Notes: generated by a model from the letters alone, not told the origin. DNA of 64,000 nt from Candidatus Omnitrophota bacterium (GCA_022703585.1 JAKLDJ010000005.1:5353-69352), one strand, 5' to 3'. Positions 1 through 64,000 are shown, counted from the first letter of the stretch. Program-made: numbers and translations.

Positions 1-3000
1 AGTCTTTACGGATTCCAGTTCGCGCCCCAAATCATCATATTGGCTGAAACGTGTCTTGTCGCTTAAGGAATATTCCGCCTGGGTCAAGCGGCCCTTGGAA
101 CCAGGGACAGCATCATCATCGTAGGTATAGTCAACGTTGAAATTGCCGCCGTCGTTTTTATTCGTGAGGCGGTTAAGGGCATCGTAGTGAAATTCCATGA
201 CCTGATTTTTGGCGTCTGTTTGCTGAGTAAGATTTCCGGCCGCATCATAACCGTATTGCCAAAAACCCATGTCCGGGTCATTCATGGACACCTTGCGCCC
301 CAAATAATCATAGGTAATGGTGGTGATATTGCCGTGGGCGTCTTGGGTTTGGGTCAAATTGCCCTCGGAATCATAAGCGTATAGCGTCGTAGCGTATAGC
401 GTATAGGAAGAAGCAGGATAATGCGGGCTGCGGCCATCGGTTCCGAAGTATTCTTCCTTTTTAATCAGACGGCCGTAAGCATCAGCGTAGGATTTTTGTT
501 TGTGTCCGTTTTCATCAATCGTTGTACTTGTCCAATCGTCGTAAATGGCAGTCACATAGGTTCCGTCAGAATTAGTGGTTTGAATCGCGCGGCCCATGGC
601 ATCATAGGTAATTGTTGCATGGGGGTTATTTGGGTTTATTGGGTCTATTGAGTTTATTGGGTTGGTTGAGAAAAACGGAAAATACTTTTTTACCGGCAGG
701 CCACGGGAATTATATTCCGTCTGGCCACCGACCGTAAACTCTCCCGGCGTCGCGGATTCGGACTTGGTTTGAATAAGCCGGCCCAAACCGTCATAAAATT
801 GCACCGAGTCAATGGTGCCGACCTGGCCACTTTTCTCTCGTTGGTGCGTCGTCACCATGGCATGATCGTCGCTAAACTGGTATTCCACAGTCGATGTAGG
901 ATATTCAATAGAATCCAGGGGCGAAACCGTGGCTACGACACGCCCAAACACGTCGTATGATTTTCGCCCCTTTTTGTTATTCGGATCGGTAGTACTCTTC
1001 AACTGGCCCCAAAGCCCATGAAAACCGTCACCGCTATCCAGCGGAACGCCGTTGACACCGTAATATTCGTTAACCGCTTGATGGTTGAGCGCATTGGTTA
1101 CGGCCAAAGGAAACATATGATAATCAGAATCATAATCAGTCGTGGTTACATGCTGGAGGGCATCGCTTGTCGAGATGAGATTTCCGTATTCATCGTATGC
1201 AAAACTCACTGTGGGGTTCACGTTTGAACCTGACCAGTCTGTCTTTTTTGTCAAAAAACCCTTCACAGGTAAATCGTCAATATTCTGGTGACCGTCATAA
1301 TAAAACCGGGACTGGCGAACCATTTCTCCGGAATGATTCTTAACCGTAACCTGCTTAGGCAAACCGTTAATCCAATTCGAATCATTACCGAGATACTCGG
1401 TTTCAACGCTACGGCTGTCGCTGGCAACGTCCTCCCCTGTATCCAGGTCCACTTCACCTAAGGAAACTGCTTTTGTGAGATTGCCGTTTTGCGGGGACTC
1501 CTCGTAGAAATACTGCTCCTGGGTTCTCTTGCCGGTTATATCGCCATCATAAATAAAATTATCTTTTTGCTGCAAGAAAACAAAATTAATACCCGGAGCA
1601 ATCTCCTGATAATCCCAAGAGTTGACGACCTTCCCGTAGAGATTTCCGTTCATATCATAGCTTTCCTGACGCTCGACCCTTCCTTTATAAATGTCGTCCT
1701 GGAGAAAGTAGGTGTTCGAATAATTACCCTCATCATCTTGTACGCGCACAAACCCGAACCCGCGGAATTCCCTCTCTTGTGTGTTCCAAAGGCCGTTGGC
1801 ATACACATAGTGAGTGATGTACGAATGCCCGAAACCGTCACTGAGTGTCGTTGTTTTAACGGTTTGTATCGGAAATGGCAGAAAATCATTTTGATAATGT
1901 GTGGAGGGTTCATATTCGATTGAGGTCATCGCCCCCGCGCCGTTATGTGCCTCAACCAGTAAGTCCGGAGCTTTGCCTTTATTGATATACATTTGGGGCG
2001 TATTTCCGTTCCAATGAATAATAAAATCCGCCATGCCGTCAGCATTGGCATCCAAAAGGCGCGTGCCATAATTCTTGAAATTTGCGCCTCCGGTCAAATC
2101 CCATCCCGAATCCCGTATCCAGCCGTGCCCGGTATTGATGAGCGTCACATGCTGGGTATCAGTGGCAATGATAAGATCGCTTAGGCCATCACCGTTGATA
2201 TCTGCGAATTGAGTAGAACCGTCGACTAAATCGCCGTAGCCAAAGGTATCTTCCCAGGAAGAACCCAGGCCCCCGGCCCAGCCGGCCCCGGTATTGATAT
2301 AGACCGCCGCGGTTCCGTCTTTTCGGTAAAAAATATCCAAGAGGCCGTCTCCATTTAAGTCGACCAAGGTTGAGCCTCTTTCAAAATCTGCGTAAACGCT
2401 AACCGGAGTATCCCAGGTAGAGTTTCTCTGCCAGCCCTTGCTGCCGCCTGGCATGGCATTTAAAAAAGTATAGTGGGATGAATATCCGGCATCTTCCTTG
2501 GAGCGAATGAAATCCTCATAACCATCGGCGTTAACATCAGCCAATACACTGCCCCAAAATTCATGATATCCATAGACGGGTTGGCCTCGCTCCAAAGTAA
2601 TCGGTAAAGGGTCATACCAGGGATCCTGGGGAGGATTTTGGCGATAGGGCATCATCCAGTCAGGATCATAAACCCAGCCGTTACTTTTATTACTGATATA
2701 AACTTCGTTGGAAACCTGTATCCCTCCCCAATAGGGATCCCGCTGAAAATACCGCACCAGGTCCACCCAGCCGTCCCCGTTGATATCCGCGACACGCACA
2801 CCCCATTCGCGGTCTATTTCCCCCGAGGTATTTTGAAACACTGCGAGGTTTCCGGGAAAATTCCAATCGCCTGATTGAACCCAAGCCTTATCTTTATTAT
2901 GTAAAAATGTTTTTCGTGTTTGAGGGCCGCCGTTATATTCATGATATTTCAAGATATCCGGATAGCCGTCCGCGTTAACGTCAGCGATTCTGACGCCCAA

Positions 3001-4197
3001 ATCCGCCCCTCGGCCTCCGCTCTGCTGTTCGGCAAATCGCGCGTCCGCAGGAATATCCCAGGAAGAATCCAATTCAAAACCTTTCGTACCGTCCTGGTAA
3101 GTAAATGTCGTCTCCGGCAATGCCGTAACCCCATCTGCACCGTACTGTCGGACTGATGTCAACAACGTCCGGCCGGTTACGCCGCTATAGCTATATCCTA
3201 AAACATAACGTCCTTGCAAAACCTCTCCGACATACGATGAGATTTGGGAGATTCTTTTGCGCGTTCCAACAAGAAAACGAGTCCGGTAAGACGACACCAA
3301 ATCATTTCTGTCTTCGAGGTCAAACCGGAGGCTGGCAAAAGGCTGCAGCCCCGTGGCGGAATTGCCGGTATAATCAATGCGCTGCGGATAAAGTTGCTGC
3401 TGGTCCTTAAGATACGTAACCGTCATATAATTACCGCTTAGATCCTCCACTCTGTCTAAACACCACTTAAAAATATGACTGCTGTCTGCCGGATCTGCCT
3501 GCCGCGAATCATCGCTCTGCCCAAAATAATATTTAACCCCTTTTTTATCGGTAATAACCCAGCCGCCGGACAATAATTCTATTTTCATAAATGCGCCTTC
3601 GATCTTTGTCCGGTAAAAACCAGACGCCGTGTCGTAAACCAATTCCTGCATTGAGCCGGCCTGCGTGAGCACAAAGGTATCCGAGGCATTATATTGGGGT
3701 GCGCCCTTTTTCGTCGAGCGCTGGATATTGCCAAGTTCCAGAATCCATCCCATGCCGAGCAAGCCGCTGGAACTCGCGGAGCTGTAAAAAAGATTGACGC
3801 TGGGCTGAATACCTGCCCGGCCCGCGGGCACAGCAATCGGGACCGACAAGGCAGCACTTCCGGTTGAAGAATCGACCTCGACACGGCTGGTTGAGGCAAA
3901 GAGAGCGCGAAAATCGATCGCCGCGTTCTGTGCTGAGGCCGGAATTACACCGGATTGCGAGCTCTCCGCAGCCTGACCTTCCTGAGAAACAGCATTATTA
4001 GAAGAAGATAGAACTTCTTCGGATGCCTGTTGCGAATCTCTGTCAGGATTAACAGTTTTTGTATGCGAATCAGGGCTTTCTTTTTGAATTAGTCCCGGGG
4101 GTTCTTCGGCGCACAGTACAGGCAGATGACAAAACGGAAAATTTAATAAGAATAACGAAAGAAATAGTCCGGATACAGAAAATATTCTTCGGCGCAT
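1..4197 (-). CDS. RHS/YD-repeat toxin-like protein (Tc-toxin TcB/TcC-like architecture), N-terminal ~1399 aa; C-terminus lies beyond window start
   Basis: Manual translation of the minus strand gives a continuous ORF from ATG at 4197 to the window edge. It has an N-terminal signal peptide (MRRRIFSVSGLFLSLFLL). A SpvB-like segment follows (PSVNLFYSSASSSGLLGMGWILELGNIQRSTKKGAPQY). Then come several FG-GAP/VCBS-like repeats (DVNADGYPD, DINGDGWVD, DLNGDGLLD, DINGDGLSD, DANADGMADF), then classic YD repeats (YDAMGRAIQTT, YDYLGRKV, YDALNRLT, YDDDAVPGSKGRLTQAEY). It is absent from the ORF track only because it lacks a stop within the window. Confidence 0.85.
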   Translation of the reverse strand, partial: MRRRIFSVSGLFLSLFLLNFPFCHLPVLCAEEPPGLIQKESPDSHTKTVNPDRDSQQASEEVLSSSNNAVSQEGQAAESSQSGVIPASAQNAAIDFRALFASTSRVEVDSSTGSAALSVPIAVPAGRAGIQPSVNLFYSSASSSGLLGMGWILELGNIQRSTKKGAPQYNASDTFVLTQAGSMQELVYDTASGFYRTKIEGAFMKIELLSGGWVITDKKGVKYYFGQSDDSRQADPADSSHIFKWCLDRVEDLSGNYMTVTYLKDQQQLYPQRIDYTGNSATGLQPFASLRFDLEDRNDLVSSYRTRFLVGTRKRISQISSYVGEVLQGRYVLGYSYSGVTGRTLLTSVRQYGADGVTALPETTFTYQDGTKGFELDSSWDIPADARFAEQQSGGRGADLGVRIADVNADGYPDILKYHEYNGGPQTRKTFLHNKDKAWVQSGDWNFPGNLAVFQNTSGEIDREWGVRVADINGDGWVDLVRYFQRDPYWGGIQVSNEVYISNKSNGWVYDPDWMMPYRQNPPQDPWYDPLPITLERGQPVYGYHEFWGSVLADVNADGYEDFIRSKEDAGYSSHYTFLNAMPGGSKGWQRNSTWDTPVSVYADFERGSTLVDLNGDGLLDIFYRKDGTAAVYINTGAGWAGGLGSSWEDTFGYGDLVDGSTQFADINGDGLSDLIIATDTQHVTLINTGHGWIRDSGWDLTGGANFKNYGTRLLDANADGMADFIIHWNGNTPQMYINKGKAPDLLVEAHNGAGAMTSIEYEPSTHYQNDFLPFPIQTVKTTTLSDGFGHSYITHYVYANGLWNTQEREFRGFGFVRVQDDEGNYSNTYFLQDDIYKGRVERQESYDMNGNLYGKVVNSWDYQEIAPGINFVFLQQKDNFIYDGDITGKRTQEQYFYEESPQNGNLTKAVSLGEVDLDTGEDVASDSRSVETEYLGNDSNWINGLPKQVTVKNHSGEMVRQSRFYYDGHQNIDDLPVKGFLTKKTDWSGSNVNPTVSFAYDEYGNLISTSDALQHVTTTDYDSDYHMFPLAVTNALNHQAVNEYYGVNGVPLDSGDGFHGLWGQLKSTTDPNNKKGRKSYDVFGRVVATVSPLDSIEYPTSTVEYQFSDDHAMVTTHQREKSGQVGTIDSVQFYDGLGRLIQTKSESATPGEFTVGGQTEYNSRGLPVKKYFPFFSTNPINSIDPINPNNPHATITYDAMGRAIQTTNSDGTYVTAIYDDWTSTTIDENGHKQKSYADAYGRLIKKEEYFGTDGRSPHYPASSYTLYATTLYAYDSEGNLTQTQDAHGNITTITYDYLGRKVSMNDPDMGFWQYGYDAAGNLTQQTDAKNQVMEFHYDALNRLTNKNDGGNFNVDYTYDDDAVPGSKGRLTQAEYSLSDKTRFSQYDDLGRELESVKT

Positions 4198-4310
4198 GAC
4201 CAAACCCTCTGTTTGAACTTTTGGGTTGAAATGGGCTTTTGTTTGCTTCGCCCAAGCGCTTCATGTGCGCTTTATCTGGGGACAGACCCCGCCATAACCA
4301 ACATAGGCTT

Positions 4311-5000
4311 AGGGACGCTCTTTTGGCGCTATTGAAGTCTGTCCCATCCTTCAGATACTGGGGACAGACTTCCGATCAACCGAAAGAGCGTCCCTGATCC
4401 CAATGAGCCCTGGAACATCCAGCGAATTTAAAAGCTCGTCATAAACACCCGATACTCTCAGTCGATAACTACTCCATTGATAATCTGATGCTGATTGAAC
4501 AATTTCGGCCCGTACGGGATTCTGCTCGATATACTCAATGCAACCCAGAAAATAGTCCTCCGAACTTATTGCCATACTTTTGAAACGTCCCTGCCATAGA
4601 TGGCCGCAGGTATGATGTCGGGCATTAAAATATAATGCGTAAGACTGATCCAATCCTTGCATAAATTTTGGTAGATCCCTGACGACACATGGTTTCACCA
4701 ATAAATGGACATGATTTGGCATCAGACAATAGCCAAATAGAAGAACTTTAAACTTCATCTTATATCTTCTCAGCAATCTCAGGTAAACCTCATAATCTTG
4801 GCTAACCTTAAATACATTTTGTTTCTGGTTACCCCTGGACATAATGTGATAGAAATTATTTTCGGGTAAAAATCGTGCAGTCCTCGGCATAACTTCTCCT
4901 CTGTATTCTTCAGGGACGCTCTTTTGGCGCTATTGAAGCCTGTCCCATCCTTCAGATACTAGGGACAGACTTCTGTTCAGCATAAAGAACGTCCCTGATA
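4311..5000 (-). mobile_element. IS200/IS605-like REP-RAYT unit: tyrosine transposase flanked by two ~88 bp near-identical structured repeats
   Basis: Near-identical direct repeats at 4311-4398 and 4912-5000 (AGGGACGCTCTTTTGGCGCTATTGAAG..CTGTCCCATCCTTCAGATACT.GGGACAGACTTC...AAGA.CGTCCCTGAT). Each contains nested palindromes (GGGACGCTCTTT/AAAGAGCGTCCC and GTCTGTCCC/GGGACAGAC). They bracket a Y1-HUH transposase gene. Confidence 0.7.
4351..4890 (-). CDS. REP-associated tyrosine transposase (RAYT) / IS200-family TnpA-like Y1 HUH transposase
   Basis: 179 aa. It has the HUH motif (NHVHLLV) and a downstream conserved Tyr region (QWSSYR), typical of the IS200/RAYT family. The 3' end of the ORF lies inside the flanking repeat. 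Confidence 0.7.
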   Translation of the reverse strand: MPRTARFLPENNFYHIMSRGNQKQNVFKVSQDYEVYLRLLRRYKMKFKVLLFGYCLMPNHVHLLVKPCVVRDLPKFMQGLDQSYALYFNARHHTCGHLWQGRFKSMAISSEDYFLGCIEYIEQNPVRAEIVQSASDYQWSSYRLRVSGVYDELLNSLDVPGLIGIRDALSVDRKSVPSI

Positions 5001-5014
5001 GAGATTTGGCATTT

Positions 5015-5290
5015 CTACGCACCCGCCCCGCTCTCATAACCTTCCAAAACACATTGCGTAATCTGCGCGCGGACATCATCTGACATACAGCGAATGGTGT
5101 CATACCATTTCTTGTCCTTGCCCTGCTCCTGCGGCATGGAGACAAAAAGTCCGTTGGGCCCCTCAATAATCTTAAGACCCCGGATCACCAACGCGTCGCC
5201 CACATTCATATCCACAAACGCCTTAATCCGGCCGCCGGTTGTTAATTTGTAAATTCTCGCCACCTTAAAACTCAAAGTCTGTTCTAACAT
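5015..5290 (-). CDS. spoVG: SpoVG family septation/regulatory protein
   Basis: 91 aa; the segment IRGLKIIEGPNGLFVSMPQEQGKDKKWYDTI is closely similar to the conserved SpoVG core (VIDGNNGLFVAMPS...). Confidence 0.75.
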   Translation of the reverse strand: MLEQTLSFKVARIYKLTTGGRIKAFVDMNVGDALVIRGLKIIEGPNGLFVSMPQEQGKDKKWYDTIRCMSDDVRAQITQCVLEGYESGAGA

Positions 5291-5348
5291 TGCCTTTTCC
5301 TTTCTTTTTTGTTTTTACTAATAGCTGCAGATTAATACGTTAACTGTT

Positions 5349-5633
5349 TTACTTTGCTGAATTCTTGCTTTTCTTGCTCGAGGCAACCTGTTTTGTGTCT
5401 TTGCTAACCGCCGATGATGTTTCCTGCTTAAAACATCTCCCGCACGGCTCCAGCCCCTCCTTAACCGCCCCTTCTTTATCAATTTTCTGAGTGTTCCGGT
5501 TTTGAATAAGACGGCAGTCTTCCTTGTGATATTTCTTTCCGTTCTCAGTCCGATAAACATCCTCGGCAAAAACAGTCACCGCCACGGATAAAAAAACCAC
5601 GCACAAACCTGCTGCAATTGCTTTCTTTACCAT
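5349..5633 (-). CDS. Small secreted hypothetical protein (signal peptide; CxxC-like CGRC), bracketed by a perfect 17-bp inverted repeat
   Basis: 94 aa with an N-terminal hydrophobic signal (MVKKAIAAGLCVVFLSVAVTVFA). It is flanked by TTTACTAATAGCTGCAG (5306-5322) and CTGCAGCTATTAGTAAA (5661-5677). Confidence 0.45.
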   Translation of the reverse strand: MVKKAIAAGLCVVFLSVAVTVFAEDVYRTENGKKYHKEDCRLIQNRNTQKIDKEGAVKEGLEPCGRCFKQETSSAVSKDTKQVASSKKSKNSAK

Positions 5634-5713
5634 CGCTCCCTACCTCCTTTTTTGGTTGGCCTGCAGCTATTAGTAAATTATTAGTCGCCTGGCACCAGTG
5701 ACCAGTCGCCAGT

Positions 5714-6067
5714 TTATAGCTTTTTAATAAGACTCAAAATCATCCGCATCTCATAAATTACAGAATCCACTAATGGTCTGCTATTAACTTCGGACAAATA
5801 CTGCCGTTTTCCTGAAAGAATAATCTGGGTTTCAAGCTCAGCGCAGGATCCCAAAGAAATATACAGAAACTGTGTATACTCCTTCGTGTGATGACGCACA
5901 AAACCCTCGGCAATATTCGACGGGATTGAAACGGCTGCCCGACGCATTTGAGTCGTTAAGATAAATAGCTCGCTTTTGGGATATTGATCAGTAAAAAAAT
6001 AGATTTTTTCAGCAATCTCTATTCCTTTTTGCCAAATTTTTAAATCTTTGTAATCCTTAACTTTCAT
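5714..6067 (-). CDS. Four-helix-bundle protein, Avd-like / 23S rRNA intervening-sequence protein family (TIGR02436/PF05635-like)
   Basis: 117 aa. It carries the family core LKIWQKGIEIAEKIY...QMRRAAVSIPSNIAEGF...FLYISLGSCAELETQII. It is flanked by inverted repeats at 5681-5713 and 6088-6117. Confidence 0.8.
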   Translation of the reverse strand: MKVKDYKDLKIWQKGIEIAEKIYFFTDQYPKSELFILTTQMRRAAVSIPSNIAEGFVRHHTKEYTQFLYISLGSCAELETQIILSGKRQYLSEVNSRPLVDSVIYEMRMILSLIKKL

Positions 6068-6084
6068 TGTTTTCCTTCCATTTT

Positions 6085-7680
6085 TTACTGGTCACTGGCA
6101 ACCGGCGACTGGCGACACACCTCAATTCTTCTCGAAAACTCCCCACCCGTAAACCCGTCAATCAAAGCCGTTAACTCCTCAACCCGCATTTCTTTATCCT
6201 CGCGCTCCTGGGTCCCAAGAGAGAGATCCCGGACAAGATCGGCCTGCAACCGGCGCCGTTCAAAATAAAGCCTCGTCACTTGGTCTAAAATGTCTTCCCT
6301 TAACTCAACCATCAATTTCGAGCGCGAATCAATAGACGTTTGTTCAGAGCTCCAAACCAATTCCGCTATATCCCATTTAAGGTTAACTCCCCAATCCTGA
6401 GGCCCAATAGCCGTCCGGTCATAAGTCGATCCCAGCGCCGTCGTCACCGTCTTATCAAAATCCAAACTGACCTCGGGCATCAAGGCCCTGGCCTGCGCCA
6501 ATCGCCTCCAATTCCGTATCTTATCGGCACCCACTTCCGCATACGCGATTGCCATTCTGTGAACCTCGCGAATAGACGGTTCATCCGCCCAATACGCATT
6601 CGCCGGACTTGTCATTGCCGCTACGCCGTCGGGCAACGTTTTCTTCGGCTTCATTAGAAAAATCCCTTTATCTGTCGCGGCATATAAATGATTTTCTTCA
6701 TCACACGCCAAAAAATTGACCTTACTTGTTTCCATCCCTCCATAGATATGTTCCCATCCGTCCTCCGTTTCTATGAAGACTCCTTTTTGCGTGCCCAAAA
6801 CAATCTCGCCTTCCCTTAAAACCGTCAAGGATGTCGCGCTTTCAAGCGGCAGGCCGTCGACATCAATCTCTTCCCAGAATTTTCCTTGGTTGGAGCTGTA
6901 AAAAATCCCTTTTGTTGTCGCCACATACAACTCAGATTTCCTTTTATTGGTCGCAACCAGGGAGAGAATTTGCTTTTTATAGATTGAGGCATCTTCTCCT
7001 TCAGTCTCTTGGGTCTCGGCGCCATTGCCGTTAAGCTCGCCTCCCATAACGCTAAAAATCTCCAAAATTTCCTGGCTCTTCGGGTCTATCCGGAAAATTT
7101 TGTTTTCTGTCGCCGCGTAAATATACGTTCCATCTTCAGCTAAAAAGGCGACGGCTTTACTGTTTAAATCACCTTGGGCCCTGCTCCAAACCGGGCCGTC
7201 AATGGTTTTGTAAAAAAGACCCCCGGCTGTTGCCAGATAAACCGTGTTTTCATCCTCAATAACCCACAGACAGCGGCGTTCACGGCTATCATTGGAGAAC
7301 AATATTCTTTTCCATGCCCCGCCGTCATTCGTGCTTAGAAACAGACCGGAATCGGTCGCGGCATAAATGACAGAATCCCTGACCGGGCTCGCATAAAGAT
7401 AATTAACTCTGCGGGAAGCCCCAGATGCCTGCAGAAGCGCTTGCGCCACGCTTCCTTTATATGGAGATAAAACCCGGTACGCCGACTTTGTCGTGCCGAC
7501 AAACATGCCCTGAGGGCGGCCCTTCGGGCCGCCCTCAGGCGCAAACGCCACACACGTCACCTCCGGCTCGGCAATACCCGACCCGATCTTTTCCCATTCA
7601 TAATGACTCCAGGCGAAATTCAGATTCAACACCCCCAGCACCAAAATCATCCCTACTTTAAGACCGCCATACTTATCCAT
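6085..7680 (-). CDS. Secreted BNR/Ycf48-like beta-propeller repeat protein with C-terminal coiled-coil
   Basis: 531 aa with an N-terminal signal-like segment. It has repeated motifs YAATDSGLFLSTNDGGAW, YAATENKIF and YAATDKGIF, typical of BNR/Ycf48-like repeats. Confidence 0.55.
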   Translation of the reverse strand: MDKYGGLKVGMILVLGVLNLNFAWSHYEWEKIGSGIAEPEVTCVAFAPEGGPKGRPQGMFVGTTKSAYRVLSPYKGSVAQALLQASGASRRVNYLYASPVRDSVIYAATDSGLFLSTNDGGAWKRILFSNDSRERRCLWVIEDENTVYLATAGGLFYKTIDGPVWSRAQGDLNSKAVAFLAEDGTYIYAATENKIFRIDPKSQEILEIFSVMGGELNGNGAETQETEGEDASIYKKQILSLVATNKRKSELYVATTKGIFYSSNQGKFWEEIDVDGLPLESATSLTVLREGEIVLGTQKGVFIETEDGWEHIYGGMETSKVNFLACDEENHLYAATDKGIFLMKPKKTLPDGVAAMTSPANAYWADEPSIREVHRMAIAYAEVGADKIRNWRRLAQARALMPEVSLDFDKTVTTALGSTYDRTAIGPQDWGVNLKWDIAELVWSSEQTSIDSRSKLMVELREDILDQVTRLYFERRRLQADLVRDLSLGTQEREDKEMRVEELTALIDGFTGGEFSRRIEVCRQSPVASDQ

Positions 7681-7951
7681 GTTCTTCGATCTCCCGGTAT
7701 ATTTTGTCCACGTTGATATTTTTTAAAGCTGTTGTAACCGCGTTTTTCATCTGCGGATTGTGCGCGCCGATAATCGAAACATACTTCTCAAGATATTCCA
7801 GCATCGCCTCCAACCCCAGGCGCAACCGCATTTCCATTAAAACACATAAGACCGTATACACCGCGACAATACTGTCTCTTGAAAAAATAAGATTTTCCGG
7901 CCTCGGCATATGCTCACTTCCAAAGTTCTTGTCGCAATTATTTTCTTCCAT
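7673..7951 (-). CDS. Hypothetical protein
   Basis: 92 aa ORF co-directional with the downstream gene. I recognise no motif. Confidence 0.3.
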   Translation of the reverse strand: MEENNCDKNFGSEHMPRPENLIFSRDSIVAVYTVLCVLMEMRLRLGLEAMLEYLEKYVSIIGAHNPQMKNAVTTALKNINVDKIYREIEEHG

Positions 7952-8120
7952 CTTTTTCTCCTATCTTCAACCGCTACAAGAATAACATCTGTTTGATTTT
8001 TCGTCAAGTTATATTTGATGTTATATCAATCCTGTAAGTATTGTAAATGCTTGTAGTAGAAAAGCTTACATATCGCATAAATCTTTTTAAAAAATTATTC
8101 AAATAAAAGTGAAATATCGT

Positions 8121-8152
8121 TGACAATTAATCAATTTATGCTACTCTATTCT
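8121..8152 (+). promoter_or_regulatory. Putative sigma70-type promoter for XRE-cupin regulator gene
   Basis: TTGACA at 8121-8126, followed at ~16-17 bp by a TA-rich -10-like hexamer (TATGCT/TACTCT), ~60 bp upstream of the ATG at 8210. Confidence 0.4.
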
Positions 8153-8209
8153 TGATGATTCTGAAAGAAAACAAGTCCATCTTAAAATAGCGAACAAAAG
8201 GAAAACTCC

Positions 8210-8761
8210 ATGCTCATCGGACAAAAACTAAAAGAATTGCGTTTGCAGGCAAAAATGTCTTTAACCGAACTCTCCGAGCAAAGTGGTGTTCAACTCGCCA
8301 CCTTAAGCCGCATGGAAAACTTAAAAATGACCGGCACGCTTGAATCCCACATCGCTATTACAAAAGCCCTGGGGGTGAGCTTAACAGATCTTTACAAAGA
8401 CATCGCAGTTGAGGAAAAAAGAATCGAAGTACGAAAATCGCAGACGCCCAACGATGTATTTGTCCATAGCGATAAATCATCCTACGAAATACTCACCGGA
8501 AAAGTCATGTCGAAGAAGATGATGCCGATCCTCCTTAAGATAGAGCCCGGAGGAAAAACAAACACCGAACAAAATGTTCCGGGAACCGAGAAATTCGTTT
8601 TTGTCCTGGAGGGCACTATCGAGATACATATTAAGGAAGAGACCTACCCCCTTTCAAAGCACAACACCCTTTATTTTGACGCAGCTTTACCGCATTATTT
8701 TGTGAATAAGGCAAAGGCTCCGGCACGAGTCATTTGCGTGATTACGCCGGTGGCGTTGTAG
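8210..8761 (+). CDS. XRE-family HTH transcriptional regulator with C-terminal cupin domain
   Basis: 183 aa. The N-terminal HTH_3-like segment is LKELRLQAKMSLTELSEQSGVQLATLSRMEN. The C-terminus is a cupin-like beta-rich domain. Confidence 0.7.
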   Translation: MLIGQKLKELRLQAKMSLTELSEQSGVQLATLSRMENLKMTGTLESHIAITKALGVSLTDLYKDIAVEEKRIEVRKSQTPNDVFVHSDKSSYEILTGKVMSKKMMPILLKIEPGGKTNTEQNVPGTEKFVFVLEGTIEIHIKEETYPLSKHNTLYFDAALPHYFVNKAKAPARVICVITPVAL

Positions 8762-8811
8762 GCAAATTTAAGGGTAGTACGGGTTGGAGGGGGCATTAAG
8801 GGTTAGTAGGG

Positions 8812-9225
8812 GTGAGACGGAACAACCATTGGCTCGGAGACACAACGGAAAAAATGGAAAAAGAACCGGGATATAAAAATCTCATCGTTTGGAAGAATAC
8901 ACGCACATTAAGAGGTCTCATTTACCAGATGTGCAAAGGGTTTCCTCAGGCAGAGATGAGACGTTCAAGCCAGATGAGAGATTCGGCGAGATCGGTCAAA
9001 CAGAATATTCAAGAAGGTTACGTAAAATCACTGCCTTCCTACATCAATCATCTCAATATTGCCATGGGTTCGCTGTCGGAATTGCGAGGCGACATCGACG
9101 ATTGTCTTGAAGATAGGTTGATTACCAAAGAAAATTTCTTGTCTATTAATGAATTGGCCGGAAAGACAGAATATCTTTTAAAACGGTTGATTCAATCATT
9201 GATTCGAAAGAGGGATAGTCGATGA
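8812..9225 (+). CDS. Four-helix-bundle protein, Avd-like / 23S rRNA IVS protein family; true start probably the internal Met near 8854
   Basis: It carries NLIVWKNTRTLRGLIYQMCKGFPQAEMRRSSQMRDSARSVKQNIQEGY...SLSELRG, matching the family pattern. The first ~14 codons of the annotated ORF lie inside the upstream inverted repeat. Confidence 0.7.
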   Translation: MRRNNHWLGDTTEKMEKEPGYKNLIVWKNTRTLRGLIYQMCKGFPQAEMRRSSQMRDSARSVKQNIQEGYVKSLPSYINHLNIAMGSLSELRGDIDDCLEDRLITKENFLSINELAGKTEYLLKRLIQSLIRKRDSR

Positions 9226-9271
9226 ATTTCAAACCCATACTAACCCCTACTATCCCATTTTACCCCCTTCT

Positions 9272-9311
9272 GCCCCCTTCTGCCCCCTTCTGCCCCCTTC
9301 TAACCCCTAAA
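9272..9311. repeat. Tandem decamer CCCCCTTCTG x4 inside the right inverted-repeat arm of the Avd cassette
   Basis: Direct reading: cccccttctgcccccttctgcccccttctgcccccttct. Confidence 0.9.
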
Positions 9312-9346
9312 CTTTTATCTCTCAAACCCATAGTCAAGGAGCCAGT

Positions 9347-9709
9347 ATGAAAAAACCAAAAGTCCTAATTTGCGATGATGAAGAGGGAATTCGCGAGTCT
9401 TTGAAGTTAATCCTAAGCGACCACTACGATCTCATATTAACCGAAAGCGGTGAGCAGTGCTTAGAGTGTATCGCGAACGCAAAAGATATCGGGCTCGTCC
9501 TTATCGATATCAAGATGCCCAAAGTAAGCGGCCTGGAGATTCTGCAGAAGATCAAGGAGAAACGCCCGGATCTAAAAGTTATCGTCGTCACCGGCTATAA
9601 AAGCGTCGAGACGGCAACCGAGGCGGTGAAGCTTGGTGCGGCGGGATATATTGTTAAGCCCTTCAAATCGAATGAAATACTCGCTGCGGTTCAAAATAAT
9701 ATAAAGTAA
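9347..9709 (+). CDS. Single-domain response regulator (CheY-like receiver)
   Basis: 120 aa. It has VLICDDEEGIRESL, the conserved Asp context LIDIKMPKVSG, and KVIVVTGY...GAAGYIVKPF. Confidence 0.85.
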   Translation: MKKPKVLICDDEEGIRESLKLILSDHYDLILTESGEQCLECIANAKDIGLVLIDIKMPKVSGLEILQKIKEKRPDLKVIVVTGYKSVETATEAVKLGAAGYIVKPFKSNEILAAVQNNIK

Positions 9710-9789
9710 TCGATTGGCTAACACTGAGGCCTGCTTTAAAAGGCCGAACGTGTGAAACCTTTTAAGTCACAAGAAATATTAAAGACGGT

Positions 9790-9990
9790 TAAATCACTTA
9801 TATAGAAACATAAGGTTATTGTGTTTATTGGGTTCCTTGAGTTTATAGGGTTCCCGTCTAAAACATTTTACTGCGCGTAATAACTCAATGAACCCAACCC
9901 AATGAGTTCAAATAACCCAAAGAACTCAATAAACCCAATAGCCCAATAAACTCAATGGACTCAACAAACCCAACAACCATCCAAAGACCA
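9790..9990. repeat. Cluster of short dispersed repeats of the AACCCAATAAAC/TCAAT family, both orientations
   Basis: GTTTATTGGGTT ... GTTTATAGGGTT ... AACCCAACCCAATGAGTTCAAATAACCCAAAGAACTCAATAAACCCAATAGCCCAATAAACTCAATGGACTCAACAAACCCAACAACC. The same family occurs at 600-660 and 42340-42460. Confidence 0.8.
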
Positions 9991-11675
9991 TGATTCACTT
10001 AAATCCGTTTGCGATCGCAAACCTTATTATCGCTATTACATATTTTCCGCTTTTCATACTTATTGCCATCAAAGGGAAAACAAGAATAGCAAGAGTCTAT
10101 TCCCTTCACATTCTCGCGATATGCCTCTGGGGTATCGGCGCTTTCCTGGGTGGCATAAACCAGAACCAAGCAATTTCGATTAATCTATGGAAATTTGCAT
10201 ATTCCGCAGTAATCTTTATACCCATTTTCTTTCTTCACTCTGTATTGATTTTAACAAAAAGAAATTCGAGATTCTTGATTACGCTAATATATATTCAAGC
10301 CATTTACTTTCTTTGGGAAGCCCAGAGCGGTGGCATGTTTTCTTCTGTAAGACTTGTTTTTAATTCATTCTATTACGTTAATGGAAAAATCATCTATCTT
10401 TACTCATTTATCTCTTGGGTAGTTACAGTTTCATTCGCTCACCTGCTACTTATTCAATATTATAAAACTAGCTATCCGGGACAAAAAGAACAAATTGCCT
10501 CTTTAATACTCGCAATCATAGGTTTCTTAGGCGGTGCCATGAACTTCTTGCCAGGCTTCAATATAAATATCTACCCACACGGGAATCTTCTTGTGCCCAT
10601 CCATTCGATTATCGTTACCTACGCAATTCTAAAACACCAATTATTAGATATCATCGTCGTAATCAAGAAAAGTCTAATTTATTCAATTCTAATCACCTCG
10701 ATTACGGTCACTTACTTAATTTTAGTTATTTTATCAGAGAGACTACTCCAGGGAACCATCGGCTATCAATCACTCCTCGTAAGTGTTGGCATCGCTTTCT
10801 TAATCGGACTTGTATTTAGTCCCCTGCGAAATAAAATTCAATATTTCGTTGATAAATACTTCTTTAAAGGCACCCAAGCCCAAATCGCAGAGGAAAATGA
10901 ACGCCTGCGACAAGAAGTTGCCCAGGCTGAGAAGCTTAAAACCGTCGCCACCTTGGCCAGCGGCATGGCTCACGAAATAAAAAATCCGCTGACGGCGATA
11001 AAAACTTTCGTCGAATACCTGCCCGAGCGAAAAGACAACCCCGAATTTCTCGATAAATTCACACGGATCGTCGGAGCAGAAGTTGACAGGATTGACGGCC
11101 TGGTTCACCAATTGCTGGAATTTGCCAAGCCCTCTCCTCTTGCCTTAAAAGAAACTAATATCCATCAATTAATAGACGAAACCTTAAGCCTTCTTAATAA
11201 TCAACTTGTTCAGCATAAAATTGATTTAATCCGAGACTATAATGCCGACCGCGACCAGACATTAAATATTGACCCCAATCAAATACGTCAGGCGCTTTTG
11301 AATATTTTTCTAAATGCGATCGAGGCGATGAAATACGGCGGGACGCTTCGCGTGCAGACTGAAGACTACAGACTAAAGACTAAAGACCAAAGCTCGCAGA
11401 AGTCTTTGGTCTCTGGTCTTCAGTCTGGGGTCCATAAAGGCTTCTTAAAGATAACAATTTCCGACACCGGCTCCGGCATACACCCTAAGGACCTGCCTCA
11501 CGTTTTCGATCCCTTCTTCTCAAAAAAAGATCACGGCACCGGCTTAGGGTTAGCCATTACGCACGGGATTATTCAGGAGCATGGGGGGAAAATTAAAGTT
11601 GAGAGTGAGTTGGGGAAAGGAACAGAAGCTATTCTAGAGTTGCCGATAATTGGCAGTGAAGAAAATAAGGGATAG
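9990..11675 (+). CDS. Sensor histidine kinase with N-terminal 7TM sensor domain (HisKA_7TM-like), HisKA and HATPase_c
   Basis: 561 aa. Multiple TM helices carry the motif YAILKHQLLDI shared with the two other kinases. H-box MAHEIKNPLTAI; N/G boxes NIFLNAIEAM, ISDTGSGI, GTGLGL. Confidence 0.85.
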   Translation: MIHLNPFAIANLIIAITYFPLFILIAIKGKTRIARVYSLHILAICLWGIGAFLGGINQNQAISINLWKFAYSAVIFIPIFFLHSVLILTKRNSRFLITLIYIQAIYFLWEAQSGGMFSSVRLVFNSFYYVNGKIIYLYSFISWVVTVSFAHLLLIQYYKTSYPGQKEQIASLILAIIGFLGGAMNFLPGFNINIYPHGNLLVPIHSIIVTYAILKHQLLDIIVVIKKSLIYSILITSITVTYLILVILSERLLQGTIGYQSLLVSVGIAFLIGLVFSPLRNKIQYFVDKYFFKGTQAQIAEENERLRQEVAQAEKLKTVATLASGMAHEIKNPLTAIKTFVEYLPERKDNPEFLDKFTRIVGAEVDRIDGLVHQLLEFAKPSPLALKETNIHQLIDETLSLLNNQLVQHKIDLIRDYNADRDQTLNIDPNQIRQALLNIFLNAIEAMKYGGTLRVQTEDYRLKTKDQSSQKSLVSGLQSGVHKGFLKITISDTGSGIHPKDLPHVFDPFFSKKDHGTGLGLAITHGIIQEHGGKIKVESELGKGTEAILELPIIGSEENKG

Positions 11676-11760
11676 CAGGGGCTAGTAGGGGGCAGTACGG
11701 GATAGTAGGGGTTTAAGAAATCCCTTCCTAACCCCTCCTATCCCTTTCTACCCCTTCCCA
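11676..11760. repeat. Cargo-less inverted-repeat pair related to the 8762-9260 Avd-cassette ends
   Basis: GCTAGTAGGGGGCAGTACGGGATAGTAGGGGTT ... AACCCCTCCTATCCC. The arms are adjacent with no gene between them. The sequence resembles GGGTAGTACGGG..GGGTTAGTAGGGG at 8772-8816. Confidence 0.6.
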
Positions 11761-11782
11761 CCCCTTTGATAACAATACTCAC

Positions 11783-12961
11783 TTAAATCCTCCCCGCCTC
11801 ACGCAACTCCACAATCGCCCTTACAGCAAGCGGATTAAACTGTAGCCCCGAATTTCTTTTAATCTCTTCCATCGCCACTTCCTTCGGTAACGCCGCCCGG
11901 TAAGGCCGATCGGTGGTCATGGCATCAAAGGTATCCGCGACCGCGATAATGGCGGCGGCAATCGGAATATCCTCAGCTTTTAGCCCATACGGATAACCCT
12001 TACCGTCGTAGCGCTCGTGATGATATCTGACACCGTCTAGGGCATCCTTAAACTCAGCGATATGCTTTAATATCTCAAGGCCCCGTTGGGGGTGTTGCTT
12101 CATAATAGTGTATTCCTCATCGGTTAATTTCCCCGCCTTCCTCAAGATGATCTCGGGGATACCGATTTTTCCGATATCATGCAAAAGGGCGGCATTCTGC
12201 AGGTTCTCAAAAAACTTATGCGGAAAACGGGCGGTCTGATTGGCATTCATCTGATGGGCGATTGCTAAAGAAAATTGTGTCACCCGCTCAGTATGGCCCC
12301 GGGTATATTCGTCTTTGGCTTCAATAGCCGAGGTAAGCGCTAAGGTTGTCGAAATAAACAGCTGACGGTTACGCTCGGCCTCTTTCTTTAAGTCCTCAAT
12401 AAGCTGCGCGTTTTTAATCGCCATTGCCGTATCCGAGGCCAGTGCCGAGAAAAAGTCCAACTCCTCCTGATCAAAACCCGTTCCGTCACTTTTTTCTCCC
12501 AGCAGCAAAAGCGCCAAAAGCGTATCCCTAAAATACGCCGGCACGCAGGCAACAGCATTAAACATATGCATCTGCTCGTTAACCTTGTGCAAAAGATCCC
12601 GAACATCCTCGCCGTTACTAATAATGCTCTCCTGCCAAATCATGGTCTGGATATCCGTCGACATCAGCGCTGAATGGTTGGGCGGTAAATTCTTATATTT
12701 CACATGGGAAAATAACTTGATCAACGGACTGTCTTTGCCAAAACGCGCAAAACCCGCAGGGATCTTAACCCCCATCTCTCCGTGCGAAATCGAGACAACA
12801 TAGCCGTCCTTATGAGGGTCATAGAGAATCATCGCCGCGTGCTTAATCTGGACTTTACGCACAATCATGCGGACGATAAGCTTGATCAGCGTCTTGGGGT
12901 CATGAATAAGGATCATGCCCTTGCTGGCGCCTTCGAGTTCTTTTTTGTAGTTCAGTTGCAT
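11783..12961 (-). CDS. GAF domain-containing HD-GYP phosphodiesterase (cyclic-di-GMP)
   Basis: 392 aa. The C-terminal HD-GYP signatures are LLHDIGKIGIP and HHERYDGKGYPYGL. The N-terminal half is GAF-like. Confidence 0.8.
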   Translation of the reverse strand: MQLNYKKELEGASKGMILIHDPKTLIKLIVRMIVRKVQIKHAAMILYDPHKDGYVVSISHGEMGVKIPAGFARFGKDSPLIKLFSHVKYKNLPPNHSALMSTDIQTMIWQESIISNGEDVRDLLHKVNEQMHMFNAVACVPAYFRDTLLALLLLGEKSDGTGFDQEELDFFSALASDTAMAIKNAQLIEDLKKEAERNRQLFISTTLALTSAIEAKDEYTRGHTERVTQFSLAIAHQMNANQTARFPHKFFENLQNAALLHDIGKIGIPEIILRKAGKLTDEEYTIMKQHPQRGLEILKHIAEFKDALDGVRYHHERYDGKGYPYGLKAEDIPIAAAIIAVADTFDAMTTDRPYRAALPKEVAMEEIKRNSGLQFNPLAVRAIVELREAGRI

Positions 12962-13022
12962 GGAATTTTACCGTTAATCAACACAGATTAACACAAATTG
13001 AAACAGATTTTCACAGATAAAA

Positions 13023-13415
13023 TCACTCGCATCGATCATAGATGCGCCGTCTGATATCTATAGATTCATTGCCGAAGTTAACCAAATAGCCTAGCTTGTA
13101 CTCTGTGCCGCTTAAGTAATAGAAAAGCTGTTTTTCAAATACTTTCGGAAGATTCAGCAAGGATTTAATTTCAACAATAATTTTGTCATCGATGACAAAA
13201 TCCGGCTCATAAACACCTACATGTTTCCCGTGAAATCGGATTTTAATTCTCGGCTTATCAACATATTTTATCCCACGTTCTTCAAAGCATATTTTGAGAG
13301 ATTCGTGATAAATTTGCTCCTTATGTGCCGGACCGAGCTCGTTATAAACATCATAAAAACACCCAACCAGCTTATACGACAATTCCTTATGCGGAAAATG
13401 CTCTACTTTTGCCAT
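13023..13415 (-). CDS. GxxExxY family protein (PD-(D/E)XK-like, TIGR04256-like)
   Basis: 130 aa. It has the GxxExxY signature YNELGPAHKEQIYHESL followed by EPDFVIDDKIIVEIK (a PD-ExK-like DxxxxEIK). It is flanked by long inverted repeats at 12973-13018 and 13420-13464. Confidence 0.65.
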   Translation of the reverse strand: MAKVEHFPHKELSYKLVGCFYDVYNELGPAHKEQIYHESLKICFEERGIKYVDKPRIKIRFHGKHVGVYEPDFVIDDKIIVEIKSLLNLPKVFEKQLFYYLSGTEYKLGYLVNFGNESIDIRRRIYDRCE

Positions 13416-13492
13416 AGTAATTATCTGCGAAAATCTGTTTAGATCTGTGAATATCTGTGTTAGTTAACGCTTCAATTTAAAACTTAACACAC

Positions 13493-13852
13493 TCAGCGTT
13501 TTAGTTCAGCAAGGACAACCTTCTCCAATTCCTCCAAAACCAGCGGCTTGTGGACATATCCAAGAACACCCAAATCATTGGCTTCCTTGATCGATTCTCC
13601 GTTTTCGACGCCCGTGACCATGATTACCTTAACGGAATTACTTTTGGCGCGCAAATCCCTCAAAACCTCGAGGCCGGTCATCTCTTCCATACGCACATCT
13701 AAAAGCACTAGGTCGGGTTTTTCCTTTTCGATGATCCCAATCGCCTCTTTGCCGCCGGAGGCGGTCAGGACATCAATATTGCGCTTCCTAAAGAAATTCT
13801 TGGCAAATTCACGGATATCAACCTCATCATCGACAATAAGCAATTTAGACAT
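13493..13852 (-). CDS. Single-domain response regulator (CheY-like receiver)
   Basis: 119 aa; it has LLIVDDEVDIREF, LLDVRMEEMTG and KVIMVTGV...GYVHKPL. Confidence 0.85.
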   Translation of the reverse strand: MSKLLIVDDEVDIREFAKNFFRKRNIDVLTASGGKEAIGIIEKEKPDLVLLDVRMEEMTGLEVLRDLRAKSNSVKVIMVTGVENGESIKEANDLGVLGYVHKPLVLEELEKVVLAELKR

Positions 13853-13882
13853 GTTTATTCCTTAGGGTATAGGGGTTAGGGT

Positions 13883-14266
13883 TTAGCGTTTAGAGTCCAT
13901 CTTGTTCTGTAATCGCAAAATCATGGCACTCAGCATTTTCAGTATTTCTGTAAGTAAATTATCAATCCGTTGATAATCTGCAGCAACAATAAATTCCAGA
14001 CGCTTTGCTATAATCAATTGCGTCTCAAGCTCAGAGGCAGAACCTTTTGCGATATATAAAAATTGAATATATTCTTTTCGATGATTGCGCTGATAGCCTT
14101 CCGCAATATTTGAAGATATCGCAACAGCTGAACGACGCATTTGCGAAACAAGACCGTATAGTTCATCATGTGGCAATTGCCGCGTTAGCCTATACACATC
14201 TAAGACTAATTCGACCGATTTCTGCCATACAATTAAATCTTTATGCGACTGAATTTTCTCGCTCAT
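13883..14266 (-). CDS. Four-helix-bundle protein, Avd-like / 23S rRNA IVS protein family
   Basis: 127 aa. It carries LIVWQKSVELVLDVYRLTRQLPHDELYGLVSQMRRSAVAISSNIAEGYQRNHRKEYIQFLYIAKGSASELETQLIIA. It is flanked by inverted repeats at 13861-13882 and 14286-14314. Confidence 0.85.
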   Translation of the reverse strand: MSEKIQSHKDLIVWQKSVELVLDVYRLTRQLPHDELYGLVSQMRRSAVAISSNIAEGYQRNHRKEYIQFLYIAKGSASELETQLIIAKRLEFIVAADYQRIDNLLTEILKMLSAMILRLQNKMDSKR

Positions 14267-14317
14267 TACCCTTAATTCCCTGATCTCTTCTGTCCCCTAA
14301 ACCCTATACCCTATCCC

Positions 14318-16492
14318 CTAACTGACTATCGGCAATATAATCGTAATCAACGTCCCGGTCATATACTCCGATGACATCGCTACTTTTCCTTTGTGGTTCT
14401 CTTCGATGAGTTTCTGGATCACGTAAAGCCCTAAACCCGTTCCTTTTTTGCTGGAAAGTTTGGTGGTAAAAAAGGGCGTGAATATTTTGTCCTGATCATT
14501 GTCTTTTACTCCGATGCCATTGTCGAGGACACTAATCTGCAATATCCCCTCTTTCTTCTCGGCCGCAATTCTTAAGGTGGGCTTATAATTGGGTTCATTC
14601 TTTTCATTCTTGCGCTGCATAAGGGCATCATGGGCATTATCAATAAGGTTAAAGAAGACTTCCTGCAGCTGGGTAAAATTGCCATGGATTTTGGGAAGCA
14701 TCTGGGCGGAATAATCTTTGACAATAGTAATCTGTTCCAGCTTAACCTTATATTGGGCCATTTCGATGGAAGCGTTGACAAGTTGATCAAAATCAACCGG
14801 GCCAAAACCGGCCTCACCTTTGCGAGTGTACTTTAAAAGCCCCTGGACAACTTCTCCGCCCTGCTTAACATTATCCTGGATTCTTACCAAAGCGCGCTGC
14901 ACCTCGTCGATAAGCTCTTTGGCTTCAGGAGAAACAACTGTCCCTCCTTTTAGCTTAATAGAGTCCAACGCATCGCCGGCAATAAACCCGAGCGCATGCA
15001 GGCGATTGTTGATCTGATGCGAAAGTCCGTCGGCCATGGTACCAATGGTAGCCATTTTTTCGGCTTGAAAAAGCTGCTCCTGGGTGCGCTTGACGTCCTC
15101 GTAAAACTGGGCATTCTCGATTGCCAACGCCGCCTGATTAGCCAGAATGGAGAAAACGGACAGATCGTCTTCGCTATATAATTTACCCGATAGTTTGCGG
15201 CCGAGCACAACAATAGCCAGAAGTTTTTGCTCGATAAAGCTTGGAACCACAACCGCGGCGTCAAGTTCGCGCAAAGCAGATTCCACCAGAATCAGTTCCT
15301 GGTCCCGATAGTCCTGGGTGCGTTGCTTGATTTCTTCATAGACAATAGGCTCTTTCACCTTAAAGAGATACCTGGTCAAAGGCGAGGTGTACTCAACGGC
15401 GCCTTTACTCTTTGGCTTGCCTCTGTTTCGGGACGCCTCAATAAAATATTTCTTTTCAGAATCATCATAAAGATAAATCGAACTGTGCTCCAGGTGAACG
15501 GTGCGGGTCACGATATAGACAATCAAATTCATCAATTTCTTTAAATCTTTAACCCTGCCCATACCCAAAGAAGCCTGGCGCAAGGTTGCCTGGTAACGCT
15601 TTTGCTCCTGGAGAAGCCGGTTTTCTGCTTTTTTCTGAATGTACAAATAAATAAACGGCCCGGCGGTGGCGAGAACGGTGGAGCTGACGAGGGGAACAAT
15701 CCACCACTTTTCTCCAATTAAAGCTGCTAACCATTGTTGGCAACCGAAAGCTAGAGCAAAGGGAATGCCGAGGACAACACCGTAAACTGCGACAAAAATG
15801 CCCGTACGAGTAATGGCAACTGAAATATCTAGAAGTCGATATTTAATAATCGCATATGTGAAAACAAAAACAACACAAATCATATTAATATATCCAAAGG
15901 GATATATTTCAAAACCATATTTACCAAAATAATCCACACTGGCTCCCGAGCCAATTAAATAAGCGATAAAAACATATTTAAGCTGATTCCGTTTCAGCAA
16001 AGTTAAGGTTTTATTGTTTTTTAAAGTAAAGAAAACAAGAAGGCTGGCATAAGAATATACTCCGAAGAAATAAATTAAGAAGGGATGGTAAAGAATTGCT
16101 GCCTGGGGATAATACCCCCAAAAGTACTTATGTACATGAGAAAAAAACAAGTCAGTCCTGCTTAAAATTAAGAATATTCCTGCCAAAACATAAAAAAAGG
16201 TCAAAGTTTTTGGTTTCTTTAAGTTTAAAAGACTTATTGCAATCTGGAAGTTAGCGATTGGGATAAAAATAATTCCGAAATAACTAGTCCTGGCCCAGAA
16301 AATGGCTTCATCAGGATTACGAGCCGAATAACATGCGGAATATGAGTAATGCCATATAGCAATGCATAGACATAAGCCCGCGAGCGAGAAATTTGAGAAT
16401 GATCTTTTAATTCTAAATGAAACAAAGAAACCTAAGAATAGCGATAGAGTCGCAGCAACAGAAGGCAATAAATAATATATTGAATTAACCAT
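14318..16492 (-). CDS. Sensor histidine kinase: 7TM sensor domain + GAF + HisKA + HATPase_c
   Basis: 724 aa. The 7TM N-terminus has YAIIKYRLLDI. The central part is GAF-like. H-box LSHQINNRL; N/G boxes NLIDNAHDA, DNGIGV, GTGLGL. Confidence 0.85.
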   Translation of the reverse strand: MVNSIYYLLPSVAATLSLFLGFFVSFRIKRSFSNFSLAGLCLCIAIWHYSYSACYSARNPDEAIFWARTSYFGIIFIPIANFQIAISLLNLKKPKTLTFFYVLAGIFLILSRTDLFFSHVHKYFWGYYPQAAILYHPFLIYFFGVYSYASLLVFFTLKNNKTLTLLKRNQLKYVFIAYLIGSGASVDYFGKYGFEIYPFGYINMICVVFVFTYAIIKYRLLDISVAITRTGIFVAVYGVVLGIPFALAFGCQQWLAALIGEKWWIVPLVSSTVLATAGPFIYLYIQKKAENRLLQEQKRYQATLRQASLGMGRVKDLKKLMNLIVYIVTRTVHLEHSSIYLYDDSEKKYFIEASRNRGKPKSKGAVEYTSPLTRYLFKVKEPIVYEEIKQRTQDYRDQELILVESALRELDAAVVVPSFIEQKLLAIVVLGRKLSGKLYSEDDLSVFSILANQAALAIENAQFYEDVKRTQEQLFQAEKMATIGTMADGLSHQINNRLHALGFIAGDALDSIKLKGGTVVSPEAKELIDEVQRALVRIQDNVKQGGEVVQGLLKYTRKGEAGFGPVDFDQLVNASIEMAQYKVKLEQITIVKDYSAQMLPKIHGNFTQLQEVFFNLIDNAHDALMQRKNEKNEPNYKPTLRIAAEKKEGILQISVLDNGIGVKDNDQDKIFTPFFTTKLSSKKGTGLGLYVIQKLIEENHKGKVAMSSEYMTGTLITIILPIVS

Positions 16493-16497
16493 AATAT

Positions 16498-17601
16498 TTA
16501 AATTTTACTATTTTTTAGATAAATAGATTTGATATTTTGCAAATCTTCTTCTGAGTAAGCATAATTACCGAAGTAAAACGGAGATGTTTTGAATCCGTGC
16601 TTCAGAGCAATGCTTTCAATTTCATGAATTTTATCCTCCGTAATACTGCCTCGACCAATCGAGTAATTCTCTATCTTTTCTTCTAAGGCTAATAACATTG
16701 CTTCTGCAAGGCAACCAAAAACGATACCATCAGGAAATAAAGAGTGCCACTTCTCACCAATTATCGATTCGAAATTTGGTAATTTTGCTTTACCTCCATC
16801 AAAAATTAAGACGTCGTTCCTAAAATTATTAATCTTCTTCGGAATTGCAGGAGGAATGGAAACGTCACAAAAGATGCTTCCAGGCTTTAGGATTGCAACA
16901 TCAAACAATGGTATGGCCGAACTTGTAACACTTAAAATTACATCTCCGTCCGAAATCGCTTTGCTTGGATTTCGTTCAATTCTTACATCTTTCTTACTTG
17001 ACAAAGAAACTACGAGTTTGTCAAGTTTGTCACGACTACGGGCCACAAGAACTATTCTCGTAAATATTCTAGAAAGAATTTTTGTACAGATTGAACCTAT
17101 GTCACCAGTTGCACCAAGCACAACAAGTTTTGCGTTATTAGTATTAAAACCAAGTATATTTATCGCTTTTAAAACTGAGTCAACGGCAAGAAAAGCTGTA
17201 TATGTGTTTCCTGAAGTTACTGCAACATCAACATTCTTTGATATAGCTTCCCCTTCATTGCCAATAACCGAAGTAAAAGCAGCTAATCCAATAATATCGG
17301 CCTTAAGCAGTTTCGCTTTCGCGCAACACTTGATAATTTTATTTAATATTGTCGCTTCATTAAAATAATAAAACTGCTCAGGTAATAACGGGCACATGAT
17401 GGCATGTCCTTCAGTTACACTACCAGCATAAGAAGTTACGTTCCTGGCAGATATTACCACATGGGGAGGAAGGCGGGGAATTAACCTCTTTATCCATATT
17501 AATGGAATAAATTTTAAAACTACGGAAAAAAAAGGATAATATATAAAGTTTTCACGCGAATCAAGACCAGTGAAATGAGTTATCATGGCAAAACGTTTCA
17601 T
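16498..17601 (-). CDS. Long-chain acyl-ACP reductase (AAR)-like NAD(P)-dependent reductase
   Basis: 367 aa. It shows collinear similarity to cyanobacterial AAR: AMITHFTGLD vs GLIGHLTSLE; FTSVIGNEGEAI vs FTSIIFENFDL; TSGNTYTAF vs TTGNTHTAY; the Rossmann segment VLGATGDIGSICTKIL vs VVGATGDIGSAVCRWL; CLAEAMLLALEE vs CFAEAMLLEFEG. Confidence 0.65.
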   Translation of the reverse strand: MKRFAMITHFTGLDSRENFIYYPFFSVVLKFIPLIWIKRLIPRLPPHVVISARNVTSYAGSVTEGHAIMCPLLPEQFYYFNEATILNKIIKCCAKAKLLKADIIGLAAFTSVIGNEGEAISKNVDVAVTSGNTYTAFLAVDSVLKAINILGFNTNNAKLVVLGATGDIGSICTKILSRIFTRIVLVARSRDKLDKLVVSLSSKKDVRIERNPSKAISDGDVILSVTSSAIPLFDVAILKPGSIFCDVSIPPAIPKKINNFRNDVLIFDGGKAKLPNFESIIGEKWHSLFPDGIVFGCLAEAMLLALEEKIENYSIGRGSITEDKIHEIESIALKHGFKTSPFYFGNYAYSEEDLQNIKSIYLKNSKI

Positions 17602-17620
17602 GCAAGATTTCCTTATCGTC

Positions 17621-18460
17621 TCAACTAATGCACTTTAGATTATCAAGAAAATATTCATTCGTTATGCCGACCCCCCCATCAACTGTAATAATTTGCCCTG
17701 TAATGTTATTTGATAAATCAGAAGCAAGAAACAACGCTACGTTTGTTATGTCTGAAAGAGGGATAAAACTCCCTAAGGGTATTTTCTTTTCCATTTCAAT
17801 TAAATTGCTTCTCTTGTTATTCCCCTTTATCCTCAAAAGTCTAGTATACGCATGGACAAAATTCTTGGTTAAAACTGGTCCGGGACAAATAGAATTGACT
17901 AAAATTCCATATTCACTCCATTCAATGGCTAAAGTTCGAGTTAGAGCATCAAGCCCCGCCTTACAAGCGTGAAAATGTGAAAATCCAGGGTATGCTTTAC
18001 CACCCGAGTATGCGGTAATGTTGATTATCTTCTTCCGTCCGCGTTGTTTTATCATGTGATTTCCAACCAAAACTGACAAGTATAAATGCCCCTTCAAATT
18101 TGTATCGATTGACAAATCGATCATATTGGGAAGTAGCTTCTCTGCTTGAATCATAAAATTTATCGATGCATTATTGAGTAAAACATCAATTCGCCTAAAT
18201 TTTTTTACAATCTCGCCAATTGTTTGTTTTAATTCTTGATAATCCCTTATATCACTTTTATACAAAAAGAGCGGCTTGCTCATATATGATTTATTATTAA
18301 AAGATTTCCTAAGATTACCCAGGTCCCTGCCAAGCACTATTACGCAGGCGCCTTGCTCTAAAAACTCGTCAGTAATAGCCCGGCCTATTCCGGTGCGACC
18401 ACCTGTCACAACGCAGATTTTCTTAGATAATATTCTTTTGACAAAATTTATTTTCATCAC
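17621..18460 (-). CDS. SDR family oxidoreductase
   Basis: 279 aa. It has the TGGRTGIGRA glycine motif and a YSGGKAYPGFSHFHACK YxxxK-like active-site region. Confidence 0.75.
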   Translation of the reverse strand: MMKINFVKRILSKKICVVTGGRTGIGRAITDEFLEQGACVIVLGRDLGNLRKSFNNKSYMSKPLFLYKSDIRDYQELKQTIGEIVKKFRRIDVLLNNASINFMIQAEKLLPNMIDLSIDTNLKGHLYLSVLVGNHMIKQRGRKKIINITAYSGGKAYPGFSHFHACKAGLDALTRTLAIEWSEYGILVNSICPGPVLTKNFVHAYTRLLRIKGNNKRSNLIEMEKKIPLGSFIPLSDITNVALFLASDLSNNITGQIITVDGGVGITNEYFLDNLKCIS

Positions 18461-18542
18461 ATTCTCCTCGCTCTTCAGATTTAAGAAAATTTGGGCAGAA
18501 TTAAAAATACTTCATTTCCAAATACCTAATATTTTTCTAATC

Positions 18543-20234
18543 TCAGTTCTTTGGCAACTCAATGGTAAACTTCGTCCCTTCACCCAATTTACTTTCCGCC
18601 GCTATTGTTCCACCGTGTAATTTAATAATCTCCTGCGTAATACTAAGTCCTAAGCCGATACCGTCTCGTTTGGTCGTATGGAATGGCTCAAAAAGTTTCT
18701 TGAGGTTTTCGGGAGAAATGCCGCAGCCATTGTCAGCAATTATTATCCTGACATAATCTCTGCGGACTTGAGACTCAAGACCAAAGACTAAAGACTTTTG
18801 GTCTGCGCTCGTTGGTTTTTGGTCTTTAGTCTCTGGTCTCTGGTCTGTGGTCTGAACAAAAAGCTCTCCACCCTCACCCATCGCCTGGATAGCATTAAGG
18901 AACAAATTTAAGAAAACCTGCTTGAGCTGTTCTTCATCTCCCTGAATAAGACCGTCAGGATCCTGATAGTCCTTTTTAATACTGATTTTCTTAAGAGCGA
19001 AGCTGTCCTGCAGCAATGTCAGGGTTGAGTCAATCAAAGCACAGACGTTAACCGGCTTTAAATCAACCTGCCGGGGCTTGGCGAGATTTAATAGTTGATT
19101 AATGACCTTCTCTATCCGTTCCACTTCTTTGGGGATTAACGTGTTAAATTTCTGCCTGAATTCTGCATCATGGTATTTTTGCGGTAGATAATCGAGATGT
19201 GTCTTAATAGCAGTTAAAGGATTCCTGATTTCATGGACAATTGAGCTGGCCAGTTGTCCCACATAGGCGAGTTTCTCTTTGTGAAAGAGCTCCTGCTGAA
19301 GCCGACACCGTTCCTGGTCAAGGCTTTCTAGGGTGCCCTGAAAAAACCGCTTATCTAGTATGTGCTGGATCCAATCTCGCAATGGATAAAGCAATGCTGC
19401 AATAATAAACACGGCAAATAAATTAGAAAAAAACGATTGATAGCCAACCATGCCTTGAAATAATTTTCCTACGCTAACAACAAAGATGAGATAACCTGCT
19501 GTAATAATCGCTAGCAACGCCGAATAAACCAATCCTTTCTTAATAATAATGTTAATATCCATCAGCTGATGCTGCATTATTGCATAAGTTATAATCAAAG
19601 GATATACTGCAAGAAAGAAATACGGGTAGGGATACACCTCAATCCTAAACGCAGAGGGAAAAAAACTATGCGGACCAATCCATCCAATTATCGATGCAAT
19701 AATAAAGTATTTCATTTGCATCCGCCTTATTCCTGAGCTATGTCTGAAATCAACAAGCATGAGAAATAACGTGTACAAAAGTAGAATCCAGTAAAAACCT
19801 ATATAAAAAACTAAAAAGATCGGACTTTTATACTTAGGCCAATCGAAACAGTAGAATTGCCCAAAAACTAATCTTAAGTCTCCGAAAAATAGCTCCCTTT
19901 TCGTAAGAATAATCGCAAAGAAAAAGAATGCCAGAGCATAAACTAAAGCAATTAAATTCTTTTTCTTAAGATTGATGAATTTGCAAATAAAATGAAAAAA
20001 TATAGCCGGACAAAAAACTCCACCGATATATGCAAATTGCCACCAGAAGAAAGCTATTTCCTTAGATTGCGTTGTAGAAAATTTGTATGCTCCAAATCCC
20101 CAAATTGCACTGCCTATGCTCATTAAAATCCATGTTTTTGTTAGTTTTCGATCGCCACTCTTAAAAAGCATTAACACTGCCATCATTAAATTAGCAATAA
20201 AAATCAATATAGACGAAATCGCAAAGGCGTTCAT
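18543..20234 (-). CDS. Sensor histidine kinase with 7TM sensor domain; likely starts at Met 20234, overlapping the fabF stop as ATGA
   Basis: 7TM region with YAIMQHQLMDI; H-box VHEIRNPLTAI; NLFLNAIQAM, DNGCGI, GIGLGL. The ORF track start at 20258 would overlap fabF by 28 nt. The internal ATG at 20232-20234 overlaps the fabF TGA at 20231-20233. Confidence 0.8.
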   Translation of the reverse strand: MNAFAISSILIFIANLMMAVLMLFKSGDRKLTKTWILMSIGSAIWGFGAYKFSTTQSKEIAFFWWQFAYIGGVFCPAIFFHFICKFINLKKKNLIALVYALAFFFFAIILTKRELFFGDLRLVFGQFYCFDWPKYKSPIFLVFYIGFYWILLLYTLFLMLVDFRHSSGIRRMQMKYFIIASIIGWIGPHSFFPSAFRIEVYPYPYFFLAVYPLIITYAIMQHQLMDINIIIKKGLVYSALLAIITAGYLIFVVSVGKLFQGMVGYQSFFSNLFAVFIIAALLYPLRDWIQHILDKRFFQGTLESLDQERCRLQQELFHKEKLAYVGQLASSIVHEIRNPLTAIKTHLDYLPQKYHDAEFRQKFNTLIPKEVERIEKVINQLLNLAKPRQVDLKPVNVCALIDSTLTLLQDSFALKKISIKKDYQDPDGLIQGDEEQLKQVFLNLFLNAIQAMGEGGELFVQTTDQRPETKDQKPTSADQKSLVFGLESQVRRDYVRIIIADNGCGISPENLKKLFEPFHTTKRDGIGLGLSITQEIIKLHGGTIAAESKLGEGTKFTIELPKN

Positions 20235-21457
20235 TTGTAGTCCTTCAATACCAAACACGCATTATTCCCCCCAAACGCCTGGGAATTATTCAGCACCACG
20301 CTAGCTTTATGCTTGCGCCCTTTATTCGCCACGCAATCAATCTCGCACTCCGGGTCCTGCTCTTCTAAATTAATCGTCGGTGGAATCTCTTGTTTCTGAA
20401 TCGCCAAACAACAGGCAATGGCTTCCAATGCCGCTGCCGCACCCATAGTATGACCGAGCATAGATTTTATCGAGCTTGTAGGGATTTTTTGCGCACGGCT
20501 ACCAAAAACTTTCGCAATTGCCTTACATTCTACCCCATCATTTTCGGGCGTACCCGTACCATGAGCACTAATATAATCTACCGCACCAATATCCGCTCCG
20601 AGATTCTTAATCGACCGCATAATAGCACAAGCGACACCTTCAATTGAGGGAGTAGTCATATTCTGGGCGTCACAAGATAATCCATACCCTAAAACCTCGG
20701 CGTAAATATGAGCCTTGCGCTTTTGTGCACTTTCCAAAGCCTCCAACAAAAGAATACCCGCGCCTTCACCCAAGATCATGCCTTTGCGGTTTTTATCGAA
20801 AGGCTGACATTTTTCGGGAGCCATAGCAAATAAACGGCCGAATCCGGTAAAGGCAATCCTTGATAATGCGTCAACTCCACCAGCCAGCATAAAATCAGCC
20901 TTATTAGAACGAATCAAATCAAACGCCCTCCCAATCGCATAATTTCCTGCCGCGCAAGCGTTGGCAAAAATAATATTTTCTCCTTTAATATTTAACTCAT
21001 GCGATACATTTGTCGAAATAGAGTTTGCCGGATACGCTAACGCTAATATGCCCTGCACACTTATACGTTCCAACTTGGTATTATTCTCAATAATATTTTC
21101 AATTACGCGAGATTCACCCATTGTAGTACCCATGCAAATCCCTACCCTATAATCACGCAAGGTCTCAAATAGAATTTTAGAATCCTTAATCGCCAACCTA
21201 CTAGCCGCCACCGCCATCTGGGACGCACGGCCCATGCGAGCGACACGGCGCTTATTCATAAACTGGGTCGGGTCAAAATTCTTAATCTCGCCACCGTAAT
21301 GGCGGTCATACGCCGAGGTGTCAAAGGCTTCAATACGGCTGATGCCGGATTTGCCGGCCATCAAGTTTTTCCAGAAGAGCTCCCAACCGATGCCAAGTGA
21401 GGAAATTACGCCTAAGCCGGTAACTACAACACGTCTGTTGTTTAATAAATTTTTCAT
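20231..21457 (-). CDS. fabF: 3-oxoacyl-ACP synthase II (KAS II)
   Basis: 408 aa with an intact catalytic triad context: NACAAGNYAIG (Cys), SAHGTGTPENDGVE (His), GHTMGAAAALE (His). Confidence 0.85.
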   Translation of the reverse strand: MKNLLNNRRVVVTGLGVISSLGIGWELFWKNLMAGKSGISRIEAFDTSAYDRHYGGEIKNFDPTQFMNKRRVARMGRASQMAVAASRLAIKDSKILFETLRDYRVGICMGTTMGESRVIENIIENNTKLERISVQGILALAYPANSISTNVSHELNIKGENIIFANACAAGNYAIGRAFDLIRSNKADFMLAGGVDALSRIAFTGFGRLFAMAPEKCQPFDKNRKGMILGEGAGILLLEALESAQKRKAHIYAEVLGYGLSCDAQNMTTPSIEGVACAIMRSIKNLGADIGAVDYISAHGTGTPENDGVECKAIAKVFGSRAQKIPTSSIKSMLGHTMGAAAALEAIACCLAIQKQEIPPTINLEEQDPECEIDCVANKGRKHKASVVLNNSQAFGGNNACLVLKDYK

Positions 21458-21505
21458 AATATTGGGTTACGGTTAAGGTTACGATGCCGGTATCGTATAA
21501 AAAGG

Positions 21506-21925
21506 TTACGTTATTCGTCGCCCTTTCAATTTAAAATTATTCCATGCCTCAGATAGATTATATAATTGTCGTCCTGTTTTATCGTAAACATCAATAAGTT
21601 TCACACAAAGCTCTTTATTAATATACTGAGAATATATGTCCCGACAATGACTCAAGGAAACCACCAATTCATTGCACTCACCCATGGCATCATCGAGATA
21701 TTTCTGGAATCCTTGCCGTTGATGCTTTTTCGCATAACCTTCGGCAATCAATCTCGGGACAGATTTGCAACTGCGGCTCAGCTGGTCTTTTAAGTCATAT
21801 TTCTCTGATTCCGGTAATTTAGGAACTATCTGTGTCATGACGGTAATCGACAATTCATAGGCATTCCGATAAACCTCTAAATCATTAAAGCTTGCAATTG
21901 GCTTCTTTTTAAGAATCTCTTCCAT
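21506..21925 (-). CDS. Four-helix-bundle protein, Avd-like / 23S rRNA IVS protein family, inserted between fabZ and fabF
   Basis: 139 aa. It carries LEVYRNAYELSITVMTQIVPKLPESEKYDLKDQLSRSCKSVPRLIAEGYAKKHQRQGFQKYLDDAMGECNEL. It is flanked by GGGTTACGGTTAAGGTTACG (21463-21484) and CGTAACCTTAACC... (21931 onward). Confidence 0.75.
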   Translation of the reverse strand: MEEILKKKPIASFNDLEVYRNAYELSITVMTQIVPKLPESEKYDLKDQLSRSCKSVPRLIAEGYAKKHQRQGFQKYLDDAMGECNELVVSLSHCRDIYSQYINKELCVKLIDVYDKTGRQLYNLSEAWNNFKLKGRRIT

Positions 21926-21930
21926 GAAAC

Positions 21931-22109
21931 CGTAACCTTAACCTTTTTTAACGATACTTTGCAAACTTAACCCTAACCTTAACCTCGATTGGCTATTGCC
22001 TGCCGATAGGCAGGGTTATTGTCTCTTGGTGCTTGGCGATTATTCCCTGCGAAATTTTAATCGTAACCCTAACCTTTTTTAACGATACTTTGCAAACTTA
22101 ACCCTAACC
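21931..22109. repeat. Duplicated cassette end: ~50 bp direct repeat (21931-21987 and 22062-22109) with a hairpin (CCTGCC-GATA-GGCAGG) between
   Basis: CGTAACC(T/C)TAACCTTTTTTAACGATACTTTGCAAACTTAACCCTAACCTT occurs twice with a ~131 bp period. It has a telomere-like CCCTAA/TTAGGG content. Confidence 0.85.
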
Positions 22110-22121
22110 TTCTAAAACAAC

Positions 22122-22562
22122 TTATTCCCATCTCTTCACACTATAGATTATCTCGACTTCAGCAAGCTTTTGAGAGGCCGCTAAAACCGTAACATCCAAA
22201 TACCCACCCACATCCATCATTTTATTTGCCATCACCGTTATCGTTAGCTCGTCGCCTACCCCTCCCGATTTTATGAAATTCGCGGTTATCTTACTAGGAA
22301 AGACGCGCTCCGATTCACTCTTTTTGAGATCCGTTTTACTTAAATAATACAGCACCAACGCCGCCTGGGCAGCGGCTTCGATAATCAACACTTCGGGAAA
22401 ATGCCCTGGATCTCCAGCGTCCCCTAAAACACTCCACTCATTCGCCGTGATATTTTTTATTGCCGTTAATCGTTTTCCCTCTTCAAAATCGATAACCTTG
22501 TCGATCAAAAGAAACGGATATGCCTGAGGCAAGATTTTACGCAACTGGTTAGCATCAATCAT
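22122..22562 (-). CDS. fabZ: 3-hydroxyacyl-ACP dehydratase
   Basis: 146 aa hotdog fold. It has LPQAYPFLLIDKVIDFEEGKRLTAIKNIT and the GHFP catalytic His context. Confidence 0.75.
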   Translation of the reverse strand: MIDANQLRKILPQAYPFLLIDKVIDFEEGKRLTAIKNITANEWSVLGDAGDPGHFPEVLIIEAAAQAALVLYYLSKTDLKKSESERVFPSKITANFIKSGGVGDELTITVMANKMMDVGGYLDVTVLAASQKLAEVEIIYSVKRWE

Positions 22563-22712
22563 CTTATTCTGCCCTGGTTACGCAAAAAGATTAAAGCTGG
22601 AGTTTACCGCAACATCCAACCTAATAATATATATATCTACAAATACTATTATTTAGTATATCGAAAACTCCGGCGGGAATCAAAAGGTATTTGGCTTAAT
22701 TCAGAAAAGAGA

Positions 22713-23666
22713 CTAAAAAGAGAGGTTTTCTATATCGTCGGGATTTTGAATATTGTGGACTTTTAATGCCGGATCAATCTTGCGCATCAAACCTTTCAAA
22801 ACCGTCCCCGGTCCTATTTCGATAAATTCGGTAATCCCTTCACGCGCCATAGTGCGTACCGAGTCTTCCCAGAGAACGGATGAGGTAATTTGCAGGCTCA
22901 AATTTTGGCGGATGTCTTCGGGGTTCGTTTGAGGAAGGGCATGGACGTTGGCGATGACGGGAATGCGGGAAACATGGATTGAAACATCTTTTAAAACGGC
23001 CTTAAATTTTTCCGCCGCCGGCTGCATAAGCGAGGAATGAAAAGCCCCGGCGACATCGAGAGGAATAACGCTTTTGGCTCCCTCCCCCTTAATCAGCGCA
23101 CAAGCAGCATCAACCTTTTCGGCATGGCCGGTAATGACGATTTGTTCGGGGGAGTTGAAATTGGCGATCTCGGCTCCGGTTTCAGAGCAAATTTCTCTGA
23201 GTCGAGATTTATCTAAGCCGGAGACGGATCGCCCTTTTGGAGAAAACCCGATAATAGCGGCCATTTTACCGCTTGTAATCTTTGTGGCCTCCTCCATTAG
23301 CGCTGAACGCCGGCGCACCAAATTTATGCCGTCTTCAAACGAAAGCGCCCCAGCCGCCACCAGCGCCGAATACTCGCCTAAACTTAATCCGGCCGTAAAA
23401 CGCACATTAATATTTTTAAATTTAGGATGCGCCTCAAGCGCGCGCAAGGCAGCAATGCTGGCAGTAACAATCGCGGGCTGGCAAAAAGCGGTAGAGGTTA
23501 ATTTCTCGGCGGGCCCGTTAAAAATCACGTCCAAAAGGCCCGGCCCAAAAATTTTTTCGGCCGCGTCAAACACCTCTTTGGCCTGGGAACTGGCATCATA
23601 AAATTCCTTGCCCATGCCGACTCGCTGGGTGCCTTGGCCGGGAAAGATAAGAGCGATATTTGTCAT
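22713..23666 (-). CDS. fabD: Malonyl CoA-ACP transacylase
   Basis: 317 aa; it has FPGQGTQRVGMG and the GLSLGEYSAL active-site Ser motif. Confidence 0.85.
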   Translation of the reverse strand: MTNIALIFPGQGTQRVGMGKEFYDASSQAKEVFDAAEKIFGPGLLDVIFNGPAEKLTSTAFCQPAIVTASIAALRALEAHPKFKNINVRFTAGLSLGEYSALVAAGALSFEDGINLVRRRSALMEEATKITSGKMAAIIGFSPKGRSVSGLDKSRLREICSETGAEIANFNSPEQIVITGHAEKVDAACALIKGEGAKSVIPLDVAGAFHSSLMQPAAEKFKAVLKDVSIHVSRIPVIANVHALPQTNPEDIRQNLSLQITSSVLWEDSVRTMAREGITEFIEIGPGTVLKGLMRKIDPALKVHNIQNPDDIENLSF

Positions 23667-23745
23667 ATTTGAGCTTTCAGTCGTCAGCCATCAGCCTTCA
23701 GCATCTGTCAGCTGATAGCTGACAGCGGATAGCTGACAGCTCTTC
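23667..23745. repeat. Palindromic intergenic repeat of the GCTTTCAGC/GCTGAAAGC/CAGCTGATAGCTG family
   Basis: GAGCTTTCAGTCGTCAGCCATCAGCCTTCAGCATCTGTCAGCTGATAGCTGACAGCGGATAGCTGACAGC. Confidence 0.8.
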
Positions 23746-24740
23746 TATAATAAATGCCTCGAAACTTCTTCGATGATACTGGCGTTGATTTTATGCTCAA
23801 CTTCTCTTTTGGTCGCCCGGATGGCGTTTTTGATCGCCTTGGGGGAAGAGCGGCCGTGGCTGATCATGACAATGCCGTTAACACCCAACAGAGGCGCGCC
23901 GCCGTATTCGGAGTAATCGGCATATTTTTTGACATGATTGAGGCGGGATTTCATCAACATCGCCCCCAAAAGGGCGATGGGGCTTTTTTTAATTTCTCGG
24001 CGCAGCAGCGTTGAAGCAGACTCCATAAGGCCTTCGGAAACCTTGATCATGACGTTGCCGACAAAACCGTCGCAGACAATACAATCGCATTTGCCGGAAA
24101 ATATCTCGTTGGCTTCGACGTTTCCAATAAAATTTGATACCTGTTCGGAGAGAAGTTTATGCGCTTCTTTGACAAAATCGCTCCCCTTGCTCTCTTCCTC
24201 TCCGATATTAAGAATCCCGACAGAAGGCTCCGTAAGGCCCAAGACCTTTTGCGCGTAAGTTTTTCCCATAATGGCATACTGCAGAAGATGCGCGGGTTTG
24301 GGCTCCGTATTGGCCCCAACATCGATAAGAAAACCGAATCGTTTTAAATTTGGTAAAACAAGGCCGATGCCCGGGCGCTCAACACCCGGCAATAGCCCCA
24401 AACCTATCGTCGCGGCACACACCACCGCGCCCGTATTGCCGGCGCTAACAAAAGCGTCATACGAACTATCTTTTAAAAGATTAACGCCCAGCGTAATAGA
24501 AGAATTCTTTTTCTTGCGGATACTGACAGTGGCGTGCTCATCCATCCCGATCACTTCGGGGGCATGGATGATTTCGATCGAATCGGAAGGATACTTATAC
24601 TGGCTTAATTCTTTCTTTATCTGGTCTTCAAGTCCAATCAAGACTATTTTGACACCCAGTTCTTCAATGGCCTGAATGACACCGGCAATAACTGCCTTGG
24701 GGGCGTAATCACCGCCCATGGCATCGACGACGATTCTCAC
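23745..24740 (-). CDS. plsX: Phosphate acyltransferase
   Basis: 331 aa; MRIVVDAMGGDYAPKAVIAG ... ISHGRSSPKAIKNAI are typical PlsX ends. Confidence 0.85.
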   Translation of the reverse strand: MRIVVDAMGGDYAPKAVIAGVIQAIEELGVKIVLIGLEDQIKKELSQYKYPSDSIEIIHAPEVIGMDEHATVSIRKKKNSSITLGVNLLKDSSYDAFVSAGNTGAVVCAATIGLGLLPGVERPGIGLVLPNLKRFGFLIDVGANTEPKPAHLLQYAIMGKTYAQKVLGLTEPSVGILNIGEEESKGSDFVKEAHKLLSEQVSNFIGNVEANEIFSGKCDCIVCDGFVGNVMIKVSEGLMESASTLLRREIKKSPIALLGAMLMKSRLNHVKKYADYSEYGGAPLLGVNGIVMISHGRSSPKAIKNAIRATKREVEHKINASIIEEVSRHLL

Positions 24741-24751
24741 TTTTAACTCCT

Positions 24752-24822
24752 TTTAGCTCTCAGCTTTCAGCTATCGGCTTTCAGCAGCTTTCAGCTGATA
24801 GCTGACGACTGAAAGCTGACGA
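24752..24822. repeat. Palindromic intergenic repeat of the GCTTTCAGC/GCTGAAAGC family
   Basis: AGCTCTCAGCTTTCAGCTATCGGCTTTCAGCAGCTTTCAGCTGATAGCTGACGACTGAAAGCTGACGAC. Confidence 0.8.
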
Positions 24823-25029
24823 CTACCCAGGTCTCTTCTTCTTTTCCTTCGGGGCCGCAATTTCTACAACGAGTTTACCCTTATAATGCCCGCAATAGGC
24901 GCAGACACGATGAGGAAGAATCGCTTTCTTGCACTGAGGGCAAATCGACATGGCCGGCACCGCGATCTTCCAGTGCGTGCGGCGCTTGCGCCCTCTGCTT
25001 CTTGAATGTTGCCGTTTTGGTAAAGGCAT
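24823..25029 (-). CDS. rpmF: 50S ribosomal protein L32
   Basis: 68 aa. The N-terminus is PKRQHSRSRGRKRRTHWK and the CxxC...CxxC zinc ribbon is CPQCKK...CAYCGHYKGK. Confidence 0.85.
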   Translation of the reverse strand: MPLPKRQHSRSRGRKRRTHWKIAVPAMSICPQCKKAILPHRVCAYCGHYKGKLVVEIAAPKEKKKRPG

Positions 25030-25057
25030 AATAATTGCTCCGGTTGATGTTATTAGA

Positions 25058-25471
25058 CTACTTCTTGCTGCAGTGACATTGCTCTTTGTTTAAATTCATT
25101 CCGCACTTGGGGCAAATCCCTTTACAGTCATCCTTGCACAAAACTCTTATCGGCAGGCCAACGATCAGCTCCTGGCGAATATCCTCTCCTAAGTCAATGA
25201 ATTCCGTCGTGGGCTCAAGCAAATAATCAAACTGAAAATCCTGCACGCTGTCGTGCTCAAGAGTTTCCAGGCAGCGCGCGCAAACAAACGATAGCCTCGT
25301 TTTTATTTGCGTGCGGGCGAGCACTGTATTGCCGACCCGCTCAATATCGGCCGTCACATTAAGAGGCGAAAGACTTTTAAAATCATCCTCGGTTAATCCG
25401 ATCTCGGATGGATTAATCGTCTTTTCTAATCTTAACCCCTGAGGAAGAATTTCTTTGATGAAAACCTTCAC
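25058..25471 (-). CDS. yceD: YceD/DUF177 family protein
   Basis: 137 aa with C-terminal CxxC...CxxC; it sits in the conserved yceD-rpmF-plsX-fab context. Confidence 0.7.
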   Translation of the reverse strand: MKVFIKEILPQGLRLEKTINPSEIGLTEDDFKSLSPLNVTADIERVGNTVLARTQIKTRLSFVCARCLETLEHDSVQDFQFDYLLEPTTEFIDLGEDIRQELIVGLPIRVLCKDDCKGICPKCGMNLNKEQCHCSKK

Positions 25472-25517
25472 GACTGCTCCTCTGCGCGATGAGAAATGCT
25501 GAAACGTTTTCCCGGGG

Positions 25518-26003
25518 CTATTTTAACTTTAATTGCTCTTTAAGCTTCTTTTCGACAAAACTGGGAACAAAAGAAGAAACGTCCGCGCCCAGCGTGGCCG
25601 CTTCCTTGATAAGCTTTGAAGAAAGATAGGAATACCTCTCCGACGGCATGAGGAACACCGTTTCAATATCTTCCGCCAGCCGGCGGTTGGTCAGGGCCAT
25701 TTGAAACTCATATTCAAAATCAGAAATCATCCTTAGGCCCCGGATAATCGTACGCACCTTATTCTCGCGAGCATACTCCACCACCAAACCGTCAAAGGCT
25801 TCCACCCGCACACCCTTCATGCCGCGGGTGGCGTTTTTAACCATGGCCAGACGATCCGCAAGGCTAAACAGCGGCTGTTTGTGGGCGCTACGTGCCACCG
25901 CCACGATAACTTCACCGAAAATAAATGTAGCCCTCTTAATTAAATCAATATGCCCGTTTGTAACAGGATCAAAGCTACCCGGGTATATGGCGATTTGTTT
26001 CAT
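25518..26003 (-). CDS. coaD: Phosphopantetheine adenylyltransferase
   Basis: 161 aa; MKQIAIYPGSFDPVTNGHIDLIKRA is the hallmark N-terminus. Confidence 0.85.
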   Translation of the reverse strand: MKQIAIYPGSFDPVTNGHIDLIKRATFIFGEVIVAVARSAHKQPLFSLADRLAMVKNATRGMKGVRVEAFDGLVVEYARENKVRTIIRGLRMISDFEYEFQMALTNRRLAEDIETVFLMPSERYSYLSSKLIKEAATLGADVSSFVPSFVEKKLKEQLKLK

Positions 26004-26081
26004 CTCTATTTATGTCTACCTTTTAGGATTACAAACGCGTGATGATTGATAATGAAACTTTCGCGGGATTCTTTTGCCTTT

Positions 26082-26648
26082 TTATTCTTTTCCCTCATAG
26101 ATCGACAAGAACGAATTCCCGTATCTTCGCTGCGTAATAAGTGAAAACCTGCCTTCTTCTGCCGGCAGAGACTCCTTCTTGTCATGCTGCAGGACAATGA
26201 AACAATTGCGGTGTAATATATCACATGGGATTAGGGTTTTCAAGGTTTTTTTTGCCAGTTCCAGGCCATAGGGCGGGTCAATAAAAACAATATTGAATTT
26301 CTCCCCTCTTTTATGCATCTGCCGGATAACTGAAAAAGTATCAGAGTTGATCACAAAGAAAGGAGATTGATAAGTATCGTAACCCGTTATCTTTAATAGA
26401 GTTAGATTCTCCTGAATAACTTTTGCGCATAAGCCCTCTTTCTCAACAAAAACGACGCGCTTCGCGTTCCGTGAAATTGCCTCCAGTCCGACCGAACCGC
26501 TCCCGGCAAAAAGATCCAGAAAATCAAGCCCTTCCAGATCATGCCCCAGAATATCAAAAACAGCCCGCCGGATCAGATCCGATGTGGGCCGAATGCCTTC
26601 CGGCATATAAAAATTACGCCCATGAAGCTTGCCGCCTAAGATTTTCAT
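26082..26648 (-). CDS. rsmD: 16S rRNA (guanine966-N2)-methyltransferase RsmD-like
   Basis: 188 aa. It has the SAM-binding motif DLFAGSGSVGLEAISRNA and a DPPY motif (FIDPPYG). Confidence 0.8.
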   Translation of the reverse strand: MKILGGKLHGRNFYMPEGIRPTSDLIRRAVFDILGHDLEGLDFLDLFAGSGSVGLEAISRNAKRVVFVEKEGLCAKVIQENLTLLKITGYDTYQSPFFVINSDTFSVIRQMHKRGEKFNIVFIDPPYGLELAKKTLKTLIPCDILHRNCFIVLQHDKKESLPAEEGRFSLITQRRYGNSFLSIYEGKE

Positions 26649-26742
26649 TTATGATCCTTTTTTGTCGCTAGTCGCTCGTCTCTTGTCGCTCGAACATACT
26701 ATCTTAAAGCGAGTCACGAGTGACGAGAACCAGGTGACCGCT

Positions 26743-28827
26743 TTAGCCCGCCATCACCAGAGAAAGATAGGCAGGGTATCGTTTTTCGATCGTTGCTTTT
26801 ATTAAATGATTCGCCTTATTTTCCAATCGCGGATCCGCCTCAACTAAACCCATCGCTTCTTTGCGAGTAAGCTCCAAGATGTCAAGCTGGGTAGCCGGGT
26901 TGGCGATTTTTAATTCGTTGATTCCGTGTTGGTGGCGCCCAAAAAATTCCCCGGGCCCGCGGATCAACAAATCCTGTTCGGCAATTTTAAAACCATCCGT
27001 CGATGACAGGATAGCATCCAGCCGCGCCTTGGCTTCGGGGGTAGACGGGTCTCCGATTAAAATACAAAGAGAATCAACCGCCCCCCGCCCAATCCTGCCT
27101 CTAAGCTGATGCAACTGCGATAAGCCAAACCTGTCCGCGTGCTCAATAACCATGACCGTCGCGTTGGGGACATCGACACCAACTTCCAAAACAGTGGTCG
27201 CGATTAAGATATCGATTTCTTTATTTTTAAAACCATCCATGGCAGCCTGAGCCTCTTTACGTTTCATCTGCCCGTGGACCAATCCTATTTTAAAATCCTT
27301 AAATTCTTCCTTTTTGAAATACTCAAACATTGCCTTAGCCGCTTTCAAATCAAGTTTAGCAGATTCTTCGACAATCGGATAAACAATATACGCCTGCTGA
27401 CCTTGTTTTATTATCTCGCGTACCCGACCATAGGCCTCAGCCGCGTCATCTTCACGGAATAAAATCGTCCGGATCGATCCCCGCCCTTGCGGCAATTCAT
27501 CTAAAACAGAAATATCCAAATCTCCATACAGCGTCAGGCAAAGCGTCCGAGGAATCGGGGTCGCCGTCATGATAAGCACATCCGGATTAATACCCTTTGA
27601 AGGAAGTAACGACCGCTGGCGCACGCCGAATTTATGCTGTTCATCAATCACCACAAAGCTTAAATTCTTAAACTCCAGCCCCTCCTGTATAATCGCATGG
27701 GTGCCGATCAAAACGTCAATCTCGCCGGTCTTAACCTTTTGATACACGGCCTCCCTTTCTTTTTTTGTCATGTCACTGACCAAAAGCGCCAGGCGAACGT
27801 CTTTAAACGGGCCCTGGCGCACAATTTCGCTTAAGACATCAAAATGCTGCTTGGCCAAGATCTCCGTCGGCGCCATAAAGGCGGATTGGTTACCGTTTCT
27901 TTTAGCGGCCACGCACCCAAAGAATGCCACCAGGGTTTTTCCCGAGCCCACATCGCCCTGAAGCAAGCGGTGCATCGGACAATCCGCGCGCATATCGTCG
28001 GCAATTTCGCTGATGGCCTTCTTTTGCGCCTGCGTAAGTTCAAAAGCAAAAGAACTGAGAAATTCTTCGTAAAAACCGGGATCAATTTCATGCGCCATGC
28101 CTTTTTTCTGGACAATACTGGTCTTGCGCAAAAAGACCGATACCTGAAATAAAAAGAATTCCTCAAAAGAAATTCTTTTATAGGCTTCGGCCTGCAATTC
28201 AAAACTTTCAGGGAAATGGAGATTGAGAATGCTTTGGGTAAGATTAAGGAGTTTGTGTTTCTCGCGAAGAGTATACGGAATCGCCTCCGGGACAGTCCCG
28301 ACATGCCGGTCAAGGCAAAATTTTATGATCTTTCTTAATGACCGCTGGGTAAGCCCCCGTGTCAGCGGATACACCGGTACGATGCGGCCGATACTTAAAT
28401 TCCCCTCTTCTTCCTCTTCGATAATCTCATACTCGGGAGCGATCATTTGAATGCGGTCTTTGTAGATTTCGGCCTTGCCGTAAAAAACCGCGCGCGAATC
28501 CGGTTTAAAATAATTAGCGATATACGGCTGGTTAAACCAAACCCCCACCAATGACGTTTGACCATCAGTAATCACTACTTCCGAGACATGTTTTTTATGA
28601 TACCAGGCCTGGCGGCTGTTTTGGCTGACCACCTTGCCGGCAACCGTTTGCCACTCACCGAGCTTGATATTTGATATCGTCGTCATCTGCCGACGGTCTT
28701 CGTAGCGGCGAGGAAAGAAATACAAAAGATCCTCGACGTTTTCTATTCCCAGCTGGTTAAAAAGCTTTTTCCGGGAAGGGCCGACGCCTTTAATAAATTG
28801 AACAGAAATATCCTGCAAGTTTCTCAT
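26743..28827 (-). CDS. recG: ATP-dependent DNA helicase RecG
   Basis: 694 aa. It has an N-terminal wedge/OB region and helicase motifs GDVGSGKT, DEQHKFG, TATPIPRTL, HQLRGRIGRG. Confidence 0.85.
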   Translation of the reverse strand: MRNLQDISVQFIKGVGPSRKKLFNQLGIENVEDLLYFFPRRYEDRRQMTTISNIKLGEWQTVAGKVVSQNSRQAWYHKKHVSEVVITDGQTSLVGVWFNQPYIANYFKPDSRAVFYGKAEIYKDRIQMIAPEYEIIEEEEEGNLSIGRIVPVYPLTRGLTQRSLRKIIKFCLDRHVGTVPEAIPYTLREKHKLLNLTQSILNLHFPESFELQAEAYKRISFEEFFLFQVSVFLRKTSIVQKKGMAHEIDPGFYEEFLSSFAFELTQAQKKAISEIADDMRADCPMHRLLQGDVGSGKTLVAFFGCVAAKRNGNQSAFMAPTEILAKQHFDVLSEIVRQGPFKDVRLALLVSDMTKKEREAVYQKVKTGEIDVLIGTHAIIQEGLEFKNLSFVVIDEQHKFGVRQRSLLPSKGINPDVLIMTATPIPRTLCLTLYGDLDISVLDELPQGRGSIRTILFREDDAAEAYGRVREIIKQGQQAYIVYPIVEESAKLDLKAAKAMFEYFKKEEFKDFKIGLVHGQMKRKEAQAAMDGFKNKEIDILIATTVLEVGVDVPNATVMVIEHADRFGLSQLHQLRGRIGRGAVDSLCILIGDPSTPEAKARLDAILSSTDGFKIAEQDLLIRGPGEFFGRHQHGINELKIANPATQLDILELTRKEAMGLVEADPRLENKANHLIKATIEKRYPAYLSLVMAG

Positions 28828-29243
28828 TTTAACAAAACGACTCCCAGGACAACAAACAAGACTCCTCCGGCCTTGGCAAGGGTCAAAGGTTCTCCCAAAA
28901 ATAAAGTCCCGATCAAGAAACTAACAATAGGATACGAAGCCGCCACCGGGACAATGGTCGAGGCCTCACCTGTCTTAAGTCCCTGATAAAAAAATACCTG
29001 ACCTAAAATACTCGCCAAGAATCCGCCAGCCATCAAATAGAGCAGGCCGCTTTTACCGGTGAAAAAAGATTCCTTGATGCTGCCGAATTGAAAAAACAAA
29101 AGTAGGACAATGCCGATCAGAACCCCCAGGCAGCGGTAAAAAAGTCCTGCCATCGCCGGGACTTTTGCTAACCCTAACTTTTCCAGCGCCGGGACACAGC
29201 CCCATATCAACGATGCCAAAAGTGCCCAATAAAACGGTTTCAT
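28824..29243 (-). CDS. EamA-like (DMT superfamily) small membrane transporter
   Basis: 139 aa with four predicted TM helices and an EamA-like sequence. It overlaps the recG start by 4 nt. Confidence 0.55.
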   Translation of the reverse strand: MKPFYWALLASLIWGCVPALEKLGLAKVPAMAGLFYRCLGVLIGIVLLLFFQFGSIKESFFTGKSGLLYLMAGGFLASILGQVFFYQGLKTGEASTIVPVAASYPIVSFLIGTLFLGEPLTLAKAGGVLFVVLGVVLLK

Positions 29244-29246
29244 AAA

Positions 29247-30995
29247 TTATATCTCCTTCTTTGTGTTTTTTTCGACGAGGTACTGCAGTATTTCCAGCTC
29301 GTCTTTATCAAACCAGATAAATCCGCAAAAGATGCATTTATCGATCTCGACGTCGTAGACTAAGCTATAAAACATGCGCACCATCTTTGCCTCCAGATGC
29401 TGGCATTTCGGGCAAGACAGCAAATTCACCGTCTTTAAGTCAATTTTTCCGATAGCCCATTTCGCCTGTTCTTTTTTAATTACCCCAGCCATCTTCGCGA
29501 TCCGGTCGGAAAAAGAAAAATCCTCCCGGATCAAAATTCTATAAATATCGGTTTCGCCGACCAGGATCCCGCTACATCGGGGGCATTTTAAAACAGGCAC
29601 ACCTTCATACGAAATCTCACTTAAGGGAATGCGACACTTCGGACAATCCACCCCTGCGGCTTTAGAGCCCCGGGCTCCGTAGAGGGCCTGAAATACCCGA
29701 TTAACATCTTCGTCCTCACTGGCCATCATGATACGCCCGGTGCCAAAACATTTAATCCAGCTGTCGGGCCTAAGCCAATCAAGAGTCCCCATCTGTTCCG
29801 CGGTAAACGGCCCAAGCCAGTGTCCGTCTTTGTGCGCAATCCATTCCCGGGATACGGTTGCGTTGGTCGCACCATCAGGAAGGCCTCCCGCCATAACTCC
29901 CTGTTTCATTGGCGTCTGCGGCGAAGAAATTTGTTCCCTGCCAATCTGCTCCTCTCCGGGGTCATAAATCCTTTGTTTCGGCTTATGTTGAACCAGCCCC
30001 TTCTCGAGAGTAGCCACATCACTGTGGGCCATACCCAAAAGCACATCCAATCGCTGATTGACCGGCGGATGCGTCGAAAAGAGATCCGAAAACCATCCCC
30101 TCCCTTCGTCTAATCTGCTGTACGACGGGTTAACGATAAATATGGCCTTGATTTCTTCTCCCGGAATGCCACCGCCGCGCCAACGGTTTGAAATGGCGTA
30201 AAGCGCCTCGGCCAAACTCAAGGGATCTCGTGTCAAGCGAACAGCTACGGCATCCGCCCGCAGTTCCCTCTGCCTGGAAATAAACATATTCAAAAGATAG
30301 CTAACGTTAGTCACCAACCAAATAATTCCATATAGAATCGCGACATAGCCACCCCCGCGTCCGCTCGAACGGCCGTCCACGCCCTTTGCCAGTTGTTTCA
30401 TCCGAGACAACATAGTCGCATAGACTTCGAACAGCGAAACCGCTACGGTTGTATTTAAACAATCCCCGGAAACAACATGGGCCGCTTCATGCCCGACAAC
30501 CGCTTCAATCTGCGCCCGGGAAAGCCGTGTCAGCAGCCCCTCGGTTACCCCGATGACAGCCTGCCCTTCGAAATCAGCTATGGCAAAGGCATTCATCGCC
30601 CCCGTAGGGATAACTACCCCGCGGATCTTCCTGCCTCCGGTCGCGATCGAAACCTCGTCAATAATATTCTGAAACATCTGGTGGTACGTGTCTTTTGGAT
30701 TAAGCGCTTCTGCCTGGAGGGCGCCACAAAGCCTGGGGATCAAATTAGCGGTTGCCAGAAACCAGTGTGTTAGTCCGATAAAAAAGGCAATGCCTAAAAC
30801 TGCGAGAGTTTCCGAGGCGCTTACGGAAAAGGCCGCGGCATAATGCGCATAATGTTCGCCTTCGGATAGAAAATAAACTTTCGAAACAAAGTATATAATC
30901 CATGCCGCCAGAAAATAGAGAATGATCAAAAAAACAAAGACAAAACCGATTGTCCTGGTTTTGTCTTGTTCGATTTTTGTAAATGAATAAGGCAT
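29247..30995 (-). CDS. M48 family zinc metalloprotease (HtpX-like) with C-terminal zinc-ribbon domains
   Basis: 582 aa with N-terminal TM helices. It has the HExxH motif VGHEAAHVVSGD. The C-terminus has several CxxC pairs (CPKCRIP...CPRCSG; CPKCQH...CIFCGF). Confidence 0.7.
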   Translation of the reverse strand: MPYSFTKIEQDKTRTIGFVFVFLIILYFLAAWIIYFVSKVYFLSEGEHYAHYAAAFSVSASETLAVLGIAFFIGLTHWFLATANLIPRLCGALQAEALNPKDTYHQMFQNIIDEVSIATGGRKIRGVVIPTGAMNAFAIADFEGQAVIGVTEGLLTRLSRAQIEAVVGHEAAHVVSGDCLNTTVAVSLFEVYATMLSRMKQLAKGVDGRSSGRGGGYVAILYGIIWLVTNVSYLLNMFISRQRELRADAVAVRLTRDPLSLAEALYAISNRWRGGGIPGEEIKAIFIVNPSYSRLDEGRGWFSDLFSTHPPVNQRLDVLLGMAHSDVATLEKGLVQHKPKQRIYDPGEEQIGREQISSPQTPMKQGVMAGGLPDGATNATVSREWIAHKDGHWLGPFTAEQMGTLDWLRPDSWIKCFGTGRIMMASEDEDVNRVFQALYGARGSKAAGVDCPKCRIPLSEISYEGVPVLKCPRCSGILVGETDIYRILIREDFSFSDRIAKMAGVIKKEQAKWAIGKIDLKTVNLLSCPKCQHLEAKMVRMFYSLVYDVEIDKCIFCGFIWFDKDELEILQYLVEKNTKKEI

Positions 30996-31034
30996 GGCCC
31001 TTGCTACTGATGGATCGCCTTAAGAAACGGCGAC

Positions 31035-31592
31035 TTAGAATTTTACGGCCGGGGGTTCTTTTTGCGCCTTATCTTCAATCTCGAAGAATTCGTAGGATTT
31101 AAATCCCGCCATGCCGGCAACAATATTATTAGGGATAGTCTGCACTGTTGTGTTGAACCGTGCGGCTTCGTCATTGTAGTATTGCCGGGCAAAGGCAATC
31201 TTGTTTTCGGTCGAGGTCAACTCCTCTTGAAGCTTTAGCATATGCTGGTCGGCTTTTAGATTCGGATAATTCTCCACAACCGCAAAAAGGCTGCGCAGGG
31301 TTTGGCTCAAGAAATTCTCCGCTTGCTGTTTGTCTTTAAGCCCACTGGCGTCAACCGCCTGCTGCCTGGCCTTAACCACCGCTTCCAGCGTCCCTCGTTC
31401 ATGGGCAATATAACCCTTGGCAACCTCAATCAGGTTCGGGATCAGATCATGCCGCCTTTTAAGCTGGACGTCGATTTGAGACCAGCCGTTTTCAACATTT
31501 TGTTTTAAGCCGATAATCCGGTTGTAGACACCGACAAACCATAGCGCCAGAAACACAATTACGCCGAGAATAATCACCAAGGTCATTGTCAT
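31035..31592 (-). CDS. lemA: LemA family protein
   Basis: 185 aa with an N-terminal TM and the LemA core GLKQNVENGWSQIDVQLKRRHDLIPNLIEVAKGY...LFAVVENYPNLKA. Confidence 0.8.
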   Translation of the reverse strand: MTMTLVIILGVIVFLALWFVGVYNRIIGLKQNVENGWSQIDVQLKRRHDLIPNLIEVAKGYIAHERGTLEAVVKARQQAVDASGLKDKQQAENFLSQTLRSLFAVVENYPNLKADQHMLKLQEELTSTENKIAFARQYYNDEAARFNTTVQTIPNNIVAGMAGFKSYEFFEIEDKAQKEPPAVKF

Positions 31593-31646
31593 CTCAACTG
31601 TCTCCTTTCAGTTCTTAATAATACAGTGCTCCTGCGCTCATTCTAG

Positions 31647-32045
31647 CTAGATAGAACGCATGCGGCTTAATCGCTTTTCCAGGCGGCGTTTATAGCCTTC
31701 CTGGAAGGTATCATGGAGATCGAAACCGTTCCGAAAGCTTTCAATGGTGTCTTCTTCGGTCTTGCTTAAAACCTTATTTTCGACAAGATTAAAAACGATA
31801 TTTCCGAAATCCTCGGTGCTTTTTATCCCCCAATGCTTAAGCACGGACAATGTCATGGGGCCGAATTTTTCCATCAAGAGCTCTCTAATGCCGGCCAAAA
31901 GCTCTTCCCCGGTTACATGTTTTACGCGCCGAAATTTCTTCTGGGTAAAGCTTAAGGCCTCCATAACCAACTCATAGGCATCGGCTTTGTACCGGGAGTC
32001 TTTTTCGATAATACCGTCGATGATCACATCAAACTGGCGATTCAT
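31647..32045 (-). CDS. Hypothetical protein
   Basis: 132 aa ORF with good coding character; I recognise no family. Confidence 0.35.
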   Translation of the reverse strand: MNRQFDVIIDGIIEKDSRYKADAYELVMEALSFTQKKFRRVKHVTGEELLAGIRELLMEKFGPMTLSVLKHWGIKSTEDFGNIVFNLVENKVLSKTEEDTIESFRNGFDLHDTFQEGYKRRLEKRLSRMRSI

Positions 32046-32113
32046 TCTTTAACTTTCCTCATTTCTTGTCGATAACAACTCTGCGCCCCAGGCGGACTCG
32101 CCCGACAGAGAAA

Positions 32114-32401
32114 TTACATATTTGCCTTCAGTTTATTTTCCCTGGCCTGAAACCATGCCAAGACAAACGCCGTCAGCGAAGAAAGCCCGAGAATAAAAGC
32201 AATATCAAATCTCCCGGAAATCTGGATTGACCAATAACTGAAAAGGAGAAAATAAATACCCCAGACAATCTTTCTTAAGGGATGCAACCCAAACCCGTCG
32301 CAAAAAGAAAAATAGACATACCAGACATAGACCGACAGCGGGAGCAACTCCTTTAAGAAGATATCCTGAATAAAAACTTTATCGAGGGCCGAGACACACA
32401 T
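32114..32401 (-). CDS. Hypothetical small membrane protein
   Basis: 95 aa, strongly hydrophobic (2-3 TM). Confidence 0.3.
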   Translation of the reverse strand: MCVSALDKVFIQDIFLKELLPLSVYVWYVYFSFCDGFGLHPLRKIVWGIYFLLFSYWSIQISGRFDIAFILGLSSLTAFVLAWFQARENKLKANM

Positions 32402-32634
32402 AATAGGCTCCTTTTCTTAATCAAATATGTTTAAATGCCCGGAAGCATAATTGCAAAAACAACATTTTTATGATAACGCAAAATGGCCCCGAAATCAAAA
32501 AAATTATGGAAATTCGTCGGGATTGGCCTTGAACACAAATTTTTCATGCAGAAATAATTACCGCCGATACCGTTTGGCAAGAACAACAAAGAAATCCGGA
32601 TTGCACATTAAAAAAGCTATGCGATAATAATAAT

Positions 32635-33075
32635 ATGAATTTACGGGGAATTTTCTGGAAAATCTATTTGATCCTTTATGCGCCTTTTGCAGTCGATGCA
32701 TTCTTCAACATCGCATCCAAAGAATCGGCACCCTACATCTACTATCATACGCTGGGCGCATTCAGCAAAAATCTCGTTTTTAACTATTACCTAAGCGCTG
32801 CCTGTGGTTTTGTCAATCTTGTTTGCCTGCTGCCCATCTTCATGCTTGCTTTTAACATCCGAAGCACGCGGCCCGATATCTGGAAATGGCTTTTTACCTT
32901 GCGCATTGCACTTGACGTCACCGGCCACGCGTACGAGATAAGCGTTATACGGGCCATGCTGAATACAGATTTTTGGTACGGTTTTCAAGCGATTATCGCC
33001 TCAACGGTTTTTCTGGCGCCTTCCTACGCCGCTTGTTTTCAGTACGCGTTCCCAAATAAGAAAATAATCAAATAA
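32635..33075 (+). CDS. Hypothetical membrane protein
   Basis: 146 aa with about four predicted TM helices. It is the only clear plus-strand gene in this region. Confidence 0.4.
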   Translation: MNLRGIFWKIYLILYAPFAVDAFFNIASKESAPYIYYHTLGAFSKNLVFNYYLSAACGFVNLVCLLPIFMLAFNIRSTRPDIWKWLFTLRIALDVTGHAYEISVIRAMLNTDFWYGFQAIIASTVFLAPSYAACFQYAFPNKKIIK

Positions 33076-33089
33076 AGAATTTCCTAAAA

Positions 33090-33122
33090 ACAAAAGGGGC
33101 TCGCATTATTCATGCGAGCCCC
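33090..33122. terminator. Bidirectional rho-independent terminator (rrn operon end, and 3' of the plus-strand gene)
   Basis: AAAAGGGGCTCGCATTATTCATGCGAGCCCCT forms a GC-rich stem. It is flanked by A-run/T-run on both strands: minus strand GGGGCTCGCAT..ATGCGAGCCCCTTTTGTTTTT. Confidence 0.7.
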
Positions 33123-33132
33123 TAGAAATTAA

Positions 33133-33246
33133 CCGGTAACTTTCTACTCTCCCATAGCCTCGCGGCCATAGTACCATCGACCTCGAAGGGCTTAACTTCC
33201 GTATTCGGAATGGGAACGGGTGTTGCCCCTTCGGCAATGTTACCGG
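33133..33246 (-). rRNA. rrf: 5S ribosomal RNA
   Basis: The reverse complement reads ...GGCCGCGAGGCTATGGGAGAGTAGAAAGTTACCGG, with conserved 5S motifs (CCGAATACGGAAGTTAAGCCC, GAGAGTAG). Confidence 0.8.
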
Positions 33247-33364
33247 AATAGCTTTGAATATTGGCTATTGCGCGCCCAGCTTTCGCTGGGCGCGCACTAG
33301 CACGACAATTACGTCATTGAAAGATAAACTTCAACCAAAAAAATCATAATAATGTATAAGATGA

Positions 33365-36337
<2,973 letters not shown>

Positions 36338-36489
36338 ACATTATATTGCCGTTATTAACCAATTTCTTGGCGCTTAACCGGACTGATTCTCGATTTGATT
36401 GTAGTTTGTCTACCTATGACGTAATTGTCAAAGAACATACTTGCGCGCCAGAGGCGCGCAAAGAAATGTTAAAAATTTTATTGCCTTTT

Positions 36490-36565
36490 TGGTGGAGCTG
36501 AGGAGGATCGAACTCCTGACCCCCTGCTTGCAAAGCAGGTGCTCTCCCAGCTGAGCTACAGCCCC
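36490..36565 (-). tRNA. tRNA-Ala (anticodon TGC), CCA encoded
   Basis: Reverse complement: GGGGCTGTAGCTCAGCTGGGAGAGCACCTGCTTTGCAAGCAGGGGGTCAGGAGTTCGATCCTCCTCAGCTCCACCA. Confidence 0.9.
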
Positions 36566-36568
36566 TTC

Positions 36569-36648
36569 TAGCTTTCAGTCGTCAGTCATCAGCTTTCAGC
36601 ATTACTGCTCATCTATGCTGATAGCTGAAGGCTGATGGCTGATAGCAT
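36569..36648. repeat. Palindromic GCTTTCAGC/GCTGAAAGC-family repeat inserted in the tRNA-Ala/tRNA-Ile spacer of the rRNA operon
   Basis: TAGCTTTCAGTCGTCAGTCATCAGCTTTCAGCATTACTGCTCATCTATGCTGATAGCTGAAGGCTGATGGCTGATAGC. Confidence 0.8.
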
Positions 36649-36652
36649 AAAA

Positions 36653-36728
36653 TGGTGGGCCCAAGTGGACTTGAACCACTCACCCCCGCGTTATCAGCAC
36701 GGTGCTCTGCCAGATGAGCTATGGGCCC
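36653..36728 (-). tRNA. tRNA-Ile (anticodon GAT), CCA encoded
   Basis: Reverse complement: GGGCCCATAGCTCATCTGGCAGAGCACCGTGCTGATAACGCGGGGGTGAGTGGTTCAAGTCCACTTGGGCCCACCA. Confidence 0.9.
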
Positions 36729-37037
36729 AAAGCATCTTCGGTAATACCGAAAATCGGGGCCCGTAGCAAAGCCTTTAGAAGACAGGGGTGCTTGTCAGAC
36801 CCCCAAAAAAATAAATGCCAAGTCATCATGAAAAGCTGAACTGCTCATGATCATTTCATTTGTTACGTTTGTTGCTGTTGCTGGTTTTTCTTTTCCTTTG
36901 TGAAAAGAATCCTGGTTGCGTGCGTTAGAAAAAGCAATATTGCTATCACTTATCCCTACGCTTCGCTCCGGGATTATTTTTCTTAACGCTTACGTTCGCC
37001 CTTACGGGCTCCGTAAGCGTAACGAAAAATAAAAAGA

Positions 37038-38620
<1,583 letters not shown>

Positions 38621-38797
38621 TAATGACTTGGCTTTAAAACATTTAAACAGGCAATAAAATTTTCAAAGAGCAAAAAAAATTCAGGCGGCATGCCTTGCGG
38701 CATGCCGCAGAATTTGGAGAATACGTTTTAAATGATTAAGATCGAAGTGGTTCTTGAATTACTTCTCGCTGAAGTGTTCCTTCGTTGAGGTGGCACA

Positions 38798-38826
38798 AGA
38801 ATAACAGACCGCAAATACTTTGTCAA
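38798..38826 (-). promoter_or_regulatory. Putative sigma70 promoter of the rRNA operon
   Basis: The minus strand reads TTGACA-aagtatttgcggtctgt-TATTCT with 17 bp spacing and an upstream A/T-rich tract. It lies ~180 bp upstream of the 16S 5' end. Confidence 0.5.
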
Positions 38827-38924
38827 GTATTTTTTTTATGTTTCTAAGTGCTTGGAAAGGCGCGAGTTTAAGGCGGGTAAAGAGTGCTTGGGGCGGGCGG
38901 GCTGGGCGCGCCCGCCCTTGCTTT

Positions 38925-39836
38925 TCACGCAAAAATCCTCTGGAAATTCTCGCAGAAAATAAGATTTTTTTGCTCAGCCGTCAGCGGCGAAACGACAAGC
39001 ACGCCTATGGATTCTCCGATATTCTGGTTAGCCGGATAATCACTGCCCCAAAGCACATGCCCAGCATCCGCCAACTCTAGCGCGCAGGCCAAGGCAGCCG
39101 GCGATTTAGAACCGCTCACATCAAAATATAAGTTTTTAAAATATTCGCTGGGAAGCTTCGAAAGATCTTTTACAAAATTACGTTTTAAAAGCATCTGATA
39201 CGTATTATCGAATCGTTCTTTGACAAACGGCAGCACCCCGCCGTAATGGGCAAATATAAATTTAACTTTTGGAAATTTCAGGAACGTCCCTTCCATCATC
39301 ATTTTACCGATGCACATGGAAACATCAAAGACGTATTCAAGGACGGGCGACAAAAGCGGGTCGCGAACGCGGTCTTCGCCAATCGGATTGATAATCTGCG
39401 GATGGACGTGGATGGGGAAATTTTTTTCCCCCGCGAATTCCCAGGCAGGGAAAAAAATTTCCCCATCCAGATATTTCCCCTCATAACTCGACGCTATCGA
39501 AATGGCTTTGAGCCCCAAGCCTTCGATGCGTTTCAGTTCTTCTTTAAGCGCCTGCGCATTATCCACCGGCACAATCCCGGCGCCGACAAATCGGTCTTTG
39601 TGCTTTTTGACAACTGCGGCAACGCCTTCGTTATAGATCCGGCAAACATTTCCCCATCCGCCCATGTTAAGGTGCGCATCGGTGCTTGGATAAAGCAAAA
39701 GAGCCTTCTCGATACCATGCGCATCCATGCTTTTAAGCTGCGCCTCGGCATCAGACCAGAAGACCTTAAAGAACGCCGTATTCTTGGCGACTTCGGGTGG
39801 GATGTAGTGGGAATGGGAATCGAAGATTTTGGGCAT
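38925..39836 (-). CDS. Amidohydrolase-2 family (TIM-barrel metal-dependent hydrolase, ACMSD-like)
   Basis: 303 aa. It has the N-terminal metal-binding motif IFDSHSHY, then AHYGG and GSDYP near the C-terminus. Confidence 0.65.
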   Translation of the reverse strand: MPKIFDSHSHYIPPEVAKNTAFFKVFWSDAEAQLKSMDAHGIEKALLLYPSTDAHLNMGGWGNVCRIYNEGVAAVVKKHKDRFVGAGIVPVDNAQALKEELKRIEGLGLKAISIASSYEGKYLDGEIFFPAWEFAGEKNFPIHVHPQIINPIGEDRVRDPLLSPVLEYVFDVSMCIGKMMMEGTFLKFPKVKFIFAHYGGVLPFVKERFDNTYQMLLKRNFVKDLSKLPSEYFKNLYFDVSGSKSPAALACALELADAGHVLWGSDYPANQNIGESIGVLVVSPLTAEQKNLIFCENFQRIFA

Positions 39837-39880
39837 AATTTAGTGTCTCGTCTCTCGTCGCTCGTGGTTCGTTTATGAAT

Positions 39881-40651
39881 TTAGGTGCGTGCCTCCGAAG
39901 ATTTATCCTTGACTTCGGGAGCGATTTTATCTTTCAATAATTTAGTTAATTCTTCTTTTTCAGACTTAAATTCTTCAGAATCAATTTCATCTATTAGGTC
40001 AACTAACTCTTTTATGTCATCAGGGTCAGTGATTGCTTCAGTTGCGTTTAGTGATTTCTTAAAAAACCATAAATTTGTTTTAATCCATTTTTTATCAGAA
40101 CCACAGCGTATGAATTCTTTTAACCCACGTCCAAACCAAAGAACCGCAGTGTTGGACTGACCCGCAGTCTCGTGAATCCTCCCTAATGCATTATAAATAT
40201 AGCCGAAAGAGTTTCTTCTGCCGTATAAATATTTTTCCTCCATCGTCTTAAATTTAGTGTCTGTATCAGTTTTGATACCCGCTACCAATTTTTTTGTGTG
40301 CTCAGAAAATTCTTGCCTAATTTCATCCCTAACTTTATTCACATCTCTTTTTAAATCATTTTTTATTACCACAATCTGAAGCAGGCCGCTAACTGCAATA
40401 AAAAAGAAAGTTAAAGCAATGAATACGCTGACGTTAACAGAATAGCTATGTTCCAACGCTACTAGAATATCGCTATTGTTTCTCTCGCGAAGCTCAAATT
40501 TTTCTTCTATCCCAGATATTTTATCTTGAAGCAATGTGATCTTAGCCATAGATAATTCGCTAGCGTTTAATTCTTTCTTGGGCTCAGCATAAGAGAGAGT
40601 CGAAAATAGCATAGATAACAAAATAGCTAACGCAATCTTTTTCATATTCAT
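39881..40651 (-). CDS. Hypothetical secreted/membrane-anchored coiled-coil protein
   Basis: 256 aa with a signal peptide (MNMKKIALAILLSMLFSTLSYA), one internal TM helix and K/E-rich helical segments. Confidence 0.4.
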   Translation of the reverse strand: MNMKKIALAILLSMLFSTLSYAEPKKELNASELSMAKITLLQDKISGIEEKFELRERNNSDILVALEHSYSVNVSVFIALTFFFIAVSGLLQIVVIKNDLKRDVNKVRDEIRQEFSEHTKKLVAGIKTDTDTKFKTMEEKYLYGRRNSFGYIYNALGRIHETAGQSNTAVLWFGRGLKEFIRCGSDKKWIKTNLWFFKKSLNATEAITDPDDIKELVDLIDEIDSEEFKSEKEELTKLLKDKIAPEVKDKSSEART

Positions 40652-40952
40652 TCCTTTCCAAAAAATTATTCAGACCGTTTCTCACTATCACCTACGCTCA
40701 AAAAAAACGTGCCAGGCACTTTTTGGGGACAGGTACCTTTTCTCTAGGGACCCGGTCCCCACAACCCTTTACGCTAAATCACTTTACAACTGACCTGTCC
40801 CCATTAGGCTGCTTTTGGGGCGCTGGTATCGCAGAATGCGATACCAGCGCCCTGTATAAATCAACCTTCGGAACCCGTCTTCGTCCCGCACTTTCGGGCG
40901 GGACTTCGCCGAGGCAATCCGTCCGCAAAGCTAACACTTGAGCGAAAACCAA

Positions 40953-41480
40953 TCAAGACGGATTGAACCCGATCTTTCCTTTCGGCCTATCAGGTTCTTT
41001 AAATTTCTCGAGAAGTTCTTTTATCGCAGCAAACACAATCTGAAACTTCCCGTCGTATTTCTTTTCCATGTCCTCAATTTTCTGCCTTAAATCTTTATGC
41101 GTCGCCATAATCTCACGCAACTTAGTAAAAGTCCTCATAATGGCAATGTTCACCTGAATCGCCCGTTCGCTGTTTAAGACGCTTGAAAGCATAGCCACAC
41201 CTTGCTCGGTAAATGCATACGGCAGATATCTTCTTCCGCCCCATCTTGAGGTCGCATTTTGCGACCTCAAACTCAAAAGCATCGAAAACTCATCCTCAGT
41301 CAATTGAAACATAAAATCATCAGGAAATCTTTTAACATTTCGTCTTACCTGTTCATTTAATCTTTTGGTTGAAACACCATAAAGGCCGGCCAAATCCTTA
41401 TCTAGCATAACTTTCATTCCTCGCACCATAAAAATCTTTTGTTCAATCACCTCAACCGCAATAACTTTACTCATTTCCAC
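40953..41480 (-). CDS. ORF6N domain protein (KilA-N-related, phage antirepressor-like)
   Basis: 175 aa. It matches the ORF6N family consensus closely: IFMVRGMKVMLDKDLAGLYGVSTKRLNEQVRRNVKRFPDDFMFQLT...SRWGGRRYLPYAFTEQGVAMLSSVLNSERAIQVNIAIMRTF. Confidence 0.85.
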   Translation of the reverse strand: MEMSKVIAVEVIEQKIFMVRGMKVMLDKDLAGLYGVSTKRLNEQVRRNVKRFPDDFMFQLTEDEFSMLLSLRSQNATSRWGGRRYLPYAFTEQGVAMLSSVLNSERAIQVNIAIMRTFTKLREIMATHKDLRQKIEDMEKKYDGKFQIVFAAIKELLEKFKEPDRPKGKIGFNPS

Positions 41481-41580
41481 TTCCTTTCCGATATATCTGT
41501 ACAGTTGGAAAGGGTCAGAATTGACCAGTGGAGAAATTTAACGGCCCGCTTGCGCAAAAACGCTTTAGCGTTTTTGCACC

Positions 41581-41814
41581 TTACAACATCCTGTTCTCTT
41601 TTAAAACCTTTTCAACTTCCAGGATCGCCTCTTTCAATTCTGCCAAGTGAGTAATGTTCATGGAAACACCCTTGGCAGTAGGAACCATTTCAGTGGCCCC
41701 TTGGGTCATCGTCCAGGTGCGGATATCGACGAGGTCATTGCCCTTAAACTCGCGAATCCCGACCCGGATCTCCTGGAATTTGTTTTTTTGAAACGTTTTA
41801 ATGGTTTTGTCCAT
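41581..41814 (-). CDS. PC4/YdbC-like ssDNA-binding protein
   Basis: 77 aa; KFQEIRVGIREFKGNDLVDIRTWTM resembles the bacterial PC4-like (YdbC) core. Confidence 0.55.
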   Translation of the reverse strand: MDKTIKTFQKNKFQEIRVGIREFKGNDLVDIRTWTMTQGATEMVPTAKGVSMNITHLAELKEAILEVEKVLKENRML

Positions 41815-41936
41815 ACCTCTCCTCCTATTGACCTATCCTGACGATACAAAACTTTCAAATACGCTGCGCATCTATTTTTTCGACTGCCTGAAGCAATCGG
41901 ATAAAATCAATAAGAAGATTAAACAATTCTCGTTTA

Positions 41937-42329
41937 TTACAATTTCCGGATAATACTTGCCAAAATCGATTCAGCCAATTGAGTATTGGGCAGCATATTT
42001 TTCCGCGCCGAGACTTTAATATCAACAGTGCGATCAGTCAGCCGGGAAATCTTTATCTGAACCGTGGAGCCTTCCACCGTCGCCCTTATCTCGCCTATCT
42101 TTTGAAACGATTTATCGATTGTGCCGAATTTTTTAAGCTGATCATTCGCCACGGCCCAGGCGCGCTGAAAACTCGTGTCAATAGACGTGGTAGCAAAATC
42201 CTGTGATACCACAATCGCGCCACCCACGGCCGCGCCGCCGATCAATGCCGCAACACAGCCGCCCATCGAGAAAATCAACACAACAAAAGAGAGATAGACA
42301 AAAAAATATTTTTTGACGGCTCGTATCAT
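41937..42329 (-). CDS. Hypothetical lipoprotein (DUF3568-like)
   Basis: 130 aa; signal peptide with a lipobox-like FSMGGC. Confidence 0.45.
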   Translation of the reverse strand: MIRAVKKYFFVYLSFVVLIFSMGGCVAALIGGAAVGGAIVVSQDFATTSIDTSFQRAWAVANDQLKKFGTIDKSFQKIGEIRATVEGSTVQIKISRLTDRTVDIKVSARKNMLPNTQLAESILASIIRKL

Positions 42330-42339
42330 AAATTCCCAT

Positions 42340-42460
42340 TAAGTATCGGGTTTTTTGGGTTATTGAGTTCATTGAGTTCATTGAGTTGGGCCGTTCAACC
42401 CTAAACCCAAAAACCCTAGAAACCCAATAAACCCAAAGAACCCAACAAGCTCAATAAACC
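42340..42460. repeat. Short dispersed repeats of the AACCCAATAAAC/TCAAT family, both orientations
   Basis: GGGTTATTGAGTTCATTGAGTTCATTGAGTTGGG ... AACCCTAAACCCAAAAACCCTAGAAACCCAATAAACCCAAAGAACCCAACAAGCTCAATAAACCC. Confidence 0.8.
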
Positions 42461-43234
42461 CTATTTCGCCATTTTCTGATCATAATCAATAACCGGCTTT
42501 GTCCAAGGCGTTTGCTGATTAATCACCGCCAATTCCAGCGGACAAGAATTAGCCGGCACGGAAAGCGCGAACATCACCATATCGGCAACCGTCTCGGGAG
42601 ACATCAAACGTTCTTTTTGTTCCTGGGTAATATTCGCCAAGTGGTCAGTTAAGTCGCTGTCGACCACGCCGGGAAGGATCGAGGTAATCTTGATCCCCCG
42701 GTCGCGCATTTCCCAGAAAAGCCCTTTTAAAAATGCCCTCAATCCCACCTTAAGCGAACTATAGGTTAAAAATGTTTTCGGCAGCGGATCACATAACGTC
42801 GAACCAGAAACCATATTAATAATCGCCCCTTCTTTTCGCTCGATCATGTGGTTGATAACCAAACGAATCAGGCGCACATAGCCCAAATAATTGGTGTGGG
42901 CGAGTTTTTCGATATCCTCCAGCGGCTGTTTTTCAAACGGGTATTGACTGGAAACACCGGCATTATTAATAAGGATATCAATATTCTTAAATTCCTTGAT
43001 CGCCGTATCAACCAGATTCTTTAAATCATCTAACTTGCTGACATCGGTCGGAACGCCGATGACTTTAACTTTATACTTTGAAGAAAGTTCTTTTGCGGTT
43101 TCATCCAAAGTTTCTTTGGTGCGCGCCGCCAAAACCAGATTAACCCCGGCCTGTGCCAAGCGTACCGCCACCGCCTTGCCTATCCCGCGACTGGCGCCGG
43201 TAATAATTGCGCATTTTCCTTTGAGATTTGACAT
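42461..43234 (-). CDS. SDR family oxidoreductase (FabG-like ketoreductase)
   Basis: 257 aa; it has TGASRGIGKAVAV, NNAG and YSSLKVGLRAF (YxxxK). Confidence 0.8.
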   Translation of the reverse strand: MSNLKGKCAIITGASRGIGKAVAVRLAQAGVNLVLAARTKETLDETAKELSSKYKVKVIGVPTDVSKLDDLKNLVDTAIKEFKNIDILINNAGVSSQYPFEKQPLEDIEKLAHTNYLGYVRLIRLVINHMIERKEGAIINMVSGSTLCDPLPKTFLTYSSLKVGLRAFLKGLFWEMRDRGIKITSILPGVVDSDLTDHLANITQEQKERLMSPETVADMVMFALSVPANSCPLELAVINQQTPWTKPVIDYDQKMAK

Positions 43235-43256
43235 GCATAACTCCTTTGATTTAAAT

Positions 43257-44396
43257 TTACGTTTCTTCCGGAATAATTTTCTTTAAGAACAACGCTAAAA
43301 CCAGCATTAAAATTCCGATCACCAAAAACGTGATCCCAAAACTCTTTTCAACAAATACCCCGCTAATAAAAACGCCGATCCCTCCAGCGACAAACCGCAA
43401 ACTTGAATTTAAACTCGCCAGCTCGGAGCGGTATTGTTCGGGAAAATCGGTCAGCACGGTTGAAATCCCGTTATGCCCAATACTCCAACCGGCCGCGAAT
43501 ACGACAAAAATAACGGCGACCGCCTTGGCCGGAAGCATTGCCGATAACGCAATCGTGGCCGCCGCTAGCATCACGATTCCGGCCTGGCAAGACTTAATAC
43601 GTCCCTTTTTGTCTGTCAAATAACCGCCCACATTCTGCCCCACGGCACCGCTAACAGCAATTAAAGCAAATAATAAGCTAATAGTCAACTGATTAAAATG
43701 ATACATCCTGGACAGAAAAACCCCCAGCCAGCGGTCCACGCTATGATATAGTAGACTTATTATTAATATAAAGATAAATATATGTAGAATCTTCCTTTCC
43801 TTAAAAAGAATTGAATAATCTACATTTCCTTGCACCCTTCCTAAATAATCACCCCTGTCAATAAAAAGACATCCCGCGGCTACCAGCCCAATCAAGGATG
43901 GAACCAAAAAGAGCCACCGCCAAGAGGCAAAACCGCTTAGAATGATCCCGCTTAAGGCCGCGACAAAGCTAAAGCTAAAGAATAGCCCTACCACCCGGCC
44001 CCGGACGTGGTTTTCATATAATTTTCCGATTAAAATAAGTCCCAAAGGAACCACCCCTGCCCCGGCGATACCCGTAATAATGCGTAGTATCAAGATCGGC
44101 TCAATGGCATTTGCTTTGGCGCACAGAAAATTTGCCAACGAGAATACGACCATACTCGTCACCATGATCGTTTTAATGGAAAATCGTTTTGCCAGAGGCG
44201 CATAAAGGAGGGCACCCAGGCCGTAAGGAATCATGTAAAAGGGGATGATTTTTGAGGCGACGAGATCGAGAATGCCCAAGTCGTTGCTGATGGATGGAAT
44301 GGTGGCGGTTAACGCCGAGACATTAAAGGAAATAGCCGCGTTTTGCAGGCAGAGAAGAAAAAGGATAAATTTTTTGTGGTTGATTTTGAACCTCAC
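43257..44396 (-). CDS. MFS transporter
   Basis: 379 aa with ~12 predicted TM helices and an MFS-like loop motif. Confidence 0.7.
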   Translation of the reverse strand: MRFKINHKKFILFLLCLQNAAISFNVSALTATIPSISNDLGILDLVASKIIPFYMIPYGLGALLYAPLAKRFSIKTIMVTSMVVFSLANFLCAKANAIEPILILRIITGIAGAGVVPLGLILIGKLYENHVRGRVVGLFFSFSFVAALSGIILSGFASWRWLFLVPSLIGLVAAGCLFIDRGDYLGRVQGNVDYSILFKERKILHIFIFILIISLLYHSVDRWLGVFLSRMYHFNQLTISLLFALIAVSGAVGQNVGGYLTDKKGRIKSCQAGIVMLAAATIALSAMLPAKAVAVIFVVFAAGWSIGHNGISTVLTDFPEQYRSELASLNSSLRFVAGGIGVFISGVFVEKSFGITFLVIGILMLVLALFLKKIIPEET

Positions 44397-44483
44397 TGAA
44401 AGCTATCAGTCGTCAGTCTTCAGCTTTCAGCAACTATCAGCTGAAGGCTGCTGAAAGCTGACGGCTGATAGCTGAGAGCCAAG
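44393..44483. repeat. Palindromic intergenic repeat of the GCTTTCAGC/GCTGAAAGC family
   Basis: TGAAAGCTATCAGTCGTCAGTCTTCAGCTTTCAGCAACTATCAGCTGAAGGCTGCTGAAAGCTGACGGCTGATAGCTGAGAGC. Confidence 0.8.
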
Positions 44484-44487
44484 GAAG

Positions 44488-44940
44488 TTATTTCTTTGCG
44501 GCCAAACCCGCTTCTTTTTCAATCACTTCCTTAAAGATCTGCATATTCTTTGTGGAATGTTGATTAACAAACCCCTCCACTTTCTCGTCGTTAAATTTGG
44601 CCTTGGGGTCCATGGCAAAATCCTGAATCCAGACCATCTCAACACCGTCGGGAGTTTCATTATAAAGCCAGATGATTTTCATATACTTAAACGGAAACAT
44701 CGGCTCCCAGCGTGAAGCGTAAGCAAATTTCAAATCCTTGTACAGCCAGCGCTTGGAAACCCATGATTTATTCTCGTCGTCGGTTAAGCGAAATGTGATT
44801 TCGTTCCCCTTCTTTTCCAAAACTTCGGCTTTGACATATTCCTTGCCGAAGAGCGAACTCCATCTCGGAATGTCATTCGAAATATCAAAAACTAAGCTGT
44901 ACGGAGCGTTGATAGTAATAACGTTTCTGGTGTGGCCCAT
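44488..44940 (-). CDS. SRPBCC superfamily protein (polyketide cyclase/dehydrase-like)
   Basis: 150 aa with a Bet v1-like profile (N-terminal beta strands, long C-terminal helix). The family assignment rests on overall pattern only. Confidence 0.5.
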   Translation of the reverse strand: MGHTRNVITINAPYSLVFDISNDIPRWSSLFGKEYVKAEVLEKKGNEITFRLTDDENKSWVSKRWLYKDLKFAYASRWEPMFPFKYMKIIWLYNETPDGVEMVWIQDFAMDPKAKFNDEKVEGFVNQHSTKNMQIFKEVIEKEAGLAAKK

Positions 44941-44961
44941 TTTTTATCCTTTCTTTGTAAA

Positions 44962-45882
44962 TTATAGTTTCTTATGCCGCCAAATCAAAAAGACTCCAAT
45001 CGCAGAAAAAGCCGCGAGCCCGACGATAAGCCAAAAAGAGGCACCCGACAGCTCCTGCTCCAAGGGCAATTTTACATTCATGGAAAAAACGCTGATAATC
45101 AAGGTGGGAAGCATGATGCAAATCATGACCAGGGTCAATTTCTTGATCAAGATATTCAGATTATTACTGACGACAGATACCCAGGCATCCATCATGCTGG
45201 AAAGAACCTGTGAATGCGTATTGGCCTGCTCGTAACACTGGCTGTTCTCGATAGCGACATCATCCAAGTATTCTATGTCTTCGGGATTAAAATTGAATTT
45301 GGCCACATTGGCTTTGATTTTTTCAATCACTTTTGAGTTGGAGCTGATCGATTTCAAGTAATAAACCAGGCTCTTCTCGAGATTAAACATGTTATGCAAA
45401 TGTTTATTTTCCATGGAGGTATTGATCTTTTCTTCCAACTCATCCGAAATCGCCTGGATAACCCTCAAATGTTCCTCAAAATGCGAAATGCAGCGGTGAA
45501 TAACTTTTAACAGGATATTTTGAATCGACCGGACTTTGATAAATTGCCGTCCGTCAAAGATAGGGGCATCCTCGGCTAAAAGAATAATCAATTTATCCGG
45601 GAAAATAAACAGGCCCATCGAAGATATCTTGAGTAAAAAATTGTCGTCGGAGCAATAACGTTTGGGCTGTTTGATAATGAGCATGGTATGCCCTTCGTCA
45701 AATTCCATCCGTCCGATCTCGTTCGGGTCCAAAGCCGAGGTGATATTGTACTGGTCGATTTTTAGCTCTTCGATCAGATATTTTTTTTCTCCTTCATCAG
45801 GAGCGATATACACCAGCACAGGGCATTCGCTTGAATCATTTTCTACAAGTTTACCGTCGATCAATTTAAACTTTTTTAACAT
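44962..45882 (-). CDS. CorA-like divalent cation transporter
   Basis: 306 aa. It has a cytoplasmic N-domain and two C-terminal TM helices with a GMN-like motif (FSMNVKLP). Confidence 0.65.
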   Translation of the reverse strand: MLKKFKLIDGKLVENDSSECPVLVYIAPDEGEKKYLIEELKIDQYNITSALDPNEIGRMEFDEGHTMLIIKQPKRYCSDDNFLLKISSMGLFIFPDKLIILLAEDAPIFDGRQFIKVRSIQNILLKVIHRCISHFEEHLRVIQAISDELEEKINTSMENKHLHNMFNLEKSLVYYLKSISSNSKVIEKIKANVAKFNFNPEDIEYLDDVAIENSQCYEQANTHSQVLSSMMDAWVSVVSNNLNILIKKLTLVMICIMLPTLIISVFSMNVKLPLEQELSGASFWLIVGLAAFSAIGVFLIWRHKKL

Positions 45883-45962
45883 GGCGCCCTCTTTTTTCGG
45901 ATTACCTTAAAAAAATTCTCAATTCTTTAAATTCTAGAAACAAATTCTGCAAACACCTTTCC

Positions 45963-46766
45963 TTATTCTACCATGGCAACGACTCTGGTCCAGCCCGCCC
46001 CAGCGTTTCTTACCTTCACGGGAAAGCAACTTACGGTAAATCCGTAATCCTTGGGGATCGCGCCTAAATTTCCCATGCGCTCCATATGGCAATATTCCCG
46101 TCGCCGGCCCAAGAAATGCGAAGGCCATATCTTCGACTTATCTTTCGTGCTTAAAAATTCTTTAAACATATTAAAGCATGGGCGGTCAAGGCCGATGGTA
46201 TCGATCCCCATCATCTTCACGCCCTGGTCTAAAATATATTCTACCGCATCCGGCATCATCCCGACATACTTATTGACATAATCATCCGTTCCTAGCAATT
46301 TGTCCCCATTGGTCCAGATGAGCACGATGTCCATCGGTTTTATTTTGTAATTAATTTTCTTAAGGGCCTCCTCGACCTGCTTTTTGTCGATAACATCCGG
46401 ATATTTTAGGTGGGTAAAATCAAGCCGCACGCCGTTACCGTAGCACCACTCCAGCGGTACATCCATAATCTGTTTGGCGGGCTTGCCCTCGCATTTACTT
46501 CCGTAATGAAACGGGGCATCCACGTGAGTGCCCATGTGCACCGAGGCATTAACAATTTCGAGAGAGAGCATTTCTCCGTCGGGAATCTCGCTGGATTTGG
46601 CCACACGTTCGCCCTTGTCAAATTTTTCCTGGCCCTGGGGCTGTTTACTCATCACCACCCAGTTAAAGTGCTCTACCCCTTCCTGGTGGCTGATGCGGTC
46701 GATCTTTGCGGCATGGGTTTCCAGAAGCGTGTCGTCAATGGGAAGACTGAGGTCGATGATTTTCAT
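45963..46766 (-). CDS. Putative cyclase family protein (kynurenine formamidase-like, PF04199-like)
   Basis: 267 aa; HMGTHVDAPFHY matches the HxGTHxDxPxH metal-binding signature of the family. Confidence 0.65.
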   Translation of the reverse strand: MKIIDLSLPIDDTLLETHAAKIDRISHQEGVEHFNWVVMSKQPQGQEKFDKGERVAKSSEIPDGEMLSLEIVNASVHMGTHVDAPFHYGSKCEGKPAKQIMDVPLEWCYGNGVRLDFTHLKYPDVIDKKQVEEALKKINYKIKPMDIVLIWTNGDKLLGTDDYVNKYVGMMPDAVEYILDQGVKMMGIDTIGLDRPCFNMFKEFLSTKDKSKIWPSHFLGRRREYCHMERMGNLGAIPKDYGFTVSCFPVKVRNAGAGWTRVVAMVE

Positions 46767-46851
46767 TTTGAGCTTTCAGCTTTCAGCTCTCAGCTTTCAG
46801 CAGCTGTCAGCTAATGCTTTTGCTGGCTGCTGAAGGCTGCTGACTGACAGC
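46767..46851. repeat. Palindromic intergenic repeat of the GCTTTCAGC/GCTGAAAGC family
   Basis: GAGCTTTCAGCTTTCAGCTCTCAGCTTTCAGCAGCTGTCAGCTAATGCTTTTGCTGGCTGCTGAAGGCTGCTGACTGACAGC. Confidence 0.8.
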
Positions 46852-47088
46852 TTAATTTACCCCTTTCGCTTTTAAAATGCTAATAATCTCATTAAACGTA
46901 TGCGTCTTTTTAACCTCGTTGTCGGCCAGCGGGATACCAAACTCTTTCTTGAGCCCGACGGAAATCTCCACCATTTCAGTCGAGTCAATCCCCAGCGCCT
47001 GGTCGAGCTTGACGTCCGGCTTTATCTCATTGGGGTTAACATCCAGGACTTTCTTAAAAATGCCTTTTGCTCTATCTTCAACACTCAT
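46852..47088 (-). CDS. Acyl carrier protein
   Basis: 78 aa; LGIDSTEMVE is the phosphopantetheine-attachment motif (DS(L/T)). Confidence 0.8.
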   Translation of the reverse strand: MSVEDRAKGIFKKVLDVNPNEIKPDVKLDQALGIDSTEMVEISVGLKKEFGIPLADNEVKKTHTFNEIISILKAKGVN

Positions 47089-47112
47089 CTATAAACCTCC
47101 TTTTAAAATATT

Positions 47113-48345
47113 TTATGGCTTCTCAACAATTAATGCGCAGTTAATCCCTCCGCGGCCTCGGGAGATAATCAGCGCTTTTTTAATTTCCTTAGCCTGCGCC
47201 TTATTCGGACAGTAATCGAGATCACATTCCGGGTCAGACGTCGAATAGTTGATCGTCGGCGGAACCAGGCTGTTTTCCATCGCCAGAATCGTGGTAATAA
47301 GATCCAGCGCGCCGGAAGCCCCCAGAAGATTTCCAAACATCGATTTAGGCGCCGAGACGGGAATTTTTTTGGCATGACTGTTAAACGCCAGCTTGATCCC
47401 CTTAGTCTCGGTCGTGTCCCCAATCTTTGTTCCTGCCCCGTCCGCACAAATGTAATCAATTTCAGAAGGGCTTACTCCCGCATCATCAAGGGCTATCTTA
47501 ATGGCACGGCCCAGCTCTTTGCCGTCGGAAGCCGGTTCAATGTGGTCCACGCCGTCGGTGGTCGTGCCGTAGCCGATAATATTAGCGTACACACGGGCAT
47601 TTTTTTGTTTAACCCGTTCGCGCGACTCTAAGATCAAAATACCCGCCCCTTCACCGATCGCAAATCCGTCGCGGGTTTTATCAAAAGGCCGATAGGCGCT
47701 TTGGGGTAAATGATTGCGCTTGGTCAGCATCCCTGAGGTATTGCAGCACAAAAGCGCATACGGCGACACCGGAGCCTCCATGCCTCCGGCTAAAATAAAA
47801 TCATTCTTGCCGTGATTAAGATTTTTTGCGGCATAGGCAATCGCCATTAAAGAACTTGCCCGGTCGGAAACAACGGTCTTGCTGTAACCCTTGATACCGT
47901 ACTGAATCGAAATTTGCCCCTGCGGCGCCGCCGGAAACCAGGCTGAAGCCATAAATGGACTCACCCCTTCACGGCCCTCCAAATACATATCACGCAGTTC
48001 GGTTTCGGCATACAGCCAGCCGCCGATCGCGTTACCCGCAAAGATCCCGACGCGCTTTAAATCTTCCTTGGTCATATCAAGCTTGGCATCTTGAATCGCC
48101 ATTTCGGAAGCCACCAGCGCCATATGCGAAAAAAGGTCGATCTTCTTTAAAAGTCTCGATGAGACCTGGCTGTAAACTTCCAGCTCCTTGACCTGACCGG
48201 CAATATGCGACGGATAAAGCGATGACTCAAACCGATCGATATTGCTCACCATTGAGTGCCCGGATTTGATATTGGCCCAAAAGACCCTTTTGTCAATACC
48301 GCTCGGGGACACAACCCCCAAACCTGTAATCGCTATTTTTTCCAT
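47113..48345 (-). CDS. Chain-length-factor-like beta-ketoacyl synthase paralogue (KS-beta) with all three catalytic residues substituted
   Basis: It has the KAS fold throughout. The Cys position reads SDRASSL (no Cys). The His positions read CADGAGTKIGD (His to Asp) and FGNLLGASGA (His to Asn). The likely start is Met 48345 (MEKIAITGLGVV), preceded by RBS AAGGAAGG. The ORF-track start at 48429 would overlap the upstream KS by 73 nt. Confidence 0.7.
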   Translation of the reverse strand: MEKIAITGLGVVSPSGIDKRVFWANIKSGHSMVSNIDRFESSLYPSHIAGQVKELEVYSQVSSRLLKKIDLFSHMALVASEMAIQDAKLDMTKEDLKRVGIFAGNAIGGWLYAETELRDMYLEGREGVSPFMASAWFPAAPQGQISIQYGIKGYSKTVVSDRASSLMAIAYAAKNLNHGKNDFILAGGMEAPVSPYALLCCNTSGMLTKRNHLPQSAYRPFDKTRDGFAIGEGAGILILESRERVKQKNARVYANIIGYGTTTDGVDHIEPASDGKELGRAIKIALDDAGVSPSEIDYICADGAGTKIGDTTETKGIKLAFNSHAKKIPVSAPKSMFGNLLGASGALDLITTILAMENSLVPPTINYSTSDPECDLDYCPNKAQAKEIKKALIISRGRGGINCALIVEKP

Positions 48346-48356
48346 TTGCCTTCCTT

Positions 48357-49616
48357 TTATTTTTCGAACCTTCTTAGAACCATCGACGAATGCACGCCGG
48401 AAAAACCGCTTGAGGTCTTCAGCATGCAATTGATTTTCTTGTTTCTCGCCTTATTGGGAATATAATCCAAGTCGCACTCGGGATCGGGAAATTCCTGATT
48501 GATTGTCGGAGGCAATATATTGCGCTCGAAAATAAGAGCGCAAACCGCCAGCTCCACCCCATTAGCCGCCGCCAAGGGGTGGCCAATCATTGATTTTAGA
48601 GAACTAATCGGAATCTTGTAGGCGTATTCCCCGAGCGCTTGTTTATAGGCATTGGTTTCAAAGACATCGTTTTGCCGCGTCGAAGAACCGTGGGCATTAA
48701 TATAATCAAGGTCTTCGGGTTTAACATTCGCGTCTTTAAGAGCGAGCAAAATCGAGTCACGCATGGCATCGCCTTCGGATGGCAAATCCGTCATATGAAA
48801 GGCATTGCAGGTCGTACCGAATCCTAAAACCTCACAATAGATCCGTGCCCCGCGGTTTAACGCATGCTGGAGTTCTTCCAAGATTAGAATCCCGCAGCCC
48901 TCGGACGCCACAAAACCGTTTCTCTTGGCATCAAACGGCCTCGAGGCCTTTTCCGGCATATCATTGTGCACCGATAAAACGTTGACCACATCAAAAGCCC
49001 CCAGCGTAATCGGAGTAATCGGCGCTTCACTGGCCCCCGCGATCATAACATCGGCGTCCCCGTCCTGGATTGCTTCTAATGAAAACCCAACCGCATCCGT
49101 TCCGGCGGTGCAACCGGTTGAAATCGTATTACAAACACCCTTTAAGCCATACTTAGCGGAAATTTCGCTTGACGGCGTATTAAACATCGCGGCATCGTAG
49201 AGATCCGGCCTTACGCCCTTAGGGTCAATGGGTAATTTGCCGCTGTCCGTCACCAAAGCAAATTCTTCTTCCATGTATTTCGTTCCGCAAATTGCGTTGG
49301 CTAATGAAATACCCATTCGCTCTTTGTTCACTTTTGATAAATCCAATTTTGCATCCTCCAGTGCCTCGCGTGCCGCCACCATGGCAAACTGGACATAGCG
49401 ATCCATACGGACGACCTCGTCGGAATTAAGCCCCGATTTAAACGGGTCGAAATCCCTGACCTGGGCGGCAATTTTTGTATTAAACATCGAGACATCAAAT
49501 TCGGTCACCCGTTTAACGCCCGAGACACCGTTGATCATCCCCTTCCAGCAGGCCTCGTTTCCGACGCCATTAGGGGAAATAAGCCCTACCCCTGTTACCA
49601 CCACTCTTCTTTTCAT
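48357..49616 (-). CDS. Beta-ketoacyl-ACP synthase (active KS-alpha-like)
   Basis: 419 aa with catalytic Cys (ISTGCTAGTDA) and both His (NAHGSSTRQND; IGHPLAAANG). Confidence 0.85.
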   Translation of the reverse strand: MKRRVVVTGVGLISPNGVGNEACWKGMINGVSGVKRVTEFDVSMFNTKIAAQVRDFDPFKSGLNSDEVVRMDRYVQFAMVAAREALEDAKLDLSKVNKERMGISLANAICGTKYMEEEFALVTDSGKLPIDPKGVRPDLYDAAMFNTPSSEISAKYGLKGVCNTISTGCTAGTDAVGFSLEAIQDGDADVMIAGASEAPITPITLGAFDVVNVLSVHNDMPEKASRPFDAKRNGFVASEGCGILILEELQHALNRGARIYCEVLGFGTTCNAFHMTDLPSEGDAMRDSILLALKDANVKPEDLDYINAHGSSTRQNDVFETNAYKQALGEYAYKIPISSLKSMIGHPLAAANGVELAVCALIFERNILPPTINQEFPDPECDLDYIPNKARNKKINCMLKTSSGFSGVHSSMVLRRFEK

Positions 49617-50279
49617 TTATTTTCTCCGTTTCAGTTTCTTTGCTTTAGAAATCTTTGATTTTGCACCGACCGCTTTTTTATTTTTTTGCGCCCCCAAAAC
49701 TCCTTCGAGGCGTTCGAGCTTAAACCGGTTTCCCCCCATGGGACAGGTAAGCGTATTGATCTGATTTTGCGGATTCATATGTTTATAATTGGCGCCATGA
49801 TACAAGGCATACACCGCCGGAAACATCATGGCATAGGCCGTGGCACAAAAGTTCGCAGGTGTTTTTAATCCGTCGATCTCGAAGGTTTGCCCCAGTTTGT
49901 AACCGCAGGTGCAACCCTTTCCCATAACCTCATAGATGCTGGCCCGCAATTTTGGCTTCTTGTTTTTATCCGCCTGATTCTTTTTCGTTACTACCACATT
50001 GCCGTCTGCATTCAAAAGCTCGACCAAGAACTTCATCTTGGCGTGATCCGGACAGGTCACGATCGCGGACGAGGCATTCTCTAAATCGTTAAATTGCGCC
50101 CCAAAGGTTAGCGCGTACAAGGTGGGAAAGACATTCTGCGCGATTCCTAAACAAAAATGTTTGGGGGCATGGGTAAAATCATCCAGAATAAATTGCTGCC
50201 CGACAAAATAGTCGTGGTAGCAATAACCGCTATTCTCGACGATTGTTAGCCTTAATTTTGGAAATATACCTGGGGCCAT
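49617..50279 (-). CDS. Tandem-duplicated TIGR04076-like domain protein
   Basis: 220 aa with two homologous halves. The first is KLRLTIVENSGYCYHDYFVGQQFILDD...CLGIAQNVFPTLYALTFGAQF. The second is KLRASIYEVMGKGCTCGYKLGQTFEIDGL...FCATAYAMMFPAVYALYHGANY. The family call is from memory of the TIGR04076 pattern and is tentative. Confidence 0.45.
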   Translation of the reverse strand: MAPGIFPKLRLTIVENSGYCYHDYFVGQQFILDDFTHAPKHFCLGIAQNVFPTLYALTFGAQFNDLENASSAIVTCPDHAKMKFLVELLNADGNVVVTKKNQADKNKKPKLRASIYEVMGKGCTCGYKLGQTFEIDGLKTPANFCATAYAMMFPAVYALYHGANYKHMNPQNQINTLTCPMGGNRFKLERLEGVLGAQKNKKAVGAKSKISKAKKLKRRK

Positions 50280-50290
50280 TTTTCTTCCTC

Positions 50291-51289
50291 TTAAATAAGA
50301 TTAAATTCTTTCTTTATTTCTTCGACTGAAAAAAACTTTCCGGAATTTTCAACCTCATGGACCATCTCAACGACCTTGCGGTTTAGCGGGACTTTAAGCC
50401 CGCTATGCTTCGCCAAAAGAACTATTTCGCCGTTAATATAATCGATCTCACTCACCTTTTTACGCAGAATGCTTTGTAAAATCGAGCCGTAGAGCGGCTC
50501 TTTGCTTAAAGTCGTCATTGTCTTGTTGATAATCCCCGCCGCTTGGTCAACCGGCATAGTTACCAGCCCCAGTATTCGCTCGACGGGGAAGTGCGGCAAA
50601 GAAACAAGCCCGACACCGACATTGTGCACAGCCTCAACGCCTTCTTTGAGCAATAAAACGCTCAAACGGCACAAATGCATATCCGCATAAGTTTCCTGCA
50701 TCGGCTTACCGGTTAACGCCGGCAGGCAGTTGTTGAAATTAACAAAAAGTTTCAGCCATTTCATGCCCATGATATCGGGCGCGATAACAACCGCGAATGC
50801 CTTGCGCACAATTTCATAAATGTCCGAAACGACATGATCATTCATTGAAAACGGTTTTCCGATAACCCAGTCACCCTCAAAGTTAAACGTCACTTCGCCG
50901 GGATTGGTGTAGGTTGCCCCAAACATAACAATGCTGGATACAATCTTTTCCTTTTCTAAATGCCCGCTTAAAATATTGTCCGCCTGAACACCGTTTTGGG
51001 TAGTCAGAATAATTGCATTATCCAGAAACTCGCAATTGTCCGTGTAAGCAGTCTCAAGGTCCTGGGTCTTAACCGTAAAAATAACCAAATCGTACTCGCG
51101 GTCAAGCCGCACCAAGCTGTTTAAATGAAAAACCTCCTCGCCTCGGACACCTTTAATACGCAAACCGCTGCTGCGGATCGCCTGCACCTGTTGCGGCTTA
51201 CCGATCAAGGCAACGTCTTCTCCTGCCTTGGATAAATACGCCGCCACCACCGACCCGATGGCCCCCGCTCCGATAACAGCAATTTTCAT
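50291..51289 (-). CDS. 2-dehydropantoate 2-reductase (ketopantoate reductase/ApbA) family oxidoreductase
   Basis: 332 aa; it has the N-terminal Rossmann motif MKIAVIGAGAIGS and an overall KPR-like length. Confidence 0.6.
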   Translation of the reverse strand: MKIAVIGAGAIGSVVAAYLSKAGEDVALIGKPQQVQAIRSSGLRIKGVRGEEVFHLNSLVRLDREYDLVIFTVKTQDLETAYTDNCEFLDNAIILTTQNGVQADNILSGHLEKEKIVSSIVMFGATYTNPGEVTFNFEGDWVIGKPFSMNDHVVSDIYEIVRKAFAVVIAPDIMGMKWLKLFVNFNNCLPALTGKPMQETYADMHLCRLSVLLLKEGVEAVHNVGVGLVSLPHFPVERILGLVTMPVDQAAGIINKTMTTLSKEPLYGSILQSILRKKVSEIDYINGEIVLLAKHSGLKVPLNRKVVEMVHEVENSGKFFSVEEIKKEFNLI

Positions 51290-51834
51290 TGCTCTTTTAA
51301 TTCCTTTTCTTTCTTGACCGCATAGTCTCTTAGCGCTGCCAAGATCATCTTAATATTGCTATCATGAAGCTTTTTAAATAAAACCGGCCACAAAATCTTG
51401 TTAACAATTCCCTGGATCTGACAGTCCATGTAATAATCAACCCGGGTGCCGTTCAACCGCTCATCAATCACCACCCACTCTTTGCCCTTAAACATGCCGT
51501 CCAAGAAGGTGCGCTCGATTTCGCGGTTCGGCACTAATTTTGTTACCTCGACTTTCCAATGAGGGCCTAGCGGCAGCAGCACTTTTTGCTCAAACTGCGT
51601 TCCCACACGCAATTCCCCCTCGGTCAGCCGGGTAAATTTCATCGCGCATTTTTTTGGCCACCAGGACGATTCACCCCAAAGGATAACCTCTGGCGCCACA
51701 ATGCTCTCCGGCACCTCGATAAAAACAAAATGATGATTGATGTTGTCGTGTTTTGTTTTTTTAAACATAAAAAATCTTTCCGGCTGCTCAATCTTACCTG
51801 GTCTCGTATTTCTTGTAATCAAATCCCGCATCAC
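51286..51834 (-). CDS. SRPBCC-like protein (possible polyketide cyclase/aromatase-type)
   Basis: 182 aa. It overlaps the downstream gene by 4 nt. The Bet v1-like assignment is by pattern only. Confidence 0.35.
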   Translation of the reverse strand: MMRDLITRNTRPGKIEQPERFFMFKKTKHDNINHHFVFIEVPESIVAPEVILWGESSWWPKKCAMKFTRLTEGELRVGTQFEQKVLLPLGPHWKVEVTKLVPNREIERTFLDGMFKGKEWVVIDERLNGTRVDYYMDCQIQGIVNKILWPVLFKKLHDSNIKMILAALRDYAVKKEKELKEQ

Positions 51835-52081
51835 CTAACAGCTTAACCATAAGGCTGTAAAACGCGATAGGCACTTCGGTAAAAAAAGCCCGCACGATAT
51901 CCTGCTCCTCGACGAGCTTGGCACTGCGTTCGCGGGCGTTGATCTCGGCTTTTTTGTAGACAACATTACGGGCAATATCCCGGTGAAAAAGCGGCAGCCG
52001 CGCAATAACATTTTCAAATTTCTTACGCGCCTCGCTATCCCAGGGAGATTGTTGGGAAGCATTTGCTTGCGTATTCGGCAT
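51794..52081 (-). CDS. PCP_red (protochlorophyllide reductase subunit-B C-terminal-like) domain protein
   Basis: 95 aa; WDSEARKKFENVIARLPLFHRDIARNVVYKKAEINARERSAKLVEEQDIVRAFF matches the W..EA...L..IP.F.R..AR...E..ARE consensus of the PCP_red domain. Confidence 0.55.
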   Translation of the reverse strand: MPNTQANASQQSPWDSEARKKFENVIARLPLFHRDIARNVVYKKAEINARERSAKLVEEQDIVRAFFTEVPIAFYSLMVKLLGDAGFDYKKYETR

Positions 52082-52122
52082 AAAAGAATTCCTTTCCTAT
52101 GGCTCAATAAAACTAATTCAAA

Positions 52123-53592
52123 TTATACGTACAGGTCTTTCTTGGTCGAGGTGGCCTCAAACTTTGATATATTACTCATAAAATCCTGCACGCAAAGTTT
52201 GGCTAAATTGTCATAATCGCTTTCCATAATCCGGTGAATGCGTTCAGGCTTTGAGTAAAATTCACGCATGCACCAGCTGCCCAAACGCCCCACGTCTTCT
52301 ATAGATAAATGTTTTGTGGGGATTACAGGATGAAGAAAATCCCATTCCTTAAGATTGATCTTGCGCGGATTGACCCAGCCGTTATCAATGGCCCTCTTCC
52401 AGAGAACCGAACCCGGGACCGGAGTCACGTAATCCAGCGCCAGGATATCCGGATCGATTTGGTCGGCGACATGCGCGCGCTCTTTAATAGATGCTTCGGT
52501 GTCGTTTTCCATGCCGATCAAAACCGTGCCCACCGTCGCGATATTGTTTTCGCGTAATTTATCGATTGTGGTTTTAATCTGCTGGAGCGTAACCTTCTTA
52601 CCGATTTTCTGTAATTCCGCGTCCGAGGACACCTCCACCCCCACCAAACCCATGAAAAGACCGGCCTTGGCCATTAAGGGATACAGGTCCAGTTGGTTCG
52701 TCCAGTCGTCGGCCCTCCCTAAACAAACCCATTTGATCTTGATGCCTCTTTTAATTTTTTCTTCGCAAAATTCTTTCATGACCTCACGGCTGACGTTAAA
52801 GGCATCATCTTGGATAACGACAACCTTAACACCGTATTTCTTTTCGAGCAATTCCAGCTCATCAACGATTCTTTGGGCCGAATGCCCGCGCCAGGAAGTA
52901 AAATCCTTTTTACTCGAACGCGGATCATACAGGCTCCATTCATAACAGAAATTGCATCCCCCCGGACATCCGCGTGACGTCATAAGTTCCGCAAACGGTT
53001 TCCAGTAAGTATGCCCGACGTAGCGGTCCATGGGAAATAAATCGTACGCCGGCATCGGCAGGACATCAATATTAGGAATAAGCGAACGATGCGGCCCGAC
53101 GACGACCTTTCCGCCTTCTCGCGAGGCCAAACCCGGAATATCCTTAAATTCCCGGGTTTTGTTTTTGTGATTTGAAATCAGATCCGCGAGAGTTAATTCT
53201 CCTTCGCCGATCAAAATATGGTCGATTTGAGGATAATCCTCCATGCATTCAACGTAAAATGCCGAATACCACAAGCCGCCCATAACCGTGATCGTCTTGG
53301 GTAAAACCTCTTTGATGCGCTTCGCGGTTTCATTAAAATGCCACAGGACCGCGAGACCGCCGGTCGAATGCAGCAGATCGCCAAAAACAGCAAAATCCGG
53401 CTTTATCTTTTTAACCTCGTCGATCATTTGATCGTAGGTCAAGTCAAGCGCCTTGGCATCCAGGACCGCAACTTCGGCCAGGCCTTTTTCTCTGATATAG
53501 GCCGCGAGCTGGGCATAGAATTGGTTAGCTGCTTTATGATTGCCGTGCGTTACCCATGAACCCATCGGTGGGGTAATAAATAAAACTTTCAT
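52123..53592 (-). CDS. B12-binding domain radical SAM enzyme
   Basis: 489 aa. The N-terminus is a cobalamin-binding Rossmann-like region. The radical SAM cluster motif is SRGCPGGCNFC (CxxxCxxC). Confidence 0.8.
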   Translation of the reverse strand: MKVLFITPPMGSWVTHGNHKAANQFYAQLAAYIREKGLAEVAVLDAKALDLTYDQMIDEVKKIKPDFAVFGDLLHSTGGLAVLWHFNETAKRIKEVLPKTITVMGGLWYSAFYVECMEDYPQIDHILIGEGELTLADLISNHKNKTREFKDIPGLASREGGKVVVGPHRSLIPNIDVLPMPAYDLFPMDRYVGHTYWKPFAELMTSRGCPGGCNFCYEWSLYDPRSSKKDFTSWRGHSAQRIVDELELLEKKYGVKVVVIQDDAFNVSREVMKEFCEEKIKRGIKIKWVCLGRADDWTNQLDLYPLMAKAGLFMGLVGVEVSSDAELQKIGKKVTLQQIKTTIDKLRENNIATVGTVLIGMENDTEASIKERAHVADQIDPDILALDYVTPVPGSVLWKRAIDNGWVNPRKINLKEWDFLHPVIPTKHLSIEDVGRLGSWCMREFYSKPERIHRIMESDYDNLAKLCVQDFMSNISKFEATSTKKDLYV

Positions 53593-53675
53593 CTTCGAGA
53601 ACTCCTTATCTGATTTTTAAAGATCGAAATAACCTTAGTCATGATAAAAATAATCGCTGCACGCGGGCTTTTTAG

Positions 53676-55154
53676 TCAAAACCAGCTGGCGGCCAACGGC
53701 ATGCCACCCGGGGTTTTATCGACGCAAACATGTTTCACTTGCGTGTATTCAAAGAGCCCTTCCAGGCCCAATTCCCGCCCCATGCCGCTTTGTTTATAAC
53801 CGCCAAACGGCGCCTCATTATAAAAACCGCCGTAGGTGTTTACCCAAACCGTCCCGGCCTTGATTTTCTTTGCCACACGGTTTGCTTTGTCTAAATCCCT
53901 GGACCAAACACATGCCGCGAGGCCAAATTTTGTATCGTTGGCGATTTTGACCGCCTCGTCTTCGCCGGAGAATTTGATAACAGCCAAGACCGGCCCAAAT
54001 ATTTCCTCCTGGGCAATCGCCATAGAATTATCAACGTCAGCAAAGATGGTCGGCTCGATGTAAAAACCTTTTTCTCTTCCCTGAACAACCGCGCGTTTCC
54101 CTCCGCACATCAATTTAGCCCCTTGCGCGGATCCTTTTTGTACAAAATTTAATACGTTTTGCAACTGTTGCTCATTGGCCAAGGGCCCAAAATCCGTCGA
54201 GTAATCGCGCGCATCGCCTACTTTTAACTTCTTGGTTCGCTCAACCAGGGCGAGCAAAAACTTATCATAAATTTTATCTTCCAGCAAAAGTCTGGAGCCG
54301 GCCGTGCACATTTGTCCCTGATTCATAAAAATAGCGGACATGGTACCGCCTAAGGCAGCGTCAAAATCACAATCGGCAAAAACGATGTTGGGCGATTTGC
54401 CGCCTAGTTCCAGAGTTAACTTTTTTGTATTCAGGGCGGCAAATCGCATGACCTCTTTGCCGGTTTCGGTGCCGCCGGTAAAACTGATCTTATCTACCAA
54501 GGTGCTGCTGATTAATTCAGCGGTTACATTGTGGTCACGGCTGGTAATAAAATTAAAAACGCCTTTAGGCAATCCGGTTTCGTTTATAATTTCCGCCAGC
54601 CGTGCCGTCGACACACTCGCCTGCGACGAAGGCTTAAAAATAACCGTGTTTCCGGCTATTAACGCCGGGGCTACCTTCCAGCCAAACATAATTAAAGGAT
54701 AATTCCAGGGGATAATACAACCGACCACCCCCACCGGCTCGCGCAGCAAAGTACTTTTAACCGGAGCGGCCACGTTAATTTCTTTTTCTAAATCTAAAGC
54801 AATATTGCCGAAATATTCAAATGTATCGGCGCAGGTGGGGACATCGATAAAGGTCGCGTGCTTTGTCGTCTTGCCGACGTCTAAAGTTTCCAATTCGGCT
54901 AATTCTTTTGAATATTCGCGGATTTTTTGCGCTATCGAAATTAAATATTTTCCCCGCTCTTTGACCGATAGCCGGGACCAGGCGCCGTGATCAAATGATG
55001 CACGCGCAACCTCAATCGCTGTCTTCATATCGGCAACCGTCGCATCGGCCACTTGTGCAAAGACTTCCCCGTCCGAAGGATTAACAGCATCAAAATATTT
55101 ATTGCTGCCGGATGCCTTTATTTCACCGTTAATAAACAGTTGATATTTTTTCAT
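53676..55154 (-). CDS. NAD(P)-dependent aldehyde dehydrogenase
   Basis: 492 aa; it has an ALDH glutamate region (LELGGKSP) and the catalytic Cys region (NQGQMCTAGSR). Confidence 0.85.
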   Translation of the reverse strand: MKKYQLFINGEIKASGSNKYFDAVNPSDGEVFAQVADATVADMKTAIEVARASFDHGAWSRLSVKERGKYLISIAQKIREYSKELAELETLDVGKTTKHATFIDVPTCADTFEYFGNIALDLEKEINVAAPVKSTLLREPVGVVGCIIPWNYPLIMFGWKVAPALIAGNTVIFKPSSQASVSTARLAEIINETGLPKGVFNFITSRDHNVTAELISSTLVDKISFTGGTETGKEVMRFAALNTKKLTLELGGKSPNIVFADCDFDAALGGTMSAIFMNQGQMCTAGSRLLLEDKIYDKFLLALVERTKKLKVGDARDYSTDFGPLANEQQLQNVLNFVQKGSAQGAKLMCGGKRAVVQGREKGFYIEPTIFADVDNSMAIAQEEIFGPVLAVIKFSGEDEAVKIANDTKFGLAACVWSRDLDKANRVAKKIKAGTVWVNTYGGFYNEAPFGGYKQSGMGRELGLEGLFEYTQVKHVCVDKTPGGMPLAASWF

Positions 55155-55157
55155 TAA

Positions 55158-56177
55158 TTATTCAATTCCTGCGTTGGTCCAAACTTCAAAAATCCGGCTG
55201 CAGGGCGCGTACCATTTTGAGATCCTGGCAAAATCGCCGCGCAGATTCATTTTCTTCTGCGTCGTCGCTACAAAGGGATCGATTTCGCGGTTAAATACAG
55301 CCCGCCACACACCCTCGGAAGCCGAAATCAGAAATTCGGCATTTTCGTCGCTGCCGGTTTTTATGATCCGTCCGTCTTTAAAACTAAAGCTGTATACCTG
55401 GCCGGTTTCGTTGAGCTTAACCGCCAAATCCATGGTCATTTGCGTCTTTTGGCCGAGTTCTTTAAGCGGTGCGTCATTATTGACAAGTTTTACAATTTCA
55501 TCCATCTGCTCTTTTGAAAAGAGTTTGTACTTCTTGGTTTGCGACCCCTGGCCCGTCGCCTGGTGACTGACGGCTGGTGACTGTTGACTGACGGCTGTTG
55601 ACTCCGCCTTATACAATCGGCTTATCACGTCAATCTTCACCGCCTCTTCAAGTCCCTGGATAAGCAGAAAACAGTCAAAAAGAGTGTTCCCCATCGCCAC
55701 AGCTCCGTGATTGCGTAAAACCATAATGCTATTTTTCTTAAGCGCCGCGATAACCGGAGCAACATCCGTGACTGACGGCGTATGCTGCTCGACCGATTCA
55801 ATCTTTCCCAAATAAAGCCTCGCCTCAAAGGTCGACGGTGTTAATTCGACATTGACACTATAAAATGCATTTGTATACGTTGTGTGAGTATGGATAATGG
55901 CTTTTGCATCGGGAAAATTATTATAGATTTCTGTATGTAGCGGTTTCTCGCTTGAAGGCTTACCCTCACCGATAACATTGCCTTTAAGGTCAAGCAGGAC
56001 AATCTCGTCCGCGCTTAATCTCCCCAGGCAGGTATTGCGCCCGGTTAAAAGAATTTTATCCCCATCAACGCGGCAGCTGATGTTGCCGTTTAAACCTGTT
56101 GCCAGATTCTTATCCCAGAGAAGTTTCCCGGCTTCGATCATGTCATTCTTTAATTGCAGAATTGATTTTTCGCTCAT
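55158..56177 (-). CDS. Class II aldolase/adducin-family protein (MtnB/fuculose-phosphate-aldolase-like) fused to a C-terminal SCP2-like domain
   Basis: The N-terminal half has the class II aldolase metal-binding HTH (AIIHTHTTY). The C-terminal ~110 aa is SCP2-like (DENAEFLISASEGVWRAVFNREIDPF...LRGDFARISKW). The likely start is Met 56177 (MSEKSILQ), overlapping the upstream stop as ATGA. Confidence 0.65.
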   Translation of the reverse strand: MSEKSILQLKNDMIEAGKLLWDKNLATGLNGNISCRVDGDKILLTGRNTCLGRLSADEIVLLDLKGNVIGEGKPSSEKPLHTEIYNNFPDAKAIIHTHTTYTNAFYSVNVELTPSTFEARLYLGKIESVEQHTPSVTDVAPVIAALKKNSIMVLRNHGAVAMGNTLFDCFLLIQGLEEAVKIDVISRLYKAESTAVSQQSPAVSHQATGQGSQTKKYKLFSKEQMDEIVKLVNNDAPLKELGQKTQMTMDLAVKLNETGQVYSFSFKDGRIIKTGSDENAEFLISASEGVWRAVFNREIDPFVATTQKKMNLRGDFARISKWYAPCSRIFEVWTNAGIE

Positions 56178-56656
56178 TGATAAATCCTCGTTATGTAAAC
56201 CTGCGGAACCCATTCGACCAAAGGAACGTATCCCTTAATTCCTTTGGGGGCTACCCGTGTACCGTTAAAGTACAATATCTCCTCACTTTTCCCCACCGAA
56301 ACAGTTTTACGGCGAGAAGTAACGAGATTAACCGCTACTTTGTGCCGCTTGGCCAAGACCGCCAAAATAAGAGATCCGATATCGCAGGTGGCGCCATTTT
56401 TATAACAAGCCTGACAACCGATCCAGACTTCTTTAACCAGACCTTTAAAAAACAGAAATCCCGCCATGTTATCCGCGATAACAACCGGTTTGATCTTTCG
56501 TTTGAGCAACTCTTGAGATAAAATCTTTGCCCCTTCCAGGCGCGGCCTCGACTCCAGGATAAAAACCGATTTAGCCCCCTTTTTCTTAAATTGATCCAAG
56601 AGAGAACCTTCCACAAGGCCGTGAACAAGAATAATCGATTTTTTCTTAATTAACAT
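56174..56656 (-). CDS. Truncated eIF-2B/MtnA (e2b2) family paralogue (C-terminal domain only)
   Basis: 160 aa. It matches the e2b2 C-domain pattern: VHGLVEGS...ILESRPRLEGAKILSQEL...VVIADNMAGFL...VWIGCQACYKNGATCDIGSLILAVLAKRH. Confidence 0.55.
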   Translation of the reverse strand: MLIKKKSIILVHGLVEGSLLDQFKKKGAKSVFILESRPRLEGAKILSQELLKRKIKPVVIADNMAGFLFFKGLVKEVWIGCQACYKNGATCDIGSLILAVLAKRHKVAVNLVTSRRKTVSVGKSEEILYFNGTRVAPKGIKGYVPLVEWVPQVYITRIYQ

Positions 56657-57626
56657 TGATCGCTATGGGTTGTGTGATCAGCTCATGGGGTACAACATCA
56701 AATCCGGGATAGAAACCTTCCACCCCTGGAGACACAACTTTCTTCCCGGAAAAACTCAGCAATTCTTCCGGGTCTCTTATTTCAATAGGGATATCCTCCC
56801 CACGCGCAATCTTTTTTGACGGCTGCGTCAGGGCATGAAAGGGAATACCAAACTCCTTAGCTAAAACCGCGATTTGGTAGGTCCCGATTTTATTGGCAAT
56901 ATCCCCATTGGCGCAGGAACGGTCAGAACCGACGATAACCCGGTTAATCTTGTTGCCGCGTAACAAAAGCCCGACCGCATTATCGGCGACCAAGGTCACA
57001 TCCGCCCCCGCCAACTTTAATTCCCAGCAGGTCAGCTTGGCCCCCTGAAAATAGGGACGGGTTTCGGTGGCAAAAAATCGCACCGTCTTTCTTTGCGCCT
57101 TGCATATCCGCGCCGCCATAGCCAGCTCACCGCTGACGTTGCAATGAGTCAGAATCGTCTCTTTATCCTGAATGACCGAGGCGATTTGTTCGACACGCTG
57201 TAATCGGCGAATCCTAATCCCCATTAAAAAACCGTTAATATTCTGGCAAAGGAATCCTACTAAATCTTTTTTCTGCGCTACCGCCTGATGCGCCCAGCCT
57301 ACAACCATAGCCGTCACTTCAGAAAAAGGAAATGTAGGCCGGCTGGCGTTTAAGGCTGTGGCGGTTTTTTGTAAAACTTTTAGCAATACTTTTGGGGAAC
57401 TCTTTTTATTTTTATCCAGTACCAGCAAAAACGTATTTAAAACCACCAAAAATTGCCCGAAGGCACGCGTCTTCATCTGGCGGATACATGCAACAGCCTG
57501 CTTGGTATTTCTTACCTTGACGTAGACTAGCCGCCCGGGCAAAAGGGTTTCATCAATGACCCAAAGGGTATTGCCCTTTAACTGCGCCGGCCAAAAGAGA
57601 GGAGATTCCCAAACCTTTTTTTGCAT
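56646..57626 (-). CDS. e2b2 family sugar-phosphate isomerase (methylthioribose-1-P / 5-deoxyribose-1-P isomerase-like, MtnA-like)
   Basis: 326 aa. It has ILTHCNVSGELAMAARI...ATETRPYFQGAKLTCWEL and the signature GSDRSCANGDIANKIGTYQIAVLAKEFGIPFH. Confidence 0.7.
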   Translation of the reverse strand: MQKKVWESPLFWPAQLKGNTLWVIDETLLPGRLVYVKVRNTKQAVACIRQMKTRAFGQFLVVLNTFLLVLDKNKKSSPKVLLKVLQKTATALNASRPTFPFSEVTAMVVGWAHQAVAQKKDLVGFLCQNINGFLMGIRIRRLQRVEQIASVIQDKETILTHCNVSGELAMAARICKAQRKTVRFFATETRPYFQGAKLTCWELKLAGADVTLVADNAVGLLLRGNKINRVIVGSDRSCANGDIANKIGTYQIAVLAKEFGIPFHALTQPSKKIARGEDIPIEIRDPEELLSFSGKKVVSPGVEGFYPGFDVVPHELITQPIAINVN

Positions 57627-57630
57627 CCGA

Positions 57631-58395
57631 TTACTTCCCTTCCAATTTCTTGATTAAATTAAGTGCAATGGAAATCATCGAGCCCTCAGCCATATAATAC
57701 ATCGGATTCATAAAGCCCATTTCTCCGGTCATAACATTGTCACTGACCGCTAAGATAACCGCCGCCCGCACCTTATACAGCTGGGCAATGGTTAGAAAAG
57801 TCGAGGTCACCATATCGACTGCGATCGCGCCTTTTTGTGCTGCCTTACCCACATGCTCGCGGGTCTCGCGCAAGATCGCATCCGTCGACCAGGCCTTGCC
57901 TTGATGAATAGTCTGTCCAGTTGCCTTGGCAACTTCTAAAAGAGATTCGGTTAAACCCTTGTCAGCCACCGTCTCAAATTTTTCATCCACATAGTACGGC
58001 GTAACCCCGTCGCCGCGTAACGCACTATCGGCAACAATCAAATCACCGACTTTAATATCTTCAGATAACGCGCCGCAACTGCCGATACGGATCATGCAAT
58101 TGGCCTGCGCATTACAAAGAATCTCAGTGGTAATAGCCGTATCCGCGGAAAAACGCCCGCCGTTAATCGCCGTCACCTTCGTGCCTTCGAAAGTTCCGGT
58201 GAACATCGAATATTCCATAAAGCTAAAATTCTTTATCGGATTCTCGATTTTCTTTAAAAGACTGTCCAACCGCTCTTTTGGGCCCGGAACAATAGCGTAT
58301 TTTCCGATATCGCTGGGCCGAAGCTGAACCATGCCCATCAGATCACGGCCGGTTAAATGAACATCTTTTTTCATAACATGAGGCGCGCTGGACAT
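57631..58395 (-). CDS. PNP_UDP_1 family nucleoside phosphorylase (purine/MTA/5'-deoxyadenosine phosphorylase-like)
   Basis: 254 aa; IRIGSCGAL resembles the GTCGA motif of DeoD/MtnN-type enzymes. The fold-family assignment is by pattern. Confidence 0.65.
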   Translation of the reverse strand: MSSAPHVMKKDVHLTGRDLMGMVQLRPSDIGKYAIVPGPKERLDSLLKKIENPIKNFSFMEYSMFTGTFEGTKVTAINGGRFSADTAITTEILCNAQANCMIRIGSCGALSEDIKVGDLIVADSALRGDGVTPYYVDEKFETVADKGLTESLLEVAKATGQTIHQGKAWSTDAILRETREHVGKAAQKGAIAVDMVTSTFLTIAQLYKVRAAVILAVSDNVMTGEMGFMNPMYYMAEGSMISIALNLIKKLEGK

Positions 58396-58419
58396 AGACT
58401 ATTTCCTTTCGCTTTGGTT

Positions 58420-59946
58420 TTAATTTTCTTTAACAGAATCTTTTTCGCTGATTTGCTTTAATAATTCTTTATCGATCTTTCCCACCCGGTTCTTAGCCAA
58501 GTCCTCGACGATCACGATCGAATGCGGTACCTTAAAATGCGCCAAATGCTCCCGCGCAAAATATCTTAGATCCTCCGCCGTCATGCTATCTTTTTGCTTC
58601 AAAACAACGAAGGCCTTAACCGCCTCCCCTCTTACCTTGTCCGGAACTCCGATCACCGCTACTTCGGCAACCGCCTCATGCTTGTGCAGTGCCGCCTCGA
58701 CTTCCGGCGCGTAAACAATTTGCCCGCCGACTTTAATCATCTCTTTCTTGCGCCCAACGATAAACAAAAACCCTTCCCCATCAAAACGACCCAAATCACC
58801 AGTATGAAACCAGCCATTACGTTTTAATTCATTGGTAGCTTCCGGGTCTTTATAATACCCTTCCATCACGGTCCAGCCACGGATGACAATTTCACCGATC
58901 TCGCCTGCGGCGACTTCGCGGTCATCTTCGTCAAAAATCTTAATCTCGCAGTGGGGTGATGGTTTGCCGACACTAGCGATTTTATCACTGCCCAGCGGTG
59001 TAACCGTGTTCGGCGGGCAGGTCTCAGTCATACCCCATCCGTTTAGGAAATGCGCGTTGGGGCAATACTGATGAAACCGTTTTAATATATCCGGCGAGCT
59101 CGGAGCGCCAAATACAACAATCCACCGCAAGGAAGATAGATTGAATTTCTCTATTTCTTTTAGCGATAAGAATGCCATGTACATCGCCGGGACAACATGA
59201 AAACAGGTAACTTTATACCGCTCGACATTACGCATAAATTCAATCGGATTAAAGCGGTCCATTAAAACTAAGGTGATGCCGAAGATAATACAGTTTTGAA
59301 CATAGATAAGCCCGGCAATATGGCTCAAAGGAAGAGCGCAAAGCTTTACATCTTTTTCTGTCAAATCCACAAAATATTCCATCGCCTTCGGCGAACCTTC
59401 GAGATGTTTGTAATTAAGCAAAATCCCCTTGGGCTTCCCGGTTGTGCCGGAGGTGTACATAATTAAGGAGAGATCACTATCGTTAACTTGCGCCTTCGGC
59501 GGTTGGGCGCTTGCCTTTGAGATAATTTCTTGATACGAAACCATCCCTGGCTCCTGCCCCTGAAGGAGAATCACCGTCTTAAGAGAAGAAACCGATTGCT
59601 TGATTAAAGAAAGCGCCAGGCCTTCTCGGGGCATGGCAATAAGATACTTCGTCTCCGAATGACTAAGGCAGGAAATAAGTTCATCTTCTTTGAGCATAAA
59701 ATCAAGAGGAACGCCCACCGCGCCCAGACAGAAAATCGCGAGATAGCTATAAATATATTCAGGGCAGTTCGGCAGATAAATCGCGACCTTATCGGATTTC
59801 TTAACACCGCAGTCAGCCAATGCATTGGCAAGCCGAAACACGTTCTCCTTAAGCCGGGAGAACGAAATTTCCGTTTCCTTGAAGACAATTGCCGTTTTTG
59901 ACGAGAAACGGTTTGACGTATCTTCTAGTAAATGCTTGATTTCCAT
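58420..59946 (-). CDS. AMP-dependent synthetase/ligase (acyl-CoA or acyl-ACP ligase)
   Basis: 508 aa. It has the AMP-binding motif MYTSGTTGKPKG, the GWGMTE motif, and the C-terminal GWFHTGDLGRFDGEGFLFIVGRKKEMIKVGG. Confidence 0.85.
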   Translation of the reverse strand: MEIKHLLEDTSNRFSSKTAIVFKETEISFSRLKENVFRLANALADCGVKKSDKVAIYLPNCPEYIYSYLAIFCLGAVGVPLDFMLKEDELISCLSHSETKYLIAMPREGLALSLIKQSVSSLKTVILLQGQEPGMVSYQEIISKASAQPPKAQVNDSDLSLIMYTSGTTGKPKGILLNYKHLEGSPKAMEYFVDLTEKDVKLCALPLSHIAGLIYVQNCIIFGITLVLMDRFNPIEFMRNVERYKVTCFHVVPAMYMAFLSLKEIEKFNLSSLRWIVVFGAPSSPDILKRFHQYCPNAHFLNGWGMTETCPPNTVTPLGSDKIASVGKPSPHCEIKIFDEDDREVAAGEIGEIVIRGWTVMEGYYKDPEATNELKRNGWFHTGDLGRFDGEGFLFIVGRKKEMIKVGGQIVYAPEVEAALHKHEAVAEVAVIGVPDKVRGEAVKAFVVLKQKDSMTAEDLRYFAREHLAHFKVPHSIVIVEDLAKNRVGKIDKELLKQISEKDSVKEN

Positions 59947-60078
59947 CGTTCCTCCAAATATAGTTAAATTTTACTAGTTAGATTTTATTACAGAAACGAG
60001 GTTTGTCAAGAAATTATTGAAAATTTTATTTAAAATAAAAACTGAAGGATTGACTTTCGAAGATGTGGATTACAGCAG

Positions 60079-64000: not shown

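Follow-up and report, generated by a model that had tools for sequence, protein, structure and literature searches.

A candidate nucleoside-cleaving gene module with an acid-activating ligase, encoded beside a polyketide-type synthase in Omnitrophota

Organization of the locus

The window, a stretch of 64,000 nucleotides from a Candidatus Omnitrophota bacterium (GCA_022703585.1 JAKLDJ010000005.1:5353-69352), carries on its minus strand four genes in series, encoding a PNP_UDP_1-family phosphorylase (57631..58395), an MtnA-like isomerase (56646..57626), a 160-aa isomerase half (56174..56656) and a class II aldolase with a fused sterol-carrier-protein-2 (SCP2) domain (55158-56213). All four had been described in an earlier note on this DNA and were recovered at the coordinates given there, as was the aldehyde dehydrogenase (ALDH) that the note named as the next gene (53676..55154, minus strand). 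The direct upstream neighbor of the four genes, on which the note was silent, encodes an AMP-forming acyl ligase (58420..59946, minus strand). At the head of the cluster stands a PadR-family regulator gene (60079..60594, minus strand; Pfam PadR E = 1.3e-10), a position that it keeps in most syntenic loci. Between the PadR and ligase genes lies a promoter-like site, TTGACA-16-TAAAAT (59982..60009, minus strand; 11/12 match). No other site in the region matches as well, yet such sites are no more numerous in total than expected from shuffled sequence, and this one is only suggestive of a promoter.

Downstream of the ALDH gene, the minus strand encodes a BchE-like radical SAM enzyme with Radical_SAM and B12-binding domains (52123..53592; 218.9 bits to the BchE model, cut-off 481). 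The earlier note had placed this gene adjacent to the four; the ALDH gene and an 83-nt gap in fact stand between them. The same strand then carries genes for a FabF-like ketosynthase (KS, 48357..49616), a CLF-like inactive ketosynthase partner (47113..48345) and an acyl carrier protein (ACP, 46852..47088; NCBIfam acyl carrier protein E = 1.6e-11). Across Omnitrophota loci, the six genes from ligase to ALDH are tightly packed, with median gaps of −11 to +26 nt (17 nt between ligase and phosphorylase), and the radical SAM gene is preceded by a median gap of 107 nt. In L049 and L082, from species with 61% identity to each other, ligase and phosphorylase form a single 773-aa open reading frame (ORF).

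Features of the encoded proteins

The phosphorylase (PNP_UDP_1 E = 4.9e-35) is a divergent member of the DeoD/uridine-phosphorylase type. Its top PDB match was Streptococcus pyogenes uridine phosphorylase (3QPB, 95.9 bits), and the models that scored highest with it, for uridine phosphorylase (108 bits) and DeoD (97.7 bits), fell well short of their cut-offs. Equivalents of DeoD-type Arg24, Arg87, Ser90 and Asp204 are present, among them the phosphate-binding Arg and Ser as well as the Asp typical of DeoD. The motifs NGGRF and VDMV are family-specific and conserved, and Val replaces the ribose-binding Glu. The protein does not appear to be an MtnP ortholog; the nearest relatives are uridine and purine phosphorylases rather than 5′-methylthioadenosine (MTA) phosphorylases (MTAP model TIGR01694, 15.6 bits; cut-off 274.85). 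Assignment as HpnG was rejected (50.3 bits; cut-off 187.1).

The isomerase (IF-2B E = 1.3e-49), a predicted aldose-1-phosphate/ketose-1-phosphate isomerase, found its best NCBIfam match in the MtnA subfamily (230.5 bits versus a cut-off of 271; another score, 212.4 versus 279). By these scores below the NCBIfam cut-offs, it is classified as a divergent MtnA branch. MtnA proteins were also its best PDB matches (E = 2.6e-41). The earlier note had asked whether the protein sides with MtnA/DrdI or with eIF-2B-like regulators, and the comparison favored the former, with E values of 1e-41 to 1e-35 for MtnA structures and about 1e-13 for eIF2B subunits. The catalytic residues of an MtnA/DrdI-type isomerase of the DHAP shunt, the Cys in THCN and the Asp in GSDR, are both intact, the motifs THCN, ETRPxxQG, GSDR and NKIGTY are conserved across 72 family members, and the full-length enzyme is predicted to be active. 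With the R15P isomerase model it scored 111 bits, far from the cut-off of 314.

The half-isomerase is a paralog of the C-terminal half of this fold (IF-2B profile positions 103–271 only, E = 7e-20). It begins right behind the catalytic Cys motif, has Gln for Asp (GCQA) and CD for NK and, lacking both catalytic residues, is predicted to be non-catalytic. The truncated e2b2 paralog of the earlier note is real and, although without catalytic residues, conserved: 339 homologs were found (about 140–230 aa among those listed), and half and full isomerases are fused in proteins of 467–515 aa in other lineages. In the window, the start of the half-isomerase gene overlaps the stop of the isomerase gene by 11 nt.

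The aldolase–SCP2 ORF combines an Aldolase_II match (E = 9.7e-41) with an SCP2 match (E = 3.5e-5); the database protein (P0001) starts at Met13 of the ORF (coordinate 56177) and has 339 aa. In the class II metal-dependent aldolase domain (55593..56177, minus strand), the metal ligands His96, His98 and His157 and Glu77 are invariant among 24 homologs, and the best Foldseek matches of the fold were FucA-type aldolases. Sequence scores were 83.1 bits for FucA, 82.6 for Aquifex aq_1979, 71.7 for YgbL/OtnC decarboxylases and 46.7 and 53.8 for DrdA (6BTD). The MtnB models reached 64–66 bits (cut-offs 137–226) and the haloarchaeal ribulose-1-phosphate aldolase model 65 bits (cut-off 300); FucA models also match. 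In comparison with characterized enzymes, the protein was equally far from DrdA, FucA and decarboxylases of the YgbL type, with no special affinity to DrdA, so aldol cleavage is an assumption in what follows. The SCP2 domain (55161..55532, minus strand), whose fusion to the aldolase the note had also reported, is a weak Pfam match that was confirmed at the structural level: the last 124 residues, modeled with AF2 (pLDDT 89), matched Thermus thermophilus SCP2 (2CX7) in Foldseek with a TM score of 0.85–0.87. This stretch is the best-conserved part of the protein, and the fusion was found in every lineage. If the substrate is small and polar, the SCP2 domain and the dead half-isomerase both lack an explanation.

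The ALDH (Aldedh E = 7.8e-173) is an NAD(P)-dependent, non-acylating enzyme with BADH/KauB-type ALDHs as top matches. The ligase (AMP-binding E = 7.6e-89) scored highest with PRK06187, a long-chain-fatty-acid–CoA ligase model (472.5 bits; cut-off 476), and is similar to ligases for medium- and long-chain acids rather than to acetate ligases.

The KS and its CLF-like partner are both FabF-like. Set against a minimal type II polyketide synthase (PKS), which has a KS with Cys-His-His, a CLF with the priming Gln and a discrete ACP, the KS carries Cys-His-His and the ACP ORF contains the Ser motif LGIDS, whereas the CLF-like partner has Arg at the Cys/Gln position. As this partner, with Arg for Cys, Asp for His and no Gln, is devoid of the Gln, Cys and His used by classical CLFs in decarboxylative priming, a loaded starter unit would be needed. 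Housekeeping plsX, fabD and fabF are present elsewhere in the window, so the KS/CLF pair counts as a specialized system.

Conservation and possible role of the module

Synteny was surveyed in 80 species-level Omnitrophota loci, with denominators of 64, 59 or 48 depending on the gene. The ligase, isomerase and half-isomerase were each kept in 64/64 loci and the phosphorylase in 63/64; ALDH, ApbA and KS, and with it the KS/CLF synthase, were found in 48/48. The radical SAM gene was present in 53 of 59 syntenic loci and missing from six, and in the divergent locus L086 it follows the CLF gene. Orthologs of the enzyme, 38–54% identical along their whole length, lie no more than 10 kb from the module in each of four arrangements: that of most Omnitrophota loci, L086, L083/L084 and L091. 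The constant partners of the module are therefore the acid-activating ligase and the polyketide-type synthase, with the radical SAM gene a frequent yet dispensable one. In L083, the module lies beside lipid-remodeling genes (MFS/acyltransferase, AMP-binding).

Outside Omnitrophota, five Candidatus Binatia loci share a core operon of phosphorylase, fused isomerase and half-isomerase, aldolase–SCP2 and AMP ligase (ligase in 5/5). Because the core including the ligase recurs as an operon, the ligase can be counted as part of the module proper. No KS/CLF or ACP gene was found near the Binatia core, so priming of a synthase is not the general role of the core, and no radical SAM gene was found near it in any of the five operons. 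A gene of the spermidine synthase family, a source of MTA, adjoins one Binatia locus.

The best reading of the module is a new DHAP-shunt-like variant that would convert a 5′-deoxy-5′-X-nucleoside into DHAP and X-CH2-COOH. The phosphorylase would strip the base to give a pentose-1-phosphate, which the MtnA-like isomerase, probably in complex with its non-catalytic half-paralog, would convert to the pentulose-1-phosphate. The aldolase would cleave the latter into DHAP and X-CH2-CHO, with the ALDH oxidizing the aldehyde to X-CH2-COOH and the ligase activating the acid as a CoA or ACP thioester; we infer flux in this direction. In Omnitrophota, the thioester would most likely prime, or otherwise be used by, the KS/CLF/ACP synthase of the same operon. 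The likeliest putative substrates are the SAM by-products MTA (X = SCH3) and 5′-deoxyadenosine (X = H); the medium-/long-chain type of the ligase fits X = H poorly. Taken as a whole, this assignment of the six genes to DHAP-shunt-type chemistry, conversion of the aldehyde to an activated acid and, in Omnitrophota, delivery to the synthase is a tentative proposal to which we give slightly less than an even chance. If true, the module joins salvage with building-block supply. Domain identities, intact catalytic residues, gene order and co-occurrence are the established part of this picture; the reactions, the substrate, the complex of isomerase and half-isomerase and the transfer of product to the synthase are the proposed part.

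The earlier note had instead seen a self-contained by-product disposal unit, in which the module would remove 5′-deoxyadenosine (and MTA) formed by the co-operonic B12 radical SAM enzyme to relieve product inhibition, with the ALDH detoxifying acetaldehyde. The DHAP-shunt enzyme classes agree with such a role, as does the proximity of radical SAM orthologs to the module in four distinct arrangements. The six Omnitrophota loci without the radical SAM gene, however, still hold the whole module, all five Binatia operons lack that gene and the ligase is constant throughout; the invariant ligase, half-isomerase and SCP2 domain would have no part in disposal, and the gap before the radical SAM gene and its shifting position speak against tight coupling. 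In Escherichia coli, moreover, nucleoside cleavage by the nucleosidase alone suffices to avert inhibition, and deletion of the shunt left sensitivity unchanged (PMC10986504). We consider dedicated disposal unlikely, and supply of a building block more likely than mere removal of waste.

Three further explanations appear less probable still. The SCP2 domain could grip the tail of a lipid if an unsaturated lipid or polyketide received an adenosyl radical from a radical SAM enzyme (compare HpnH and MqnE), after which the phosphorylase would cut off adenine (compare HpnG), isomerase and aldolase would take ribose C1–C3 as DHAP, and the grafted two-carbon aldehyde would be oxidized and activated. 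The lipid-binding fold in every lineage and its conservation, the ligase of long-chain or steroid-acid type, the lipid-remodeling neighbors in L083 and the recurrent B12 radical SAM enzyme accord with such trimming, and so do the PadR or MarR regulators, which often sense lipophilic acids. Yet the radical SAM enzyme here is B12-binding, and we know of no B12-dependent member that adds adenosyl. No radical SAM gene lies near the module in 10% of Omnitrophota loci or in the Binatia operons, the HpnG score is far below its cut-off (50 versus 187 bits) and the cluster has no hpnH, shc or mqnE, so that adduct trimming seems improbable even with the HpnH/HpnG logic already established (PMC13459092). 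Plain nucleoside or pentose catabolism, running from ribose-1-phosphate through ribulose-1-phosphate to DHAP and glycolaldehyde, then to glycolate and glycolyl-CoA, agrees with the top-scoring uridine phosphorylase and DeoD models and with the aldolase matches to the haloarchaeal (65 bits) and FucA models. Haloarchaea indeed form glycolaldehyde by way of a nucleoside phosphorylase, an e2b2 isomerase and a class II aldolase. We regard this route as equally improbable given that the required ribose-1-phosphate kinase and RuBP phosphatase are both absent, the isomerase sides with MtnA (230 bits) over the R15P type (111 bits; cut-off 314) and the genes sit in an operon of PKS type instead of a sugar-catabolic setting. 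Finally, the 'aldolase' might have another activity of the class II aldolase superfamily (MtnB-like dehydratase, decarboxylase or epimerase), and the chemistry after the isomerase would then be unlike the DHAP shunt. YgbL/OtnC and aq_1979 are about as near to it as FucA, and MtnB models reach 64–66 bits; the FucA-type Glu and three His are, however, invariant, the ALDH is always next in Omnitrophota (48/48), fitting an aldehyde product, and the cluster has no enolase-phosphatase or dioxygenase of methionine salvage, leaving a non-aldolase function another slim prospect.

Relation to known systems

The DHAP shunt of the Rhodospirillum rubrum type (MtnP, MtnA, Ald2) and the Bacillus thuringiensis DrdK/DrdI/DrdA version resemble the proposed variant at three points: the step at the nucleoside or pentose-1-phosphate, the MtnA-family isomerase with its catalytic Cys and Asp, and the class II aldolase, which is metal-dependent and predicted here to form DHAP and an aldehyde. 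The MtnP-type shunt consists of phosphorylase, 1-phosphate isomerase and class II aldolase, with no ALDH (PMC10986504). The DHAP-shunt idea of the earlier note is supported by the enzyme classes, their order and the intact catalytic residues; the phosphorylase is of DeoD/uridine-phosphorylase type rather than MTAP, and the aldolase, with its SCP2 domain, scores no better with DrdA (53.8 bits) than with FucA (83.1 bits). The module further differs from the shunt in its non-catalytic half-isomerase, its PKS-like operon and the fate of the aldehyde, which is released or reduced in the shunt, whereas here ALDH (48/48) and the obligatory ligase (64/64) are fixed members predicted to oxidize and then activate it. 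Two other pathways were rejected: universal methionine salvage, as MtnB scores are low and domains of MtnC, MtnW/X and MtnD are absent from the cluster, and the archaeal pentose bisphosphate pathway, with both its isomerase and ribulose-1-phosphate aldolase models far below cut-off and no kinase, phosphatase or RuBisCO in the cluster.

Fluoroacetate biosynthesis in Streptomyces cattleya (fluorinase, FlB phosphorylase, isomerase, aldolase and NAD-dependent ALDH) uses the same four reaction types after the fluorinase, leading from a 5′-substituted 5′-deoxyadenosine to X-CH2-COOH, a likeness by enzyme class only (PMC8945431). Its reaction order is matched by the gene order here of phosphorylase, isomerase, half-isomerase, aldolase and ALDH; the acid, by contrast, would be passed on to an AMP ligase. 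No SAM halogenase (fluorinase/chlorinase) domain was found among the cluster proteins scanned against Pfam, which makes a halogen as X unlikely. In formation of the hopanoid side chain, a radical SAM step (HpnH) precedes removal of adenine from lipid-linked adenosine by the PNP_UDP_1-family HpnG (PMC13459092). The phosphorylase family is shared, with SCP2 as the lipid-handling element here; ribose is retained in hopanoids and predicted to be cleaved here, and the cluster contains no gene for HpnH or squalene-hopene cyclase (SHC).

The synthase resembles FabF-type KS–CLF systems primed by adenylating enzymes, such as cispentacin AmcF/AmcG with AmcH, in its KS Cys-His-His, inactive CLF-like partner, discrete ACP and AMP ligase, although the AmcF model gave only 155 bits (cut-off 325). 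To our knowledge, no KS–CLF system of this kind draws its starter from a nucleoside-cleaving module. In salinosporamide A biosynthesis, chloroethylmalonyl-CoA is supplied by SalL, SalT and the enzymes that follow them. This route proceeds by phosphatase, dehydrogenase, dehydratase and decarboxylase steps, without an MtnA-type isomerase or aldolase, and yields an extender unit rather than a starter. It begins with a nucleoside phosphorylase and turns ribose carbons of a SAM-derived 5′-deoxynucleoside into a polyketide synthase substrate, and so offers a precedent for nucleoside ribose carbons feeding a polyketide synthase.

Gene order of the cluster and its conservation

The genes of interest all lie on the minus strand of the window. 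In transcription order, a PadR regulator gene (60594-60079) is followed by genes encoding an AMP-binding acyl ligase (59946-58420), a PNP_UDP_1 phosphorylase (58395-57631), a full-length IF-2B/MtnA-like isomerase (57626-56646), a 160-aa IF-2B C-terminal half (56656-56174), an Aldolase_II-SCP2 protein (56177-55158; the database start is Met13 of the ORF), an aldehyde dehydrogenase (ALDH; 55154-53676) and a B12-binding radical SAM protein (53592-52123). Next come a DUF2621-like small protein, a 182-aa protein without a family match, an ApbA-type reductase, a 220-aa TIGR04076 protein with two family repeats (49617-50279), a FabF-like ketosynthase (KS), its CLF-like partner, an ACP (47088-46852), a PF04199 'cyclase', a CorA-type metal transporter (44962-45882), an SRPBCC protein, an MFS transporter (43257-44396) and an SDR (42461-43234). 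The four module genes, phosphorylase to aldolase-SCP2, and the ALDH gene were thus found at the positions and with the domains that the earlier note had assigned. The radical SAM gene, which it had placed adjacent to the module, is separated from it by the ALDH gene and an 83-nt spacer, and the upstream neighbor of the module is the acyl ligase gene, not the radical SAM gene. A promoter and terminator scan of 51000-61500 gave sites not above those in shuffled sequences and hence no firm word on sub-operon structure. No SAM or cobalamin riboswitch was detected in the cluster by an Rfam gathering scan of the window, whose matches were confined to two tRNAs and the rRNA operon.

Scanning one genome per species yielded at least 162 species-level relatives. 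The best 80 of these 162 were examined and all were Omnitrophota-type loci, with the conserved order PadR, ligase, phosphorylase, isomerase, half-isomerase, aldolase-SCP2, ALDH, radical SAM, DUF2621, (182-aa protein), ApbA, KS, CLF, ACP and cyclase. Where enough upstream sequence was available, the ligase, isomerase and half-isomerase were each present in 64/64 loci and the phosphorylase in 63/64; ALDH, ApbA and KS were present in all 48 loci that extend 8 kb or more downstream. Of the 59 loci covering its slot, only 53 have the radical SAM gene; the DUF2621 gene directly follows ALDH in L028, L068 and L075 (locus handles), and a membrane protein gene occupies the slot in L013 and L017. Intergenic distances agree with these counts, as the ligase-to-ALDH block is tight (medians of 17, 16, −11, −7.5 and 26 nt) and the gap before the radical SAM gene is wider (median 107 nt). 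In two species with 61% identity to each other (L049 and L082), the ligase and phosphorylase form one 773-aa ORF with no intervening stop codon. The divergent Omnitrophota locus L086 (isomerase 41% identical) contains the whole cluster, with the radical SAM gene located between CLF and ACP.

Several genes vary around this order. The TIGR04076-repeat protein has no counterpart in the other 82 syntenic loci (tblastn) and therefore looks like an insertion specific to the window genome. The CorA gene occupies its in-cluster position only here and in the closely related L001 and L002. In one Omnitrophota genome (that of protein P0092), HicAB, two HEPN/nucleotidyltransferase toxin-antitoxin pairs, a MORN-repeat gene and a MamF/MmsF-like gene break up the operon, in which the module gene order is unchanged. 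The window also encodes an Amidohydro_2 protein (38925-39836, minus strand); this protein and the SDR have homologs in locus L083 (44% and 55% identity, respectively), as does the MFS transporter. In L083 (1-3382), all three genes are contiguous with an orthologous B12 radical SAM gene; the window cluster may therefore reach 38925, up to the rRNA operon, broken by a few unrelated small genes.

The complete rRNA operon (16S, tRNA-Ile, tRNA-Ala, 23S and 5S; 33131-38624, minus strand) lies directly downstream of the cluster region. Elsewhere in the window, three HisKA_7TM histidine kinases with a 7TM N-terminal sensor domain are encoded within 10 kb (9990-11675, plus strand; 14318-16492 and 18543-20258, minus strand), interleaved with an HD-GYP-like HD/GAF protein (11783-12961) and adjoined by the housekeeping fatty-acid genes fabF (20231-21457), fabD (22713-23666) and plsX (23745-24740). 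A secreted 474-aa protein (61471-62895, minus strand) combines a FecR domain, a 12-proline run and a C-terminal Hint/pretoxin-HINT domain; in L001, a gene for a FecR-domain protein likewise precedes the cluster. At 4351-4890 (minus strand) there is a gene for an IS200-like Y1 transposase.

Assignment of the module enzymes

The module enzymes were placed by HMM and PDB scores rather than by a tree. The phosphorylase belongs to the hexameric DeoD/uridine-phosphorylase branch, with best PDB matches to S. pyogenes uridine phosphorylase (95.9 bits), T. thermophilus PNP (77.7) and Sulfolobus MTAP (63), and scores only 15.6 bits against the MTAP/MtnP model. Aligned with E. coli DeoD, it keeps equivalents of Arg24, Arg87, Ser90 and Ser203-Asp204, with Arg43 replaced by Met and the ribose-binding Glu181 by Val. 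Its NGGRF motif is family-specific. No canonical mtn genes were found in the 64-kb window.

The isomerase aligned over its full length to MtnA structures (1T9K, E = 2.6e-41; 6A34, 1.6e-38), with far weaker matches to ribose-1,5-bisphosphate isomerases (~1e-22) and weaker still to eIF2B subunits (~1e-13); these PDB scores agree with the earlier view of an MtnA-like rather than eIF2B-like protein. The catalytic Cys (THCN), the catalytic Asp (GSDR), ETRPxxQG and NKIGTY are kept in 72/72 family members examined. Its scores against two NCBIfam MtnA models were 230.5 and 212.4, against cut-offs of 271 and 279, respectively, and it is a divergent MtnA-type enzyme. The 160-aa half-isomerase starts directly after the Cys motif, has the catalytic Asp replaced by Gln (GCQA) and NK by CD, and so cannot be catalytically active. 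It does not represent gene decay; the gene is present in all 64 syntenic Omnitrophota loci, and a database search returned 339 homologs, of ~140-230 aa among the matches listed, every one of those listed with an organism name being from Omnitrophota. An exhaustive profile-free search also recovered isomerase relatives of 467-515 aa that join a full isomerase to a half-isomerase-like domain. That the split pair of the window is a single polypeptide elsewhere argues that the two proteins work together. This fused family is large, its named organisms being Candidatus Binatia or 'Deltaproteobacteria bacterium'. An apparent half-isomerase/aldolase fusion of 508 aa in locus L009 was rejected as an artifact of a masked run of N.

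In the aldolase domain, which has a fold like that of FucA-type aldolases, His96, His98, His157 and Glu77 are invariant. A profile search scored Streptococcus FucA (4C24) at 83.1 bits, Aquifex aq_1979 at 82.6, YgbL/OtnC-type decarboxylases at 71.7 and the B. thuringiensis 5-deoxyribulose-1-phosphate aldolase DrdA (6BTD) at 53.8. The sequence is thus roughly equidistant from several groups and is not placed specifically with the salvage aldolases. The fused SCP2 domain that had been proposed has a weak Pfam match (E = 3.5e-5) and is borne out by the predicted structure, as the C-terminal 124 residues, modeled with AlphaFold2 (pLDDT 89), matched Thermus thermophilus SCP2 (2CX7) with a TM of 0.85-0.87, followed by UbiJ, the SCP2 domains of alkylsulfatases and eukaryotic SCP2. 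No other part of the protein is as well conserved as this domain, and the whole aldolase-SCP2 has a 100% identical counterpart in a Candidatus Omnitrophota MAG.

The core module beyond Omnitrophota

Five contexts from Candidatus Binatia (L085, L088, L089, L090 and L092) share one operon, which encodes a MarR regulator, an HdrD/TfrB-like Fe-S protein of thiol/disulfide type with CCG domains, the PNP_UDP_1 phosphorylase, a fused isomerase, aldolase-SCP2, the AMP ligase and, after the ligase, a 100-109-aa protein without a family match. The last was considered as a carrier protein and had no convincing Ser motif. The phosphorylase and aldolase display the same family motifs (NGGRF, IDMV and a conserved SCP2 tail). 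No radical SAM, KS/CLF, ACP or ALDH genes were present in the five operons. A molybdenum hydroxylase is encoded a few kilobases downstream in two of the Binatia loci and could perform aldehyde oxidation; a spermidine-synthase-family gene adjoins the module in one. In L083 and L084, the fused isomerase, aldolase-SCP2 and ALDH genes are preceded at a distance of 8 kb by a block of MFS, SDR, Amidohydro_2 and radical SAM genes, the radical SAM enzyme being an ortholog 47% identical to that of the window. In L091, a radical SAM ortholog (38% identical) is directly upstream of the phosphorylase and fused isomerase.

Role of the module

The invariant unit consists of the phosphorylase, the isomerase with its catalytically dead half, aldolase-SCP2 and the AMP-forming ligase, usually with an aldehyde-oxidizing enzyme nearby; the radical SAM enzyme is a frequent, non-obligatory partner. 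The unit therefore does not fit the earlier proposal that it protects the neighboring radical SAM enzyme from its by-product, given that this gene is present in only 53/59 Omnitrophota loci and absent from the five Binatia operons. In E. coli, cleavage of the nucleoside is enough to avert inhibition by MTA and 5'-deoxyadenosine, and deleting the DHAP-shunt genes leaves sensitivity unchanged (PMC10986504). DHAP-shunt chemistry, also put forward in the earlier note, is still the reading that best explains the four genes, although the aldolase does not group specifically with salvage aldolases and the MTAP model matches weakly. In Omnitrophota, the KS/CLF/ACP set in the ligase operon is distinct from the housekeeping genes plsX, fabD and fabF (20-25 kb in the window), and the CLF-like subunit has Arg at the Cys/Gln position and Asp for a catalytic His, substitutions that would prevent it from making its own starter by decarboxylation. 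Because the ligase shares an operon with this separate set, whose CLF is predicted to be unable to self-prime, we favor, from gene content, the view that salvage is coupled to the supply of an acyl starter.

In a bolder model, a radical SAM enzyme would install an adenosyl adduct on a lipid or polyketide and the module would trim it, by analogy with HpnH/HpnG of hopanoid synthesis (PMC13459092). It is kept alive by hints of a substrate more lipophilic than MTA or 5'-deoxyadenosine would give, namely that SCP2 is the best-conserved part of the aldolase protein and that the ligase resembles medium-/long-chain or steroid-acid ligases, not acetate ligases; the Binatia operons, which have no radical SAM gene, argue against adduct trimming as the general function. 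In its most novel form, which we consider very improbable, the ribose of SAM would serve as a two-carbon donor. A radical SAM enzyme would attach a 5'-deoxyadenosyl group to a lipophilic acceptor, the phosphorylase, isomerase (with the dead half as scaffold) and SCP2-bearing aldolase would remove adenine and DHAP, and the remaining -CH2-CHO graft would be oxidized, thioesterified and further extended by KS/CLF. If true, this would constitute a previously unknown carboxymethylation of an unactivated carbon. A link to hopanoids was considered; HpnG and HpnJ fell well short of their cut-offs, and the conservation of SHC across Omnitrophota is poor (PMC12324291).

Omnitrophota and Binatia are uncultured phyla with poorly known metabolism, and the module is common, occurring in at least 162 species-level genomes and being widespread also in Candidatus Binatia. 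In the known DHAP shunt, the aldehyde is excreted or reduced. If starter supply is the correct reading, the module would represent a branch of SAM by-product metabolism not described before, in which the aldehyde is oxidized, activated and, in Omnitrophota, built into a polyketide- or lipid-like product. Our literature search returned nothing on an oxidative, ligase-coupled DHAP-shunt branch or an oxidative methylthioacetate branch, nothing on an aldolase-SCP2 fusion or a split or duplicated MtnA, and nothing relevant on an Omnitrophota KS/CLF product; 'ladderane-like' clusters and KS-CLF pairs of Omnitrophota have catalogue-level mentions only (PMC9902471; PMC10132072). The module offers an entry point to the product of the 'ladderane-like'/type II PKS cluster repeatedly flagged there by genome mining. 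With the conserved dead MtnA half, the SCP2 domain on a sugar-phosphate aldolase and the obligatory acyl ligase as biochemical handles, the module reading is directly testable in vitro.

A halogenase-fed pathway was rejected, as the cluster contains no halogenase domain, and the 5'-substituent of the nucleoside is thus most likely that of the common SAM by-products, methylthio or hydrogen. The ligase would act on the resulting acid. Together with ALDH, the module comprises exactly the reaction types of the fluoroacetate pathway, which uses a phosphorylase, an isomerase, an aldolase and an NAD-dependent aldehyde dehydrogenase (PMC8945431).
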